A model generated the notes under the pieces. That model was not told the origin of the DNA. It did not search any database and was given only the letters and a program-made list of their open reading frames with translations. A stretch of DNA of 54,833 nt, taken from an uncultured virus (IMG/VR IMGVR_UViG_3300002839_000259). Taxonomy: Duplodnaviria; Heunggongvirae; Uroviricota; Caudoviricetes. Below are positions 1 to 54,833 of the stretch, piece by piece (positions within the stretch are counted from its first letter, which is position 1; every line of letters starts with the position of its first letter). The position numbers and the translations under genes were made by a program. The DNA lies in the IMG/VR virus record IMGVR_UViG_3300002839_000259, one strand, 5' to 3'.

Positions 1-237
1 CCAAAACCACTAACGATTCTGGCCAAAAAATTAAAACAAAACGGTCTTGATGTTGTGACCTATACTGGCTTTATTTATGAAAGTCTCAAACACATTGGCA
101 CCGATGAGTTAGACTTATTGGCCGTCACCGATGTTCTCATCGACGGTGCATTTGACTATAATAAGCGCGATGCTTCGCTAAAATTCAGAGGCAGCGCCAA
201 TCAGCGAATAATTGATCTACATCACGGTTTGCAATAA
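1..237 (+). CDS. nrdG: anaerobic ribonucleotide reductase activating protein, C-terminal part (runs off window start)
   Basis: Frame open from base 1; motifs YTGF...DVLIDG.F...LKFRGSANQRIID typical of NrdG. Confidence 0.85.
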   Translation, partial: PKPLTILAKKLKQNGLDVVTYTGFIYESLKHIGTDELDLLAVTDVLIDGAFDYNKRDASLKFRGSANQRIIDLHHGLQ

Positions 238-583
238 TCGAAAAATAATCAAATTAAGAAAGTGTGGTGAAGACGTGGTTATATTGGATTTTCTACCAAA
301 AGAAGACGAGACGACGGGTGTGTCTTACCGACTAACGTATGACTGTAAATATTATCATATTGAAAAGCACATCCTTAGCTTTCTCGTTTCGAAAAAGCGA
401 CTGTCTAAAAAAGCTGTCAATGAACAACTGGGCATTGATCTGACCAAAAAAGCACAAAAATGGAACATCAACACCACACGTTATTGCGAAGAAATAATAG
501 CATATGATATTGAAACCGCACGAAAAATAGCAAGTTATCGACACGGAGTTAGGTCCGTCGATGAAATCAGTTTAATTGAATAA
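212..583 (+). CDS. hypothetical protein
   Basis: ORF on the coding strand; start uncertain. Confidence 0.5.
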   Translation: MIYITVCNNRKIIKLRKCGEDVVILDFLPKEDETTGVSYRLTYDCKYYHIEKHILSFLVSKKRLSKKAVNEQLGIDLTKKAQKWNINTTRYCEEIIAYDIETARKIASYRHGVRSVDEISLIE

Positions 584-811
584 AAGAAAGCAAGAAAAAA
601 TGGAAAACGATGCAAGTCTACGCACGAATGCTATATTAACGCCGTTGGTACAATTTGTAAGACTTAATCTAAATAATTTCACAGGCCGGAGTGTTGGTCA
701 GAAAAAGTGTGAAACTTTTTCGAGAGAAGAATAAGAGCCTGAAATGCGGAGTGTTATTTCCAACATTTCAGGCTGATTAATAAAAAATATATAACTAAGG
801 AGAAATAAAAA

Positions 812-1198
812 ATGGCAAATTATTACTGCGGTTGCGAACCGTTGAAGAATACTAAGATGAAAGATGCCAAAGCACATCTCATTCTGATTCAGCAATTAAA
901 AGAACACGAATTACTCAACTGGTTGTTCAACGAAGACAGTCTGAGCACCGAAGGTGAGGTTAACGACGTCGTTTTGATCGAACAGGAAATGATTGATATC
1001 TCACTTAAACTAAAAGACATCTTGATCTGGGTTGACATTTATGCAAGTAATATCGAAATCTGGCGTGACTATTATTTAAACGGCCAAACCCAAATGGTCG
1101 AAGCAACGCTGCCTAATATCAGTTTTCCGGATCCCTCATGGACACCGATTTTGGACGATGTTAAATGGGACGCATCACTTTTACAACAAGTATGTTAG
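812..1198 (+). CDS. hypothetical protein, paralog family A
   Basis: AGGAG RBS; MANYYCG...WVD.Y...WRDYYLNG shared with 5884, 12171, 44959. Confidence 0.8.
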   Translation: MANYYCGCEPLKNTKMKDAKAHLILIQQLKEHELLNWLFNEDSLSTEGEVNDVVLIEQEMIDISLKLKDILIWVDIYASNIEIWRDYYLNGQTQMVEATLPNISFPDPSWTPILDDVKWDASLLQQVC

Positions 1199-1215
1199 TG
1201 AAAAAGAGTGTCGCA

Positions 1216-1461
1216 ATGACATTTGGTAAATTAATTTATGAAAAAAGAATGGCTCAAGGCGTGTCGGCTAACCAGTTGACCAAAACGATGCAGATGCCTA
1301 TGGACTGTTTGATCCACATTGAAAATAGTGACGGTTATATCATCGACAAAGCGGATCTCGACGGTTTTATTGCACGTCTTAGCTTGGATGCAGCAAAAGT
1401 CAATACCGTCGTTAAATCGCTTAATTGCGACAAAATTTTGATATGTGGTATGATTGTATGA
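1216..1461 (+). CDS. XRE-like helix-turn-helix protein
   Basis: MTFGKLIYEKRMAQGVSANQL...IEN resembles the XRE HTH pattern. Confidence 0.5.
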   Translation: MTFGKLIYEKRMAQGVSANQLTKTMQMPMDCLIHIENSDGYIIDKADLDGFIARLSLDAAKVNTVVKSLNCDKILICGMIV

Positions 1462-1626
1462 GATCAGAAAATCTTTGCCAAATTGCGGATGCTTTAATCA
1501 AAAATTTGATATTAAACATATGCTCGAGCCAATCGAAATATCAATCGAACCGTTTGTATTAATCGTATAGCAAAAATCAAGCATGGCCACAACGGTTGTG
1601 CTCTTTTTTTGCTATACGAAATAAGT

Positions 1627-1644
1627 GCAATCATCGATTGCCGA
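1627..1644 (+). promoter_or_regulatory. hairpin-CGG motif, first of 18 copies (others at 7672, 9014, 9637, 10231, 17172, 18098, 23011, 31114, 36111, 39289, 40329, 40763, 41263, 49577, 50269, 50541, 53829); putative phage promoter or operator
   Basis: GCAATC-N3-GATTGC-CG(G/A), often followed about 9 nt later by TTGATAAG; intergenic, usually just after a terminator and before the first RBS of a unit. Confidence 0.7.
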
Positions 1645-1711
1645 TGGTGTTTGTAGTAAATAAAATAAAAATTAAATACAAGAAAATATGCATAAGAAAG
1701 TTGAAATAAAC

Positions 1712-2245
1712 ATGATTTTATCAGACAAAACCATTAATAAATATCTAGCAAGCGGAGAACTGGCAATTACACCATTTGAAGCAAAGAACGTGCAACCGGC
1801 CTCGATTGATATTCGCCTGGGTCGCAACTTCTTAAAAGTAGACGAAAATACAGCAACCTGTATGACCCTCACCGACGAAATAAAATACACACAAATAATC
1901 GCCGATGAGATAATTATTCCGTCACATTCGTTTTTACTGGCGACGACAATGGAATACATCAAATTATCGAACAATTTAACCGCTTTTGTTGAAGGTCGCA
2001 GCTCGATCGGGCGCATGGGCTTGTTTATCCAGAATGCTGGATGGGTGGATCCGGGCTTTGAAGGCGAAATCACATTGGAATTGTATAATGCCGGACGATT
2101 GCCCATCAAACTTGAAGCAGGTCGCCGCATCTGTCAATTAGTCTTCGCTCAAATGGACGAAACAGCCATAAATCCTTATTGTGGCAAATACCAGGGTCAA
2201 CGATCAGCCGTCGGTAGTCGTGTCTTTTTAGATAGCGACAAATAA
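1712..2245 (+). CDS. dcd: dCTP deaminase
   Basis: MILSD...QPASIDIRLG...EGRSSIGRMGL...AGWVDPGFEGEITLEL...ICQLVF...Y.GKYQGQ. Confidence 0.95.
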   Translation: MILSDKTINKYLASGELAITPFEAKNVQPASIDIRLGRNFLKVDENTATCMTLTDEIKYTQIIADEIIIPSHSFLLATTMEYIKLSNNLTAFVEGRSSIGRMGLFIQNAGWVDPGFEGEITLELYNAGRLPIKLEAGRRICQLVFAQMDETAINPYCGKYQGQRSAVGSRVFLDSDK

Positions 2246-2272
2246 TTAAATTAGAAAGTTGAGAAAAAATAA

Positions 2273-2491
2273 ATGAAATGTAATTTTGAAGCTAAAGCCT
2301 GTTATGAGGGCCTAGAGAATCAAGAAAAAGACTGTTGCAACCAGCAAAATTGTTGCGACGAATGTGGTTACGAAGATTGCAGCGAAGGTTGTAGCATTTT
2401 CGAAGAAACAGGGACCTGCGCCAGTTGTGAGTTTGCAATGACAGATGATGTTTTTAGAGAGAATTCTTTATTAAAAATAATTAAACAATAG
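2273..2491 (+). CDS. small Cys-rich protein
   Basis: RBS AGAAAGTTGAG; many Cys residues. Confidence 0.65.
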   Translation: MKCNFEAKACYEGLENQEKDCCNQQNCCDECGYEDCSEGCSIFEETGTCASCEFAMTDDVFRENSLLKIIKQ

Positions 2492-2509
2492 AAAGTGAGA
2501 AAAGCAATA

Positions 2510-3049
2510 ATGGAGAACCCAAACACCGGATTTATGAAACGCTTAAATGGGTTGTGCAAAGAGCGAAACATATCACAAGGCGACGTATCTCGTGGTATTG
2601 GATTGACGCGACAATCAATCAGCCTTTATGCCGCTGGTAAGCGATCGCCAGATATAATAACACTAAATAAATTATGTGATTTTTTCAGTGTGTCTGCTGA
2701 TTATCTGTTGGGACGAACCGACTTTGGTAAACCTGAAAACATAAAATTAGTTGAAACACTGGGATTAACCGATGCAGCTATAGCACAACTTACACACATT
2801 AAATCCATCAATTTCCAAAATATGGAAACCTTATGTGATGAAAGAACTCCGATAGAAGTTCTAAATCAAATGTTAGCATCCACCGAGCTGTTTACCATAC
2901 TCACAGGCATCAAAGCTATAAGCAATGGTCAACAATCCAACGCCGACAATGTATATGAAAATTTCGGATGGAGAATTGCAAAAAAAGACGTGATTCAAAT
3001 GGCCCTAAACGACGTCATGTCACGAATGATAGCAAAAATAGAAAGTTGA
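2510..3049 (+). CDS. XRE/Cro-CI family transcriptional regulator
   Basis: RLNGL...SQGDVSRGIGLTRQSISLY..GKRSP...LCDFFSVSADYLLGRT. Confidence 0.9.
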   Translation: MENPNTGFMKRLNGLCKERNISQGDVSRGIGLTRQSISLYAAGKRSPDIITLNKLCDFFSVSADYLLGRTDFGKPENIKLVETLGLTDAAIAQLTHIKSINFQNMETLCDERTPIEVLNQMLASTELFTILTGIKAISNGQQSNADNVYENFGWRIAKKDVIQMALNDVMSRMIAKIES

Positions 3050-3058
3050 GACACGCAT

Positions 3059-3475
3059 ATGACTAACATGACAGCCGAGCAAGCTTTGTACAACGCTGAA
3101 ATGAAAGCAAGGCAAAAAGCAACGCTTTTAGGGGCAACAAAAGACATTAAATCCGGTGATTTGTTCGCCGGTGAAGGTGGTGTTTTTACAGCGCCCGAAT
3201 TTTTTCAGGTCATTGAAAAAAAGGGTGAATTTGTAAAACTCCAAAAAATAAACCATCAAGAAACAAAGATTCCAACCCGATACGGTATTTGCATCACACC
3301 GCTAAAAAATGACTTTGCACCTGAATCAAAACCCATTCGTCGTAAACTTAAAAACCGTCGAATTGGCAACACATTGATCACAATGAATGATATTTATGTC
3401 GATGTGGTTGGTGAAGGTAGCACAACAGGTTTTAGCAAAATTAGCTGGGATTGCGACCAAATAGCGGAACGATAG
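3059..3475 (+). CDS. hypothetical protein
   Basis: ORF with AGAAAGTTGAG RBS. Confidence 0.7.
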   Translation: MTNMTAEQALYNAEMKARQKATLLGATKDIKSGDLFAGEGGVFTAPEFFQVIEKKGEFVKLQKINHQETKIPTRYGICITPLKNDFAPESKPIRRKLKNRRIGNTLITMNDIYVDVVGEGSTTGFSKISWDCDQIAER

Positions 3476-3504
3476 GTATTCAAAATAGAAAGTTGAGACA
3501 AAAA

Positions 3505-4068
3505 ATGACTGATTTAATAAAAATCTATCCGTTTAATCTGGCATTGCAAATTTTTGGACATACAGACGCCGTACAACGTGTTTATCTGCCAAATATTCCG
3601 GTCATTCTCGAAATATTAACCGATCGTGAGTATGAAATCATCAAACAACGATATGATGAGAAAAAAACATATCAGGAAATTGCTGACTTTCACAAGGTTA
3701 CCAGAACCCGCATTCGCCAAATTCATGACAATGCGTTACTGAAATTAAAAAAACCATTGCAAATGCAATTGATCACAGCCGTTTCTGAAAAAGAATGCAG
3801 CGATCGCATGAGACAAACAAATGAAGGCCTGCCAAACATAGTTAAACTACCAAACACAACAACTACTACTACAATTGATAGCTCAATTGAGCACCTAAAT
3901 TTATCGGCACGATGCTGCCGTAGTTTGCATCGTGCCGATAAAACAACGATTCGAGATCTAACTGGAATAAGCTATGCCGAATTAATTAAAATGCCAAGCA
4001 TAAGTCACATTACGGCTGAAGAAATCAGAACATCATTGGTGAAAGCAGGTTTTGCACTACATGATTAA
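3505..4068 (+). CDS. sigma70 region 4 fused to RNA polymerase alpha C-terminal domain
   Basis: LTDREYEIIKQRY...TYQEIADFHKVTRTRIRQIHDNALLKL (sigma r4) followed by SIEHLNLSARCCRSLHRADKTTIRDL...EL...AEEI (alphaCTD). Confidence 0.8.
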   Translation: MTDLIKIYPFNLALQIFGHTDAVQRVYLPNIPVILEILTDREYEIIKQRYDEKKTYQEIADFHKVTRTRIRQIHDNALLKLKKPLQMQLITAVSEKECSDRMRQTNEGLPNIVKLPNTTTTTTIDSSIEHLNLSARCCRSLHRADKTTIRDLTGISYAELIKMPSISHITAEEIRTSLVKAGFALHD

Positions 4069-4095
4069 AAAACATTAACAGAAAGTTGAGACAAA

Positions 4096-4461
4096 ATGCA
4101 AAAAATAGATACCCGATTTGATAATATCACAGCTATCATCGTTGAACAATTGCAACAACTGCACGCTGACCGTGAAAAAGCTGATGCCACAAAAACAAGC
4201 AATATTTTTGCAAACACTGCGTACCTCAGACTTCAGGCAAAAATAGAACTATTACAAAAGATTCTATTAAATTACAGCAAAACGCTCGACGAAAAAATAT
4301 ATATACATGCATCCTGCTATATCATAACCGAAACAGAATTAAAAGAAAAGTTTGACGAAAACCTTGATGAATTCAAACACCTCAACGGTCCTGATTACGA
4401 TTTTGAGCAATTCATGAGCGACGAATGCGAAACTGGCGACGTGCTGACATTAATCAAATAA
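4096..4461 (+). CDS. hypothetical protein
   Basis: ORF with RBS. Confidence 0.7.
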   Translation: MQKIDTRFDNITAIIVEQLQQLHADREKADATKTSNIFANTAYLRLQAKIELLQKILLNYSKTLDEKIYIHASCYIITETELKEKFDENLDEFKHLNGPDYDFEQFMSDECETGDVLTLIK

Positions 4462-4480
4462 GAAAGTTGGCGCATCAATC

Positions 4481-4684
4481 ATGACAAAATCCATAAAAAA
4501 AGAAAAAGTCCGGTTTAAAAAAAGAATAAACGGCAATGACTTAAGCTTGTACGGCACCGGTCCAGCAATTTTCATCTGTACATACATTATAGGCTTTTCA
4601 GTAAGTCAGAATAGTTTTATTGGTGTAACCATAGCATATGTATTACTTTTGGGATTCTTCTTTTACTGTTACAATCGAAAATAA
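4481..4684 (+). CDS. small membrane protein
   Basis: Two hydrophobic segments. Confidence 0.6.
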   Translation: MTKSIKKEKVRFKKRINGNDLSLYGTGPAIFICTYIIGFSVSQNSFIGVTIAYVLLLGFFFYCYNRK

Positions 4685-4719
4685 TCATAAAACCAATAAA
4701 AGAAAGTGAGAGCTAAAAA

Positions 4720-5028
4720 ATGGCATCATTCGAAATTAGCTTTGTCAATACGAGCAATATTGATGAAGATACAATCAAAGTAACATTAATTGAATTATTA
4801 AAAAACAGCAATCTACTTAATTATGCGACTAATTATGAGTCTGAAAGTATTCGCGGTCCTCGATGGCCCAAAATGTCATCTGACATGAGAGCTATATCAA
4901 GCCAATTGCCGGGTGTTGTCATCACAATCAAAGACAACTTGGGTGGATGTATACTCGTTGAGACAGTTGATGAGATTGTATTTTTAAACGGTAAAAAAAT
5001 TCGACCATCTATTATTGAAGATGATTAG
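4720..5028 (+). CDS. hypothetical protein, distant family A
   Basis: DM..IS.QLP.V.I...FLNGK motif shared with family A. Confidence 0.65.
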   Translation: MASFEISFVNTSNIDEDTIKVTLIELLKNSNLLNYATNYESESIRGPRWPKMSSDMRAISSQLPGVVITIKDNLGGCILVETVDEIVFLNGKKIRPSIIEDD

Positions 5029-5286
5029 ATTTAAAACAAGAAAGTGCTGAATCGTATGCCGAAATCGAGAAGGATATTAAACATCGTATGTTTAATGAAA
5101 TAACAGAAAGTGAGACACAATTATGCCAAAATACAAAATAATGTTTATAAATGATGCCATTCTGCCTGTCAAAAATGATGCCCTGTCCGACGCCGAAATT
5201 GAAAAAAATATAGCCACTGAATTGCCCCGATTTGATCAAAACGGTGAAATTATTGATAAAAATGCAAACTTCCCCTGGAAAAATCG

Positions 5287-5436
5287 ATGAAAAATGTGTT
5301 CTCGACTTGTGTGTCTCAAAATACGTTAGATGAATCACACATGGCGTATAAAAATAAAGATGATATTATTGATCAAATTGGCGACACCGTCAAAATCATT
5401 GACGTGATGAAGCCCCTGTATAATTTTAAAGCGTAA
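5287..5436 (+). pseudogene. rtcB: C-terminal remnant of RtcB RNA ligase, abutting a truncated ORF (5123-5290)
   Basis: MKNVFSTCVSQNTLDESHMAYKNKDDIIDQIGDTVKIIDVMKPLYNFKA* matches the RtcB C-terminus (TLDE.P.AYK...KP.YNFKA). Confidence 0.8.
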
Positions 5437-5466
5437 AAATTTGAAACCAGAAAGTGAGAAAACATT

Positions 5467-5865
5467 ATGACAAGACCAAGTCGAAGCAGCATACCTTTCT
5501 TAAAAATATTTGCCATTACACTCATGATCAGCGTAGTTGCCATTATTGGAATCATATCATATGCGGTGATAGGAGTTAGTATCGGTATTATTCCTATGAG
5601 AATCAATAGCGTTAACGCAACATACACAAATTATGAAAATGATCAAATTATAGAATTCAATCATGATAATATAATAACCGTGTCGCATAATGGCAAAGAC
5701 ATTAAAACACCAATTAAAGATATGGGCAATAACACACTTTTGTTTTCGATCGATAACATTGAGTATCGACTGACACTAATACCCGACTCCAACAATGTTC
5801 AATTAGAAAACACTACAACAAAAGAAACATATGTGCTGACCCGTAGTGGAAATAACAAAAACTAA
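5467..5865 (+). CDS. membrane-anchored hypothetical protein
   Basis: N-terminal hydrophobic helix; RBS. Confidence 0.65.
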   Translation: MTRPSRSSIPFLKIFAITLMISVVAIIGIISYAVIGVSIGIIPMRINSVNATYTNYENDQIIEFNHDNIITVSHNGKDIKTPIKDMGNNTLLFSIDNIEYRLTLIPDSNNVQLENTTTKETYVLTRSGNNKN

Positions 5866-5883
5866 CAGAAAGCGAGAAAATCA

Positions 5884-6222
5884 ATGGCAAACTATTACTG
5901 CGGATTTCGATTATTAAAAAATACAAAAACTGATAAAGCAACTGCACATATACTCTTTGTGCAAGAATTGAGATATCATGGCCTGATTGACTGGCTATTT
6001 GATAAAACAACATTGAACTCAATAGGTGTCAAAGATGATATCGTGCATATTGATGAAGAAATGATTGATATTTCACTGAAACTACCAAACGTGTTACTCT
6101 GGGTTGATACCTATGCCGTCACCGAATCCGTCTGGCGAGATTATTATCTCAATGGCATCAGCTTAAACGTCGACGCGGTTACTATATTTCCGGAACCTGA
6201 AGACTGGTGGTTGGAACAATGA
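5884..6222 (+). CDS. hypothetical protein, paralog family A
   Basis: Close to 812..1198. Confidence 0.8.
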   Translation: MANYYCGFRLLKNTKTDKATAHILFVQELRYHGLIDWLFDKTTLNSIGVKDDIVHIDEEMIDISLKLPNVLLWVDTYAVTESVWRDYYLNGISLNVDAVTIFPEPEDWWLEQ

Positions 6223-6892
6223 TACCTAAACACAAAGGTAAATTAATCGTCATCGAAGGTGTTGACGGCAGCGGCAAACAGACACAGACCGAACTTTTAT
6301 ATGAACGACTGATCAAAGATGGTCAGAAAGTGATGCTCCTGTCGTATCCCAGATATGACAAAGAGTCGTCAGCTATGGTCAAATTATATCTCAGCGGAGC
6401 ATTCGGCGACAATCCCGCGGATGTCAGTCCATATATTGCGTCAACGTTTTACACAGCGGACCGCTATACGTCGTTTAAAGAGGATTATGAGGACTTTTTA
6501 AACGATGGCGGAATCGTATCGCCGATCGCTATACCACGTCTAATATGGTCCATCAGGCCGGTAAAATATATGATTCTGATGAACGTCAGCGATTTCTTGA
6601 CTGGCTGTGGGACTATGAATTTAACATTTTTGGACTGCCGGTCCCGGATCACGTGTTTTTCTTAAATATTCCCCCGGATGTGAATCAAATCCTGATGCAA
6701 GGTCGAGCAAATAAGATCACAGGCGAGGCCAAGCAAGATATTCATGAAAAAAGTTTAACACATTTGCAGGACTCTTATAATAGTGGTATGGAACTGGTCG
6801 AACAATATGGCTGGACCGAAATCAGCTGCATCAGTGATAATAAACTACGATCAATTCAAGATATTAATAACGAAATATTTAACAAAATATAA
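6219..6892 (+). pseudogene. tmk: thymidylate kinase, frameshifted near 6517 (or sequencing error)
   Basis: GKLIVIEGVDGSGKQTQ P-loop; restoring one base in GT_ATC gives GGIVIADRYTTSNMVHQ and joins both ORFs. Confidence 0.88.
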
Positions 6893-7165
6893 TTAAAAAA
6901 GGCGGTCCCTTATATATGATTTAACCAAACAGAAACATATCTACACCATCGGCGACTTGATCAACGCGCTCCAAGAACACACTGATATTCGGGAGCGTCC
7001 CATCAGCATCAACGGCATTGAAGGCAACGATTGTGGCATCGATGGCTTGTTCTTAAACGTTGATATGATCGAGGATGACAGCGACTGCATCGATTGTTTG
7101 ACACTCGATCAATATGAACGAACAGAATCATAATAGCCAAAAAATCCAAGAAAGTGAGAAATAAT

Positions 7166-7450
7166 ATGGCAACATTTAGAATTGAATTCCAAAATATGAG
7201 TCGATTAAAAGATCGCGAAGTTAAACTATTAATAAATGACGCATTAAACACAAAAAACCTCAGCATATGCGAAAACGCTGACCAATTAACCGAAATAACC
7301 AAAAAAGGTGACCCCGAATGGACTACTTGTATTGATGATATGACCGATATTTCAATCAAAATAGCAAAAGTGATATTTTACATCAAAAGTGAACAATTTG
7401 AGTATACCCAATGTTTTCTAAACGGTCGATTTGAAGAAGCAACATATTAA
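7166..7450 (+). CDS. hypothetical protein, distant family A
   Basis: DMTDISIKI.KV.FYI...FLNGR. Confidence 0.65.
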   Translation: MATFRIEFQNMSRLKDREVKLLINDALNTKNLSICENADQLTEITKKGDPEWTTCIDDMTDISIKIAKVIFYIKSEQFEYTQCFLNGRFEEATY

Positions 7451-7744
7451 ATCAAAATGCTGATGATGCCCGAATGGGCTACAAAACGCAAGATATATCA
7501 AATTAATAACAATTGGTATAAACATAAGCTAATTTAATTAAAAACGTGTGAAAAATAATAGAACCATTGAACCACCTACGTGATAAATTGAAATAATTAA
7601 AACCGAGTATCTGGCTAAATAGCTGGGTGCTCTTTTTTTTACTTATTTTGTGTTATGGCAAGACTGAAAGCGCAATTTCCAATTGCCGAAAGAATATTTG
7701 ATAAGAATTAAAACTAAAATATGTAAAATTAGGAGATAAAAATT

Positions 7745-8134
7745 ATGAATACAATAAAAGTAACATACTATGATGGACCAGATGTTGTCATCGAGGATTC
7801 TGTTAAGCGAGATAAACACGATTACATCAAAGGCTATATACAAAACGAACTCGATCTTGAAGAAACAAATGGTATTGACGAAGGTGGTAATGAATCGTCG
7901 CATGATGCATTACTTTTTGCCATTGTCAATGCACAGCTTCGCATGGAAGCCGTTTGCGCTTACGCCGTAAAATTCAACGATATCACACGAAAAGAAGCTG
8001 ATGAATATCTTGAGTCATGCTACAAAATATTCAGTAAACGTGTTGGTGATTCCTGCGATCGAATTGAAGCAAAATATAGAATCGATCACCCGATGCCACC
8101 TGTTTTACCTGTTTCCGAAAATGAACCATTTTAA
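7745..8134 (+). CDS. hypothetical protein, paralog of the C-terminal part of 23534..24082
   Basis: AGGAG RBS; YI..YI.NE...EA.C.YAV shared. Confidence 0.7.
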   Translation: MNTIKVTYYDGPDVVIEDSVKRDKHDYIKGYIQNELDLEETNGIDEGGNESSHDALLFAIVNAQLRMEAVCAYAVKFNDITRKEADEYLESCYKIFSKRVGDSCDRIEAKYRIDHPMPPVLPVSENEPF

Positions 8135-8580
8135 TTTAAAAATCAGGGAAGCGACCGACGCCGCACACATGAAAGGTTTGCCATGAAAATTGAAAAAAAT
8201 ACATTTTTAGACCATCTGGAACTCCTCAACATCACACCTGTTAGATTTTTGGTTTGGTTTAGTTTAGGTTATGTCACAGCATTTGTTTTCAATATTTTTA
8301 CAACAATTAATTAAATAATAAAATAATGCTTTTTACCAGGGCGTGTTCATCCCCCTGGGCGCTAATATCTAAATCATATAATTAAAGCAGAACGTTAATA
8401 TAATGGTCTGCTTTTTTTGAATTAAAATTTAAAAATCAAGGAGCAAGAACATGATAACCGTGAGTATTGTCGTCGGTATCCGAGTGCTGTTATGCGTATT
8501 GAAATCCAAGAAAAAAAAACATACAAATGATCAATCTTGTTTGAATTAAAAAAAATCAAAACAGAAAGCGAGAAAACATT

Positions 8581-8913
8581 ATGGCAAATAACCCAATTTT
8601 AATGACAAAAGTAAAAAACACGATCAATAAGCAAAAACCAGGTATGAATTTTTATTTAAGAAATATCAGCATCAACGGCGTCAAAAAAGGCTGTTCCGGC
8701 TTTGTTGAAAATCCCGCCAACGGTTCAATCGTCTATCTAACAACCGAAGAAAATACAATTGGACCAAACAGTCATATGTACCGCTATGCTGATCATGTCA
8801 AAGATTACAGTGGCTATTGCAACCGCTGGGCGAAAGGTTATGATGCATTGGTCGTGAGCGTCTGCCAACTACTTGATCAGCTCCCGGCCGATGTCAATGA
8901 TTTTCGAATTTAA
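8581..8913 (+). CDS. hypothetical protein
   Basis: ORF with RBS. Confidence 0.7.
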   Translation: MANNPILMTKVKNTINKQKPGMNFYLRNISINGVKKGCSGFVENPANGSIVYLTTEENTIGPNSHMYRYADHVKDYSGYCNRWAKGYDALVVSVCQLLDQLPADVNDFRI

Positions 8914-9072
8914 AAAAAAACGGTCCAAAAAAGTGTGAATAGCATTAAAACCGAGTACATGGCATAATTAGCTGTGTGCTCTTTTTTATATAAGTGATAT
9001 AATTAATAAGCAAGCAATCTTCGATTGCCTAGAACATGTTTGATAAGAATTAATAAAAATAAGGGAGATAAA

Positions 9073-9318
9073 ATGCAAAATAAAGATAAACAAATTATGC
9101 CAGCCTATCTATTGACCTATAAATTTCACTCACACACAATCAACACCATTGATAAAGAAATACAGGATCGATGCCGGACGTTTGAAACCTTCGAAGAACT
9201 GTTGACTACGTATCAGCAAAAGAAGAATGCCCGATTATGGGAAACTAACACCGATTTCAAGGTCTTTAAATTAATGGCAACTGAAATGGATATCGACATG
9301 CTTGATGTCTTACTATAA
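9073..9318 (+). CDS. hypothetical protein
   Basis: GGGAG RBS after hairpin-CGG motif. Confidence 0.65.
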   Translation: MQNKDKQIMPAYLLTYKFHSHTINTIDKEIQDRCRTFETFEELLTTYQQKKNARLWETNTDFKVFKLMATEMDIDMLDVLL

Positions 9319-9354
9319 TCTAAAATATAAATTAAAAAGAAAGTGAGAACAATT

Positions 9355-9564
9355 ATGGAACAAGTGATAATCACAATTGATACACTCAACGATGCTTTTG
9401 GTGACGACGCCGAAAGCAAAAGACTTGAATTGGCCCGCATCCTGCGAAAAATGGCAAACAGTCTTGAAACAGGCGTCGAACCGACACATTTGAGTGATCT
9501 TAATGGCAATGTTGTCGGTCTGGTCAGCTATGTTTTTCCGGAAGAACACGAATCTGATAAATAG
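9355..9564 (+). CDS. hypothetical protein, paralog family B
   Basis: ITIDT.N.AFG...EL.RIL...G..PT.L.D.N.NVVGLVSY shared with 35071 and 54330. Confidence 0.8.
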   Translation: MEQVIITIDTLNDAFGDDAESKRLELARILRKMANSLETGVEPTHLSDLNGNVVGLVSYVFPEEHESDK

Positions 9565-9713
9565 CATTAAAATCGAGTGCCTGGCTAATCAGCCATGGTG
9601 CTCTTTTTTTATATAAATAAGATGATTAACAAGCATGCAATTTTCAATTGCCGGAAGAATGTTTGGAAAGCAAGTTCTAAAAATATAATTAAAAATAGAA
9701 AGCGGTGACTGAA

Positions 9714-9896
9714 ATGGCTAAGTATCGAGAAGTCCCTTGTATAAATTATATCTGTCACGGTCAATGTAAATTAAAAAAGAAAGATGCAGTGCAGTCTGGA
9801 AGATGTCAAATTTGTTCTAAGTATCAACCGAGAGCCAAAGTTCATTTGATAAATAGAAAGAAGCAATATAATCAAACTGCCAGAAAAATGGATTAA
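9714..9896 (+). CDS. small Cys-containing basic protein
   Basis: RBS; PCINYICHGQC...CQIC. Confidence 0.6.
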   Translation: MAKYREVPCINYICHGQCKLKKKDAVQSGRCQICSKYQPRAKVHLINRKKQYNQTARKMD

Positions 9897-10314
9897 TACA
9901 AGAAAGTGAGCACAATCATGAAACAACCAAAACAATTAATCTTAAACGAGGATCAGGTGTTTTTATTGACAGGCACAAGTGAACCTGAGTGGCGTGCATT
10001 CGAAAAATGGATCGACGATTGTGCTTTTTCAGGAAACATTGGCTGCACCTCATAGGAAATCAGCCAGGGTAATGCCGTCCACATGATTGATGCGACGTGC
10101 ACGTGAAGCCATCTGTAAAAATATTGTAAAAATCATTTCCAATATTCAGATTATTGATCAGCAGTAATATCAAAGAGAATGTGTAGCTTAAAAAGCTTTG
10201 CATTCTCTTTTTTTTTTATGCAAAAAACCAGCAATCGACGATTGCCGGGGCGTTATCTGATCATTAAATTATAAAAAATTAATAAAATATAAAACAAGAA
10301 AGTGAGATTAAATA

Positions 10315-10701
10315 ATGCAGTACATCAAGCACAACATGCAATCAATTCTCAATCCATTTGAAGACTATTTAGAGCTATTAACGTGCGAACTTGGTCCGGA
10401 CCTGGACACAACAAAGAACGTGATCGAAATTCATACCAAAGCTGACAACAAGGTGTTCGCTGTTTACCATGATGGCCAGACAAAGTTGATTTATATTTAT
10501 CCTACTGGTAATGAACCTGGATTAACACTATCGTGTGACCTCACGATGCCGTGCGACAACTACGACGATTATTTGACCGATGTACGAATGTTAAAGGACC
10601 ATGCTCCATACAGGTACGCTGAAATAATTGATAAACAGGTGATTATTAACAAAAAGCTGTTTGATCAACTGTCGAGCGAGTTGTTTGGTCGAGCTGATTA
10701 A
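10315..10701 (+). CDS. hypothetical protein
   Basis: ORF with RBS. Confidence 0.7.
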   Translation: MQYIKHNMQSILNPFEDYLELLTCELGPDLDTTKNVIEIHTKADNKVFAVYHDGQTKLIYIYPTGNEPGLTLSCDLTMPCDNYDDYLTDVRMLKDHAPYRYAEIIDKQVIINKKLFDQLSSELFGRAD

Positions 10702-10843
10702 GACTTTGATTTACATTAATTGCGCCGAAATGGTGAACGTCAATATGTTGATGCAACGATTACTTTTCCTGAACCTTTAGATTCAGGTTGGGAAGCGTAA
10801 ATCATTGTATTTATTAAAAAAAAAAAGAAAGCGAGAAAATAAT

Positions 10844-11233
10844 ATGAACTTTTTTGAACAAACACTGCGAAATATTTTTGAAAACGAACATGATTTTGAT
10901 CAAATTAGATTTATCGGTCGAACAGCATATGGAACAATCGGTGACACCATTCGGTTACGATTTGATATAATCGACACATCAACAAGCAAATATTTCAACG
11001 CCTTAAAAATAACAACGTTTAATAAAAATCAGGGTACAATTGATACGCTGATTCTTCGATTTGATGATATATGGGGTGTCAAAAAAATTGACCACCCGGC
11101 TTTTCCTGAAGGCATTGTTCCGTATATCTATGGCAACAATAAAAAACCCTATTGGTACATTTATGAGCCGAATGAAAAAGACTATAAACAATTGGCGGCA
11201 ACAATCAAACAATACACAAGTCTCTATCAGTAA
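10844..11233 (+). CDS. hypothetical protein
   Basis: ORF with RBS. Confidence 0.7.
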   Translation: MNFFEQTLRNIFENEHDFDQIRFIGRTAYGTIGDTIRLRFDIIDTSTSKYFNALKITTFNKNQGTIDTLILRFDDIWGVKKIDHPAFPEGIVPYIYGNNKKPYWYIYEPNEKDYKQLAATIKQYTSLYQ

Positions 11234-11261
11234 ATAATAACAATAAGAAAGCGAGACGACA

Positions 11262-11549
11262 ATGTCAAATATAACCGATTTTACGCCATATAAAAGTGGC
11301 GTTTGTGTTGAAATGGGACATCCAATTAATACAATAGAATGGCTTTTTCAAATCAATAAAAGCAACGAAAACAAGCTCGTCTTTTTTGCCTACGACGCCA
11401 ATCTATGGGCCTGCCCGGAGTTTAGTACATGGATCGATGGTCCATTCAAAGACTTACAGATCGAAAAAATCCTCGACCGCACGCATAATTTTGCAGGTGA
11501 AGTCTGGTTGGACGATGTCAAGATTAAAGAAAGTGAGAAAAGATTATGA
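11262..11549 (+). CDS. hypothetical protein
   Basis: ORF with RBS. Confidence 0.65.
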   Translation: MSNITDFTPYKSGVCVEMGHPINTIEWLFQINKSNENKLVFFAYDANLWACPEFSTWIDGPFKDLQIEKILDRTHNFAGEVWLDDVKIKESEKRL

Positions 11550-12142
11550 GACATGACGGCGAAGTGACCTATTATTCAATCGAACGATTGCTTCAAAAGC
11601 TTGAAACCAAAGAAAAAAAATATTATGATTGCGGCAATATGGAAATGTATCACGAAACACTACCACACGATGTTATCAACGAATTCACGGCCTGTGGTGA
11701 ATGCTGGCAAAAATATGGATATCATGGCACTCTCAGCTATAACACAGCCATCAGCATCATGGATAAATTGCGCGACGAAATTTTAAACGACGACACAAAA
11801 AATATAGAAATGACATCCCGACATTTTCCCGATGGACAAAAACCTTGGTCAAAAATACTTGATTTCAGGGTTGTTGAACACAAAATGACTCAAGAAACAA
11901 CATATTATGAGCGTGTCAGCGATATTGACCCAAAACTTCAAACCAAAGACGACATCGTGACCTGGTTGAGCACAACAATAAATGAACTCAATAGCAAATC
12001 AGATAATATCAATCGTCAGGTTCAAGCCATTTATGATGATCCAACATCCGATGTCGTCACTGCCGATTTATTAATCGACCGAGACAATATCGAAAAACAA
12101 AGCAGTATTTATGAGAGCATGCTGGATCGCATCGAAAAATAA
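11546..12142 (+). CDS. hypothetical protein
   Basis: ORF with RBS; C-terminus KLQTKDDIVTWL resembles N-terminus of 47034. Confidence 0.7.
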   Translation: MRHDGEVTYYSIERLLQKLETKEKKYYDCGNMEMYHETLPHDVINEFTACGECWQKYGYHGTLSYNTAISIMDKLRDEILNDDTKNIEMTSRHFPDGQKPWSKILDFRVVEHKMTQETTYYERVSDIDPKLQTKDDIVTWLSTTINELNSKSDNINRQVQAIYDDPTSDVVTADLLIDRDNIEKQSSIYESMLDRIEK

Positions 12143-12170
12143 TCTTCAATTCAGAAAGTGAGACAGTTTT

Positions 12171-12491
12171 ATGGCAAAATATTCATGCGGTTTCAACGCA
12201 ACCGAAAAAACAACACTAACGGACAAACAGATCAAAGAACAATTGCTGCAACTTTTGCAAAAACACGAATTACTTGATTGGCTATTGACCAAAGAATTAA
12301 AACCCTGCGGTGAATCTGGAGATATTGATGTCGAAATTGAGTTTCGAAGTATTTCAAACGATATAACAGATGTCTTATTTTGGGTTGATATTCGCAGCAG
12401 CGACGGCATGTTTCGCGAATACTATTTAAACGGAAAAATGCAATATGCCGGTGTTATTTTTACGGAACCATTAATCGACTCCTGGTCATAA
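12171..12491 (+). CDS. hypothetical protein, paralog family A
   Basis: MAKYSCGF...WVDI...REYYLNG. Confidence 0.8.
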   Translation: MAKYSCGFNATEKTTLTDKQIKEQLLQLLQKHELLDWLLTKELKPCGESGDIDVEIEFRSISNDITDVLFWVDIRSSDGMFREYYLNGKMQYAGVIFTEPLIDSWS

Positions 12492-12515
12492 TAATAAGAA
12501 AGTGAAAAAAAGAAT

Positions 12516-12869
12516 ATGACAATAAAAATATTTAATGGAATACCCGTCACCATTCCAAATAAAATTACCACTGAAACAACCGATTATTATATCAGTTATA
12601 ATAATCGGGACATCGGCATTTATGGTTGCGACACCACGGCCCTGGTCCTCACCAAACCAGACACACCCGAAAAATTTTTAATTTTAAACGGCAATCATGT
12701 CAACGCTTATGAAATTATCAAAGACAATAAGGAAACCGTCAAGGATTGCATTCAATATTTCAAAAACAATTATAATCAGCAATCAAAATACAGCGAAAAC
12801 TGGGACGAAATGTTTGTTTTTGGGGCAGATGGTCGATTAACGATCGCAAAAGACCCTAGTTGTCAATAA
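12516..12869 (+). CDS. hypothetical protein
   Basis: ORF with RBS. Confidence 0.7.
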   Translation: MTIKIFNGIPVTIPNKITTETTDYYISYNNRDIGIYGCDTTALVLTKPDTPEKFLILNGNHVNAYEIIKDNKETVKDCIQYFKNNYNQQSKYSENWDEMFVFGADGRLTIAKDPSCQ

Positions 12870-12889
12870 TTTTAGAAAGTGAGAAAAAA

Positions 12890-14379
12890 ATGATCAAACG
12901 AATTTTTATCGTCTTTTGTTTTGTTATGATGGCAACAACACCTGCATATGCTACCGAAAATTCGAAATGGGTGGTCGATGAACCACAGGTTTTATCACAG
13001 GAAACTGTCGATTATGTTACTAATTTAAATGAAAATGTCTTTCCCGGCTATAAAAACAAACCGCAATTGGCCATTGTCGTTCTTGCTGAATTACCCGACG
13101 GATATCCGATCAACGAACATAAAAAAGAATTATTTAATCAATATGGTGTAGGTATAGCAACTGAAAATTGTGGAATTTTGTTCGAGTTGGCCGTTGCTGA
13201 TCGAAAATATGGCCTTGAGATCGGAGATGGATACAACAGTTATCCATTATTGAAAAACGATTTGGAAAATGATTTTATCACACCAGATATGAAATCACTA
13301 TTGGTTGAAGAAGATTATGACATCATGATTAAACAAACCGTGATGAATCTGGAAACGATCCTGGCAAACGAAGAAGCTGGTATTTATGTACAAAAAGAAG
13401 CCAATGTCATTGCACAGCAAAAAATAGCGGAACAAACAGCAAATGACTTTTTTGCGTCTGTTGGCAGAATTATTCAGACGATTATAAAGATTATTGGTCT
13501 GGCAATTATAGCAGGCATCATCGGCGGTGTAATCAGAAAACAACTTTTCATAAACAACATAAAAAATCGACTCGGCCAGATGGCGACTCATTTATCATTA
13601 AGTGGTCAATCCGATAATCAAAAAGAGATTGTTAAATTATGTTGGCAACAAAAAAACAAATATAGCAGCAAAGACGCTCTGCTGCTATATTTGTTTTGCA
13701 TGATAAATATGTAGACATCATCAAACAACAACTTGAAGCCAACAACGCAACTAATAACTTCAATGAGTATGTCAATTATTTGAAAACAAAAAATACGCGT
13801 GAACAATTTACTAAGCTTAACTTATTGACCGTTCAAGAAATCATTGTGGCCGTTGATAAAGCGTGTGCGATAAAACAGACAAATAAAAAGACCAATACTG
13901 AAAAATACGAAAGTTATATTAATTCCTTGTCATTAACTGAAAACACTATTTCAAAACGTGATTTAATGAACAAAATACACGCAGAAACATATTATCACGA
14001 AAACGAAATATTATTGGATGATGAAGTGGCTACCAACATCACTCGTTTGATTGATCAAATGACATTTGATGCTGAATATAAAGAATTTTTATCAAAAAAC
14101 AGTGATAAAATAGATCATAACAGTTTTTCAAAAGATCAATTCCGCAAAGAAATCAAACAGTCAGACGATTATAAAACCTACGGCAACAGCGTTTTCAACA
14201 ATCCCACAATTTTGTTCATGTTGCTGATGATGCACACTGACAATATAATGGCCGAAAACAAAGCCTTAGAATCAAACAATAGTTCAAGCTATAGCAGCAG
14301 CAATAACACCTACGACAGTTTTGGTGGTGGTTTCGACGGTGGCTCATCATCCGGCGGCGGTTTTTCCGGCGGTTGGTAA
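12890..14379 (+). pseudogene. TPM-domain (YgcG-like) membrane protein, split by a frameshift near 13695
   Basis: Signal peptide; VVD...VLS..T...QLAIVV...LF...GVG...GIL...DRK..LEIG.G; TM helix; Ser/Gly tail FGGGFDGGSSSGGGFSGGW typical of the family lies in the second ORF. Confidence 0.75.
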
Positions 14380-14384
14380 TAATT

Positions 14385-14487
14385 GGTCGTGAAAGTCTTA
14401 TTAAACCTTGTCAGTCTTCGAAGCTCTCTGGTTTCGCTGGGAGCAAATGTGAATAAGAAACCCACTCCGTTAGGGGTGGGTGTATCA
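14385..14487 (+). mobile_element. possible orphan IS200/IS605 right-end / omegaRNA remnant
   Basis: AAGAAACCCACTCCGTTAGGGGTGGGTGTATCA hairpin of IS605 right-end style, no U-tract, no tnpB upstream. Confidence 0.4.
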
Positions 14488-14512
14488 GCAAAAAGAAAGT
14501 GAGAAAAAAAAC

Positions 14513-16237
14513 ATGAATATCATTATCACCGCCGGCGGCACTATTGAACCTATTGATGCCGTACGCAGCATCACCAACAAATCCTCAGGAAAACTGGGGC
14601 AAATGATTGCAATAGAATGCCTAAAACAATTTCCAAACTGCTTCATTTATTATCTCCATGGAAAAAATGCGGACGAGTTAAATTTGGATAACAACTTCAG
14701 ACACGAATGTGTTAAAATTGGTTCAGCCGATGATTTGTTAAAAGTTGTCACAAAATTATTAACCAGAAAACCCATTGATTTATTTGTTCACGCCATGGCT
14801 GTTGCTGATTATACAACTGAAAGTGTCATTGATACTGACAAATTAAAATCATTAATCAAAAATAATATTCACACACCTACAAACGAACTAATCGATCAAT
14901 TATTTGATGATGCCATCATTGATAATTCCAGTAAAATATCATCAAATTCAGACATCATGATCAAACTCAAGCCGACACCTAAAATTATCAAAAGCATCAA
15001 AGAATTGTCGCCGTATACGTTTCTCGTGGGATTCAAATTGGTAAATGATGTGAATACAGAAACCATGTTTAATGCAGGTTTTGATTTACTTCGCAAAAAC
15101 CGGTGCAACCTCGTTTTGGCCAATGATTTAGCAAAAATTAACAATTATCGTCACCCTGGAATGCTCATTTATCCCGAAAAAACAATGGATATGTTTAAAA
15201 ACAAACACTTGATTGCCAAAAATCTGGTGCAAGTCATCGCCAACCGCATTGACGCAGCCCATCCGAAGTCACACTATATCAAAACATGGACACCCATTGA
15301 CATTCAAGTCGAATTATTCAATAACACCGGTAGACGGCTTGACAAATGGGATCTCTTGCCCCACGTAATTAACCACAACAAAACAAACAAAATTGGCACG
15401 TATGGCAACATGTCAGTGCGCACCGGGAAAAAAGAATTTATTATTACCGGTCGAAACATTGACAAGACCAATATTAAAGCCAATGATTTAGTCAACGTCA
15501 ATTATGTCTGTTTTGAAGAACATGATAAAGATCTTGTCAAAACATATGCTACTGTCAATTATTCGCATATCAGCGAAAATATGAAACCATCAATTGATGC
15601 GGCTATTCACGCCAAAATATATGAACGCTTTGATATCAACGCGATTCTGCATGTTCACACCCCCGACAAACTGTTTCTCGGTGTGCCGATCGTTTATGGC
15701 AAACATCCATGCGGCTCAAAACCCGAGATGGACGCCATTGTTGAGTGCCTAAACCGCAATCCCGACGCCAACATCATCCAACTTGAGAAACACGGACTGA
15801 TGATTCTTGGTGCATCGCTGTTTGACTGTCAATTGCTGCTTGATGATCTGTTTGAATTCAATCCGTATATCGATTTATCTCAGAAAATGACTGATCAGGA
15901 ATGCCTGGATCATATCAAAGACGTCGATGCACAATTTGTGACCGACGATGAGTCGTATTTGTTAAAAATACAAGATATAACCATTGGTATGATTTGGGAA
16001 TCGATTTCTGATCAAAAGATCAGATTAATTGACTTTGGAATTTACGTTAAATTTGAATTTCAACGAAAAAATCTCGGTGTGATCAAAAAATATTTACATA
16101 TGAGACAAGGTTGCACCATGATGCTGCACACCAAAGATGAATGCGACATTACCGACTTATATCAAACAAAATACGGATTCTCCCATTTTTGTCAAAAAGA
16201 AAAAGACTATGCAATTCTAATTAAAAAAGATAATTGA
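14513..16237 (+). CDS. fusion of CoaB-like phosphopantothenate-cysteine ligase and class II aldolase/adducin domain, plus unassigned C-terminal domain
   Basis: IITAGGT.EPID.VR.ITN.SSGKLG, HAMAVADY, LVGFKL, LVLANDL (CoaB); GNMSVR, KPS.D..IH..IY, ILHVH, LEKHG (class II aldolase). Confidence 0.8.
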   Translation: MNIIITAGGTIEPIDAVRSITNKSSGKLGQMIAIECLKQFPNCFIYYLHGKNADELNLDNNFRHECVKIGSADDLLKVVTKLLTRKPIDLFVHAMAVADYTTESVIDTDKLKSLIKNNIHTPTNELIDQLFDDAIIDNSSKISSNSDIMIKLKPTPKIIKSIKELSPYTFLVGFKLVNDVNTETMFNAGFDLLRKNRCNLVLANDLAKINNYRHPGMLIYPEKTMDMFKNKHLIAKNLVQVIANRIDAAHPKSHYIKTWTPIDIQVELFNNTGRRLDKWDLLPHVINHNKTNKIGTYGNMSVRTGKKEFIITGRNIDKTNIKANDLVNVNYVCFEEHDKDLVKTYATVNYSHISENMKPSIDAAIHAKIYERFDINAILHVHTPDKLFLGVPIVYGKHPCGSKPEMDAIVECLNRNPDANIIQLEKHGLMILGASLFDCQLLLDDLFEFNPYIDLSQKMTDQECLDHIKDVDAQFVTDDESYLLKIQDITIGMIWESISDQKIRLIDFGIYVKFEFQRKNLGVIKKYLHMRQGCTMMLHTKDECDITDLYQTKYGFSHFCQKEKDYAILIKKDN

Positions 16238-16320
16238 GTTTTTTCAAAAGGGAATTAAAACCATTTGTTGTAACTGAAAAAATATTAATCAGAAATTAAA
16301 CAAGAAAGCGAGATAATCCG

Positions 16321-16458
16321 ATGAGCAATTGTCAAGCCTGTATATGTGAAGATTGCGGGCACAATGATCAAAGAACCTGTGACATTGACGGCGCATACAC
16401 TTGTAAAAACTGTGAAGAGCCTACTGAAAGATGTGTTGACTATTGTCGACGCGACTAA
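16321..16458 (+). CDS. small Cys-rich peptide (45 aa)
   Basis: RBS AGAAAGCGAG; MSNCQACICEDCGH...; ends before a terminator. Confidence 0.55.
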   Translation: MSNCQACICEDCGHNDQRTCDIDGAYTCKNCEEPTERCVDYCRRD

Positions 16459-16685
16459 TTAATTAAACTGAGTGCCTTGCCGTAACGGCGTTGCACTTTT
16501 TTTTTGCACAATTTCTACTATTTGAAGGCCTCGTTCACAACAACAATTTAAGTTGTAGTATAAGCATGAATAAGGAAATTATTTAAAAGTTTATGATGTT
16601 TATGCTATAATGAAATTAAGAAAAAATAAGTTAAAAAGTTGTTTAAAAAACGCCAACTCAAAATAAGAAAGTGGGTAATAAAAAT

Positions 16686-17111
16686 ATGATTAATTGTGAC
16701 ATTGCTAAAAACCATTTCAAAGAACTGGACCGCATGTGCAACAGCATGCAACACTGCAAAGACTGTATGATTCAATACGTCAAAGGTGAAAATTGCAGCG
16801 AAAAGATTCGACTTCACCCTACAGCCGTGCAATACACTGTGTCAATTTGGTCAGACAAACATCCCATGGCATATGGCGACGATGAGGAGTATGCCGATCG
16901 ACCATCGTATGCGCCATGCAGTGAAACAACACAGTGTCTGAATGAGCTTAAACGCCTGTGTGACAGCAAGCCCCATTGTGAAGACTGTCCGATTCAGGCG
17001 TTGACCGAACATAATTGTCATACCATCATTGTCCATCGGCCTGACCAGATGCCGACAATTATTCAAAAATGGTCAGACGAAAATCCGCCGACACAACCTG
17101 TTCAAGTTTAA
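16686..17111 (+). CDS. Cys-rich protein with two internal repeats
   Basis: EL.R.C.S..HC.DC.IQ.....C...I...P......WSD..P occurs twice. Confidence 0.7.
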   Translation: MINCDIAKNHFKELDRMCNSMQHCKDCMIQYVKGENCSEKIRLHPTAVQYTVSIWSDKHPMAYGDDEEYADRPSYAPCSETTQCLNELKRLCDSKPHCEDCPIQALTEHNCHTIIVHRPDQMPTIIQKWSDENPPTQPVQV

Positions 17112-17235
17112 TGATTGACACACATTGCCCGTTTGGGTTGTGTGTGTTTTTTTTTTGATAAAAATTAATGCGCAATCGTCGATTGCCGGTGGCCATTTGA
17201 TTGACCAAAAATAATAACAAAAAGGAGATATAAAA

Positions 17236-17559
17236 ATGAAAAATATTAAAACTGTATTGACTATAGTATTGATTATTATGATTCCCATCAGCACACTGTT
17301 GCTTGCTGGTTGCCAAGCAGCTGACACAAGTGAGGTCACAACTAGAACAACAACCGAGACACAATTTGCCGTCGTCCGCACAGAAGGTCTTGAAAACAGC
17401 CGAGTTGACTGTGATACATCAGTTGAAGTCATCGTTGATCGACAAACCAACGTAATGTACATGAAGACGACTGAAACGACGCTCAGAGGTGTGGGTACCG
17501 GATTAACTGTCATGCTTGATGTTGATGGCAAACCGCGAATCTACGAAGATCAGAATTAA
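17236..17559 (+). CDS. lipoprotein (DUF6440-like)
   Basis: Lipobox LLAGC; VIVD..T.V.Y...GLTVMLD.DGKP. Confidence 0.7.
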   Translation: MKNIKTVLTIVLIIMIPISTLLLAGCQAADTSEVTTRTTTETQFAVVRTEGLENSRVDCDTSVEVIVDRQTNVMYMKTTETTLRGVGTGLTVMLDVDGKPRIYEDQN

Positions 17560-17575
17560 AAAGGAGAAATAAAAA

Positions 17576-18040
17576 ATGAAAACAGTTATTGAAGTACCTA
17601 CAATAACACTTGAACTAGAAGGTGACCAAATTGATATGATGAAAAGCGTATTAATGCAAATGATCGAACGGTTTGAAAGAATTGATAAACAGGTTTACGC
17701 AAACCAATGCAAAAAATTACTCAGTATCATCAAAGAAAAAGATCAGCACACTGACATTCAACCTGTGGCTGATACCTACCATCAAAGATTGCGAAACAGT
17801 TTTGGCAATCAAATAAATTTTGACACAGATGTGATGGAAGTCAGCACACTGGACAGCAGCAGGCTATTCATGATTTATATTGAAGCCAAAAATAGCGTCA
17901 CCGTGATGCGATTGACCAAAGACGACACTTTGTGCGAAACGATCACGGCCAAACAAGAGCTGTTCGAACCGTGTACCGATCGGGAAACATATTTGTTAAC
18001 CGTTGGTATGTTGCGAACGGCCATGGGCGCGACTGCGTGA
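17576..18040 (+). CDS. hypothetical protein, paralog of 35369
   Basis: LEL..DQIDM.K shared. Confidence 0.7.
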   Translation: MKTVIEVPTITLELEGDQIDMMKSVLMQMIERFERIDKQVYANQCKKLLSIIKEKDQHTDIQPVADTYHQRLRNSFGNQINFDTDVMEVSTLDSSRLFMIYIEAKNSVTVMRLTKDDTLCETITAKQELFEPCTDRETYLLTVGMLRTAMGATA

Positions 18041-18299
18041 TGAATTGAGCCTTTCCATTTGGGATAGGCTCTTTTTTATATAAAAATAAGCACTCATGCA
18101 ATCATAGATTGCCGGGTGAATCCGAAATGTCAATTTAAAAAAGGACACAATTATTATTGCACTCTTTTTTCTGAGTCATGTGTGATAATATAAGCAATCA
18201 GGAATATTAAATGATCAAGAACGTGAGACATCATTATAAAAACAATAAAATCGTCCGGCGAAACTAATAAAAAATAATAGAAAGCGAGAAAGATATAAT

Positions 18300-21200
18300 A
18301 TGCAATTTCAAGATTTTACCAACCAATATGCGGTCAGCAAAACATTGAGTTTTGAGTTAATACCGCAAGGTCGAACATTAGAGCACGTTGAAGCAAAGGG
18401 TCTTTTGTCCGAAGATGAACACCGATCAGAAAGTTATAAAACGGTCAAAACCGTTATTGACCGATATCACAAACAATTTATTGAAGAAGCGCTCTCTGGT
18501 TTTGAGCTTGATGAGCTGGAAACATATCAAACGCTTTATAATATTGCCAATAAAACATCAGAAGATCAAAAATGTTTTATTGCTATACAAGACACCATGC
18601 GAAAATCAATCGTCAAACACATCAAACAACACCCTAAATTCAGCATCCTTGATAAAAAAGAACTCATCCGTGACGAATTATTCACATATTGTGAAAACGA
18701 CGCCGAAAAAGCGATGGTGTTGGAATTCTATAAATTCACAACCTATTTCAGCGGATTTAATGACAACCGAAAAAACATGTACAGCGATGAAGAAAAAAGC
18801 ACGGCTATTGCATATCGCATCGTCCATCAAAATTTGCCAAAATTTATTGACAATTTAAAAACTTTCAGTCTTATATCAAATGTATTATCCGAAAATATCA
18901 AAACGTTAAATACTGAACTGCAAAACGTTCTTGGTAACATGATCATCAATGATATCTTCGCTCTAAATTTTTTCAATCAAACACTGACACAAAAGGGGAT
19001 TGACAGATACAATACGCTGCTGGGTGGTTTTACCGATCAAAATAACCCAAAAAAGAAGATTAAAGGATTGAACGAATATATCAATCAATATAATCAAACA
19101 TTGCCAAAAACAGGTAAAATCGGAAAATTAAAGCCTCTATATAAGCAAATTCTCAGTGATCGCGAAAGTATTTCATTTTTGCCAGAAACACTGCAAACGG
19201 GACAAGACGTTTTAACTGCCCTTCGATGCTACTATGAGAGCAATCTAGCCGACGTGATCAACGAATACGGAAATGATGGTAAAACATTAAAAGAAGTATT
19301 CGAAAACTTATCCAACTATGACCTGTCTGGTGTATTTATCCGAAACGATGCTTCTATTGCTGACGTATCCCAAAAAATATTTGGCAACTGGAATATCATC
19401 CAACAAGCATTTGACCTTCGATATGATCAAACGTATACCGGCAAGAAATCTAAAAAACCTGAAAAATATGAAGACGAACGCAAAAAATATTTTAAAAATA
19501 TTCAAAGTTTTTCAATTGAGTCTATTAATGAGGCCCTGACCTATCTTAACGATAAAACTAAACATAAGCAAATCGAAAAATTCTTCAGCGGATTGGGCAT
19601 ACGTGAGAACAAAAATAATCTGATTACAATAATCAACAAGGCCTATGAAGACCTTGAAAAAGTGTTGGGAATACCTTATCCAACAGATAAAGAACTCTCA
19701 CAGGACACCCGAACTGTTGAAAAAATCAAAACATTTCTGGACAGTGTCAAAGCACTTCAATGGTTTACCAAACTCATTTTGGGAAAAGGTACTGAACCAA
19801 ACAAAGACTCACTGTTTTACGGTGACTTATTGCCACTATGGAATGAGATTGACAAAATTACGCCCCTTTATAACAGTATCCGAAATTACATGACAAAGAA
19901 ACCCTATTCCACAGAAAAGATTAAACTCAACTTTCAAAACGCAACGTTGCTGGCTGGCTGGGACGTCAATCAAGAACGAGCAAACACAAGTCTGATTTTC
20001 TTGAAGAACGGCCTGTACTATTTGGGAATTATGGATCAAGAATACAATAAAAGTTTCATCGATCTTCCTGTTCTACCGATGACAACAGCAGACGATGTTT
20101 ATCAGAAAATGGAATACAAACAATTGCCCGGTCCGGAAAAAATGCTACCCAAAGTGTTCTTTTCAAAAGCTCGAATTGATGAATTTGCACCATCAGAACG
20201 GGTTCTTGAAATATACAAAAACGGAACCTTTAAAAAAGGTGATGATTTCAAACTTGAAGATTGTCATGAACTGATTGAGTTTTATAAACGCGCAATCGCT
20301 CAACATCCCGCGTGGAATCAGTTTAATCACCAATTCTCAAAAACAAGCGCCTATCAAAATATCGGCGAATTTTATAATGATGTAAAACAACAAGGGTATA
20401 AAATCACTTATCGAGATGTGCCGGTAGAATACATGAATCAATTGATCAATGACGGACAACTATATTTGTTCCAAATTTATAACAAAGATTTTTCACCGCA
20501 CAGCAAAGGAACACCCAACATGCACACGTTATATTGGAAAATGATTTTTGATGAACAAAATTTGAATGACGTCGTTTATAAGCTTGATGGTGGCGCCGAA
20601 GTATTTTATCGCAAAGCCAGCCCTGGCATCAAAAAAACACCGACACACCCCAAGAATCAAGCAGTGGCTAACAAAAATCCACTCAACCCCAAAAAAGAAA
20701 GTATATTTGACTATGATTTGATTAAAAATAAACGATTTACGATGGATAAGTTTTTATTACATGTACCAATCAAAATGAATTTTAAGGCCAATCCCATGAC
20801 CAATCTCAATATGAGCGTGCGGTCTTATTTAAAAACACAGAGAAAAACCAATATCATTGGCATTCACCGTGGTGAACGCAATTTACTCTATGTCGCCGTC
20901 ATCAATGAAAAAGGTGAGATTCTGGAGCAACAGTCACTTAATACGATTATGAATAAAAACAACGACATCTCTCATACAACAGATTATCATGATCTTCTTG
21001 ATCGCAAGGAAAAAGAACGCGATACGGCCCGTAAAAACTGGCAGACGATCGAAAATATCAAAGAATTGAAGGAAGGATATCTCAGCCAGGTCATACATAA
21101 AATCACCCAGCTAATGGTTAAATATCAGGCAATCGTCGTGGTTGAAGATTTAGATATGGGATTTATGCAAGGCCGCCAGAAAGTTGAAAAGCAAGTTTAT

Positions 21201-22052
21201 CAAAAATTTGAAAAAATGCTAATCAGTAAGCTTCAGTATTTGGTAGACAAGAAAGCACCGATCAAGCAACCCGGCGGATTGCTTAAAGCCTTGCAATTGA
21301 CTAAAAATGAAACAGCCGGCCAGGGAAAAAACAGCTATGAAAAACAGAATGGTTTTCTGTTTTATGTGCCTGCATGGAATACCAGCAGTATCGATCCCAC
21401 TACAGGGTTTGTAAATTTGTTCAAAAGCAGTGACTTGCGATACGAAAGCATTAATAAGTCTAAAACATTTATCAATCTGATCGATAAAATGCAATATAGC
21501 ACAAGTGCTCAGCATTTTGAATTTAATATTGATTATGACAAGTTTACGGAAAAAGCGCAAGGGACGCGCACTGATTGGATGATTTGTACCCATGGCAAAC
21601 GCATCCGATCTTTCAGGAATGCGGAAACAAACAATCAATGGTGCACTGAAGAAATAGACCTCACACAAGCTTTTAGACAATTATTAGACGATAACGAAAT
21701 TGACTATCAATCGCAAACACTGAAAGAAGACATTCTACAAATGAACACCAGGGCTTTCTTTGTTGCGTTTCTGGATATCTTCAGGCTAATACTCCAATTA
21801 AGAAACAGAAAAGAAAACGGTGATTATCTAATCTCGCCCGTTAAAAATTCAACTGGTGAATTCTTCGATAGTCGTGATAAAAGAAATGGTCTGCCTGAAA
21901 ATGAAGACGCAAATGGTGCTTATAATATTGCCAGAAAAGGCGCCTGGATAATCGACGCGATCAAAGATGCCGATGATGACAAACTAAACAGAGTAAAAAT
22001 GACCATGTCTAATAAAGATTGGTTAACCTATGCCCAAGCCCATTTAATTTAA
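18300..22052 (+). CDS. cas12a: Cas12a (Cpf1), type V-A effector with RuvC-I catalytic Asp replaced by His (H856); predicted DNase-dead
   Basis: 1250 aa; FTNQY.VSKTL.FELIPQG, FTTYF.GF..NRKNMYS, KMLPKVFF, LYLFQIYNKDFS, KVEKQVYQKFEKMLI, DANGAYNIARKG; IIGIHRGERNLLY instead of IIGIDRGERNL. Confidence 0.96.
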   Translation: MQFQDFTNQYAVSKTLSFELIPQGRTLEHVEAKGLLSEDEHRSESYKTVKTVIDRYHKQFIEEALSGFELDELETYQTLYNIANKTSEDQKCFIAIQDTMRKSIVKHIKQHPKFSILDKKELIRDELFTYCENDAEKAMVLEFYKFTTYFSGFNDNRKNMYSDEEKSTAIAYRIVHQNLPKFIDNLKTFSLISNVLSENIKTLNTELQNVLGNMIINDIFALNFFNQTLTQKGIDRYNTLLGGFTDQNNPKKKIKGLNEYINQYNQTLPKTGKIGKLKPLYKQILSDRESISFLPETLQTGQDVLTALRCYYESNLADVINEYGNDGKTLKEVFENLSNYDLSGVFIRNDASIADVSQKIFGNWNIIQQAFDLRYDQTYTGKKSKKPEKYEDERKKYFKNIQSFSIESINEALTYLNDKTKHKQIEKFFSGLGIRENKNNLITIINKAYEDLEKVLGIPYPTDKELSQDTRTVEKIKTFLDSVKALQWFTKLILGKGTEPNKDSLFYGDLLPLWNEIDKITPLYNSIRNYMTKKPYSTEKIKLNFQNATLLAGWDVNQERANTSLIFLKNGLYYLGIMDQEYNKSFIDLPVLPMTTADDVYQKMEYKQLPGPEKMLPKVFFSKARIDEFAPSERVLEIYKNGTFKKGDDFKLEDCHELIEFYKRAIAQHPAWNQFNHQFSKTSAYQNIGEFYNDVKQQGYKITYRDVPVEYMNQLINDGQLYLFQIYNKDFSPHSKGTPNMHTLYWKMIFDEQNLNDVVYKLDGGAEVFYRKASPGIKKTPTHPKNQAVANKNPLNPKKESIFDYDLIKNKRFTMDKFLLHVPIKMNFKANPMTNLNMSVRSYLKTQRKTNIIGIHRGERNLLYVAVINEKGEILEQQSLNTIMNKNNDISHTTDYHDLLDRKEKERDTARKNWQTIENIKELKEGYLSQVIHKITQLMVKYQAIVVVEDLDMGFMQGRQKVEKQVYQKFEKMLISKLQYLVDKKAPIKQPGGLLKALQLTKNETAGQGKNSYEKQNGFLFYVPAWNTSSIDPTTGFVNLFKSSDLRYESINKSKTFINLIDKMQYSTSAQHFEFNIDYDKFTEKAQGTRTDWMICTHGKRIRSFRNAETNNQWCTEEIDLTQAFRQLLDDNEIDYQSQTLKEDILQMNTRAFFVAFLDIFRLILQLRNRKENGDYLISPVKNSTGEFFDSRDKRNGLPENEDANGAYNIARKGAWIIDAIKDADDDKLNRVKMTMSNKDWLTYAQAHLI

Positions 22053-22168
22053 CTTTTACCCAAAAAATGCAAACCAGCGTCTTAATATTTGATGGCGGTG
22101 GTTTGTATAAACAAAAAATCAGCAACATCAAATCCATTGAATGTTGCAATCATGATATCAAATTCAAA

Positions 22169-22197
22169 TTGCTATTAACTTGTAAAAATGTTAAAAT
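22169..22197 (+). promoter_or_regulatory. sigmaA-type promoter for the CRISPR array
   Basis: TTGCTA-N17-TAAAAT with TGn extension; predicted +1 at about 22204, inside repeat 1. Confidence 0.65.
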
Positions 22198-22202
22198 AAG
22201 GC

Positions 22203-22865
22203 TGTAAAAAATAATAACAAATGTCTACTGTCGTAGATGCTACCCATCACATCTACTTGAGGGGTGTAAATATAATAACAAATGTCTACTGTTGTAGATA
22301 CTCCGATATTTGCACATCTTTCAGTATGTAAAGATATTAATAAATGTCTACTATTGTAGATTACAACCAACTGTTCAAAATTACCTGAATATAAAGATAA
22401 TACTGTTTATCTACTATCGTAGATAAACAGTAACACATTTTGCAAAAATTCATGTGAAAATGCTAATAAATGTCTACTATTGTAGATTGGTCAAGTGTTG
22501 CGTAATGTGTTGCATGTAAAGATAATAACAAATGTCTACTGTTGTAGATCAAAAGGCCTTCATATAAATTCCCCAGATGTAAAGATAATAATAAATGTCT
22601 ACTGTTGTAGATGAAGATGAGTACAGAAAAGCTAAAAGATGTAAAGATAATAACAAATGTCTACTATTGTAGATCCCTTGACGCTCTTAGACTCAATTTC
22701 CTATCCAAAGGTGATAACAAATGTCTACTGTTGTAGATAAAAGAATGTTGGAATGAGATGAACTGATTCAAAGATATTAACAAATGTCTACTATTGTAGA
22801 TTCAACCTTATCGATCATATTAACAATATGTGTAAAGGTAATAACAAATGTCTACTGTTGTAGAT
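22203..22865 (+). CRISPR. type V-A array: 11 repeats of 36 nt, 10 spacers of 25-28 nt, possible trailing spacer after repeat 11
   Basis: Consensus ATGTAAAGATAATAACAAATGTCTACTRTTGTAGAT; repeats end at 22238, 22299, 22361, 22424, 22487, 22549, 22612, 22674, 22738, 22801, 22865. Confidence 0.97.
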
Positions 22866-22945
22866 GTAATATGCCAAGATAAGTTCTAAAAAAGTTCATA
22901 AATCCCATGGTAAAGCCATTTTAAAAATTAAAGAAGCATATAATC

Positions 22946-22984
22946 AAAAAGAGTGTACTGCCACATCGGCGGTACACTCTTTTT
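22946..22984 (+). terminator. intrinsic terminator closing the cas12a/array unit (member of a family also near 1581, 7604, 8952, 9575, 10172, 16470, 28960, 36050, 49510, 53755)
   Basis: AAAAAGAGTGTACTGCC-ACATC-GGCGGTACACTCTTTTT. Confidence 0.85.
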
Positions 22985-23073
22985 GATAGAGGTGTTATCA
23001 TAAACAACAAGCAATCGCGGATTGCCGGGATCACAATTAATAAGAAAATTCTAAAATAAAAAGGGGAATATAT

Positions 23074-23502
23074 ATGCGAAATTTTGAAATTCGTTTTATA
23101 AATTTAATGGATTATAAAACCGACGCTGAAATCAAAGCCAACGTAATCGAAATGATGGAGCACCATAGGGATATAAAGGCTATTTCGGGCAAAATAAGCG
23201 GTGTTTTGTTCATAAGCGACCACGAAGATGATTCTACTGGAAAAACGGCGCATACGTGTCTCTTGCATGGTAGAAACATGCTTGAGAGCGTCAATCACGA
23301 TTTTGATCGTTATCAGGATCAATTATTGAGGATCTTTGGTGTTGACGTGGCGATCATTCAGATTCATTCAAAAATTGGCCAGACACTCAGTATTGCCCAT
23401 CATAATAATCGATCAAGCATGATCCACCTGCGACCAGGCTTTGACGGTCCCCAGATTCTGGCTACGCCAGATGTAATATGTAACGTTTCAATTAAACTTT
23501 AA
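23074..23502 (+). CDS. hypothetical protein, close paralog of 51326..51745
   Basis: M.NFEIRFINL...TDAEI.ANV...GFDGPQI..TPDV.C. Confidence 0.8.
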   Translation: MRNFEIRFINLMDYKTDAEIKANVIEMMEHHRDIKAISGKISGVLFISDHEDDSTGKTAHTCLLHGRNMLESVNHDFDRYQDQLLRIFGVDVAIIQIHSKIGQTLSIAHHNNRSSMIHLRPGFDGPQILATPDVICNVSIKL

Positions 23503-23533
23503 AAATATAAATAAGAAAGTTGAGAAATTAATC

Positions 23534-24082
23534 ATGGACAAAAGTACCGTATGCCATCACTGGCATCCCATCTGGTGTGAGTGCGCCGATTGCGACACCT
23601 GTAACGATTTTAATCCGAATGCTACTGTCGTTAAAAACGAAATTCAAACCTGTATTATCAACATTAACACAGCTCTCGAAACTAAAGAAAAAATGGCCTT
23701 GGTGTCATCAGAAACATGGACCACCACAGCCATTAAAGCATTGACCGAAATTATTCAAGGTTTGTCCGATAAAAATACACAAGTGGCACCGGAAAATACT
23801 ATTCTTGATAATAAAAAAGCCTATATCCAGAAATATATCAATGACGAAATCGTATTTTATGAAAATAACGGCCGTGATGACGATGGTAATGAGTTAACCG
23901 CAGATGAGCTAATTAATGGTATTATAAATACGCGAAACACCATCGAAGCCATGTGCACATATGCAGTAGAGACAAAAGATATCAGTGCTAACGAGTCAAA
24001 TCTTTATCGCAATCCTTTTTATGCAAAATTTGAAGAACAAATTCTAATTTTTCATGAAAGAGAGAGACTCAAAAATGAATAA
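23534..24082 (+). CDS. hypothetical protein
   Basis: RBS; N-terminal Cys cluster; C-terminus similar to 7745. Confidence 0.7.
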   Translation: MDKSTVCHHWHPIWCECADCDTCNDFNPNATVVKNEIQTCIININTALETKEKMALVSSETWTTTAIKALTEIIQGLSDKNTQVAPENTILDNKKAYIQKYINDEIVFYENNGRDDDGNELTADELINGIINTRNTIEAMCTYAVETKDISANESNLYRNPFYAKFEEQILIFHERERLKNE

Positions 24083-24287
24083 CCATGAAACAACCGTTGA
24101 AATCGGCATAAAAAATATGATGATGCCGAAAAATTGCCATGACTGTGAATTAATCATTGATTTTTTATCGCCAAATTTGCATTGCGGTATTGATAAATAC
24201 GACCTTAAAGATAACATGAATTATCAAAAAGAACGCCATCCAAAATGTCGATTGATCAATCTCGCTAATAATAGTACGACCATGTAA
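24075..24287 (+). CDS. small Cys-containing phage-type protein
   Basis: MPKNC..C...RHPKC.L; similar small ORF near 36189. Confidence 0.6.
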   Translation: MNNHETTVEIGIKNMMMPKNCHDCELIIDFLSPNLHCGIDKYDLKDNMNYQKERHPKCRLINLANNSTTM

Positions 24288-24326
24288 TCTAAAAATAATT
24301 AAAAACAAAACAGAAAGTGAGCAAAT

Positions 24327-24686
24327 ATGAGTGATAAAAGTGACTATGACATCAGACATACAAACGATCCTAAACCCAGTTGGATGACCAAAGAAATCAT
24401 GGTATCAGATGCTGACTGGCAAATTGCGGAACAACGGCGATTAAACGAAATACAGACCATCGAAGCCGACGATTATGTCGTCACCGTCATAGAATTCCAA
24501 GAAGACTGTAAAACTCTGTCATTCACCGATTATGACGGCTACGGCTACCTGTCCGACGGCAAAACCTATATTGCAGCTGATTGCATTGTGCCCTCGAATC
24601 TCGGCTGGTTTGTCGACAAAAAATATATCAAGAATAAAAAATTCAATAAAAAGAAACTGACGCACGTTGTCTGGTTCAACAAATAA
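24327..24686 (+). CDS. hypothetical protein
   Basis: ORF with RBS. Confidence 0.7.
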   Translation: MSDKSDYDIRHTNDPKPSWMTKEIMVSDADWQIAEQRRLNEIQTIEADDYVVTVIEFQEDCKTLSFTDYDGYGYLSDGKTYIAADCIVPSNLGWFVDKKYIKNKKFNKKKLTHVVWFNK

Positions 24687-24708
24687 AAATACGAAAGCGA
24701 GAATTAAA

Positions 24709-25386
24709 ATGGAAATAAGTATGGGACCATGTCCTGCTGATAAAAAAGTAACCGAAACAGATGTTACACAATTTTATCCAACCGACGATGTCATAAAAAA
24801 AGCAAGAAAAATAAACATGTTACCGCAATTTGGCATCACCTTTGTTGGCATTGACCGACATGACCACAAACAAATTCAAAAAGAATTAATCAGAGCATTA
24901 AAAGACAGAGACATTGACGGTCATGTGTTTGAAAATGGTACAATCCGTACCAATGACCCAAACTGGTGTAATCGCACCGCAGACATGACAGACATATCTA
25001 AAGAAATATCAGGCGTCATGTTTATCATCAGTTGCAATGATTCAATTATGAGTGACGCAATTTATGATCATTTTCTAAATGACGAAGCGTTAAGCTGTAA
25101 CACACTCAAACAAATTGAACCATATAAAGAACGCTTATTTGAATGGTTCAATGCCGAGGTCAATTTAGAAACCCATGCTGTCGAACTATACTCCGATGAT
25201 AATCAAAAAATATTCCTGGTTCGTATGGCTAAAAAGTTAATGATTGTTCGTTTACGTGATCCCGGTAATGGTGCCGATATTTTAGTCACTGAAGACGCCT
25301 CACTGCCATACACCGAGAAGGAACTACCGCCGATTGCCATTGACTTATTAAAAGCCCTGGCACAAAAAACAATAACTGTTTATTAA
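24709..25386 (+). CDS. hypothetical protein with family A-like domain
   Basis: DMTDISKEI.GVMF.I...FLN motif. Confidence 0.65.
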   Translation: MEISMGPCPADKKVTETDVTQFYPTDDVIKKARKINMLPQFGITFVGIDRHDHKQIQKELIRALKDRDIDGHVFENGTIRTNDPNWCNRTADMTDISKEISGVMFIISCNDSIMSDAIYDHFLNDEALSCNTLKQIEPYKERLFEWFNAEVNLETHAVELYSDDNQKIFLVRMAKKLMIVRLRDPGNGADILVTEDASLPYTEKELPPIAIDLLKALAQKTITVY

Positions 25387-25416
25387 AAAACTAAATACAG
25401 AAAGGTGTTGCTGATC

Positions 25417-25854
25417 ATGTACTCAGTATTCGACATAGCTAATTATATTTTGCAGCAATATGAAGCCAAAAATCTCAAAATTAATAATTTGAAACTGCAA
25501 AAAATCTTGTACTATATTCAAATTAATGCATTGCAAAAACACGATCAACCACTATTCCAAGAACCCATTGAAATGTGGTGGGGTGGCGGCAATGTGCCAA
25601 AATTATACTTCGAATTGCAGAAATACGTCTGTACACCCATTCATCCTGATGACAGTTGTTTCACTGATGCTAAACCAATCAATGATTTTGATAAAGAAAT
25701 TATTCAAGAAATTATTGACAAAACGCTTGATAAAAAAGATTTGGAATTAGTGACATCGATCCAAGCAACACAATTATATAAAGATTATTTTGTGACAGGT
25801 GTGCGACACCCGATCAACCATCGAGATTTAAAAAATGGCGAAATAAATATCTAA
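25417..25854 (+). CDS. Panacea (DUF4065/SocA-like) antitoxin-domain protein, orphan
   Basis: YSVFDIANYIL...INNLKLQKILYYIQ...PLF.E.IE.W..G..VP.LY. Confidence 0.85.
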   Translation: MYSVFDIANYILQQYEAKNLKINNLKLQKILYYIQINALQKHDQPLFQEPIEMWWGGGNVPKLYFELQKYVCTPIHPDDSCFTDAKPINDFDKEIIQEIIDKTLDKKDLELVTSIQATQLYKDYFVTGVRHPINHRDLKNGEINI

Positions 25855-25874
25855 AATAAGAAACGAGGACTACT

Positions 25875-26606
25875 ATGTCACTTTTACCAGCGAATATTCA
25901 CCCGTCATGGGAACCACTTTTGTCGAAAAATTTTATTAATAACCTGGCTACGATCGAAAACGAATTAAACAAATTGCCGATCCACACTGATTCTAAGCAT
26001 TCATATTTTCCGGAAAAGGAAAACGTCATGCGTTTTTTGCAGCAAGATCTAGCAAACCTCAAATATATTATACTGGGTATGGACCCGTACCCGTCATGGT
26101 ATACCTTGGATGACGGGATTCATCCTGTTGCAACCGGGCGCAGCTTTGAGATTGGCAACGTCAACAGCTGGCAGCAAAAATTTAAGCAAAATTCGCTCCA
26201 GAACATTGTCAAAACAATTTATTATAATAAAACAGGCAGAAAACTCAGCTTATCTGAAATTCGCAACAAATTAGAAGAAAATAAATTTATTCTCAGTCCG
26301 CCGCACCAATGGTTTGATCAGATCGAACAGCAGGGTGTTTTGTTTTTGAATGCAACGCTGACGGTTACGCCCGGTTGCCCTGATTCACACACCAACTTGT
26401 GGCAACCCATTATGACTGAAGTTATTCAATATATTAATGAACATCACACTGTCAAGTGGTTATTATTTGGCGATAAAGCCCAAAAACGTATTTTGAACGC
26501 TCTTGGCTGCGATTATCCGGATCATGCATGTTGTCATCCGCGACTTTCACGATTTGTTGATGCAAATATTTTTAAATTGGCGTCTGATATCAATTGGTGT
26601 ATCTGA
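25875..26606 (+). CDS. ung: uracil-DNA glycosylase (family 1-like)
   Basis: IHPSW, ILGMDPYP, ATGRSF, QGVLFLNATLTV..G...SH...W, HP. Confidence 0.88.
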   Translation: MSLLPANIHPSWEPLLSKNFINNLATIENELNKLPIHTDSKHSYFPEKENVMRFLQQDLANLKYIILGMDPYPSWYTLDDGIHPVATGRSFEIGNVNSWQQKFKQNSLQNIVKTIYYNKTGRKLSLSEIRNKLEENKFILSPPHQWFDQIEQQGVLFLNATLTVTPGCPDSHTNLWQPIMTEVIQYINEHHTVKWLLFGDKAQKRILNALGCDYPDHACCHPRLSRFVDANIFKLASDINWCI

Positions 26607-26850
26607 AAAAACGACTAAAAAATACCACGTATTTTGAAAAAACAAGAAAGTGAGAAATCATAATGAGCAAGGAAACAAACAATGATTGGCCCAAAATTGG
26701 AACAATTCCTGAAACGAATTTCAACGAACTATACCCAGCAGTATTAATATTAAAAAAACCAAAAGAAACAAGCCTGACTGATGCATATATTGCTTTGATA
26801 GACAAAAAAGACCAAAAAAATGAAGAAATAACCGAAAGTGAGAAATAATA

Positions 26851-27561
26851 ATGGACGAATTAATGTGTGAATACAAAGATGTTTATCTTGAGCCCCGACC
26901 GAATAAAGCAACAGTGCTCGAAGAAAGACACCAAAAACAACAGGCTGAATGGTATATAATTACTGAAAAAAAGCGACAACTTCGAACTATAATCAAGAAC
27001 ACCAACAGTCCTGTATTAGTTGTCTGTCGCCATACTGACAGCCGTTTCCACGTGTATAATGAATTCATGATGGCAAAAGTATTTGAATGCAAAGAAAGTA
27101 TGTTAAACGACTGGAATGCCCGAAAAATACCAATCATGGTCATTATGGAAAAAGACGCTGTTCAAGGTATGAAAATGCACCAAGGTGGCAATACCGTAGT
27201 ATGGTACGATGAACCATCGTCGCCACAGGCGTATGCACAAGCAAATGCCCGTTTGATTCGTCTCGGACAAACCGAAAAAGTGATGGTCTATAACATATTG
27301 TCACAAACAACTAAAACAATGATGAATGCCGTCCTTGACTCCTGCCAGGACATTCAAAAAGACCCCTACACCATCGAAGAAATGAGTCTGATGTTTACAC
27401 TAGCATCGATTAATGAATCAGCAGAACATCTGCGGCAACGTGGCTCAAAAGAAGACGTCTGGCGCTATATTGTAAATAAATACGAAGAATATATACCGAC
27501 ATATAACAAATGGTCTGCAAATCTAAATGGGCCAGTGTCTGATTCGAAATCAAATAAGTAA
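26851..27561 (+). CDS. protein containing only the C-terminal RecA-like lobe of an SNF2-type helicase
   Basis: G...HQGGNTVVWY...Y.QANARLIRLGQTEKV.VY.I; no Walker A/B. Confidence 0.65.
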   Translation: MDELMCEYKDVYLEPRPNKATVLEERHQKQQAEWYIITEKKRQLRTIIKNTNSPVLVVCRHTDSRFHVYNEFMMAKVFECKESMLNDWNARKIPIMVIMEKDAVQGMKMHQGGNTVVWYDEPSSPQAYAQANARLIRLGQTEKVMVYNILSQTTKTMMNAVLDSCQDIQKDPYTIEEMSLMFTLASINESAEHLRQRGSKEDVWRYIVNKYEEYIPTYNKWSANLNGPVSDSKSNK

Positions 27562-27744
27562 AGAAAGTGAGCAATAAAATGGATGAAAAACAAGAATTGG
27601 TCAACAGCGCAATCAGCGCATTCAAAAAAGAAAAAGGCATCGCCAATGATGACAACATCGATGATGCACTGTTAGATGCAAATCAAACCGATGCATTTAT
27701 CAATTGGTTAAACGAATGAAATTAAAATATGGTATGCCGTGATA

Positions 27745-27773
27745 TTGACATAAATTCACAAACGCTGTATAAT
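27745..27773 (+). promoter_or_regulatory. consensus sigmaA promoter driving a putative antitoxin RNA
   Basis: TTGACA-N17-TATAAT with no sense ORF before the terminator. Confidence 0.8.
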
Positions 27774-27779
27774 AAGATT

Positions 27780-27870
27780 ATAAAAGGTGCTACCAATAAA
27801 CGGTTAGCCCGAAACAGTCAGATGTTTTGAAAAAACACTAAACTACTATCAGGGAGGTTAGTGTTTTTTA
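27780..27870 (+). ncRNA. putative type I antitoxin RNA
   Basis: About 90 nt from the promoter to hairpin AAAAAACACTAA...TTAGTGTTTTTT; convergent with a small hydrophobic ORF. Confidence 0.55.
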
Positions 27871-27929
27871 TTTGTCGTAATTTCGTCAATCAATAGTAAA
27901 ATAACCACTAAAATAACTAAATATTCCAC
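27858..27929 (-). CDS. putative type I toxin peptide MEYLVILVVILLLIDEITTNKKH (23 aa)
   Basis: GGAGGTGG RBS, GTG start, hydrophobic core with basic tail; extended -10 TGATATAAT at 27999-28007 on the minus strand. Confidence 0.6.
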   Translation of the reverse strand: MEYLVILVVILLLIDEITTNKKH

Positions 27930-28190
27930 AAAATACCACCTCCAAACGAATGCGAAGTGGCTAACCGCCTACCTATTTACAGCAACACCTTGTCTGTTAT
28001 TATATCATGTATGGCATGGCAAAGCCATTAAAAAAGAAAGTGACTTATTCAAAACATTATTCGTCAGTACATTGCTCTTTGACATAAAAGACATATGACT
28101 CATCAGTGTATTGCCAGCTAGTGTTAATCAGCATTTTTTATTGTTTTATAGTTTCTAAAAACAATAATATAAACGAAAGTGAGGAAGAAA

Positions 28191-28925
28191 ATGGCAAATT
28201 CAAAAACAGCAGGCGAGGTAAAATTGAGATACGGTCTCACTGATGCAAATAAAATTATATGCATTTCGGAATTATCAAAAGAAAATAGAGAAAAAAACGG
28301 CGATTTTTATTGCCCAAATTGCAAATCACCCTTGGTAGCAAAAATGGGCAATAAAAACCAACGACATTTTGCACATAAAAATGCAGATTGCAATAATTCC
28401 AGCGCCAATGAAACCGCGTTACACATGCTTGCAAAAGAAATATTAGTAGCAAATATGAAAATAACTATCCCAGCTTATGAAATTTCTGGGGAAGAATACT
28501 ATACTATGGCTGAGGGGCCATTCTATGATGATTTGGGATATGATGTTTATGGCGAATTGCTAGATAATTTTAAGTATAGTGATGCTCTGGAAATAAAGTT
28601 TGACGAAGTAATCTCAGAAAAGAAAATTGGTGAGATTGTGCCCGATATACTATTGATGGTTGGCAAAAAACAGCTTATTATTGAAATAGCCGTGACACAT
28701 TTTGTGGATGATGAAAAATTAGATAGAATTAAAAAACTAAATATTTCCGCAATAGAAATTAATTTAAGCGCAATTAAAAACAAGGAATTAAAGAGAGAAG
28801 AAATTGAAAATCTAATAATCACTGACGTAAAGTATAAAACATGGCTGCATAACATTAAACATGATAAAGCATTGTTAAATCTCACAGAAAGAAACAGAGA
28901 TATTTGTGCAAAATATTATATGTGA
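28191..28925 (+). CDS. CoiA-like Zn-finger / PD-(D/E)XK nuclease-domain protein
   Basis: FYCPNC...HFAH, ETALH..AK, PDI...IIEIAVTH. Confidence 0.75.
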   Translation: MANSKTAGEVKLRYGLTDANKIICISELSKENREKNGDFYCPNCKSPLVAKMGNKNQRHFAHKNADCNNSSANETALHMLAKEILVANMKITIPAYEISGEEYYTMAEGPFYDDLGYDVYGELLDNFKYSDALEIKFDEVISEKKIGEIVPDILLMVGKKQLIIEIAVTHFVDDEKLDRIKKLNISAIEINLSAIKNKELKREEIENLIITDVKYKTWLHNIKHDKALLNLTERNRDICAKYYM

Positions 28926-29016
28926 AAGTGCGCCACACAAAAATCTTGAATAAGTTAAAAAAGAGTGCCTGGCCTAATCGGCTGAGCGCTCTTTTTTAAT
29001 AACAAAATACATCGTA

Positions 29017-29331
29017 TTATGGTCGGCACGCAACGCTTAATCTATCAATTATTGGATCTGACAGATGACTGACGGATCGGCTTAAACCCGATTTACCCAA
29101 TGCGCCAACAGCATGGGTGACGCCAAGATTGTATAATTTTAATACTGATAATACGTACGCGCCATCAACACCGTCACCATAATCATTCACACAATCAGTC
29201 AGTGATTGAACATAATCGCCGAAGGCGTCAAGCAATGCATCCATTTGCAAATTGTCAAACGGTGTTGTCTGTGCAAGCTTAGAATCAATTATATGTCCGG
29301 ATAGAGACATCATCATTTTCAATTCTGTCAT
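29017..29331 (-). CDS. hypothetical protein, possibly SOS-regulated
   Basis: GGAGG RBS and TGTTATAAT extended -10 on the minus strand; converges on the terminator near 28960. Confidence 0.65.
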   Translation of the reverse strand: MTELKMMMSLSGHIIDSKLAQTTPFDNLQMDALLDAFGDYVQSLTDCVNDYGDGVDGAYVLSVLKLYNLGVTHAVGALGKSGLSRSVSHLSDPIIDRLSVACRP

Positions 29332-29370
29332 CTGTTTATTCCTCCATTATTTTATTTTCGAATAGTCTGT

Positions 29371-29384
29371 CGAACAGATGTTTA
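29371..29384. promoter_or_regulatory. putative Firmicutes LexA (SOS) box
   Basis: CGAACAGATGTTTA vs consensus CGAACRNRYGTTYG, directly downstream of the minus-strand -10. Confidence 0.55.
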
Positions 29385-29439
29385 TTATAACACATTTTAA
29401 TTTTATATAAAACATAAAAATAGCATTTTTTTTCACATA

Positions 29440-30839
29440 ATCTTTCGCAAGGAGGCACGGCAATTCAATTGCCGCGAGGAATTGCGGTTATTATCACGTT
29501 TTTTTGTTAGTTTTTTGCAATAAATTAAGCAGATCTTCAATAAAATGTGATATAATTAATTATAGTGAAGAAAGGATGTGTTTAACAATGGAGCAGACAT
29601 TGACGGCAAAAATACAAATTTATCCAACGGATGCAATTTGTTTATCATTTATTGAAACCATGAATGCCTATCGCAACGCCTGTAATTATGTTGCTAGACA
29701 TGTTTTTGTCACGCGTTGTTTGAAACAACATGATATTCAGAAAGTGACGTATGCCAATTTGCGAGCAGACTACGGTCTTCGTTCGCAAATGGCAATTTCT
29801 GTTATTCGCACGGTAATTGGCAAATATAAAACCATTTTAGAGAATCAGCATGAATGGATTGAACCGTTGTTTAAAAACCCACAATTAGACCTGGTCTGGA
29901 ACCGAGATTATTCGCTGACGCGAAACGGTTTGTTCTCGGTTAATACGTTAACCGGTCGTGCTCAGGTGGCTTTTGCCACCAAAGGCATGGAACATTATTT
30001 TGATGGGTTCTGGAAATTTGGTACGGCCAAGCTTGTATACAAACATGCAAAATGGTTCTTACATATTCCCTGCACCCAAACACTACCCGAATGCGACACA
30101 ACCAACGTCAATAACGTGGTCGGCACCGATTTTGGTATGAATTTTCTGACCACCAGTTATGACAGCGATGGCAAAACAGCATTTGTTTCCGGTCGTTTTG
30201 TCAAAGCTAAACGGGCGCACTATCAGAAAGTCCGCAAGTCATTGCAACAACGCAAAACGCCGTCAGCCAGACGACGCTTAAAGAGAATCGGGCAACGAGA
30301 AAACCGTTGGATGCACGATGTTAATCATCAGGCATCAAAGGCACTCGTTACAACCCATGGACCGGACACATTGCATATTCTCGAAGACCTCACCGGGATT
30401 CGTACGGTGACAGAGAAAGTCAAACTGAAACAGCGTTATTATTCAGTCAGCTGGGCATTTTATGATCTGCGTAAGCTAATCGAATATAAAGCCATTCGCA
30501 TTGGGGCGATGACCATGGCCGTACAGCCAGCTTATACCTCGCAGACCTGTCCTAAATGTGGTCATACCGAAACATCCAATCGTAATAAAAAGAATCATAC
30601 ATTTATTTGCAAAACGTGTGGCTATCAGTCAAATGATGACCGTGTCGCTGCTATGAATCTGCACCGCAAGGGAATTGAGTACCTGAGTGCAGTGATCTGA
30701 GGTTATAAACCAAAAGATCCGGGGTGCTGTCAACCACCCCAGGATGTAACCCCAACGCAAGGTAGGAGGTTCTATTTTTAGAACCGCTCGCACTACTGGG
30801 GAGTTACAAGCTCGGTAATTCAATTACTGAGTCGTTGAC
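29440..30839 (+). mobile_element. IS200/IS605-family (IS1341-like, tnpB only) element; left boundary approximate
   Basis: Left hairpin CACGGCAATTCAATTGCCGCG; matching right hairpin CTCGGTAATTCAATTACTGAG ending GTTGAC; no tnpA. Confidence 0.8.
29588..30700 (+). CDS. tnpB: RNA-guided endonuclease TnpB, catalytic triad intact
   Basis: VVGTDFG (D), LEDLTGIR (E), YTSQTCPKCGH...CKTCG Zn finger, NDDRVAAMNL (D). Confidence 0.93.
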   Translation: MEQTLTAKIQIYPTDAICLSFIETMNAYRNACNYVARHVFVTRCLKQHDIQKVTYANLRADYGLRSQMAISVIRTVIGKYKTILENQHEWIEPLFKNPQLDLVWNRDYSLTRNGLFSVNTLTGRAQVAFATKGMEHYFDGFWKFGTAKLVYKHAKWFLHIPCTQTLPECDTTNVNNVVGTDFGMNFLTTSYDSDGKTAFVSGRFVKAKRAHYQKVRKSLQQRKTPSARRRLKRIGQRENRWMHDVNHQASKALVTTHGPDTLHILEDLTGIRTVTEKVKLKQRYYSVSWAFYDLRKLIEYKAIRIGAMTMAVQPAYTSQTCPKCGHTETSNRNKKNHTFICKTCGYQSNDDRVAAMNLHRKGIEYLSAVI

Positions 30840-30859
30840 ATACATGTGATTTTTGTTGA
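30670..30859 (+). ncRNA. predicted omegaRNA (reRNA) with flanking guide ATACATGTGATTTTTGTTGA
   Basis: Structured segment between tnpB 3' end and the right end; guide inferred as sequence after TTGAC (30839); 5' boundary approximate. Confidence 0.6.
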
Positions 30860-30907
30860 GATGTCATACAGCCGTTGTATTAATATAAAAATCTTCTTTT
30901 AATGTGT

Positions 30908-30974
30908 AAAATACACAGTTAAGTCGCAAAAAGTGTGTAATTAATACATTTAATCTGAGTTAACTGTGTATTTT
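30908..30974. repeat. perfect 15-bp inverted repeat with 37-bp spacer
   Basis: AAAATACACAGTTAA ... TTAACTGTGTATTTT. Confidence 0.8.
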
Positions 30975-31217
30975 GCTTATTTTAGACCAAAACAGCACGT
31001 GGATTAATGACGGAAAATTAATTAAAACATAAAGGTAAATGTGTCACCCATAGCTGAATTAGCTGTGGGTATTTTTTTGATAAAAATATGATACACAAGT
31101 GCTGACACCATTTGCAATCAAAGATTGCCGGGGTCACAATTGATCAAGAATCTGCTATAATCATACGTAATTGTCAAAAATATACTAAAAATATTAAATA
31201 TAAAGGGGAAATTGTAT

Positions 31218-31559
31218 ATGAAACTGATAAATCTAAAACTATCAAATCAAAGACTTTGGGCTACGAAATTTGCTATTGAACTTGCTATGACTGACTACAA
31301 GAACGATAAGTTTGGCCGCCGACAAAACATGGTAGTCGCTTGCGCCGAAATGTTAGACGAAATTGAAGAACAGGGTGAAGATGTCGTAATCATCATCGAA
31401 TCTGAGGGTGATCGCATTGATGCTATTTATTATGGACTTGATCTAGCCCTAGGTGACAACATGGAAAATGATATTCCATCAGACACGATCCGCTATTTAA
31501 TAAAAGAAATTGAAACACATGGTGAATTTCTATCCTATGCAGTTCATGATGAATATTAA
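31218..31559 (+). CDS. hypothetical protein, paralog family D
   Basis: INL.L...Q...AL...C.EM similar to 43461 and 43867. Confidence 0.7.
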   Translation: MKLINLKLSNQRLWATKFAIELAMTDYKNDKFGRRQNMVVACAEMLDEIEEQGEDVVIIIESEGDRIDAIYYGLDLALGDNMENDIPSDTIRYLIKEIETHGEFLSYAVHDEY

Positions 31560-31593
31560 ATATAAATAAAACACAGAAAGGCGCTGAAAAACC

Positions 31594-32337
31594 ATGATAT
31601 ATATCACAGGTGATACACACGGCGATTACAGCCGTTTTAAGACCCGCTCGTTCAAAGACCAAGCTACTATGTCAAAAGCTGATTATGTGATTATAACGGG
31701 TGATTTCGGCTTCTGGAGCGACACTCCGGAGCAGAATTATTGGTTGGACTGGCTAGAGAATAAATCGTTCACAACCCTGTGGGTCGACGGAAATCATGAA
31801 CACTTTGATTTATTAAAAGAGATCCCAATTGAAAAATGGCACGGTGGCAAGATTCAGCGCATTCGTCCCTCAGTCATTCACTTAATGCGTGGCCAGGTCT
31901 TTACGATCGATGGCTGCAAAATCTTTACTTTCGGCGGGGCCCGCAGTCACGACATCGATGCAGGCATTCTCAACAAAGAAGATCCTGACTTTGACTTCAA
32001 ACGCCGTCAATTAGATAAATCACGTGCGTGCTATCGTGTTGATCATGTCTCCTGGTGGCAAGAAGAAATGCCGTCGGAAGAAGAACACATCGAAGGCATT
32101 GCAAATTTAGCCAAACATGATAATAAAATCGATTATATTATCACGCACGACTGTGCTACGAATACCAAAATTTTATTATCAAAAGGTTTTTATAAACCCG
32201 ATGAATTATCCGACTATTTTCAGGATATTAAAGCAATGGTCCAATTTAAAAAATGGTATTTTGGACACTATCATGACGATAAAGCCATTAACGACCAGGA
32301 AATACTATGCTATGAACGGATTAACCGAATCTGGTGA
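31594..32337 (+). CDS. calcineurin-like metallophosphoesterase
   Basis: GDTHG, GDFG, DGNHE, THD, FGHYH. Confidence 0.92.
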   Translation: MIYITGDTHGDYSRFKTRSFKDQATMSKADYVIITGDFGFWSDTPEQNYWLDWLENKSFTTLWVDGNHEHFDLLKEIPIEKWHGGKIQRIRPSVIHLMRGQVFTIDGCKIFTFGGARSHDIDAGILNKEDPDFDFKRRQLDKSRACYRVDHVSWWQEEMPSEEEHIEGIANLAKHDNKIDYIITHDCATNTKILLSKGFYKPDELSDYFQDIKAMVQFKKWYFGHYHDDKAINDQEILCYERINRIW

Positions 32338-32392
32338 TGCAGTTAATCCCGATAGTATGTTTAAATTTATTAAAAAGAAAGTGAGAACTAAA

Positions 32393-32854
32393 ATGCAAAC
32401 ACTAAACGATATCTGGGTCCGACGACTTAAAAAATTAAAAGACGAAACAAATCAACAAAAGACAAACCCCAAAACAGGATTTGATTTTTCAAACGGCATC
32501 AAACCTAAACTTTTATACGAAAATGAAAAACATTATGATTCAACAATCAATGATTTCCATGAATTTTTAAATGATGTTCGTGATGAACACGCTTATAGTA
32601 AAACAACTTGGACTCGTAAATCAGATAAAAATAAATTGATTATCAGTATCAAACCCTATGTGATTGAAGAACAATCATATTTCATTATTGAAATGCCGGA
32701 ATGTGGATTATATTCACTTAGTTTCTACAAAAGACATACGAATATTGATTCTATTGTTGATCTCGAATATGGCACACCTATTAATCTGGAAGATTTAACC
32801 GAAATTCTTTATTGTTGCGGACTTGAAGAAGCTTTTTGCGTTGACGATGAGTAA
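32393..32854 (+). CDS. hypothetical protein
   Basis: ATG after AGAAAGTGAG RBS. Confidence 0.65.
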   Translation: MQTLNDIWVRRLKKLKDETNQQKTNPKTGFDFSNGIKPKLLYENEKHYDSTINDFHEFLNDVRDEHAYSKTTWTRKSDKNKLIISIKPYVIEEQSYFIIEMPECGLYSLSFYKRHTNIDSIVDLEYGTPINLEDLTEILYCCGLEEAFCVDDE

Positions 32855-33077
32855 AAGAAAGTAGAGATAACAATAATGGAAGAAATTCAGACAAAAATGA
32901 TCGAGTACACCCTTAGATATGGGTGTTACGGCCAAACTCACGATGGCGCGTGCAGTATTCCCGTTAATGCGACACCTGAAGAAATTAACGCACTGATATT
33001 GGAAGACGCCTACAATAATGGGGCAATCATAATCGAATTTTTCGATATGGATTAATAATAGAAAGGCTGAAAATAAT

Positions 33078-33326
33078 ATGACTTTAATAAATGCACTCAG
33101 TGTGCTTCCGCAAACCATGCAAATAGCCGTGGTTTGTTTTGTGTTGGCTCCAACACTGATACTGGTTAGCCTGATTTTCCATATACTTAGTTATGATGTG
33201 GGTATTGATGGTCTAATCGTCCACGTACGTGGTATCGAAATAGGCATTGATGGTCTCACAGGAGCCGTCGCCTGTTTAGCCATAATCATTGGTATAATCA
33301 GTGTTTTAATCGAAATGTCACACTAA
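33078..33326 (+). CDS. small membrane protein
   Basis: Two hydrophobic segments. Confidence 0.6.
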   Translation: MTLINALSVLPQTMQIAVVCFVLAPTLILVSLIFHILSYDVGIDGLIVHVRGIEIGIDGLTGAVACLAIIIGIISVLIEMSH

Positions 33327-33358
33327 TTTAAAAAACAAATAATAGAAAGAGAGAAACA

Positions 33359-33688
33359 ATGATAACTAAAATTCGTAACAGCATAATTAATAACACACCA
33401 TACTTCGAATTTGAAATACTACGAGTGCTTTTCGTCACCAGTATCATTCCGATAAGCTATGCAATATACACTGACTTGATAAATAACTTGCACAGTAATG
33501 CATTTATTACAGCATTTATAGTGTTTGTATTAGCAGTATTGATCTTTATACCAGTTAACGAGGGCTTAAAACGGATGTCTTCTAAAATTGAAGAAAGAGA
33601 AGACATTGAATTCCAAAACACACACTTTTCAGCAGAATGTGATAATGATTTTGATGTTGATGAAATAGACAACCTGAATGATGTGTAA
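33359..33688 (+). CDS. membrane protein with acidic tail
   Basis: Two TM-like segments. Confidence 0.6.
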   Translation: MITKIRNSIINNTPYFEFEILRVLFVTSIIPISYAIYTDLINNLHSNAFITAFIVFVLAVLIFIPVNEGLKRMSSKIEEREDIEFQNTHFSAECDNDFDVDEIDNLNDV

Positions 33689-33704
33689 GAAAGGACAACC
33701 AATA

Positions 33705-34592
33705 ATGCAATTATCTAAACAAACCAAAATAATGAACCGGATGCGAGCTAAATTAGCTAAATACGATTGCATGATTAACGCCTATGGCGACGCCTGGGTC
33801 TTGTTGGAAAACTTGAACTTCCCCAATTATTTTATTTATCTGGAAATCGGCGACTGGATTAAGCCCCACACTGGCACTATTTATAAAAAAATAAACTGTT
33901 TTGAAAAAACACAATTGACCTATGAAAAAGCGCTCGGCTGTGGCGAAGATATCAAACAACTGCTCGATTTTGCCAAAAATCCCGTTTTTGAAAACTATAC
34001 AAAGGGTACACAATGCGTCTATTTATCAAAACTGTATAATTATCTAACTAATCTATATACAGTTTGTGCCAATGGCGAGACAAACTGGCAGACATTAATG
34101 TCAGAACTGACCAACACCGAGCAAAGACTGATAATAGAAACATTGCAACACATTGAAATGCGACAAACAGAAACCCGTCGACTAACTGAAGCAGACAATA
34201 AAGTTAATACGGTGCTTAGATTTATGAATGACACCGCGTATTTTGACTATGATTGCGATGATCGAAAAATCATTGGTAGTGGACCGGTTCCACTGCGAAA
34301 CAATGTCTCAAAAAGCGCATCTGAAAATGATATTGATGTGTTTGGCGTACTCGATCACGATGAGAAATTCCGCTATCAATTACTCAGCCGGATGCAAGCC
34401 GATTGTGATTATTATCTCGACGGCGGCTGCGGTCAGACAAAACACTTGTGGGCACAATCAGAAACAGCTCAAATCAACACGATGCGACTACTTCACAACA
34501 GTTTTCCGGGTGACAAAAAACCTGAATGGCTGACACTGGCGCAAATTGATGACTACGAAACCAAGATTCTGACAGGCGGTCACCCTCGATGA
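33705..34592 (+). CDS. protein with C-terminal LPD11 (large polyvalent protein) domain
   Basis: FRYQLLSRMQADCDYYL.GG....KHLWA......I..MR.L.NSFP..KKPEWLT..QID.YE. Confidence 0.75.
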   Translation: MQLSKQTKIMNRMRAKLAKYDCMINAYGDAWVLLENLNFPNYFIYLEIGDWIKPHTGTIYKKINCFEKTQLTYEKALGCGEDIKQLLDFAKNPVFENYTKGTQCVYLSKLYNYLTNLYTVCANGETNWQTLMSELTNTEQRLIIETLQHIEMRQTETRRLTEADNKVNTVLRFMNDTAYFDYDCDDRKIIGSGPVPLRNNVSKSASENDIDVFGVLDHDEKFRYQLLSRMQADCDYYLDGGCGQTKHLWAQSETAQINTMRLLHNSFPGDKKPEWLTLAQIDDYETKILTGGHPR

Positions 34593-35047
34593 AACTCATT
34601 AAAGATTTTACAATTTCTGTACTGATCGCACTTATTGTTGTGATCTCCCTGGCAGGCTTTTGTGTAACAACCATTAGACAACAACATACAGATACACCGG
34701 TTGTTGAGCGCATTGATAACATGAGTTTCGTCAATGCCGCAAGCAATGACGCCACTGATTTTTACCGCGTTTATTTAGATGACGGTATCATCGACGTGTC
34801 GCACAATGCAGAACATTACACAACTGTCTACCAAACCAAAAATAACGACACTCTCATATTTGCAACACCGACTGGCGAAATAATAATGCTCAATTATTTT
34901 GATTACACCCAACCCGCTGACATCTCAATCGGCAATACACTCAGGTATTTGTTATTGCCCGATGAACAGCTTAGCGCGCTTGATAGCCAAGTTAAAATTA
35001 CACTATCGCGTGATGGTGCATCCAATATTATATTAGTTGAGAAATAA
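34589..35047 (+). CDS. membrane-anchored hypothetical protein
   Basis: N-terminal hydrophobic helix. Confidence 0.6.
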   Translation: MKLIKDFTISVLIALIVVISLAGFCVTTIRQQHTDTPVVERIDNMSFVNAASNDATDFYRVYLDDGIIDVSHNAEHYTTVYQTKNNDTLIFATPTGEIIMLNYFDYTQPADISIGNTLRYLLLPDEQLSALDSQVKITLSRDGASNIILVEK

Positions 35048-35070
35048 AAATAGAAAGTGAGAAAATAAAC

Positions 35071-35340
35071 ATGAAACAGATGATCATCACAATTGATACG
35101 ACCAACGAGGCTTTCGGTAGTGATACAATTGATGCAACCATTGAATTGTCACGCATTTTTGACAAACTGTCAAACGACCTTAACGCCGGCGAACAACCAA
35201 CAGACCTGCTTGACAGCAATAACAATGTTGTTGGTCTAGTCAGCTATGAATTTGCTGAAAATACAGACAAAGACGCGCTATCTGACACGGAATTAGTAAA
35301 AATGCTAAATAACAACAACATTAACTATGGTGTTTTTTAA
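35071..35340 (+). CDS. hypothetical protein, paralog family B
   Basis: Similar to 9355 and 54330. Confidence 0.8.
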   Translation: MKQMIITIDTTNEAFGSDTIDATIELSRIFDKLSNDLNAGEQPTDLLDSNNNVVGLVSYEFAENTDKDALSDTELVKMLNNNNINYGVF

Positions 35341-35368
35341 ATAAAAAATTAAGAAAGTGGGAACAACA

Positions 35369-36040
35369 ATGACGAAAAAAACAACCCTCGAATTATCCGA
35401 TGATCAGATTGATATGATCAAGACTGGATTGAAAGTCCTCATCAAGAGAATCGATCACAGTGTAAAACACTTTGATGTGGACCAGGTTAAAGTGTTAATT
35501 GACATGATTGAGCAAAAAGAAAAAGATGGCACATTGGATGATCAACCTGTTGAAAAATTAAAGACAATCAAAAAAATGAATACTGGTGCAACACTCGAAT
35601 CCGTATTAACTGAATTATCCGGTAATTCAGTTTTGCCAACAAATAAACCAGTTAAAAAATCAGTGAAGCCTTATGATGAGCAAACACAACAACGGGCAAG
35701 GCACTTGATTGCAAATTCCAGGTATGCAACAATGTTCGACGAAATCTGCCCAAAACAACCAAAGCCACAATACGTCGAACCTTGTCGGACACTGTTGTTA
35801 AAAGCTTTTGGAGAAGATCTGGATCTTAAACGCGATGTGATCAATCGTCATACAAGTGAAGACCTGCTAATATTCGCAGTCTATTATGGAAATAGAACAC
35901 AGCTGATATACATGCATCCGAATGCTGATCAAAAACTCGTTTTCGAAAAAAGCATCAGAACAGCGCCTCATGATCGAACCGATTTTGCGGCCAGGGCATA
36001 TGACATACCGCTGAACATGCCGATCAGATATGACAAATAA
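35369..36040 (+). CDS. hypothetical protein
   Basis: N-terminus similar to 17576. Confidence 0.7.
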   Translation: MTKKTTLELSDDQIDMIKTGLKVLIKRIDHSVKHFDVDQVKVLIDMIEQKEKDGTLDDQPVEKLKTIKKMNTGATLESVLTELSGNSVLPTNKPVKKSVKPYDEQTQQRARHLIANSRYATMFDEICPKQPKPQYVEPCRTLLLKAFGEDLDLKRDVINRHTSEDLLIFAVYYGNRTQLIYMHPNADQKLVFEKSIRTAPHDRTDFAARAYDIPLNMPIRYDK

Positions 36041-36379
36041 GTGAAAAAAGCGCATGGCCTCAATGGTTGTGCGCTTTTTTTATAAAATATATAAGTGCTA
36101 AACACGTTTTGCAAGCACGCTTGCCGGTAGAACATTTGATAAGATTTAATAAAAATTAATGTTTCAATAGAAAGGTTGTGTGAAAATAATGATTAAAATT
36201 GACATGGAAATGCCGAAAAACTGTGACGTTTGCCGCTTTCATGACAAACCAACATGGGGCGATCATGTGTGCATAGCTGATCTTGAATTCAGAATAATTA
36301 AGGACATCAATGTAAAACCTGAATGGTGCCTGTTAATCGAAGTACCAAATAATTAAAATCAGAAAGTGAGATAAATATC

Positions 36380-36772
36380 ATGGAAAAATTAAATAACTGG
36401 AAAATTGGCGACACCGTTTGGATGAAAGAATCCTGGTCAGGTAATTATTACGAATGTGTAATTACAAAAATTGGTCAAACCGACCACCGTCATCCTGATA
36501 AGAGTGTAGCGTATGCTGACCTCAAAGTGAAAAACGACCTGATGACATTATCCGCATCATTTGATAAACTATACTTAACACGCGAAGAATTAGTGCAAAA
36601 AGATAACGCTCAAAAGATTGCCTATTTAGATGAGATCAAAAGTAAAGGCGATTTAATTCGTTTTATGTTTGACCATTGTATCAACGGTGAAGAACACACA
36701 GATGACGAGGCCCGTGCCGCTGTCATTGAAAAAATGGCGGAATTCGGGATCAATTGCGGACGTACTTTTTAA
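36380..36772 (+). CDS. hypothetical protein
   Basis: WKIGDTVW start shared with 38458 (WKLGDTAW). Confidence 0.7.
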   Translation: MEKLNNWKIGDTVWMKESWSGNYYECVITKIGQTDHRHPDKSVAYADLKVKNDLMTLSASFDKLYLTREELVQKDNAQKIAYLDEIKSKGDLIRFMFDHCINGEEHTDDEARAAVIEKMAEFGINCGRTF

Positions 36773-36813
36773 TAAAATAAAAAATAACAGCAAAAGAAAG
36801 TGAGAAAACAATT

Positions 36814-37020
36814 ATGAATTTATTGATAATCGGCAGTATGGCCTTGTTCACCATAGGAACCTTGTTGGCAATAATAGTACAACAGCTTGAATTGGCAGTT
36901 GAAACACATGACCGAACGCGTTTCCATATCTTCAGAGCGCTATTATTTATTCTAGCTGCGATTTTATTTTGTGGCATTGTGGGAGCAATTATTTATCTGA
37001 TACCTTATTGGAAATTATAA
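36814..37020 (+). CDS. small membrane protein
   Basis: Two TM segments; similar layout to 52414. Confidence 0.6.
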   Translation: MNLLIIGSMALFTIGTLLAIIVQQLELAVETHDRTRFHIFRALLFILAAILFCGIVGAIIYLIPYWKL

Positions 37021-37111
37021 TAAATTGATGCACGTAGAAATCAAAGACTCTACTGAAAAAATGAGTATAATAAATTTATTCTAATAAAACAGCAAAAGAA
37101 AGTGAGAAAAT

Positions 37112-37480
37112 ATGATCAAAACAACTAACAATCAAAAACAATATCGCATTGCGGTATGTGTTGACATTAAAAAAGAGACGTTTCCACAATTTTGCCAAAA
37201 AATGGACTTCAAATTAAGTCATAAAAAACAAGAAAACATCAGGCTCATTGATGTGTCTGAACCGCCCTGTGCTTTTGTCAACGAATACGCCCGTGACCGC
37301 AAAATAGACTGCGAAACAATCGGCTATACCATCAATGATTTTCAAGATTTTATCGATGGTCATTTTAACAACCTATTTGTTTTCACTGATTCTAAGCAAG
37401 AAAACAAACTGCTCAAAATGATGAAACAAAATGCAGACACATTGCGCAACGCGTCCGAGGCTGCACAAGAAAATGAATAA
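37112..37480 (+). CDS. hypothetical protein
   Basis: ORF with RBS. Confidence 0.65.
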   Translation: MIKTTNNQKQYRIAVCVDIKKETFPQFCQKMDFKLSHKKQENIRLIDVSEPPCAFVNEYARDRKIDCETIGYTINDFQDFIDGHFNNLFVFTDSKQENKLLKMMKQNADTLRNASEAAQENE

Positions 37481-38429
37481 AACAATGAACCTCAACAAAG
37501 ATGTATTTATGTCTTGTAACAAAAATAGACGTCTTTTACTCGGCGATACAGTTGTCATAGTCGATCCGTACCCAACTGATCAACCATTGAATAAAAATAT
37601 TATCACAAATGTTAAACCCGGATGGTATGACATTTATACGAAAACAAATGAACTAGCGGATGATAAACATCCAATATCAATACAATTATTAGTGCATGTT
37701 GACACCCTCGTAGCTGAAGCATTTGAGCCAACCGATTTTGATATACAGGCTACTTCAGGTCTTTGTGGAATCACTGATTTGCAATTCTATAAAGATCGAA
37801 TTGCATCAAACCAAATCAGTATTGAACGCAATATTGGGCGAAGTAATATCACGTATGGGGCTAAACCATTTGAATTTAATGTTGGTATATTTTCCCAGGC
37901 CATATTCAGTTATACCAAAAAAGATAAGTATACAGCCGGAACCCGATCTGAAAACGGTCAAGTCGTAGCCATTTGGTTAAACCTTGACACTGATATCAAA
38001 ACAATAATGACACACAAAGACAAATGTTCAACTGCTGATGCTACCAAGATGATGCAAGCATCTGATGTTATAGTTAGCGACGTCAAAACATCCAAACATA
38101 TCGAAATAAAACATGACGCATCATTAGCAAAACGTGCGACATTATCTATGCCAATATTAAAACGAGTTAAACTTGAGTATGCAAACAATGTAATAACACG
38201 ACGTGCTCCCGATGTTAACGGTATGCCATTCTTGACAATTGTTGTTGATCTCGCTGACAAAAAAGACAAAAATCTAAAAACTCTCAACAGATTTGTTAGA
38301 CCAGATAATATATATGCAGCGCTACAAAAATACGGCATCGTTTGCGTCACATTAAGTGACATATTTGAACACTTTGCTGATATTCCGGCCTATGTGATTG
38401 ACAAAACAGAACTGGACAAAATTAATTAA
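37473..38429 (+). CDS. hypothetical protein, N-terminus related to 42759 (DUF4241-like)
   Basis: N.KPG.Y...QLL.H...SG.CGI.D shared. Confidence 0.6.
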   Translation: MNKTMNLNKDVFMSCNKNRRLLLGDTVVIVDPYPTDQPLNKNIITNVKPGWYDIYTKTNELADDKHPISIQLLVHVDTLVAEAFEPTDFDIQATSGLCGITDLQFYKDRIASNQISIERNIGRSNITYGAKPFEFNVGIFSQAIFSYTKKDKYTAGTRSENGQVVAIWLNLDTDIKTIMTHKDKCSTADATKMMQASDVIVSDVKTSKHIEIKHDASLAKRATLSMPILKRVKLEYANNVITRRAPDVNGMPFLTIVVDLADKKDKNLKTLNRFVRPDNIYAALQKYGIVCVTLSDIFEHFADIPAYVIDKTELDKIN

Positions 38430-38457
38430 ATCATAAAGAACGAAAGCGAGAAAAGAC

Positions 38458-38958
38458 ATGGATAAACCAAGTCCTACCCCAAACAAATGGAAGCTCGGTG
38501 ACACAGCGTGGGTTAGAGATGTTAACACTAACCAAAACCATAAGGGTGTTGTCCTTGATCTTCAACAATCAATATATGGCATCGTCTATGTTAATGTTTT
38601 TTGCGAAACTACCGGTGAAAGTCTAAGTCAGCCAATTCACAGAGTTTGCGCAAGTGAAGAAGCATTAGAGAAGCAAATAACATTTTTACAAATGATCAAA
38701 CAAATGGTGCCATATCAACCAATTAATGCGCTGCCATGGGAAAATGAAATAGAATACATCACCGTTGAGCAAAATCTTGACATGCTAAAACATCAGTATC
38801 ATACTCGATCTGACAACCATCGCTTTAAATCCAATAATTGGCTCAAAAGCCACGGTCAACCAATGCGACGAAAACCGTTTAAAAAAGAAAAATTTATTAG
38901 ATACATGCTCGATGAGTTATGCAACATATACAGCGACAAATTTGAGATCAAAAATTAA
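38458..38958 (+). CDS. hypothetical protein
   Basis: ORF with RBS. Confidence 0.65.
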   Translation: MDKPSPTPNKWKLGDTAWVRDVNTNQNHKGVVLDLQQSIYGIVYVNVFCETTGESLSQPIHRVCASEEALEKQITFLQMIKQMVPYQPINALPWENEIEYITVEQNLDMLKHQYHTRSDNHRFKSNNWLKSHGQPMRRKPFKKEKFIRYMLDELCNIYSDKFEIKN

Positions 38959-38975
38959 AAGAAAAAGGTGATATT

Positions 38976-39248
38976 ATGCTTTTATCAAGCAAACAACAAG
39001 TAATCAATTTAAACAATTATGATCATGTTAATCTGAGTGAATTATTTTTCAGCTCACCTAACCAAACCCACAGCATCGATGCAATCAAGATGATTGATGG
39101 GTTTTCTGGAGGACCATCAATCATTGGAGTGGCGCACGTCAATGACGAAGCTTATGGCCAGCAATTAGTGCAAGCCATTACAACAGCATGGGCCAACGGC
39201 GTCGCACAGTTTGATGTCGATGACTGGTTTATCGATAACCCTCAATAA
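38976..39248 (+). CDS. hypothetical protein
   Basis: ORF with AGGTGA RBS. Confidence 0.6.
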   Translation: MLLSSKQQVINLNNYDHVNLSELFFSSPNQTHSIDAIKMIDGFSGGPSIIGVAHVNDEAYGQQLVQAITTAWANGVAQFDVDDWFIDNPQ

Positions 39249-39352
39249 AACTTATGAAACGGTGATTTTTGCCGTTTTTTTTTATTTTGCAAGCACGCTT
39301 GCCGGTAGCACATTTAGCAACTTAAAATAATAAAAGTGAAGGTGATGCCAAA

Positions 39353-39877
39353 ATGATTATTGAGGAAAGTACAAGAACTAATTTTGAAGATTTAAGTCCG
39401 GCTGAATTGGGTCTGGTTTGGGATTGCAATTCTAAACTACGGGAAGAAGTGACAAAAGAATATCAAGAGTGTATTCAAGAGATACTGCTTGAGCAATTAA
39501 AACCTCTGACCAACGGCACGAGTGTTTTAGAAATTGAAAACAATCATTTGATCAAATGTGTCGTTAAAGACAGGAGTGGCTTTATTCATGGGTTGACGCA
39601 AATCCAGGCAGATGTTGCTATCTTTGAAGGCGATTTTGTAAAAGCATTAATTGATTTAGAGCACACCACAACACCAACATCAATGCTTGCCGATATCATG
39701 ATTAATAAACTCATCAAACTGTTTATCAAAGAAATCAAGCGCATCTTGTTCACAGGTGAAAGCGAAGACTTCATTTACAATTATTTCAAAACTGTTTATG
39801 TTGAAGATCTGGACGACGCCTATATCATCAATAACGAATACACTTTATATCAGGACGTCACCCTCAGTTATGCCTGA
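39353..39877 (+). CDS. hypothetical protein
   Basis: First gene after hairpin-CGG motif. Confidence 0.65.
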   Translation: MIIEESTRTNFEDLSPAELGLVWDCNSKLREEVTKEYQECIQEILLEQLKPLTNGTSVLEIENNHLIKCVVKDRSGFIHGLTQIQADVAIFEGDFVKALIDLEHTTTPTSMLADIMINKLIKLFIKEIKRILFTGESEDFIYNYFKTVYVEDLDDAYIINNEYTLYQDVTLSYA

Positions 39878-39911
39878 TTTGAAAATAAAAAAAAGAAAGA
39901 AGACAATCCCA

Positions 39912-40244
39912 ATGATTTATTTATTTTGTGAAAACTGTAAAAGCAAAGAAGTGATCTATTCCGAAGAAGACACAGTAGCAGCTGGCGAAACCCGCTTCAT
40001 TTGCTGCGACTGCGGCAATGTTGCCGGACTAACAGATATTGGCTGGGCTGAAGAAAACTTTGTTCATGACGACAGTGATGACGCTGACATGTTCGACGAT
40101 ATGGATCAGGATGACCAGTCATATGCCTATGAAAATCAGGAAGATTCTGATGAAGATCTGGAACTTGAAGATCTTGAGATTGATGATGACAAATGCTACT
40201 CTGTCCCCTGTACCAAAGAGTTTCTCGATTATATCAAAAGATAA
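39912..40244 (+). CDS. Zn-ribbon protein with very acidic C-terminal half
   Basis: CENC...CCDCG then DDSDDADMFDDMDQDD...EDSDEDLELEDLEIDDD. Confidence 0.7.
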   Translation: MIYLFCENCKSKEVIYSEEDTVAAGETRFICCDCGNVAGLTDIGWAEENFVHDDSDDADMFDDMDQDDQSYAYENQEDSDEDLELEDLEIDDDKCYSVPCTKEFLDYIKR

Positions 40245-40389
40245 TACCCCTGATTGATCGTTTCTAATTTTACGAAAAAGGTACGCCAATTGGTGTGCCA
40301 TTTTTTTAAATCATGTATAATAGTATTTGCAATCACAGATTGCCGGTAGAATGTGTGACGAAAATCTAATAAGAAAAAGGGAGAATACT

Positions 40390-40683
40390 ATGTTCAAAAT
40401 TACTGAAATTGAAAACAATAAACAAAATAAATTGCTAACCAACAATCCAACCAATACGGAATTCAGAGCTACCGTCACATACTTCAAAGAAAGTGGCAAA
40501 TATTATACTGAAACTGAATTGATTATTTCAATTGATACAAGCGCCGATAATTATGATTTAATGCCCGCCATCATCGACTATCTTGAAGAAAAACATGGAT
40601 ATAAAGGTATGACAGCTGTTGTGACAACACCTGATAATCATCAATTAGGTCATCCTGTATTGGTGTCTTTTGACAAACGATAA
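40390..40683 (+). CDS. hypothetical protein (single-gene module)
   Basis: GGGAG RBS; flanked by duplicated terminator/motif blocks. Confidence 0.65.
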   Translation: MFKITEIENNKQNKLLTNNPTNTEFRATVTYFKESGKYYTETELIISIDTSADNYDLMPAIIDYLEEKHGYKGMTAVVTTPDNHQLGHPVLVSFDKR

Positions 40684-40834
40684 AACATTATATCAAAGTT
40701 GCGTATAGCAAAGGTATACCAATCGGTATACCTTTTTTTTAAAATCATATATAATAGTATTTGCAATCACGGATTGCCGGTGGCATGTTTAGCAAATAAA
40801 TATAAAATTAAAATATAGAAAGCGAGAAATAATT

Positions 40835-41110
40835 ATGATCCCCCGAATGCGTATTGCAAAAAAAATTGTTGAAGAAATAAGAGAGCTGGATCCCAACACG
40901 GGACTAAACGAAAGCAATGTCCGGCGTCTGGCAAAAGAAGGTTCAGTTCAGAGTGTTCAGGTCGGAAACAGGCTCTTGATAAATTTAGATTCTGTTATTG
41001 AATTCCTGAGCACGCCACCACCCGTGAAAATTGTTCAAACACGGGATGAAAAAAAGCGAATATCGTCCAATCGAATCAATGAATATAAAAAGAATATCGG
41101 AATAAAATAA
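40835..41110 (+). CDS. excisionase-like DNA-binding protein
   Basis: PRMR...I.ELDP.T.L....VRRL.KEG.V..VQVGNR.LINLD. Confidence 0.7.
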   Translation: MIPRMRIAKKIVEEIRELDPNTGLNESNVRRLAKEGSVQSVQVGNRLLINLDSVIEFLSTPPPVKIVQTRDEKKRISSNRINEYKKNIGIK

Positions 41111-41317
41111 TTTAATTATAAATCTCGTTGCAATGGCAAAACAGTTTGACCTTATTACTAAAATCCAAACTGTATAATTTTCAGATTAATTAGGGTCGCA
41201 TAGGCACATATCTTAACTAAGATGTGTGCATTTTTTTGATTGAAAAAGCAGGATCCCCGTGAGTGTTGTTGCCAACACCGGGCGTATTTAAAAATTAAAA
41301 AAAAGGGAGAACAGAAC

Positions 41318-42268
41318 ATGTACCCAACAATCAATCATGACGAAATCTATTTTTTACTCAATGTAAATGAAAACACACGCATCAAAATAGGTGACAAAAA
41401 GGATTTAATCAAGCATGTTGCCCGTATGATGGAGTATGACATGCGTCACCAACTGTGGGATGCACTGTACAAATGGGGTGTCAAGCGCTTTGAAAATGAA
41501 GTATTAGGTCGTGGTCAAAACGTAAATAATGTTTTCGCTGAGCAAAATCTGACGGGAAAAGATGGTTTTACTACGGTTACAACTAGTTATCAAACCATTT
41601 ATGATGACCCCGATGATTCTGAATCAAACCACAGATCATGCACCAACGTTTATACAAAACACTTGTACCCATATGTGTTTCATACTGAACAAGGCGCCAT
41701 ATTTGATATTCGCTTAATCATTGATGATATCAGAGCCTGTCTAATTAGCGGCGACTATAAATATTATCGGAATTTCAACTGGCGATATAACAGCCGACGA
41801 CGCAAATATGTATCTCATGGGTATTCACGCAGTTTCAAACTAAAAGAATTCAAGACCATGATTTCCTGTGAAGAACAGGGGGTCCATTACCGTCGCAAAG
41901 CTTTACCTCACGGTGGCCTAGATCCATGGGGCGACTACAAATCATCACGCCACAGCAACGGCTGGAAAGATAAAAGCAATAAAAAACAGTGGATGCACAA
42001 CGTTATAAATAAAAGACTCGAACCGTTATCGCTTGGTCGTGCTTATTTCAGAGATTATGAACTGAATCAAGAGCTTGAATCACTTGAGCTGGAAAATCAG
42101 ATTGACACTCAAATTGAAAGCATTTATGATGCAAAATCGGCTGTTATCATAAACGACAGTCGTGTCAATATTTTTGACAAAATTTTTAACACCGACACCA
42201 TCATAAGTCTTTACGGCAGCAAATCAGTAATTGTTTTGATTGAACCACAAGAGTCACAACTGATTTAA
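41318..42268 (+). CDS. hypothetical protein
   Basis: GGGAG RBS after variant hairpin-CGG motif. Confidence 0.7.
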   Translation: MYPTINHDEIYFLLNVNENTRIKIGDKKDLIKHVARMMEYDMRHQLWDALYKWGVKRFENEVLGRGQNVNNVFAEQNLTGKDGFTTVTTSYQTIYDDPDDSESNHRSCTNVYTKHLYPYVFHTEQGAIFDIRLIIDDIRACLISGDYKYYRNFNWRYNSRRRKYVSHGYSRSFKLKEFKTMISCEEQGVHYRRKALPHGGLDPWGDYKSSRHSNGWKDKSNKKQWMHNVINKRLEPLSLGRAYFRDYELNQELESLELENQIDTQIESIYDAKSAVIINDSRVNIFDKIFNTDTIISLYGSKSVIVLIEPQESQLI

Positions 42269-42329
42269 CTATAGTCAAATGGAGCGGGTCACCCGCTCCA
42301 AAATATAATCAAGAAAGCGAGAAATTATT

Positions 42330-42728
42330 ATGTCAAAAAAGATCTATAATATTGAAATTTCCGAAATCATCAAAACAATTGTGTCAATTAGAGCCGAATC
42401 ATCGGATGACGCCCTCAATATTGCCGACAAGCGATATCCTGATGCGATTACATTGACTGTTGATACGGATAAATCAAACAGCAAATACAACACCATTAGT
42501 GACGTTAGTGACATCTTTGGTGATGCCATTAGTGAAAATGACATCATCGAAAATCATTATGATGCCAATGGGACACTTTATGTTGTAAAATGGTCTGAAA
42601 AAGACGCAAGATATTTGGCTACGCCAGAAATTGGCGATCCAACTCCTCTCGTACGTTTCAAATACCCACTCACTCTTGGTAAACTGACTAACACTAACAA
42701 AACCCTGGCACAAAATCTTGAATTTTAA
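42330..42728 (+). CDS. DpnD/PcfM-like N-terminus with YopX-like C-terminus
   Basis: YNIEISE.I...VSIRAES.DDA; D..G..I.ENDII...YVVKW. Confidence 0.5.
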   Translation: MSKKIYNIEISEIIKTIVSIRAESSDDALNIADKRYPDAITLTVDTDKSNSKYNTISDVSDIFGDAISENDIIENHYDANGTLYVVKWSEKDARYLATPEIGDPTPLVRFKYPLTLGKLTNTNKTLAQNLEF

Positions 42729-42758
42729 AAAAATAGTTAACTGAGAAAGTGAGAAACC

Positions 42759-43439
42759 ATGCTACGATTATCAAGTGAAAACTTTGCCGAATTTGAAAAA
42801 ATTGGAACGATACTCCTCAGCGAAAAAGTCTTTGTTGCCGATTTGTGCCGAAATACAACTGAAAAATATACAAAGACACTTGAAAACATCAAACCGGGTC
42901 GTTACAACGTCTTTATTTATGAGATTAACGATGCACCTTACGGTGATCGCGTTATGGCACAATTACTGATCCATGAAAAGTCCCAATTCACCGAAAACTT
43001 TGAGCTGGTATCGACAATGATCGACGTCGACTCCGGTGTGTGCGGTATTTCCGACTATGACTTTTTCGTCAGCACAATTGAGAATAATTCTGATATCGTG
43101 TATGAAAAACTAAGCTCCCGGGTAAAAAATCCGGATTACATGACTGACCTGGCATATTTGCGAAAAATCGGTAATCCCAACGATAGCGAAGAAATCATTG
43201 ACGGTCACATGATCGATTATTGGAATAATATTTTATTGTCAAATCCATTAATTCAAAAATACGAACGCGCAGCCATCTCCGAGCAATCTGTCTTTACTTT
43301 TTCCGGCTACGGCGATGGCACCTACGATGTTGGGATTACCAAAAACGATAATCAAATCGACTCAATATTACTTAATTTCGGACTCGATGACGAAATGCTT
43401 ATAAACGACGATTCAAACGAATGTCAAATTATTTTTTAA
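42759..43439 (+). CDS. DUF4241-like protein
   Basis: IDVDSGVCGISD and SGYGDGTY.V motifs. Confidence 0.65.
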   Translation: MLRLSSENFAEFEKIGTILLSEKVFVADLCRNTTEKYTKTLENIKPGRYNVFIYEINDAPYGDRVMAQLLIHEKSQFTENFELVSTMIDVDSGVCGISDYDFFVSTIENNSDIVYEKLSSRVKNPDYMTDLAYLRKIGNPNDSEEIIDGHMIDYWNNILLSNPLIQKYERAAISEQSVFTFSGYGDGTYDVGITKNDNQIDSILLNFGLDDEMLINDDSNECQIIF

Positions 43440-43460
43440 TAAGAAAGTGAGAAATCAATT

Positions 43461-43796
43461 ATGCAAATTATCAATTTATCGTTAAACCCCAAACAGGTCA
43501 AAGCCGTAATAGCTGCACTTGAACATGCTTATAAAAAACTTATTGACAATGATCGCAGCCTGGCCGCAGATAGGTGTCAGGATATGATTATCGACATCAA
43601 TGCACAAAAAGACAAAACATCTACCACCACTGCAATTATTTTAAAATTAACAGGTGGTCGAACCGATAGCCTCGTATATGCCCTCAAAGTCGCTAAATAT
43701 GAAAACATAATAACCGATCAGTGCGACGAAATTATTGAAGATCTAACAACGCTGTCAATGATCCGTCGCGGCATCATTAGAAAAAAATATGATTGA
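43461..43796 (+). CDS. hypothetical protein, family D
   Basis: Tandem paralog of 43867 N-terminus. Confidence 0.75.
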   Translation: MQIINLSLNPKQVKAVIAALEHAYKKLIDNDRSLAADRCQDMIIDINAQKDKTSTTTAIILKLTGGRTDSLVYALKVAKYENIITDQCDEIIEDLTTLSMIRRGIIRKKYD

Positions 43797-43866
43797 TTTT
43801 GAGCAAATAGAACCACATTACCTGTCGGGTCAAAAATAATATTAAATACAAGAAAGTGAGAATATC

Positions 43867-44583
43867 ATGTCAATTATCAATTTATCGCTATATCCCAAAC
43901 AGATTAAAGCCATAGAGTTGGCCCTCCGACACACAAACGATGTGCTCATAAGTGAAGGTCATTGCAATGAAGCAATCATATATCAAGATATGATTAAAGA
44001 TGTTGATCATATCAACATACCTGACAACACGATCAGTTTAAAATTATCCGGTGGCCGAACACAAGCACTCAAATGTGCCCTAAAAGTCGCTCAAAACGAA
44101 AATATAATGCCCGACATATGCGAAGCGCTCATCGAAGAAATAACATATCAAGCAAACACTGCTATGTTTATATTAAATGATGTAACCGAAAGCGAAACTA
44201 AAATTGATGACGTAAAACAACCTGATATTAGAATCAGCAAAACCTATGATGACGCAACACGACCTAGTATCAAAGTCAGCAAAGTCATGATTAGACATAA
44301 ACAACTGTTTTTAGAAGTCATTACGTCTGAAAACATCCAGGCTGACAACATCGTGAAAACTTCTTTTTCCCCCGACGGAGAAACACATTATTTCAATATC
44401 CTTGAAACAGAAACAGCACATAATTCTAAAAACAAGGTGAAGATAAAAGGTCTGGCACAAGAATGCGGCAAGTCACGGAGCCTCCTGAAGCACGATGCGT
44501 TTGATATCCGGGATTTGCTAAAATACAACGTTGAGATCATATCCGATCCTGAAATAACTTATCAAATACGCAGCGGCTATTAA
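43867..44583 (+). CDS. hypothetical protein, family D with C-terminal extension
   Basis: IINLSL.PKQ.KA...LKL.GGRT..L..ALKVA. Confidence 0.75.
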   Translation: MSIINLSLYPKQIKAIELALRHTNDVLISEGHCNEAIIYQDMIKDVDHINIPDNTISLKLSGGRTQALKCALKVAQNENIMPDICEALIEEITYQANTAMFILNDVTESETKIDDVKQPDIRISKTYDDATRPSIKVSKVMIRHKQLFLEVITSENIQADNIVKTSFSPDGETHYFNILETETAHNSKNKVKIKGLAQECGKSRSLLKHDAFDIRDLLKYNVEIISDPEITYQIRSGY

Positions 44584-44651
44584 AAATAACAGAAAGTGAG
44601 TAAATATGTCAAATCAAAATATAATTAAAATAAGAAAGTGAACATAAAAAC

Positions 44652-44921
44652 ATGAATGAAGAAAAAACAGCGATCATCTGCATAGATGGTCAAAACCGTG
44701 TAACACTGACCGATGAACAGATCGAAGCCATTTATCGCATGCAGCGTAATGCGTACCAATTGATGGACGTCAAAGCTCACTGTGAAGATTATACACTCGA
44801 CGAGGTGCCAACCGACGACGATTATCAAGGCATGGTCAATATGTTTAACGACAAGCATGACTGCAATATTGCGGAGAATGATCTCTGGGAGGCAGCCATT
44901 GAGACATACCTTGAAATGTGA
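44652..44921 (+). CDS. small acidic hypothetical protein
   Basis: ORF with RBS. Confidence 0.65.
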   Translation: MNEEKTAIICIDGQNRVTLTDEQIEAIYRMQRNAYQLMDVKAHCEDYTLDEVPTDDDYQGMVNMFNDKHDCNIAENDLWEAAIETYLEM

Positions 44922-44958
44922 TTTAATTGCAAAACATAAAAGAAAGTGAGTAAAAATA

Positions 44959-45312
44959 ATGTCAAAATATTATTATGGATTTGAGTTGTCTGAAAATACA
45001 AAACAAACAGAATCTCAAGTGAAAGAAAAACTGCGAATTCTATTAAAACAAAAAGAACTAGACGATCAAGTTTTTGATCAGGCGTCAAACAATGCTGATG
45101 TGATTGTTAAAAATGAATTTGATAAAATATGGGTTGAAGATATCTTCACTGATATATCAACGCTGATTCCTGGAGCATTGTTATACCTGGATGTTTACAC
45201 CGATGAAAATGAAATTTATCGAATGTATGCGCAAAACGGTGAGAGACAATATATTGATGCCACTATCAGTTTTAAAAAACCGTCGAAATCTCCAGCTGAC
45301 TGGGTGTCATAA
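44959..45312 (+). CDS. hypothetical protein, paralog family A
   Basis: MSKYYYGF...DIS..IP...LY.DVY...NGERQY.DATI.F. Confidence 0.75.
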   Translation: MSKYYYGFELSENTKQTESQVKEKLRILLKQKELDDQVFDQASNNADVIVKNEFDKIWVEDIFTDISTLIPGALLYLDVYTDENEIYRMYAQNGERQYIDATISFKKPSKSPADWVS

Positions 45313-45329
45313 AAAACAACCTTCAAGTG

Positions 45330-45571
45330 CCTGTGTATGGTCATCCAAAGGGGTAGTGTTTGACGAAACCATTATTGCGGCTGAAGATCGGGCACTAATT
45401 AATACTGTAATTAAAGATGCCCGTGATTATTCGAACAGCACGCTTGTGGACATCACCCGGAAGCAGACTCCGTGGCTAAATAGTTATTCAAAAAACAAAA
45501 CGAATGTCATCAGTACACAGTTGATTAGACATTATTTTTTAGAAAAAAATAAATTAAGAAAGGGAAATTAA
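45330..45571 (+). pseudogene. C-terminal remnant of a second Panacea/SocA-like gene
   Basis: LINTVI....DYS.S.LVDIT.KQTPW..SY.....NVIS...IR.YF; no proper start. Confidence 0.55.
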
Positions 45572-45575
45572 AACA

Positions 45576-45923
45576 ATGAATCATAACGAATTAGCATCTC
45601 TTATGCCTCTGGACAAACCTGAACTGACAAGAGTTCAAGTCGACGCATTTATTGATTATATTAACGACAACGCCGGAGGTTTCACCGTTTTTTGCGAACA
45701 ATATGACAACGGCGACTATATTCTTGCCGACATAGAAGACAGTGTCAACAGCGTACACGTCTACAGCAAAACAAATTGCATCAAAAATAAAGCCGTTTGT
45801 TTGGACTTCAGTTTTCCCGTCGAATTGAATATTTGTGGTGAAATTATTGAAATAAATGACGATTTTATCGAAATTATTGCGAACATGCTGGAGAACGAAT
45901 TTGGCTTCAATATGATTATATAA
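45576..45923 (+). CDS. acidic hypothetical protein
   Basis: ORF with RBS. Confidence 0.65.
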   Translation: MNHNELASLMPLDKPELTRVQVDAFIDYINDNAGGFTVFCEQYDNGDYILADIEDSVNSVHVYSKTNCIKNKAVCLDFSFPVELNICGEIIEINDDFIEIIANMLENEFGFNMII

Positions 45924-46160
45924 TATGGTATTGCGACAGCTGTTTTTTCAGATGTCTTTTTAAAAAATAAGAAAGTGAGAAAATCATGACAATTGAAGAA
46001 GCTCAAAAAAGAATGGACACCGATGCAAAATTTCAGTCTTTTGTCGAAATATACTGCATGATGCAAATGCATGATACCCGAGAAAATATTGATTTAGATA
46101 CAATTCTTCCGGAATTGGTCAATGTCTATGATTCACTAAAATAAGAAAGTGAGCAAAAAT

Positions 46161-46979
46161 ATGACTCAATTTATCCAAATCGCAATCGATGGTCCGGCCG
46201 CTGCCGGAAAAAGCACCCTGGCGAAACAAATTGCCGAAAACTATGGTTTTACCTATTTAGATACAGGCGCCATGTACAGGTGCGTCGCCTATCAGGTGCT
46301 GCAAAATTTTAGCGCCTGGCCCAACAACAACGCGATCATTCGTGTTGCCGACGAAACCGAGATTCGATTTGTTAATCAACAAATCATCTGCAATAAGCAA
46401 AATATCACTGAGTTCATTCGCACCCAAGCAGTCTCCCAGGGCGCATCCGATGTGGCTGTAATTAAAGGTGTCAGGCAAATACTGGTGGCGCAACAACAAG
46501 AGTATGCCAAAGCGACTTCTGTTGTTATGGAAGGCCGTGATATCGGATCGGTTGTACTTCCGAATGCAGATCTTAAGTTTTATTTAACAGCTGATATCAA
46601 TGAACGTGCACTCAGGCGCAAAAAAGAAAACGGCGAAAAAGATTTGCATGATATAATCATTGATATTCAAAAACGCGACGACAATGACCGCAATCGAGCC
46701 GATGATCCGCTGATTATTGTCGATGATGCGATTGTCATCGATAATACTGACAAAACAATTGAAGCCGTTTATGCTGAGATGCAACAGCATATTGATTTAA
46801 AAATCAAAGAAAAAGCAGATGCTTTGTGGCACTTTGCAACACATCACTATGCGTCAAAAGACTTTCCTGGTGCGGCATCACGAAGTGGCGTACTTCGTGC
46901 TGAAGCGATGAGCAAAACCACCAGAGAGACCTATTTTACAGCAAGCGATCTCATCGATAAGATGTCGTCAGAAAATTAA
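46161..46979 (+). CDS. cmk: cytidylate kinase with C-terminal extension
   Basis: IAIDGPAAAGKST, YLDTGAMYR, VMEGRDIGSVVLP.A.LK.YLTA...RA.RR, RD.ND.NR...PL. Confidence 0.95.
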   Translation: MTQFIQIAIDGPAAAGKSTLAKQIAENYGFTYLDTGAMYRCVAYQVLQNFSAWPNNNAIIRVADETEIRFVNQQIICNKQNITEFIRTQAVSQGASDVAVIKGVRQILVAQQQEYAKATSVVMEGRDIGSVVLPNADLKFYLTADINERALRRKKENGEKDLHDIIIDIQKRDDNDRNRADDPLIIVDDAIVIDNTDKTIEAVYAEMQQHIDLKIKEKADALWHFATHHYASKDFPGAASRSGVLRAEAMSKTTRETYFTASDLIDKMSSEN

Positions 46980-47033
46980 GAAAGTGCACACCCAAAAAAA
47001 TATATTATTGTTTAAGAAAGCGAGAAAATAATC

Positions 47034-47744
47034 ATGCCAACTCAAAAATTAAACACAATTGACGAAATCGTAGACTGGATTAAAAACCAATTATCTCGAT
47101 TAGAAAAGACAGGCGACAATTTGTACAAACGCTGTGAGAGAATTGAGCGAAATAACCAAAACGATGAAAGATTATACCACATGCATATAAAAAGCGATGA
47201 AAACAAAACTAAACAAGCCGTTCTATCCGCATTGTTGAAAAAAATCAACACACAGACACCTGAAATTAAACTCGATCCGAAGATTGAAGCGAAGCTTCGT
47301 AAAATCAATGATTTAAAAAATGAATACCAAATGTTGCAAAACGACGTTGCCGATTATTTTATAGGAACAATATCGGATGAGACTAACCGTGGTGAAAACA
47401 TTGGAATTGAAATAATCGATCACACAGTTACTGATATTGATACTTCAAGTAATAGTAATGACATCAACTATAGTCGGCGCCCTATAATCTATTCAAAAGA
47501 CTTGCCGAACAATGCGAAAACAGAAAAAAACATAATCAATGATGAACCGGTTGTTATTGCCAAAAAAGCAATCATACGTAATGTCAAAGGCCAACAGATT
47601 GACGTCATCCGAGATGTTATCAAAAAAACAGAATGCGCTGATGATCGCATACTAATAACAACAAACACCGACGTTATTCAGGTGCCAAAAGGGTGTATAA
47701 TCACATATGCAGTCAACGACATCGCGGAAAATCAAATATCATAA
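47034..47744 (+). CDS. hypothetical protein
   Basis: ORF with RBS. Confidence 0.65.
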   Translation: MPTQKLNTIDEIVDWIKNQLSRLEKTGDNLYKRCERIERNNQNDERLYHMHIKSDENKTKQAVLSALLKKINTQTPEIKLDPKIEAKLRKINDLKNEYQMLQNDVADYFIGTISDETNRGENIGIEIIDHTVTDIDTSSNSNDINYSRRPIIYSKDLPNNAKTEKNIINDEPVVIAKKAIIRNVKGQQIDVIRDVIKKTECADDRILITTNTDVIQVPKGCIITYAVNDIAENQIS

Positions 47745-48572
47745 AAAACTATACAAACTGGGTAACTGCTAATAAAGTATTCAAACATATATCAGGCGAT
47801 GACAGAGATGAAATCAAAAATATCATTTTGATCAAAGAAAGCGATCATTGAAAAACACGGTGGACTGGCGTGAGTCAGTGAAAATAAAATAAGAAAGTGG
47901 TAGCAACATGTGTGAAATTATTATTCTGGTGATATCGCATCCGATGGGAAGCCGGACATATTACGAATTCAGATCTTACGCCGATTTTATGGCATCATTT
48001 GAGTTTATCAAAGAAAACACCTATTTGCAAAGTGCAATCCTCAAGGGTAAATTCTGGGAGGAAAGTAAGAATTTTGACAAACTCAAAGCTAAAATCAAAA
48101 GGATGCATTGGTAATCCAATAGCAATATGAGGAGAAAACTATGATGCAAGCAAAAGGTGTCAGCGACACGTCTAACAATACAATGAAGCGCATTGTATCG
48201 AATAATCTGATACATTACATGCACCTCAACAATAAAATCCAAAAAGATATTATCAATGATTTGAAATTCGACAAGTCGGCTGTTTCATCGTGGATCAATG
48301 CAACTAAACTACCTCCCTGATTTAAATAATTATTAATTAAAAATAGAAAGTGAAGATAAAGTATGAATGAAAAAAACAACCATGTAATTACAGAAAAAAC
48401 ATTGAGTCTTGATAACCTTGACACTGAAAATATTAAAGTATCGGTTCCTGACGTTGATTTTGACGAAACAGAAAATATGAGTGATGATGAATTATTTGAC
48501 GCAATAATGACAATACGCAATCGATTACCAGAAAAACCATAAAAATAATCTTAAGAAAGTTGAGAATATAAA

Positions 48573-49475
48573 ATGTCTATTGAAAATTTAGCCGAACTAA
48601 AAGAGATGATCGCTGACAAAAAAGAATTTCGAATCATTGATCACCACCGGATCGAACGTATTGGTCATATTGAAAAGCCAAATGTCGTCCAAGACGATGG
48701 TTTTTATGCTATCCGACCGTTGGCACTAGACTCTAGGGAATCACAAGTCAACAACGGACAAGGTGTCTGGCTCGATTACGGCGATGCAACAGATTGGGAA
48801 TTCAACGACGATGTTTGCACACTATATACACACCCGTTGAAAACAAAAAACTCCAAATTCAAACAAGTGATCATGTCTTTTGTCTTTCTTGAGGACAAAA
48901 ATATTTGCTGTGGCTCCTGCAAACACATGGTTTTACAACACGAAATCGAACCTACTTGCGCAAAATTAAACAAGCTCGTAACCTACGATCACGTTTGTGA
49001 ACAATATCGGGCACCATCCGAAAAAACTAAATTTACAATGCTGATAGGTATTCCTTTTAGTGGCAAAACGGCCTGGGCTAAAACACAAGAAGGCAACGAT
49101 TATTCACAAAACATTATTCAAAAAGAACATGACACCCGCATATTGAGTCAAATCGAAAAACCAGAAATATTTGAACAACTATATCGAACGATGCGTTCAG
49201 ATTTACAATCAGGTCGCGATGTCATCTTTAACGCCATGAATCTTACGATCAAAGAACGCAAGCTGTTTCTTGATCAAATCCAAAACCTTGATGTACAAAA
49301 AACAGCCGTCGTTATGTCTGTTAAATTAAGTGAATCCGTTCAACGCTGTGATGAATCGGGCAATATAATCGACAAAAAAATGCTACATGAACTATATCAT
49401 CAATTTGAACAACCGAAAAAGACCGAAGGCTTCGATCAAGTATATTATTTCCATGAAGGTCGGTTAAAACTATAA
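48573..49475 (+). CDS. protein with C-terminal P-loop kinase (polynucleotide kinase/AAA_33-like) domain
   Basis: MLIGIPFSGKTAWA, DVIFNA.NL...R, FE.P...EGFD. Confidence 0.7.
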   Translation: MSIENLAELKEMIADKKEFRIIDHHRIERIGHIEKPNVVQDDGFYAIRPLALDSRESQVNNGQGVWLDYGDATDWEFNDDVCTLYTHPLKTKNSKFKQVIMSFVFLEDKNICCGSCKHMVLQHEIEPTCAKLNKLVTYDHVCEQYRAPSEKTKFTMLIGIPFSGKTAWAKTQEGNDYSQNIIQKEHDTRILSQIEKPEIFEQLYRTMRSDLQSGRDVIFNAMNLTIKERKLFLDQIQNLDVQKTAVVMSVKLSESVQRCDESGNIIDKKMLHELYHQFEQPKKTEGFDQVYYFHEGRLKL

Positions 49476-49666
49476 TCTTAAGAAAGACATCAGAGATAAA
49501 TAATATTAGAGCATTTGCTTCGGCAGGTGCTCTTTTTTTATAATTAAATCGACATGTGTCTACCGTACCACAGTTAGCACGCGGGTGCGTGCCGGTAGCA
49601 TATTTGATAAGAAAAATGTTATAATTAAATTTATAAGCAACAATAAGAAAGTTGAGAAAATAAATT

Positions 49667-50041
49667 ATGAATGATTATATTGTAACAAAAATTGATGGAG
49701 ATAAACGATACGACCAATTAATTTCACTGACGGACTATGAAATTCCTATTACGACCAGCATCAAAACAATCAAACTGCCTAACTGCGCTAACAAAATGGT
49801 ACTGATTGATACATCCTTGTGCTCTGGAATAACACCCTATCGGTTCATTGAAACAACAGTAGATGAATGTGGTACAATGAATTTGAGCCAACACCACTAC
49901 GTAAGATCGGGTCTTGACCCCAACGTGGTTACGCTTGCCAACAAAGTGTTGGCAGAAAATAAAATTCATATCGACAGTTCAATACTAACGACATCACAAA
50001 TCAAAAAAGTAATAAACAATACGGCGTCACAAAATACTTGA
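49667..50041 (+). CDS. RnlB-like antitoxin, orphan
   Basis: T.YE.P, VLID..L.SG...RF, SSIL...QI.KV pattern aligns by eye with E. coli RnlB (TGFENPL, ILFDLLCANG...RF, ASVLS...VRQV). Confidence 0.6.
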   Translation: MNDYIVTKIDGDKRYDQLISLTDYEIPITTSIKTIKLPNCANKMVLIDTSLCSGITPYRFIETTVDECGTMNLSQHHYVRSGLDPNVVTLANKVLAENKIHIDSSILTTSQIKKVINNTASQNT

Positions 50042-50308
50042 TGTTAGCCAAAAATAAATTAATAGAAAGTTGAGACACCACTATGTCAAATTTAGAAAAT
50101 GTCATATTCATAGATAATAACACTGACGTACCAGTAAAAGTGTTTGATCCAAAAGATTTTATCAAGGCTGCACAAAAAAGTAACATTGATCCGGAAGATA
50201 TAAATGCAGCTATTGCTATGATTGAAAAACTAAGACGTGCAAATTAGAGAATATAAAAAACAGGGCGAGCAGGCATCTGCCTGCCGGGTAAAAGTTTGAT
50301 AAATCATT

Positions 50309-50378
50309 GTTCTAGTAGCTCAATTGGAAAGAGCATTCGTCAAAGAGAAGTCGTCGGTTCGAGACCGACCCTTAGTAA
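50309..50378 (+). ncRNA. tRNA-like RNA 1 (D and T arms intact; anticodon arm and acceptor stem degenerate)
   Basis: TAGCTCAATTGGAAAGAGC and GTCGG-TTCGAGA-CCGAC. Confidence 0.6.
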
Positions 50379-50450
50379 TTTTTGGTAGCTTAGTAGGTTA
50401 AAGCTCTCGGGATGCGAAAAAGATATTGGTTCGAATCCAGTGCGGAAAAA
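50379..50450 (+). ncRNA. tRNA-like RNA 2 (D and T arms intact; anticodon arm degenerate)
   Basis: TAGCTTAGTAGGTTAAAGC and ATTGG-TTCGAAT-CCAGT. Confidence 0.55.
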
Positions 50451-50460
50451 TATTTATCAC

Positions 50461-50502
50461 AAAAAAGTGTTCAGCCTTAATTGGCGGAGCACTTTTTTTT
50501 TT
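50461..50502 (+). terminator. intrinsic terminator after the tRNA-like pair
   Basis: AAAAAAGTGTTC.GCC...GGC.GAGCACTTTTTTTT. Confidence 0.8.
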
Positions 50503-50614
50503 AAAAAAAAACATAACATGGAATGTGATCAAGATCATTTGCAATCACAGATTGCCGGGATCGCAATTGATAAGAAAAATCTAAAATAATTAATAGAAAG
50601 TGAGAGCTAAAATT

Positions 50615-51091
50615 ATGATTACAATTGGAACAATCAGAAACTGCGATAATAATAAATACGACGAAAATTGGGCAATTGTGAGGAGTTTGAAGAATAGCGA
50701 CGATCATATCAAGCAGGTAGCAGCACTATCACCCTCAAAAGAATTATTTTATTTATATCGAGACCTATGTAGCAAAAACCAGTGGAATGCTGAGGCGTTC
50801 GCTAAAATATATGTACCACAGTTTTTAAAAGAGTTGCGACATGGCCCGGAAAAAGGTATCGACTTTTTAAATCAACTCTACAAAGCTGATAAGGCTAATA
50901 AAAATATTTATCTGGCATGTTTTTGCAACGATGAGACTCTTTGCCATCGCAGCATTATCGCTGGTTTGCTGCAAGCTGTCAAATGCAATGTAAAGTTTGA
51001 TGCAGATACGGCTTACAAAAAAATCCATGATATGAAAATAGACTTAAATCCAGATTACACAAAATATTACGATTTATACAAAGTCGCCTGA
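50615..51091 (+). CDS. DUF488-family protein
   Basis: LSPS.ELF...W..F...Y...EL...L.CFC.DE..CHRSII. Confidence 0.7.
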   Translation: MITIGTIRNCDNNKYDENWAIVRSLKNSDDHIKQVAALSPSKELFYLYRDLCSKNQWNAEAFAKIYVPQFLKELRHGPEKGIDFLNQLYKADKANKNIYLACFCNDETLCHRSIIAGLLQAVKCNVKFDADTAYKKIHDMKIDLNPDYTKYYDLYKVA

Positions 51092-51325
51092 TATTTTGTC
51101 AAAAATATAATAACAGAAAATGAGAACTAGAGATATGTGCCAAACAATTGAAAAAACGTGCGAAACATGCAATCATCATGACTTGAAATTAAGTGATGAA
51201 CCTTGTAAGAAGTGTTGCAGAAATGAGCGCACCGTCGGTGGTAATTACGGAAAATGGAAAACTAAAGAAAAAACCAAAAATCATGAGTGTGAATTAATAA
51301 TCAACAGAAAGTGAGAACTAAAATT

Positions 51326-51745
51326 ATGCAAAATTTTGAAATTCGCTTCATCAATCTGTGCCATTTTGAAACCGACGCAGAGATTCAGGCCAACGTGGCT
51401 GACATGATGCTCAATCATACCGACATAAAGGCCATTTCTGCCCAAATAATCGGTGTTTTGTTTATTATCGATTATGAAGACGCCATCACCGAAAAAATGG
51501 TGCATAATTGCCTTCTCAACGGCAGAACCATGCCAGAGAACATAAATCACTCGCTTAATCATTATCAAGACCAATTATTAAATCGATTTGGCGCCGATGT
51601 CGCCGTCACTGATATTCAATCAACCATCGGACAAAAATTAATCTTGGTGCATCACCAAGGCCGATCGAATATAATACAGTTGCAACGCGGTTTTGACGGT
51701 CCGCAAATTACGGTTACGCCAGATGTTGTCTGCCCCGCCATTTAA
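51326..51745 (+). CDS. hypothetical protein, close paralog of 23074
   Basis: High by-eye similarity to 23074..23502. Confidence 0.8.
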   Translation: MQNFEIRFINLCHFETDAEIQANVADMMLNHTDIKAISAQIIGVLFIIDYEDAITEKMVHNCLLNGRTMPENINHSLNHYQDQLLNRFGADVAVTDIQSTIGQKLILVHHQGRSNIIQLQRGFDGPQITVTPDVVCPAI

Positions 51746-51773
51746 TTACAAAATAGAAAGTGAGATAAAAATT

Positions 51774-52343
51774 ATGCCAACAAAAATCGTTATGCTAACC
51801 CCAACTAATGTTGATCAAGTCGGAATCCTTGAAGCAACATTTCTAGCAGCCACTATACGATATGGCGATAAAAATCTGATTGAAAAAGCTATGCTCCATA
51901 CTGAAATGCTTGCTGAACTTGATGCGATGACAGCCTCATCAGCCCCGTTCATTGAAATACGACTCTTTGGTGATCGTATTGAAACAACCAAACATGCGCT
52001 TGAAATAATGCGTAACATGTACGAAGCAAATCATCAATTGGACTTGGCACTCGAATGCTGTGATATGATCCAGGATATTCTGATGCAGGAATGCGCCTTT
52101 TATGAATATCATACGATAACAGAAATTCAAACAAAAGTGCTTGATCTGATACAAACGCAGGCACTTAGTGTAACACCAACCGAAGCAATCGCATTAGTGC
52201 ATAACACAACACTTGCACTAAAAAATGCCATCAAACAATTTGATGATAATGATCACACAACCATGGCAGAGCTCTATCGAGATCTTTTTGCTGACTATGA
52301 AAGACAAGTGATACAATCAATGTCTTGCCTTATTGTCGAATAA
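51774..52343 (+). CDS. hypothetical protein (family D-like helical repeats)
   Basis: ATG after AGAAAGTGAG; A..C.DMI.DI motif. Confidence 0.6.
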   Translation: MPTKIVMLTPTNVDQVGILEATFLAATIRYGDKNLIEKAMLHTEMLAELDAMTASSAPFIEIRLFGDRIETTKHALEIMRNMYEANHQLDLALECCDMIQDILMQECAFYEYHTITEIQTKVLDLIQTQALSVTPTEAIALVHNTTLALKNAIKQFDDNDHTTMAELYRDLFADYERQVIQSMSCLIVE

Positions 52344-52413
52344 TTAAAACTCAAGAAAGTGAATTTGCCGAATCAGCATTGCCACAAAATTAAAAGAAAG
52401 CGAGTTAAAAAAT

Positions 52414-52608
52414 ATGAATTTTGTAATATTCGCCATTGTAGCATTGAGTTTTATCGGTGTTGTTTTAAATGTTGCGCCAGCACTACTTGAAGACTGTATT
52501 CACCGCCGTGACATGGCATCGTATCGCAAAATCAAGTGGTTTTTGGTTGTCCTGGCAGGCGTTCTACTTTGCATCATCATCTGGGCGACCTTTTATTTTA
52601 AAATTTAA
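52414..52608 (+). CDS. small membrane protein
   Basis: Two TM segments. Confidence 0.6.
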   Translation: MNFVIFAIVALSFIGVVLNVAPALLEDCIHRRDMASYRKIKWFLVVLAGVLLCIIIWATFYFKI

Positions 52609-52627
52609 CAGAAAGTGAGAAATCATA

Positions 52628-53194
52628 ATGAGCAATAAACCAATCTTCAGAGGACCATCTGAATTTAGTGAAAATACGATGGCCAAAGAATTTGAAAAAT
52701 TCGAGTTCCATAATTATGAATTGAAAGACAAAATCATCGAAGTATTATTTATCGGCAGTCGAACAGCCTATATCAATGCCGGAAATTCCTACAAATATCA
52801 ATGCGATCGGGATCACATCTGGCGTTACAGGCACGGCATAACGGCAGCAGGCTTTGCCTATATGAAAAACCAGAACAACCTGCGCAAAAACTCACCGCCA
52901 CTTGACTGGGATCTTGGACCCACAAATACTGAACTAATTGATCAACTGACGTCCCTGATTGCTGATAATCAACCTGACAATAAAGACAGCGAGTTGTTAC
53001 AACTGATAGTTGAACGCTTTGATCGAATGAATGAACTGCTACATGATTTTGTACAACTGACAAAAAATAACGAAACAACCAACAACCAATTAAAATTATT
53101 AGTCAAATATGGCTTCAATCGGCATGAACTCGTCCGTGAATACGGCTATGCCAAAGGCCGGTCTGCCATTGCTGAACAAAAATATAGCAATTGA
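52628..53194 (+). CDS. hypothetical protein
   Basis: ORF with RBS. Confidence 0.65.
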   Translation: MSNKPIFRGPSEFSENTMAKEFEKFEFHNYELKDKIIEVLFIGSRTAYINAGNSYKYQCDRDHIWRYRHGITAAGFAYMKNQNNLRKNSPPLDWDLGPTNTELIDQLTSLIADNQPDNKDSELLQLIVERFDRMNELLHDFVQLTKNNETTNNQLKLLVKYGFNRHELVREYGYAKGRSAIAEQKYSN

Positions 53195-53224
53195 CTTTTT
53201 ATTAAATGTACGCTATGATGTACA
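53191..53224 (+). promoter_or_regulatory. sigmaA promoter with TGTAC operator cores for the TA operon
   Basis: TTGACT-N17-TATGAT overlapped by TGTACG and TGTACA, as in yefM-yoeB/axe-txe operators. Confidence 0.7.
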
Positions 53225-53243
53225 CAAATGGAGGTGACAAAAA

Positions 53244-53483
53244 ATGACAAACATAAATGCCACTAATTTACGAAAAAATTTATTTGAATATCTAAATTCA
53301 GCCGTTGAATATAATGATGTGATTAATGTAAACACCAAAAAAGGCAATGCGGTTATCATCAGTGAAGAAGATTATAACAGCATGTTAGAAACGATTTATC
53401 TGATCAGCATACCTGGAATGAAAGAACGCTTGGATGAAGGCGTTGTGCTCCGTGGCGAGGATTGTGAGGATTTTAAATGGTAA
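53244..53483 (+). CDS. yefM: Phd/YefM antitoxin
   Basis: NATNLRKNLF...TKKGNAVIISEEDYN...ET.YL.SIPGM. Confidence 0.9.
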   Translation: MTNINATNLRKNLFEYLNSAVEYNDVINVNTKKGNAVIISEEDYNSMLETIYLISIPGMKERLDEGVVLRGEDCEDFKW

Positions 53484-53752
53484 AAGGATATCGAATAGTT
53501 ATCTCAAAAGCCGCCCAGAAAGATAAGGGTAAGATTAAAGAAATCCCCGTCCTCAAACGGAATGCCGAGAAGCTAATTCGAGTCCTAGAGGAGAACCCCT
53601 ATCAAAACCCACCGTCATATGAAAAGTTGAGCGGTAAATATAAAGATCTCTATTCTCGACGTATTAATCAGCAACATCGGCTAGTTTACAAGGTCGACGA
53701 AGATAAAAAAGTGGTTATAATCATCAGCATGTGGTCCCATTATGAGTTTTGA
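53477..53752 (+). CDS. yoeB: Txe/YoeB toxin
   Basis: NPYQ.PP.YEKL.G...YSRRINQQHRLVY.V...ISMWSHY. Confidence 0.92.
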   Translation: MVKGYRIVISKAAQKDKGKIKEIPVLKRNAEKLIRVLEENPYQNPPSYEKLSGKYKDLYSRRINQQHRLVYKVDEDKKVVIIISMWSHYEF

Positions 53753-53894
53753 AAAAGAGTGTTTAGTCATAAATGGCTGAGCGCTCTTTTTTTTTATAAT
53801 AAAATCACATATGTGACAACCCCAATTTGCAATCATAGATTGCCGGGATTACAATTGATAAGAAAATTCTAAAATACGAAAGTGAGAACATAAA

Positions 53895-54113
53895 ATGAAT
53901 AATCTACCAAAAATATGGGAACAAATGCCGTCAAAATTTCAAATTGTAACCCAAGTCGGCCAGCCGTTAAAACTATATGGATCTAATAATGGTGTGTTCT
54001 ATCACAACGATGGCCGACTTTGCACCAGACACCATTTTATCGATGCAACAATATCGCAATCGTTATTTGATAACGTCAAAAAAGGTGTACTAACAATCAA
54101 AGAATTAAATTAA
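53895..54113 (+). CDS. hypothetical protein
   Basis: First gene after hairpin-CGG motif. Confidence 0.6.
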   Translation: MNNLPKIWEQMPSKFQIVTQVGQPLKLYGSNNGVFYHNDGRLCTRHHFIDATISQSLFDNVKKGVLTIKELN

Positions 54114-54329
54114 GAAAGAGAGAACCTAATATGGGAATAATTATTCAAACAATTTTATTATTTTGCTGGTCGGTGATAGCAATCGGTATGGGTCTTAATT
54201 CGGTAGAAACAAAACACGCCTACCTGAGTGGCTTCTTCTTTTCAACGGCAACGATATCGATCCTGATTGTTACTTATAATATAATAATGATATTAAGCAC
54301 AAAATAAATTAAGAAAGTGAGAACATAAA

Positions 54330-54752
54330 ATGCAAGAATTCAATATTAAAATAGATACAACAACAGAAGCCTTTGGTGACACTGATAAAACAGCGAAACA
54401 GGAATTGGCCCGTATTCTGATGCAATTGGCACTTGACTTGATGACAGACGGTGAACCAACCCATTTGTCTGACAAAGATACCAATACTGTTGGTTTGGTC
54501 AGCTACACATTTGCTGAAGATATCGATGAAACAGACGAATACACAGCCGAACGCAATTATATATTAAGCGTTCTCGATCCAGAGAAACATGAACCAGTCG
54601 CTTATGTCACTAATTTACCACGCGAAGACAGACAAAAAATTATTCAAGATGTTATCGAAGAATTAATGCACAGTGATGATTATCTAACGCCATCTGAAAA
54701 TGACGATAAAGAACTCACGCCTGAAGCCTTCGGTCAATTACTCACCACCTAA
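54330..54752 (+). CDS. paralog family B protein, probably truncated by IS insertion at 54733
   Basis: Family B N-terminus; last codons lie inside the IS right end. Confidence 0.7.
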   Translation: MQEFNIKIDTTTEAFGDTDKTAKQELARILMQLALDLMTDGEPTHLSDKDTNTVGLVSYTFAEDIDETDEYTAERNYILSVLDPEKHEPVAYVTNLPREDRQKIIQDVIEELMHSDDYLTPSENDDKELTPEAFGQLLTT

Positions 54753-54833
54753 CACCTGATGGTGTTTGAGGTGGGAGCTTGTAACTGCCCGGAAGTGTAA
54801 GCGTCTGTGGACTCCTTCCTTTGGAAGCATATG
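54733..54833 (-). mobile_element. right end / omegaRNA 3' part of a second IS200/IS605 element (continues beyond window)
   Basis: Minus strand reads GGGCAGTTACAAGCTCCCACCT...AGGTGGTGAGTAATTGAC, parallel to GGGGAGTTACAAGCTC...GAGTCGTTGAC at 30798-30839. Confidence 0.75.

Follow-up and report, generated by a model that had tools for sequence, protein, structure and literature searches.

Introduction

Cas12a that lacks nuclease activity by nature has been published before (Rybarski et al., bioRxiv 10.1101/2021.08.16.456562), so the idea pursued here is less new than the preliminary description of our locus assumed. That report describes Asp908 of AsCas12a as the essential Mg ligand, and its Rpn-associated Cas12a, in which the RuvC-I Asp is Ile, is proposed to belong to non-Tn7 CRISPR-associated transposons. 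The locus treated here, a cas12a gene and CRISPR array on a large element from peat (analysed as a single stretch of 54 833 nucleotides, hereafter the window), resembles the Rpn-associated system in that the RuvC-I Asp is gone, the three WED processing residues are kept, cas1 and cas2 are absent and the surroundings include mobile-element genes. It has His where that protein has Ile; the latter is ∼24% identical to AsCas12a and is defined by an Rpn-like PDDEXK neighbour and atypical self-targeting spacers, neither of which was found in the window.

In other subtypes, V-C and V-M effectors are stated to interfere by RNA-guided binding (PMC12669027), and Cas12m and Cas12c are described as naturally DNase-free and as silencing by binding (PMC10442227, PMC11013384). 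Cas12m (V-M) and Cas12c (V-C) share a non-canonical RuvC site with the Cas12a of the window, for which binding-based interference is likewise proposed; however, they differ in subtype, size and guide architecture, and their activity has been assayed, whereas ours is known from sequence. Engineered dCas12a and ddCas12a, used for multiplex CRISPRi, are of the same family, are disabled at the same residue and process their own arrays, which permits multiplexing. The man-made change is Asp to Ala, whereas the His in the window was fixed by evolution together with dozens more changes in PI and RuvC/Nuc. Cas12k (V-K CAST) and TldR illustrate that a RuvC-dead RNA-guided binder has been domesticated repeatedly; Cas12k works with Tn7-like TnsB, TnsC and TniQ, which are absent in the window, and TldR, derived from TnpB, is small and uses one fixed guide.

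Cracr RNAs and arrays (Liu et al., bioRxiv 10.1101/2024.10.29.618823) are likewise borne by mobile elements, have degenerate repeats that keep a ∼20-nt handle and supply guides that bind without cutting; one guide of the window also resembles a V-A regulatory region. Cracr elements have no cas gene, whereas the window element brings its own, apparently disabled, Cas12a. In Cracr a partial match of ∼10 PAM-proximal nt beside TTTA stops the host nuclease from cutting; for the guides of the window, no PAM-flanked promoter match was found.

Results and Discussion

A full-length Cas12a with His at the RuvC-I Asp position

The open reading frame at 18300..22052 (+ strand) encodes a full-length Cas12a of 1250 aa with a His-Glu-Asp RuvC triad. 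TIGR04330 (cas_Cpf1) matched the product from end to end with 1394 bits (cutoff 300), the Pfam Cas12a domains were complete (5/5: REC1, REC2, PI, RuvC_1 and NUC), as in canonical Cas12a (LbCas12a, FnCas12a and the resurrected ReChb), and solved Cas12a chains aligned over the whole length with an E-value of 0, ReChb at 53% identity.

The RuvC-I catalytic Asp position, residue 856, is His. It is encoded by a CAC codon (20865..20867, + strand), lies within IIGIHRGERN and aligns to the Asp of IGIDRGER in the solved LbCas12a and ReChb chains; among the best 120 homologues, all 116 D-E-D proteins have Asp at the equivalent position (116/116). The preliminary description had called for this codon to be confirmed in raw reads and had asked whether D-to-H marks a clade. 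Contigs derived from the reads of four peat runs cover the codon with zero differing letters; two of the runs (X1 and X2) could represent the source sample, and the other two (X3, record 7; X4, record 16) are separate assemblies. In the only close relative (L003, the same as L004; 80% amino acid identity), CAT, a synonymous His codon, stands opposite CAC. The substitution marks a small clade, made up of the window and one independent relative. The CAC codon is not an assembly slip.

The other two triad residues, Glu949 and Asp1203, are still in place, as is Arg1168 of Nuc. Motifs near the active site have drifted (EDLD, TSSIDP, NEDANG, and RN-R with a two-residue gap where canonical Cas12a has RNS), and the near-invariant N952, K1030 and A1202 are all changed. 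A1202E places an extra carboxylate beside Asp1203, and Glu1202 is encoded by GAA in both lineage members. Of 368 near-invariant positions, 34 differ in this protein; active homologues differ at no more than 13, apart from P0012 (36). THP, ANKN and LIK, aligned to LbCas12a H759, K768 and K785, are at what we take to be the crRNA-processing positions, and LPKV, aligned to K595, presumably holds the PAM lysine; canonical Cas12a has the same processing His/Lys/Lys and the same LPKV lysine. Position 558 is Gln, unlike LbCas12a, where the aligned K538 is presumably a PAM-reading lysine. The preliminary description had given the same account of the triad, the drifted motifs, the processing residues and LPKV, and its observations on the Cas12a, extending to the 11 repeats and the absence of cas1, cas2 and cas4 described below, were confirmed.

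Selection and lineage history

Between the window and L003, dN in cas12a was 0.115 and dS was saturated at 3.8 (1243 codons), and both genes keep an intact frame of 1243–1250 codons despite 20% protein divergence. The gene is thus under strong purifying selection and not decaying. Since CAT in L003 is synonymous with CAC, against this dN and a saturated dS, His856 is neither an error nor a sign of decay.

The His lineage adjoins Asp-bearing canonical loci with cas4-cas1-cas2. The nearest of those available (L007) has these genes and identical repeats. Of 852 conserved sites, 82 changed on the His-lineage stem versus 17 in the Asp-bearing sister, with an excess of stem changes in RuvC/Nuc (odds ratio 2.0, p 0.009) and PI (odds ratio 3.4, p 0.0009). 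The same enrichment in PI and RuvC/Nuc was seen in a second broken lineage, Asn-Glu-Glu. Relaxation in RuvC/Nuc but not in REC, WED or PI had been predicted, and this held in part: stem changes did accumulate in RuvC/Nuc, but PI was enriched most, and within the His lineage RuvC/Nuc is constrained like REC (dN 0.10–0.15 versus 0.13–0.14). The RuvC/Nuc domains must therefore still matter, as scaffold or as enzyme.

Broken triads across Cas12a and the state of the nuclease

A substituted RuvC triad was found in 21 of 139 full-length Cas12a cluster representatives, giving 22 broken proteins with the window's own. The Cas12a tree requires at least 11 triad changes, at least 9 of them forced by well-supported branches, so that broken triads have nine origins or more. 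At the RuvC-I Asp site, other Cas12a lineages carry N, S, T, K or A; position 1202 in the other broken lineages is A, T, G, I, M, V, P or L, never Glu. The processing His is kept in 22/22 broken proteins and the two processing Lys in 20 (Arg in the other 2) and 21, respectively; the Nuc Arg is kept in 13/22, versus 118/118 intact proteins.

On balance, we consider it probable that the RuvC DNase of the window Cas12a is off or nearly so, and that the protein would bind DNA under RNA guidance without cutting it. The conservation of His856 where 116/116 D-E-D homologues have Asp, the changes at N952, K1030 and A1202, the gap in RNS, the stem changes enriched in RuvC/Nuc and PI, and the recurrence of triad loss across Cas12a all point to a switched-off RuvC. 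Counted against a dead nuclease are the retained Glu949, Asp1203 and Arg1168, the new carboxylate of A1202E and the constraint on RuvC/Nuc.

These latter features would fit a nuclease that is rewired or attenuated rather than dead, one that nicks, cuts targets slowly or cuts single strands in trans. Metal ions can be bound by His, and His856, Glu949, Asp1203 and Glu1202 might still coordinate metal, which could be Mn or another transition metal. The lineage-specific Glu1202, with its shared codon, and the maintenance of His through a synonymous change would also suit such a rewiring, and natural rewiring of RuvC sites is reportedly discussed for Fanzor. However, in RNase H-fold nucleases both metals are bridged by the first Asp, and we know of no member with His at this position, nor of any assay of Asp-to-His at this Cas12a site. 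The varied substitutions at the same site elsewhere, with the Nuc Arg lost in 9/22 broken proteins, suggest that simple loss of function is the common route, and here the near-invariant K1030 and N952 are lost too. We regard a rewired nuclease as unlikely.

The CRISPR array and its guides

The array (22203..22893, + strand) has 11 repeats, each 36 nt long, with 10 bounded spacers of 25–28 nt and an 11th, unbounded guide; the repeats occupy 22203–22865 with a period of 61–64 nt. Repeat length and the UCUACU...GUAGAU handle are those of canonical Cas12a systems, the 5-bp stem TCTAC/GTAGA is intact in 11/11 repeats, and the repeat hairpin folds as expected. Unlike canonical repeats, these are degenerate in their 5′ part, with a pairwise identity of 0.74 over the 5′ 16 nt versus 0.92 over the 3′ 20 nt. 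Such drift was seen in 7/17 arrays without cas1 and in 1/43 with cas1. Because the 20-nt handle and stem have been maintained but not the discarded 5′ part, and because such drift accompanies the absence of cas1, the array looks to be in use but no longer renewed, with old, fixed guides.

Directly upstream of repeat 1, a consensus scan found a putative sigma-70-type promoter, TTGCTA-17-TAAAAT with TG (22169..22197, + strand), both hexamers of which are kept in L003 despite saturation at synonymous sites in the gene. Leader identity between the two loci is 81%, and their alignment contains conserved blocks in a stable stem-loop just 3′ of the cas12a stop codon (22067..22108, + strand; −20 kcal/mol, z-score −5.2).

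Searches for protospacers of the 11 guides found none, and no spacer matched within the window at ≤3 mismatches in 20 nt; target binding thus has no match to support it. In its first 19 nt, spacer 6 (22550..22576, + strand) is similar to a leader motif conserved among canonical V-A arrays, with 18, 18, 18, 17, 17, 17 and 15 of 19 positions identical in seven loci, where the motif has a fixed place 49–50 nt upstream of repeat 1. This likeness raises the question of an anti-CRISPR device directed against a host type V-A system through the shared crRNA handle: the dead Cas12a might sequester host crRNAs or sit on the sites they target, and its own guides might shut down host CRISPR promoters, in the way that viral Cracr RNAs act via host Cas12a. 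An equal match in the leader zone was given by 0/300 shuffled spacer sets, a leader criterion chosen, however, after the match was seen; the score alone is not significant, since 106/300 shuffled sets equalled it somewhere in the database. TTTV is absent beside the match, the four upstream nt being TCAT, CCCT or AGTA, and the matched loci are from gut or rumen bacteria, not peat. Exact 19-mers of spacer 6 in species genomes numbered 15, of which one lay in a V-A leader and none extended beyond 22/27. PAM-flanked seed matches to cas12a promoters were not enriched (75 seed matches, about as expected by chance), and the ten other guides are left unexplained. A 93-nt contig from run X3 (∼23× depth) does reveal, in this habitat, another array that shares the 21-nt handle. 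There are also precedents in viral degenerate-repeat arrays through which host Cas12a comes to repress its own promoter (Liu et al., bioRxiv 10.1101/2024.10.29.618823) and in a phage Cas9 with inactivated RuvC proposed as an anti-CRISPR (PMC12669027). Taken together, we hold an anti-CRISPR role to be doubtful.

The unit and the surrounding element

The cas12a gene and array lie in a unit with a terminator and a copy of a hairpin-CGG motif on either side. An intrinsic-terminator-like hairpin and T-run, read in the sequence (18047..18077, + strand), ends the upstream unit, and the motif GCAATCATAGATTGCCGGG (18098..18116, + strand; −11.4 kcal/mol) heads the cas12a unit, as had been described. A strong intrinsic terminator followed by a T-run (22945..22985, + strand; −29.4 kcal/mol, z-score −9.1) closes it, and the next hairpin-CGG motif, assigned from motif matches and context (23011..23029, + strand), heads the following unit. 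The motif has 12 matches in the window versus 0.02 expected, 11/12 of them on the + strand and intergenic, and the order terminator, motif, RBS recurs at 11 copies. The motif is probably an element-specific promoter or 5′-end signal.

The unit stands alone, as proposed earlier: Pfam scans of 68 window ORFs found no cas1, cas2 or cas4, and Cas4, Cas1 and Cas2 of the sister locus gave only noise as tblastn queries against the window. No structural genes were found in the window; the element is plausibly phage-like, and probably viral and mobile. The flanks of the cas12a-array module are unrelated between the window and L003, which suggests that the module itself moves, and both loci have a TnpB gene close to the module (73% identical). 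An RNA-guided homing or transposition module could be imagined from this, like the nuclease-inactive Cas12a with kept WED residues that reportedly adjoins an Rpn-like PDDEXK gene and nucleic-acid enzymes (bioRxiv 10.1101/2021.08.16.456562). It is very unlikely here: no Rpn/Transposase_31, TnsB, TnsC or TniQ was found among the 68 ORFs, which include every + strand ORF of ≥200 aa, the spacers have no match in the window itself at up to 3 mismatches in 20 nt, and the TnpB, with its own D, E and D residues, looks like an ordinary IS.

A relic, meaning a defence locus that was disabled recently and is now drifting without function, would account for the missing adaptation genes, degenerate repeats and lack of targets, but is close to refuted by the intact, constrained frames and by a crRNA handle, stem and leader promoter conserved while the flanking bases drifted.

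A proposed non-cutting role

In the reading that we favour, a Cas12a that binds without cutting, the change of the metal-bridging RuvC-I Asp to His would switch off, or nearly off, the RuvC DNase, while pre-crRNA cutting in WED, holding of the 20-nt repeat handle, PAM reading and R-loop formation would be kept. The cas12a gene and array would be transcribed as one terminator-bounded unit, to which the array would add its own conserved promoter. Up to 11 crRNAs would then send Cas12a onto matching DNA without cutting, as a natural form of CRISPRi, and the bound protein may silence its targets by blocking transcription or replication there, to the benefit of the element.

A Cas12a with a substituted RuvC triad and intact processing residues

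The cas12a ORF (18300-22052, + strand) encodes 1250 residues, of which residues 3-1247 matched the curated Cas12a model TIGR04330 with 1394 bits (cutoff 300). All five Cas12a Pfam domains (PF18501, PF21918, PF22222, PF18516 and PF18510, covering REC1, REC2, PI, RuvC and Nuc) scored above their cutoffs, and solved Cas12a chains aligned to the protein with an E-value of 0. Where the solved enzymes carry the Asp of IGIDRGER, the window protein reads IIGIHRGERN, with His856 encoded by CAC (20865-20867, + strand). Its RuvC triad is thus His856-Glu949-Asp1203, rather than the canonical Asp-Glu-Asp. The preliminary description had also reported drift in the motifs near the active site, and EDLD, TSSIDP, a shortened RN-R and NEDANG were all present as described. 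It had further claimed that the processing His/Lys/Lys and the PAM lysine were kept, and H783, K792, K809 and K618 were all found, corresponding in the alignment to solved chains to LbCas12a H759, K768, K785 and K595. The first three of these LbCas12a residues are those of pre-crRNA processing. H783, K792 and K809 were invariant in 116/116 close active homologues (among the best 120 of 4,190 proteins). As judged by alignment, the pre-crRNA processing residues (His, Lys and Lys of the WED domain) are therefore kept in the window Cas12a.

Type V-A loci usually, though not universally, include a cas4-cas1-cas2 adaptation module. The reported lack of cas1, cas2 and cas4 held throughout the 54.8 kb, in which none was found either by Pfam over 68 ORFs or by tblastn with the Cas4, Cas1 and Cas2 of a sister-cluster locus.

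The His codon is real and the gene is under selection

Contigs from four peat metagenome runs spanned the His856 codon with zero differing letters; two of the four runs may be the source sample, whilst X3 record 7 and X4 record 16 were assembled separately. One close relative emerged from the metagenome scan, locus L003, whose Cas12a is 80% identical and has the same IIGIHRGERN, with CAT as its His codon. This 8.4-kb element recurs in another sample as L004 (0 differences over 8370 nt). GAC (Asp), the codon whose appearance in reads or close homologues would have counted against the claim of the preliminary description, was absent, CAC being read in the runs and CAT in L003.

Between the window and L003, dN was 0.115 over 1243 codons and dS was saturated (3.8 overall, and >1.2 in every domain where it could be computed). 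It follows from the low dN and saturated dS that cas12a is strongly constrained. By domain, dN was 0.099 for RuvC-I/II, 0.136 for Nuc, 0.150 for RuvC-III, 0.129 for REC1 and 0.139 for REC2, with the lowest values in PI (0.066) and WED-III (0.067); within the His lineage (the window and its 80% identical relative), RuvC and Nuc were no freer than the remaining domains. A non-canonical RuvC site has thus been maintained under purifying selection, as in binding-only type V effectors.

The stem of the lineage has a different history. At 852 sites conserved across 113 outgroup sequences, 82 changes fell on the stem of the His lineage and 17 on that of its Asp-bearing sister pair (P0003 and P0004). 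On the His-lineage stem, changed sites made up 19% of PI, 15% of RuvC-III, 12% of RuvC-I/II, 11% of Nuc and 6% of REC1 and REC2. Relative to REC and WED, the odds ratio was 2.0 for RuvC and Nuc (p 0.009) and 3.4 for PI (p 0.0009), whilst the sister pair showed no such domain bias (p 1.0). Change on the stem was concentrated in the domains for cleavage and PAM reading and was succeeded by new constraint, which looks more like a switch of function than decay. The relaxation of RuvC and Nuc alone that had been predicted was borne out in part: stem changes are enriched in these domains, but PI is enriched more, and no relaxation is seen within the lineage. K558, near-invariant in active relatives (115/116 of those listed), is Gln in both members of the His lineage. 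LbCas12a has K538 at this position, a residue changed in PAM-variant enzymes, and because of this replacement and 14 PI changes a PAM other than TTTV is likely for the window Cas12a.

The repeats have drifted in the trimmed part and are conserved in the handle

The array (22203-22865), directly downstream of cas12a, has 11 repeats of 36 nt separated by spacers of 25-28 nt, and its linkage to cas12a is conserved in L003. As in type V-A systems, the crRNA handle (the 3' ∼20-21 nt of the repeat) lies upstream of each spacer and the array is co-oriented with cas12a. The 5-bp stem is kept in 11/11 repeats, and the UCUAC-loop-GUAGA handle hairpin is the minimum-free-energy fold. Mean pairwise identity between the window repeats was 0.92 in the 3' 20 nt versus 0.74 in the 5' 16 nt, the part that is trimmed away by Cas12a. 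Of the changed positions in the 3' 20 nt, 7/11 were in the loop; the others fell within the five bases preceding the stem, nearly all of them in repeat 4. In L003 the repeats form two arrays (5 and 4 repeats) with a lipoprotein-like ORF between them, and drift there is stronger (identity 0.29-0.46 in the 5' part versus 0.85-0.96 in the 3' part).

Beside normal Cas12a genes, 56 arrays had a median 5' identity of 1.0, with 4 of them below 0.9. Arrays with 5' drift made up 7/17 of those without a cas1 hit versus 1/43 of those with cas1; four of the seven are rows from L003/L004, a single element, and the others are L006, L060 and L077, which have a normal triad. Since drift follows the absence of cas1, also at loci with a normal triad, it marks arrays that are not renewed by adaptation; it is not specific to dead effectors. 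L006 (at 9829), L060 (at 4415) and L077 (at 7021) each have an Asp-Glu-Asp Cas12a, an array within ∼130 nt of its stop codon, no cas1 hit and 5'-degenerate repeats, so that stand-alone, non-adapting Cas12a modules exist with an intact nuclease too.

No spacer is common to the window and L003, and the arrays were identical across all runs and samples compared. Over the 150-nt leader, identity between the window and L003 is 81% despite the saturation of synonymous sites. Its conserved parts include a stem-loop (−20 kcal/mol, z −5.2) right after the cas12a stop codon and a promoter-like TTGCTA-17-TAAAAT with TG, directly 5' of repeat 1. The conservation of handle, stem and leader thus points to selection on all three. 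Expression and loading of the array are very probable.

A 93-nt contig of peat run X3 (∼23x), aligned to window positions 22341-22363 and 22467-22487, represents a further Cas12a-type array in the same habitat. It has the 21-nt crRNA handle in common with the window array and differs in the 5' part of the repeat and in the spacer; its owner could be the host or a rival element.

RuvC substitutions recur across the Cas12a family

The place of the protein was examined among the 120 closest of 4,190 proteins with E-values of 1e-50 or better, from 8,000 candidates. The triad was Asp-Glu-Asp in 116 of these best 120. The four exceptions were the window protein and P0002, both His-Glu-Asp, and the Asn-Glu-Glu proteins P0039 and P0071. 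A single well-supported group of seven holds all four, with three Asp-bearing proteins as the sister of the His pair. H644F, a lost K1030, an altered A1202 and a 2-residue gap in the RNS motif are common to the four. The best tree separates the His and Asn lineages, yet one loss or two are both allowed, since an AU test failed to reject a single clade (p 0.079). In the Asp-bearing sister cluster, one member is named Acetobacterium sp. by its source, and its locus (L007) combines cas12a with cas1, cas2, a cas4 called from a weak Pfam hit, and repeats that are identical.

The second broken lineage (P0071) had no match in IMG/VR, and the Cas12a loci that were found there, L001 and L002, have a normal triad. 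The window protein gave no tblastn match in GenBank phage records, and against plasmids it matched only two distant Butyrivibrio plasmid Cas12a genes.

A wider survey took one representative per 50%-identity cluster (P0135-P0270 among them) and listed 150, of which 139 were full length (1100 aa or more). The triad was substituted in 21 of the 139, a share that may be somewhat inflated as the list was ranked by likeness to a broken query. With the window protein added, the 22 broken proteins have at the RuvC-I position S in 6, T in 4, H in 3, N in 3, K in 2 and A in 1, with D kept in 3; at RuvC-III they have A in 4, E in 1 and Y in 1, with D kept in 16; the RuvC-II Glu is kept in 22/22. On a 146-protein tree the broken state required at least 11 changes, at least 9 of them forced by well-supported branches, whilst shuffled labels gave a mean of 23 changes and 0/500 shuffles gave as few as observed. 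The broken proteins retain the processing His in 22/22, the first Lys in 20 (Arg in the other 2) and the second Lys in 21. The Nuc Arg, present in 118/118 intact proteins, remains in 13/22 broken ones (lost in 9).

The carrier element

The window makes up the final 55 kb of a 228,044-nt contig, and its long frames are nearly all on the + strand. The hairpin motif GCAATCNNNGATTGCCGGG occurs 12 times, versus 0.02 expected, with + strand copies at 1627, 9014, 10231, 17172, 18098, 23011, 31114, 40329, 40763, 50541 and 53829. At 11 places the layout is an intrinsic terminator, GCAATCNNNGATTGCCGGG, and then 40-180 nt to an RBS and start codon. The copy at 18098 heads cas12a, in agreement with the proposal that it begins the unit; the next copy, at 23011, follows a strong post-array terminator (−29.4 kcal/mol). 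A longer downstream box, ATCACAATTGATAAGAAAATTCTAAAATA, is common to four copies. The motif probably serves as a promoter of the element itself or as a signal for an RNA 5' end.

The element had been called phage-like. A large virus, or another kind of mobile element, would fit its gene content, which includes a dCTP deaminase, nucleotide kinases, a sigma-region-4 protein, an RnlB-like antitoxin, a Panacea-domain protein, a TnpB and a protein 34% identical to one in Flavobacterium/Bacteroides phages, but the window has no structural gene. When 24 kb of the window were compared with plasmids by megablast, nothing matched.

Several other genes were observed. The ORF at 3451-4068 joins a sigma-70 region 4 to an RNA polymerase alpha C-terminal domain, an unusual pairing, and may serve the element's own promoters. 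A dCTP deaminase (1688-2245), a thymidylate-kinase-like protein (6207-6665), a cytidylate kinase (25875-26606) and a uracil-DNA glycosylase-like protein (46149-46979, labelled from a similar protein so annotated in Flavobacterium phages) form a nucleotide-gene set that could reflect altered nucleotide pools or modified DNA. An RnlB-type antitoxin (49667-50041), two SocA/Panacea-domain proteins (25405-25854 and 45191-45571) and a YoeB/ParE-type toxin (53477-53752) probably have a counter-defence or addiction role. Two paralogues (23074-23502 and 51311-51745; 61% over 136 aa) each lie directly behind a hairpin-CGG motif, the former being the first gene after the CRISPR unit. A tRNA at 50379-50449 (+ strand) scored 31.6 bits with Rfam (gathering score 29), whilst ARAGORN called none in the window.

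Searches for targets of the guides

No spacer matched elsewhere in the window with ≤3 mismatches in its first 20 nt. The whole array gave only short AT-rich noise by blastn against 50,697 phage records (E-values of 0.7 or worse), and exact 22-mers from spacers 1, 2, 5 and 8 (4 of the 11) had 0 matches each in IMG/VR. Against 399 scored genomes (of 401, one class) there were 10 weak matches, at 83-96% over 24-47 nt; as protospacers these were rejected, as all cross repeat/spacer borders or are purine-rich and none is clean.

When the 20 guides of the window and L003 were compared with 80 Cas12a loci, the only match was that of spacer 6 to leaders. PAM-proximal seeds, of the kind used by Cracr arrays (viral degenerate-repeat arrays acting through host Cas12a), gave 75 matches in the 80 loci, about the chance number, with few beside TTTV and no enrichment. 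The first 19 nt of spacer 6 match 18, 18, 18, 17, 17, 17 and 15 of 19 positions in seven canonical V-A loci, all from gut-type bacteria, at a site 49-50 nt 5' of repeat 1 and just ahead of the apparent array promoter. By score alone this is unremarkable, since 106/300 shuffled spacer sets equalled it somewhere in the 1.09 Mb; within the leader zone 0/300 did so, a criterion picked after the hit was seen. The bases upstream of the leader matches are not TTTV, and of 15 exact occurrences of the 19-mer in species genomes only 1 lies in a V-A leader. The spacer 6 match is thus a lead only.

The gut-type V-A arrays of L018, L020, L025, L032, L043, L054, L068 and L082 have a conserved leader in common, in which the palindrome CCTTTATATAAAGG lies 50 nt 5' of repeat 1 and is followed by a TAnnTTTG-like box.

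Discussion

On balance we favour, by somewhat better than even chances, the reading that the window Cas12a processes guides and binds DNA without cutting, and that a mobile element maintains it together with an unchanging set of guides. Were cutting lost repeatedly with guide handling kept, the family-wide pattern of substituted triads, retained processing residues and lost Nuc Arg is the signature that would be expected. Among the broken proteins that of the window is a mild case, since only one of its triad residues is changed and it retains the Nuc Arg.

It is unlikely, although the best of the alternatives, that the active site has instead been rewired around His856 and Glu1202.

Counter-defence against host V-A systems would be a special case of binding without cutting, and a rather improbable one. 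The spacer 6 leader match is what suggests it, and viral precedent exists: in the accessible text of Liu et al. (10.1101/2024.10.29.618823), viral degenerate-repeat arrays lead host Cas12a to repress its own promoter, and the terms dCas12a and RuvC are absent from that text. Cracr arrays have degenerate units keeping only the handle, and the window and L003 repeats are alike in this. However, Cracr arrays have no cas gene of their own and need the host effector, whereas the window array adjoins its own cas12a. Cracr guides pair 9 or more PAM-proximal nt with a cas promoter beside a PAM; spacer 6 matches V-A array leaders at up to 18/19, with no TTTV.

That the guides direct mobility of the unit is very doubtful. 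The flanks of L003 are unrelated to those of the window except for a TnpB. In the window it (OrfB_IS605 and TNB domains; D, E and D look intact) lies 7 kb downstream of the array (29504-30700), and a 73% identical copy lies 3 kb from the array in L003 (7798-8514, − strand). Cas12k-type CASTs have tnsB, tnsC and tniQ beside the effector; none of these is among the 68 window ORFs. A nuclease-inactive Cas12a has been described by Rybarski et al. (10.1101/2021.08.16.456562), in whose available text Ile stands in place of Asp908, the WED residues are retained, the neighbours are Rpn-like genes, and the systems are read as possible non-Tn7 CASTs. The dead Cas12a as such has therefore already been reported; the His form of the window differs from the Ile found there. 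The Rpn-associated Cas12a also differs in its adjoining Rpn-like PDDEXK/Transposase_31 gene, which was not found by Pfam among the 68 ORFs here (a CoiA_N match at 28179-28925 belongs to a different family), and in an atypical self-targeting spacer with nearby intergenic targets, of which there is none within the window at ≤3 mismatches in the first 20 nt. A relic locus is scarcely credible, given the strong constraint on cas12a between the window and L003.

Beyond binding without cutting by the window protein, a combined reading is that mobile elements repeatedly made Cas12a into a self-contained non-cutting silencer and that the peat unit is a virus-borne counter-defence weapon, which we hold to be quite unlikely as a whole. 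It would make these proteins an unnamed type V-A variant with at least nine origins, in which the dead Cas12a would borrow the host crRNA handle and carry a guide against a conserved host V-A promoter-leader; host crRNA production would be shut down and host guides would be competed for.

According to the consulted sections of the 2025 CRISPR classification (PMC12669027), RuvC inactivation arose many times in type V (V-C, V-M, V-O, V-P and Cas12b3), and an anti-CRISPR role is considered possible for a phage Cas9 variant; those sections make no mention of a dead V-A. The Rybarski preprint, whose available text puts inactivating changes in 8% of Cas12 genes (10.1101/2021.08.16.456562), was the only report of a natural dead Cas12a found among open-access papers and preprint main texts, where no paper on the His variant or on a phage-borne dead Cas12a was found.

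The recurrence across the family is the most valuable by-product of the analysis, and the family-wide count (21/139 listed, at least 9 origins), with the processing His always retained and the Nuc Arg frequently lost, offers CRISPR classification a claim that can be tested. Cas12a ranks with the most widely used genome-editing enzymes, and laboratories engineer a dead version of it to repress several genes at once. Nature appears to have arrived at dead Cas12a many times and to have kept it under selection on mobile elements. If so, RNA-guided binding without cutting would be common in element-host conflict, beyond Cas12m, Cas12c, Cas12k and TldR; the lineages would be ready-made binders of evolutionary origin, whose PI domains have changed and whose PAMs probably have too, and they would open the question of what their fixed guide sets regulate.

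Follow-up and report, generated by a model that had tools for sequence, protein, structure and literature searches.

CRISPR systems carried by phages and plasmids attack rival elements, and a few of them have been proposed to repress host genes. Type I restriction-modification (R-M) is also opposed by ArdA and Ocr, DNA mimics encoded by plasmids and phages, which are proteins with a direct inhibitory action on the enzyme. According to the available text of Al-Shayeb et al. 2020 (PMC7162821), huge phages carry CRISPR loci without Cas1, Cas2 and Cas4, some of whose spacers are directed against the host genes for sigma-70 and glycyl-tRNA synthetase, and a Cas14 that is minus one catalytic residue, termed "dCas14", was proposed to be a repressor. 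The word "restriction" is absent from the main text of that paper. Protection through binding, not cleavage, is described for Cas12m in the accessible part of PMC11013384, and for the engineered ddCpf1 the accessible part of PMC5460296 reports that repression within genes is stronger with template-strand crRNAs. In a literature search that left subscription journals largely outside, neither a natural RuvC-mutant Cas12a nor a mobile-element spacer against hsdM was found.

The locus studied here lies in a window of 54.8 kb, that is, the whole stretch of DNA analysed, which comprises bases 173,186-228,018 of a 228,044-bp contig and is its last part. The contig is longer than 200 kb, the size by which huge phages are recognised. 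No phage hallmark gene (capsid, terminase, portal or tail) was detected among 60 window ORFs with PHROGs, the 228-kb contig was not found in the viral contig collection searched, and megablast of 24 kb of the window gave no match in public phage records. The likely genes of the window lie nearly all on one strand; among them are genes of nucleotide metabolism and those for an RnlB-like antitoxin, two proteins with a Panacea domain, a YoeB/ParE pair, LPD11 and DpnD/PcfM-like proteins, and a TnpB. The carrier of the cas12a gene and its array is a mobile-element-like contig, which may be either a phage or a plasmid.

Cas12a and its RuvC site

A lone cas12a gene at 18300..22052 (+ strand) encodes a protein of 1250 amino acids, referred to here as P0001, which was recognised with Pfam, PDB and PADLOC. 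All five Cas12a Pfam domains (REC1, REC2, WED/PI, RuvC and Nuc) are present with E-values of 6e-34 to 9e-98, the matches to the solved structures of LbCas12a and FnCas12a in the PDB have E = 0, and the PADLOC score for Cas12a is 1608 bits. The top PDB match, ReChb, was considered as a natural relative and set aside because its source label describes a synthetic construct; we take it to be an ancestral reconstruction. Cas1, Cas2 and Cas4 were detected neither among 110 ORFs of the 54.8-kb window with PADLOC nor among 75 ORFs with Pfam.

The CAC codon at 20865..20867 (+ strand) encodes His856, which replaces the catalytic Asp of RuvC motif I (IGIHRGERN, compared with IGIDRGERN in LbCas12a). Motifs II (VVVEDLD) and III (DANGAYNIA) are intact, and the triad formed by IGIHRGER, VVVEDLD and DANGAYNIA is His-Glu-Asp instead of Asp-Glu-Asp. 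A dead Cas12a had been assumed when the DNA was first read by a model from its letters alone (hereafter the sequence-only reading), and the replacement of the RuvC-I Asp by His agrees with this. The same His is found in P0002, a protein encoded on another contig of 7.3 kb, and Asp is found in the other 118 of the 120 closest homologues. Since P0002 is only 81% identical to P0001 and has the same His, the substitution is a fixed trait and not an error. In a rough, regex-based tally of 150 representatives of 50%-identity clusters, 141 had Asp at the RuvC-I position, 3 had Asn, 2 had Lys, and Thr and His occurred once each; 2 were unresolved.

The substitutions shared by P0001 and P0002 were also counted at columns that are at least 97% conserved in 111 relatives, where they are enriched in the RuvC/Nuc third of the protein (16/163 vs 5/187, Fisher p = 0.006). 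P0001 and P0002 have Lys558Gln in common, at a position occupied by Lys in 110 of the 111 relatives, and this Lys is presumably the PAM-contacting one (K548 in AsCas12a).

The mutants of Cas12a in which this Asp is changed to Ala (D832A, D908A and D917A) lose DNA cleavage. As far as its residues tell, P0001 keeps the guide-handling and PAM-reading parts as well as the second and third RuvC carboxylates. The protein most likely binds its targets without cutting them, where the presumed loss of DNase activity is deduced from one substitution; that His is able to bind metals counts against such a loss.

The His variant might instead still cut or nick DNA, in which case spacer 6, described below, would cause damage to DNA with an hsdM gene, be it that of a rival element or, in a lytic takeover, the chromosome of the host, and the locus would represent ordinary nuclease-based warfare by an element-borne CRISPR system. 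The Glu of motif II and the Asp of motif III are still present, as is the remainder of the nuclease lobe, where P0001 and P0002 are 72-84% identical; two viral contigs that carry a lone Cas12a with an array have the Asp intact; and the strand orientation of spacer 6, though unfavourable for a roadblock, is irrelevant to cleavage. Against such activity stand the retention of the first Asp in nearly all relatives (118 of the 120 homologues and 141 of the 150 representatives of clusters), a replacement that is fixed across about 19% protein divergence, and the excess of shared changes at conserved positions of the nuclease lobe. We regard continued cutting as unlikely, and a binding-only Cas12a is the reading that we carry forward.

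The array and the site matched by spacer 6

A type V-A CRISPR array is located at 22203..22865, on the same (+) strand as cas12a, and begins 150 nt past the stop codon of the 1250-aa ORF. Eleven 36-nt repeats alternate in it with 10 spacers, each 25-28 nt long, at a repeat period of 61-64 nt. The 3' end of every repeat is TCTACT-N4-GTAGAT on the + strand, which is the Cas12a crRNA handle, and each spacer lies 3' of its repeat, as in type V-A systems. The stretch 22866-22892 directly follows the 11th repeat. Just upstream of repeat 1 there is a promoter-like site at 22169..22197 (+ strand; TTGCTA-17-TAAAAT with TG), which is weak evidence as the regional number of such sites is not above that in shuffled sequences. 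A strong hairpin followed by a T run at 22943..22987 (+ strand; −32.3 kcal/mol, z −9.25) is likely the terminator of the cas12a-array unit.

Reading of the sequences showed that the repeat copies in the array all differ, with 0 identical pairs among the 11; the 3' handle (the stem and the final bases) is preserved in 11/11 repeats, and the 5' parts are degenerate. In five chromosomal V-A arrays read in the same manner, the copies are near-uniform, with 13/13, 8/8, 14/15, 12/14 and 5/5 identical. The non-identical repeats, together with the absence of Cas1, Cas2 and Cas4 from the window ORFs scanned, fit a fixed guide set whose renewal has stopped.

The same features could be those of a decaying relic, in which the guides are inactive and the hsdM match records a past acquisition. 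The divergence of all 11 repeat copies and the absence of adaptation genes from the window ORFs scanned are what such a relic would show; spacer 4 is held in a 14-bp hairpin with its own repeat, and the hsdM matches reach 25/27 at best. However, the 3' handle has been kept in all repeats while the 5' parts drifted, the target of spacer 7 is still perfect (26/26), Cas12a is full length and 81% conserved with its relative P0002, and the promoter-like site and the strong terminator bracket the unit. Decay of the array is improbable in our estimate, more so than continued cutting by the His variant.

Spacer 6 (22550..22576, + strand) is unique in the window in a search allowing up to 3 mismatches. 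The sequence-only reading held that its reverse complement encodes LGNLYEGLL, a segment that in HsdM precedes GAGQYFTPR, and that a TTTC PAM is implied if the next codons of the target are GAA-AAR (E-K). All of this was recovered in the targets. The reverse complement translates in frame 0 as LGNLYEGLL, and the crRNA is antisense to these hsdM codons. A pattern search, in which the 9 wobble positions of this reading frame and no others were freed and the frame was thus presupposed, gave 110 loci, of which 46 come from genomes, 59 from metagenomes and 5 from viral contigs. The matched segment sits in the HsdM context LGNLYEGLL(E/Q)(K/R)NA at 78 of the 110 loci (38/46 genome, 40/59 metagenome and 0/5 viral), and both the E-K codons and GAGQYFTPR further on are present in hsdM. 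One further match (L077) is the window's own array, identical to window positions 21051-24076, and the remaining 31 non-HsdM matches each have at least 4 mismatches.

When the own array is excluded, there are 10 matches with at most 2 mismatches, every one of which lies in hsdM at one site; TTTC adjoins nine of them and TCTC the tenth. The best two, in the loci L049 and L095, agree with spacer 6 at every position but 22 and 25 (numbered from the PAM), and positions 1-21 form a contiguous match adjoining TTTC. The mismatches of the best hsdM matches are all synonymous. Mature Cas12a guides are about 20-24 nt long, and the mismatches at 22 and 25 therefore lie at or beyond the end of the effective guide. 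The exact 21-mer from the PAM-proximal end of spacer 6 had 0 matches in genome contigs representing 185,579 species with one genome each.

A check that does not presuppose the frame, a BLAST search of whole genomes with the entire 690-nt array as the query, reached the same hsdM site, with 25/27 matches at E-values of 1.7e-4 to 3.7e-4 per genome. A 27/27 hsdM match was not found, the best being 25/27, which counts against the hsdM reading. In 72,556 plasmid and 50,697 phage records, hsdM matches were absent at E ≤ 10. The nucleotide search of the array spacers, which the sequence-only reading had put forward as a check, thus returned hsdM for spacer 6 and no better match to an unrelated gene.

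The resemblance of a 27-mer to a conserved gene might still be due to chance, as the main search freed 9 positions and assumed the frame, and the E-values of such short matches are only about 1e-4 per genome. On the other side, 78 of the 110 pattern matches fall at one site of one gene family, the best matches differ by synonymous changes alone, nine of ten have TTTC, the target and the element co-occur in the same sequencing runs, and two neighbouring spacers match the same bacterial genus. Chance is accordingly very unlikely; spacer 6 is a genuine guide against a conserved site in EcoKI-family hsdM.

The identity of the target as a type I hsdM gene, also part of the sequence-only reading, is upheld by its domains, its closest characterised match and its neighbours. 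The ORF contains N6_Mtase (E 2.6e-72) and HsdM_N (E 1.6e-10) domains in Pfam, and the protein aligns with the EcoKI M protein at E 1e-133, where the alignment runs through FGDMYEGLLQKNANETKSGAGQYFTPR. The NPPF catalytic motif is present in the target translations (LTNPPFG). In L095, the target hsdM is flanked upstream by the C-terminus of HsdR and downstream by HsdS. A complete and contiguous hsdR-hsdM-hsdS operon is found in Acetobacterium tundrae (L186) and in a congener (L187), with EcoEI_R_C and ResIII in hsdR and Methylase_S at E 3.6e-43; both operons lie among chromosomal genes, beside an FMN reductase gene. The target missed the equivalog cut-off of NCBIfam TIGR00497 (60.9 vs 242.75 bits), and for this reason it is named an EcoKI-family HsdM and not a member of TIGR00497. 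L095 is 90% identical to the A. tundrae hsd locus, and L049 is 99% identical to the hsd loci of four gut Gastranaerophilales genomes. In A. tundrae, genes for an OLD-type ATPase/TOPRIM protein and a UvrD helicase come after the hsd operon, a pair that we read as Gabija-like.

Targets of the other spacers and the likely host

Spacer 7 (22613..22638, + strand) matches an Acetobacterium genome (G409) at 26/26 positions, or 27 with the next base, at E 1.3e-6 and with ATTA as the PAM. The target is an ORF of 100 amino acids, with the protospacer on its coding strand and ATTA upstream, an orientation that is the favourable one for repression of the ddCpf1 type. This ORF heads a gene run that continues with a 129-aa protein, FtsK/SpoIIIE, Rep_trans and a Tn916-type integrase, and adjoining the run are a type I HsdM-S fusion, HsdR and an Abi_C protein. 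Judged by these genes, the target of spacer 7 is a small integrative Tn916-like mobile element with defence cargo.

Spacer 5 (22488..22513, + strand) matches contig C11 of another Acetobacterium genome (G417) at 23/26 positions with a TTTA PAM. Positions 5-26 are exact, the mismatches are at 1, 2 and 4, and the site is intergenic. These mismatches fall in the seed, which marks the site as a homologue that has diverged from the true target. The contig itself is mobile-element-like and related to the window. The PAMs at the identified targets are T-rich throughout, namely TTTC (spacer 6), TTTA (spacer 5) and ATTA (spacer 7), for three targets only.

Seven of the 10 spacers remained without a target after searches that covered the hsd loci and the window, the records of phages and plasmids, viral contigs, and five genomes that bear hsdM. 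The searches with the spacers other than spacer 6 gave nothing at up to 6 mismatches in the hsd loci or the window, a best E-value of only 0.6 in phage and plasmid records, and matches at chance level at most in the five hsdM-bearing genomes. A search of 401 genomes also gave no target for the other spacers, a weak negative in that just 2 candidates per genome were scored. In viral contigs, 16-mer seeds of spacers 1, 2 and 8 occurred at 12, 24 and 3 loci, respectively, but the match does not extend at any of these 39 loci, nor does any of them have a TTTV PAM; the 22-mer core of spacer 5 and a 20-mer of spacer 7 had 0 matches there. The suggestion of the sequence-only reading that the other nine spacers could point to further defence genes is weakly supported. 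It gains some weight from spacer 7, which strikes an element carrying type I R-M and Abi. It loses weight in that the site of spacer 7 is in an ORF of the transfer module, that of spacer 5 is intergenic, and seven spacers are without a target.

Since spacers 5 and 7 aim at mobile elements, the hsdM gene could likewise be the cargo of a rival element and not a gene of the host. Spacer 6 would then be meant for hsdM on a rival plasmid or integrative element, and its chromosomal match would be a by-product of the conservation of the gene family. In this respect, spacer 7 strikes a Tn916-like element with type I R-M and Abi, spacer 5 strikes a contig related to the window, and the hsd locus is 98.6-99.1% identical among four Gastranaerophilales species genomes, which suggests horizontal mobility. 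The two Acetobacterium operons, however, share a chromosomal position (FMN reductase, Nramp and a chemotaxis receptor) with no integrase nearby, and hsdM matches numbered 0 in the plasmid and phage records at E ≤ 10 and 0/5 among the viral pattern matches. A rival's cargo as the intended target is about as improbable, in our judgement, as residual cutting by Cas12a, and the host's own hsdM remains the preferred target.

In a BLAST comparison of the array with the 27 genomes of the genus to which A. tundrae belongs, three different spacers (5, 6 and 7) match in four genomes. The spacer 6 sites in the genus are 25/27 matches in G005 and G403, with TCTC and TTTC as the PAMs, respectively. At E ≤ 1e-3, spacers 5, 6 and 7 matched no further genome among 53 searched in the family or 102 searched in the order, 75 of which lie outside the genus. 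DNA similarity to 20 kb of the window was found in 6/27 genomes of this genus vs 0/301 Gastranaerophilales genomes. The contig struck by spacer 5 encodes homologues of five window proteins, among them a toxin-antitoxin pair whose proteins are 94-96% identical, and a 34%-identical stretch that matches a sixth (w37431). A chromosomal Cas12a with Asp, 52-58% identical, is encoded in another genome of this genus (G412), whose repeat has the 5' ATCCAAAGAT in common with window repeats 9 and 10. The spacer matches, the shared window DNA and the toxin-antitoxin pair therefore indicate that the host is likely Acetobacterium or a close relative, as far as can be told from sequence comparison. A host among the Firmicutes (Clostridia), as had been guessed from the DNA alone, is in line with the spacer matches, the DNA shared with 6/27 genomes and the toxin-antitoxin pair.

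A Gastranaerophilales host, which the 25/27 hsdM matches and L049 had suggested, was dropped. Cas12a in that order is only 47% identical, and its repeats differ in the 5' half. Fifty spacers from there gave no convincing match to the window, the best having 5 mismatches in 24; 0/301 genomes had DNA in common with the 20 kb compared; and the element was found in peat runs and not in gut runs.

The element is present in four sequencing runs (X1-X4), all labelled as peat metagenome. The complete 3026-nt L095 hsd locus is present with 0 differences in X1, on a 9920-nt contig at depth 39, and in X2, on a 9598-nt contig at depth 94. X3 and X4 contain a variant hsd allele with changes at L095 positions 1515 and 1524, which are inside the protospacer. 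Both the element and L095 may originally derive from X1 and X2, and the observation is therefore one of co-occurrence within one or two samples and not of independent replication. The best explanation is that an Acetobacterium-like bacterium with this hsd system lives in the peat samples of the element.

Proposed mechanism and comparison with known systems

HsdM and HsdS are needed for type I restriction as well as for methylation, and HsdR is inactive without them. In the mechanism proposed here, the element-borne Cas12a with His at RuvC-I and its fixed set of 10 guides, without adaptation genes, would bind DNA targets without cleavage. Binding at hsdM in the hsdR-hsdM-hsdS operon would result in less HsdM and less of the downstream HsdS, and since restriction depends on both, the element would escape it while the host chromosome remains uncut. 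As HsdR is inactive without its partners, blocking of hsdM would stop restriction without self-restriction, which makes the choice of target logical. Spacers 5 and 7 of the same array would be aimed at rival mobile elements, and with a guide against hsdM beside guides at rival elements the system looks like a programmable binder for counter-defence and inter-element competition.

The silencing of hsdM by a dead Cas12a is something that we infer, and the following counts against it. crRNA 6 is antisense to hsdM and hence pairs with the coding (non-template) strand, which, by analogy with engineered dCas12a, is the weak orientation. A repressor made after entry cannot clear the restriction enzyme that is already there. 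A shut-off that also affects methylation would leave the progeny DNA unmodified. Taken as a whole, the combination of a real hsdM guide, a binding-only Cas12a, and counter-defence together with competition is the best explanation that we can offer, and it is held tentatively, at slightly short of an even chance. A wider reading starts from the 7 of 150 cluster representatives without the RuvC-I Asp, according to which mobile elements would repeatedly have made Cas12a a nuclease-dead binder, used here with a fixed guide set as an RNA-guided anti-defence against hsdM and rival elements that carry defence genes, with no cutting; this generalisation we consider doubtful. If the proposed mechanism is true, CRISPR can be redirected by mobile elements against another immune system as a means of counter-defence, and a dCas12a that evolved in nature, and whose PAM pocket may be altered, would be at hand for comparison with the engineered ones.

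The locus resembles the canonical type V-A systems (LbCas12a, FnCas12a and AsCas12a) in the full domain set, the 36-nt repeats, the UCUACU-N4-GUAGAU handle and the T-rich 5' PAMs (TTTC, TTTA and ATTA) at the identified targets. It differs from them in that its Cas12a has His at RuvC-I and Gln558 for Lys, the window is without cas4-cas1-cas2, the 5' halves of the repeats are degenerate, and the carrier is a mobile-element-like 228-kb contig.

With ArdA and Ocr, the proposed mechanism has in common that a mobile element specifically counters type I restriction. These proteins act on the enzyme itself, whereas the route proposed here is RNA-guided gene repression, which would be powerless against enzyme already made.

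In comparison with the huge-phage systems, as presented in the available text of PMC7162821, the likeness lies in an element-borne compact array, the lack of an acquisition module and a spacer at a host chromosomal gene. "dCas14" in the same text is also an effector minus one catalytic residue, for which repression was proposed over cleavage. In contrast to those systems, the effector here is Cas12a, the phage nature of the element is putative, and the target is the defence gene hsdM, where theirs are transcription and translation genes.

Cas12m (PMC11013384) and ddCpf1 (PMC5460296), as described in the accessible parts of these papers, share with the present system RNA-guided DNA binding as a roadblock with no cleavage, which for P0001 is a presumed activity. 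According to the latter text, the orientation of spacer 6 would be poor inside genes and that of spacer 7 favourable. In Cas12m and in CRISPR interference with ddCpf1, crRNA processing from a multi-spacer array is retained by the effector, as is expected here. Cas12m is a small protein of a distinct subtype and ddCpf1 is man-made, whereas the Cas12a of this element is a full-length effector in which the RuvC-I His appears to have arisen naturally.

RuvC-I and putative PAM-contacting positions of Cas12a

Among the 150 Cas12a cluster representatives (one per 50%-identity cluster), the RuvC-I Asp position is occupied by Asn, Lys, Thr or His in seven, namely P0158, P0183, P0186, P0228, P0243, P0246 and P0260, as judged by a rough, pattern-based reading of the motifs. 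In P0158 the Asp position of motif III is also replaced, by Ala, and in P0186 the motif III Asp is retained; in the other five, motif III was not located by pattern. Natural RuvC-mutant Cas12a seems to have originated several times.

Residue 558 (codon at window 19971-19973) is Gln in both the Cas12a of the window, P0001, and its 81%-identical relative P0002, whereas 110 of 111 relatives have Lys at this position, which we take to be that of the PAM-contacting Lys. The PAM at the perfect target of spacer 7 is ATTA, not TTTV.

Surroundings and spread of the targeted hsd locus

In the Acetobacterium tundrae locus (L186), hsdS is followed at 13731-17508 by genes for an OLD-type ATPase/TOPRIM protein and then a UvrD helicase. 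By our reading these form a Gabija-like pair, which places the targeted hsd operon in a defence island. The hsd locus is 98.6-99.1% identical among genomes of four different Gastranaerophilales species (loci considered: L008, L019, L028, L037 and L049), and in many MAGs it lies approximately 1.3 kb from a contig end. The high identity across species, together with the nearby contig ends, suggests a recent horizontal spread of the locus and the presence of an assembly-breaking repeat, which is possibly an invertible hsdS.

Other genes of the element

A gene for a 398-aa protein of the TnpB/IS605 OrfB type, with matches to Pfam OrfB_IS605 and a Cas12f1-like TNB domain, is located at window 29504-30700, 6.6 kb downstream of the CRISPR array, and the Acetobacterium genome G408 has a fragment with 58-77% protein identity to it. 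Domain matches also identified a 585-aa protein (14480-16237) in which a DFP (CoaB-like) domain is fused to one of the class II aldolase/adducin type, and a 205-aa protein (3451-4068) combining sigma-70 region 4 with the RNA polymerase alpha C-terminal domain. The latter combination is an unusual fusion, and the protein could redirect host transcription.

Two SocA/Panacea-domain proteins, an RnlB-like antitoxin and a YoeB/ParE-type pair (25405-25854, 45191-45571, 49667-50041 and 53244-53752) are possible counter-defence or addiction genes. No toxin is visible for the RnlB-like antitoxin; the YoeB/ParE-type pair shares 94-96% protein identity with a pair on the Acetobacterium contig G417:C11.

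Arrays on viral contigs and repeat variation

Two IMG/VR viral contigs, L001 and L002, encode Cas12a (28-3714 and 10001-13462, respectively; 44-45% identical, Asp intact) with a series of 8-9 repeat-like handles that begins within about 350 nt downstream of the gene, at about 4059-4650 and about 13807-14330, respectively.

In the array of the window, the aberrant repeat 4 and the opening bases of spacer 4 fold into a perfect 14-bp hairpin at 22401-22432 (−20.7 kcal/mol, z = −6.35, for a folded stretch of 72 nt). The seed of spacer 4 would be buried in this hairpin, and therefore spacer 4 may be a dead guide, or the hairpin may be an internal attenuator. All 11 repeat copies (22203-22865) differ from one another; mainly the 5' half and the loop of 4 nt vary, and the stem and last bases are conserved. 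The five chromosomal V-A arrays inspected in Gastranaerophilales and Acetobacterium genomes, in contrast to this array without any identical pair of copies, have near-uniform repeats.
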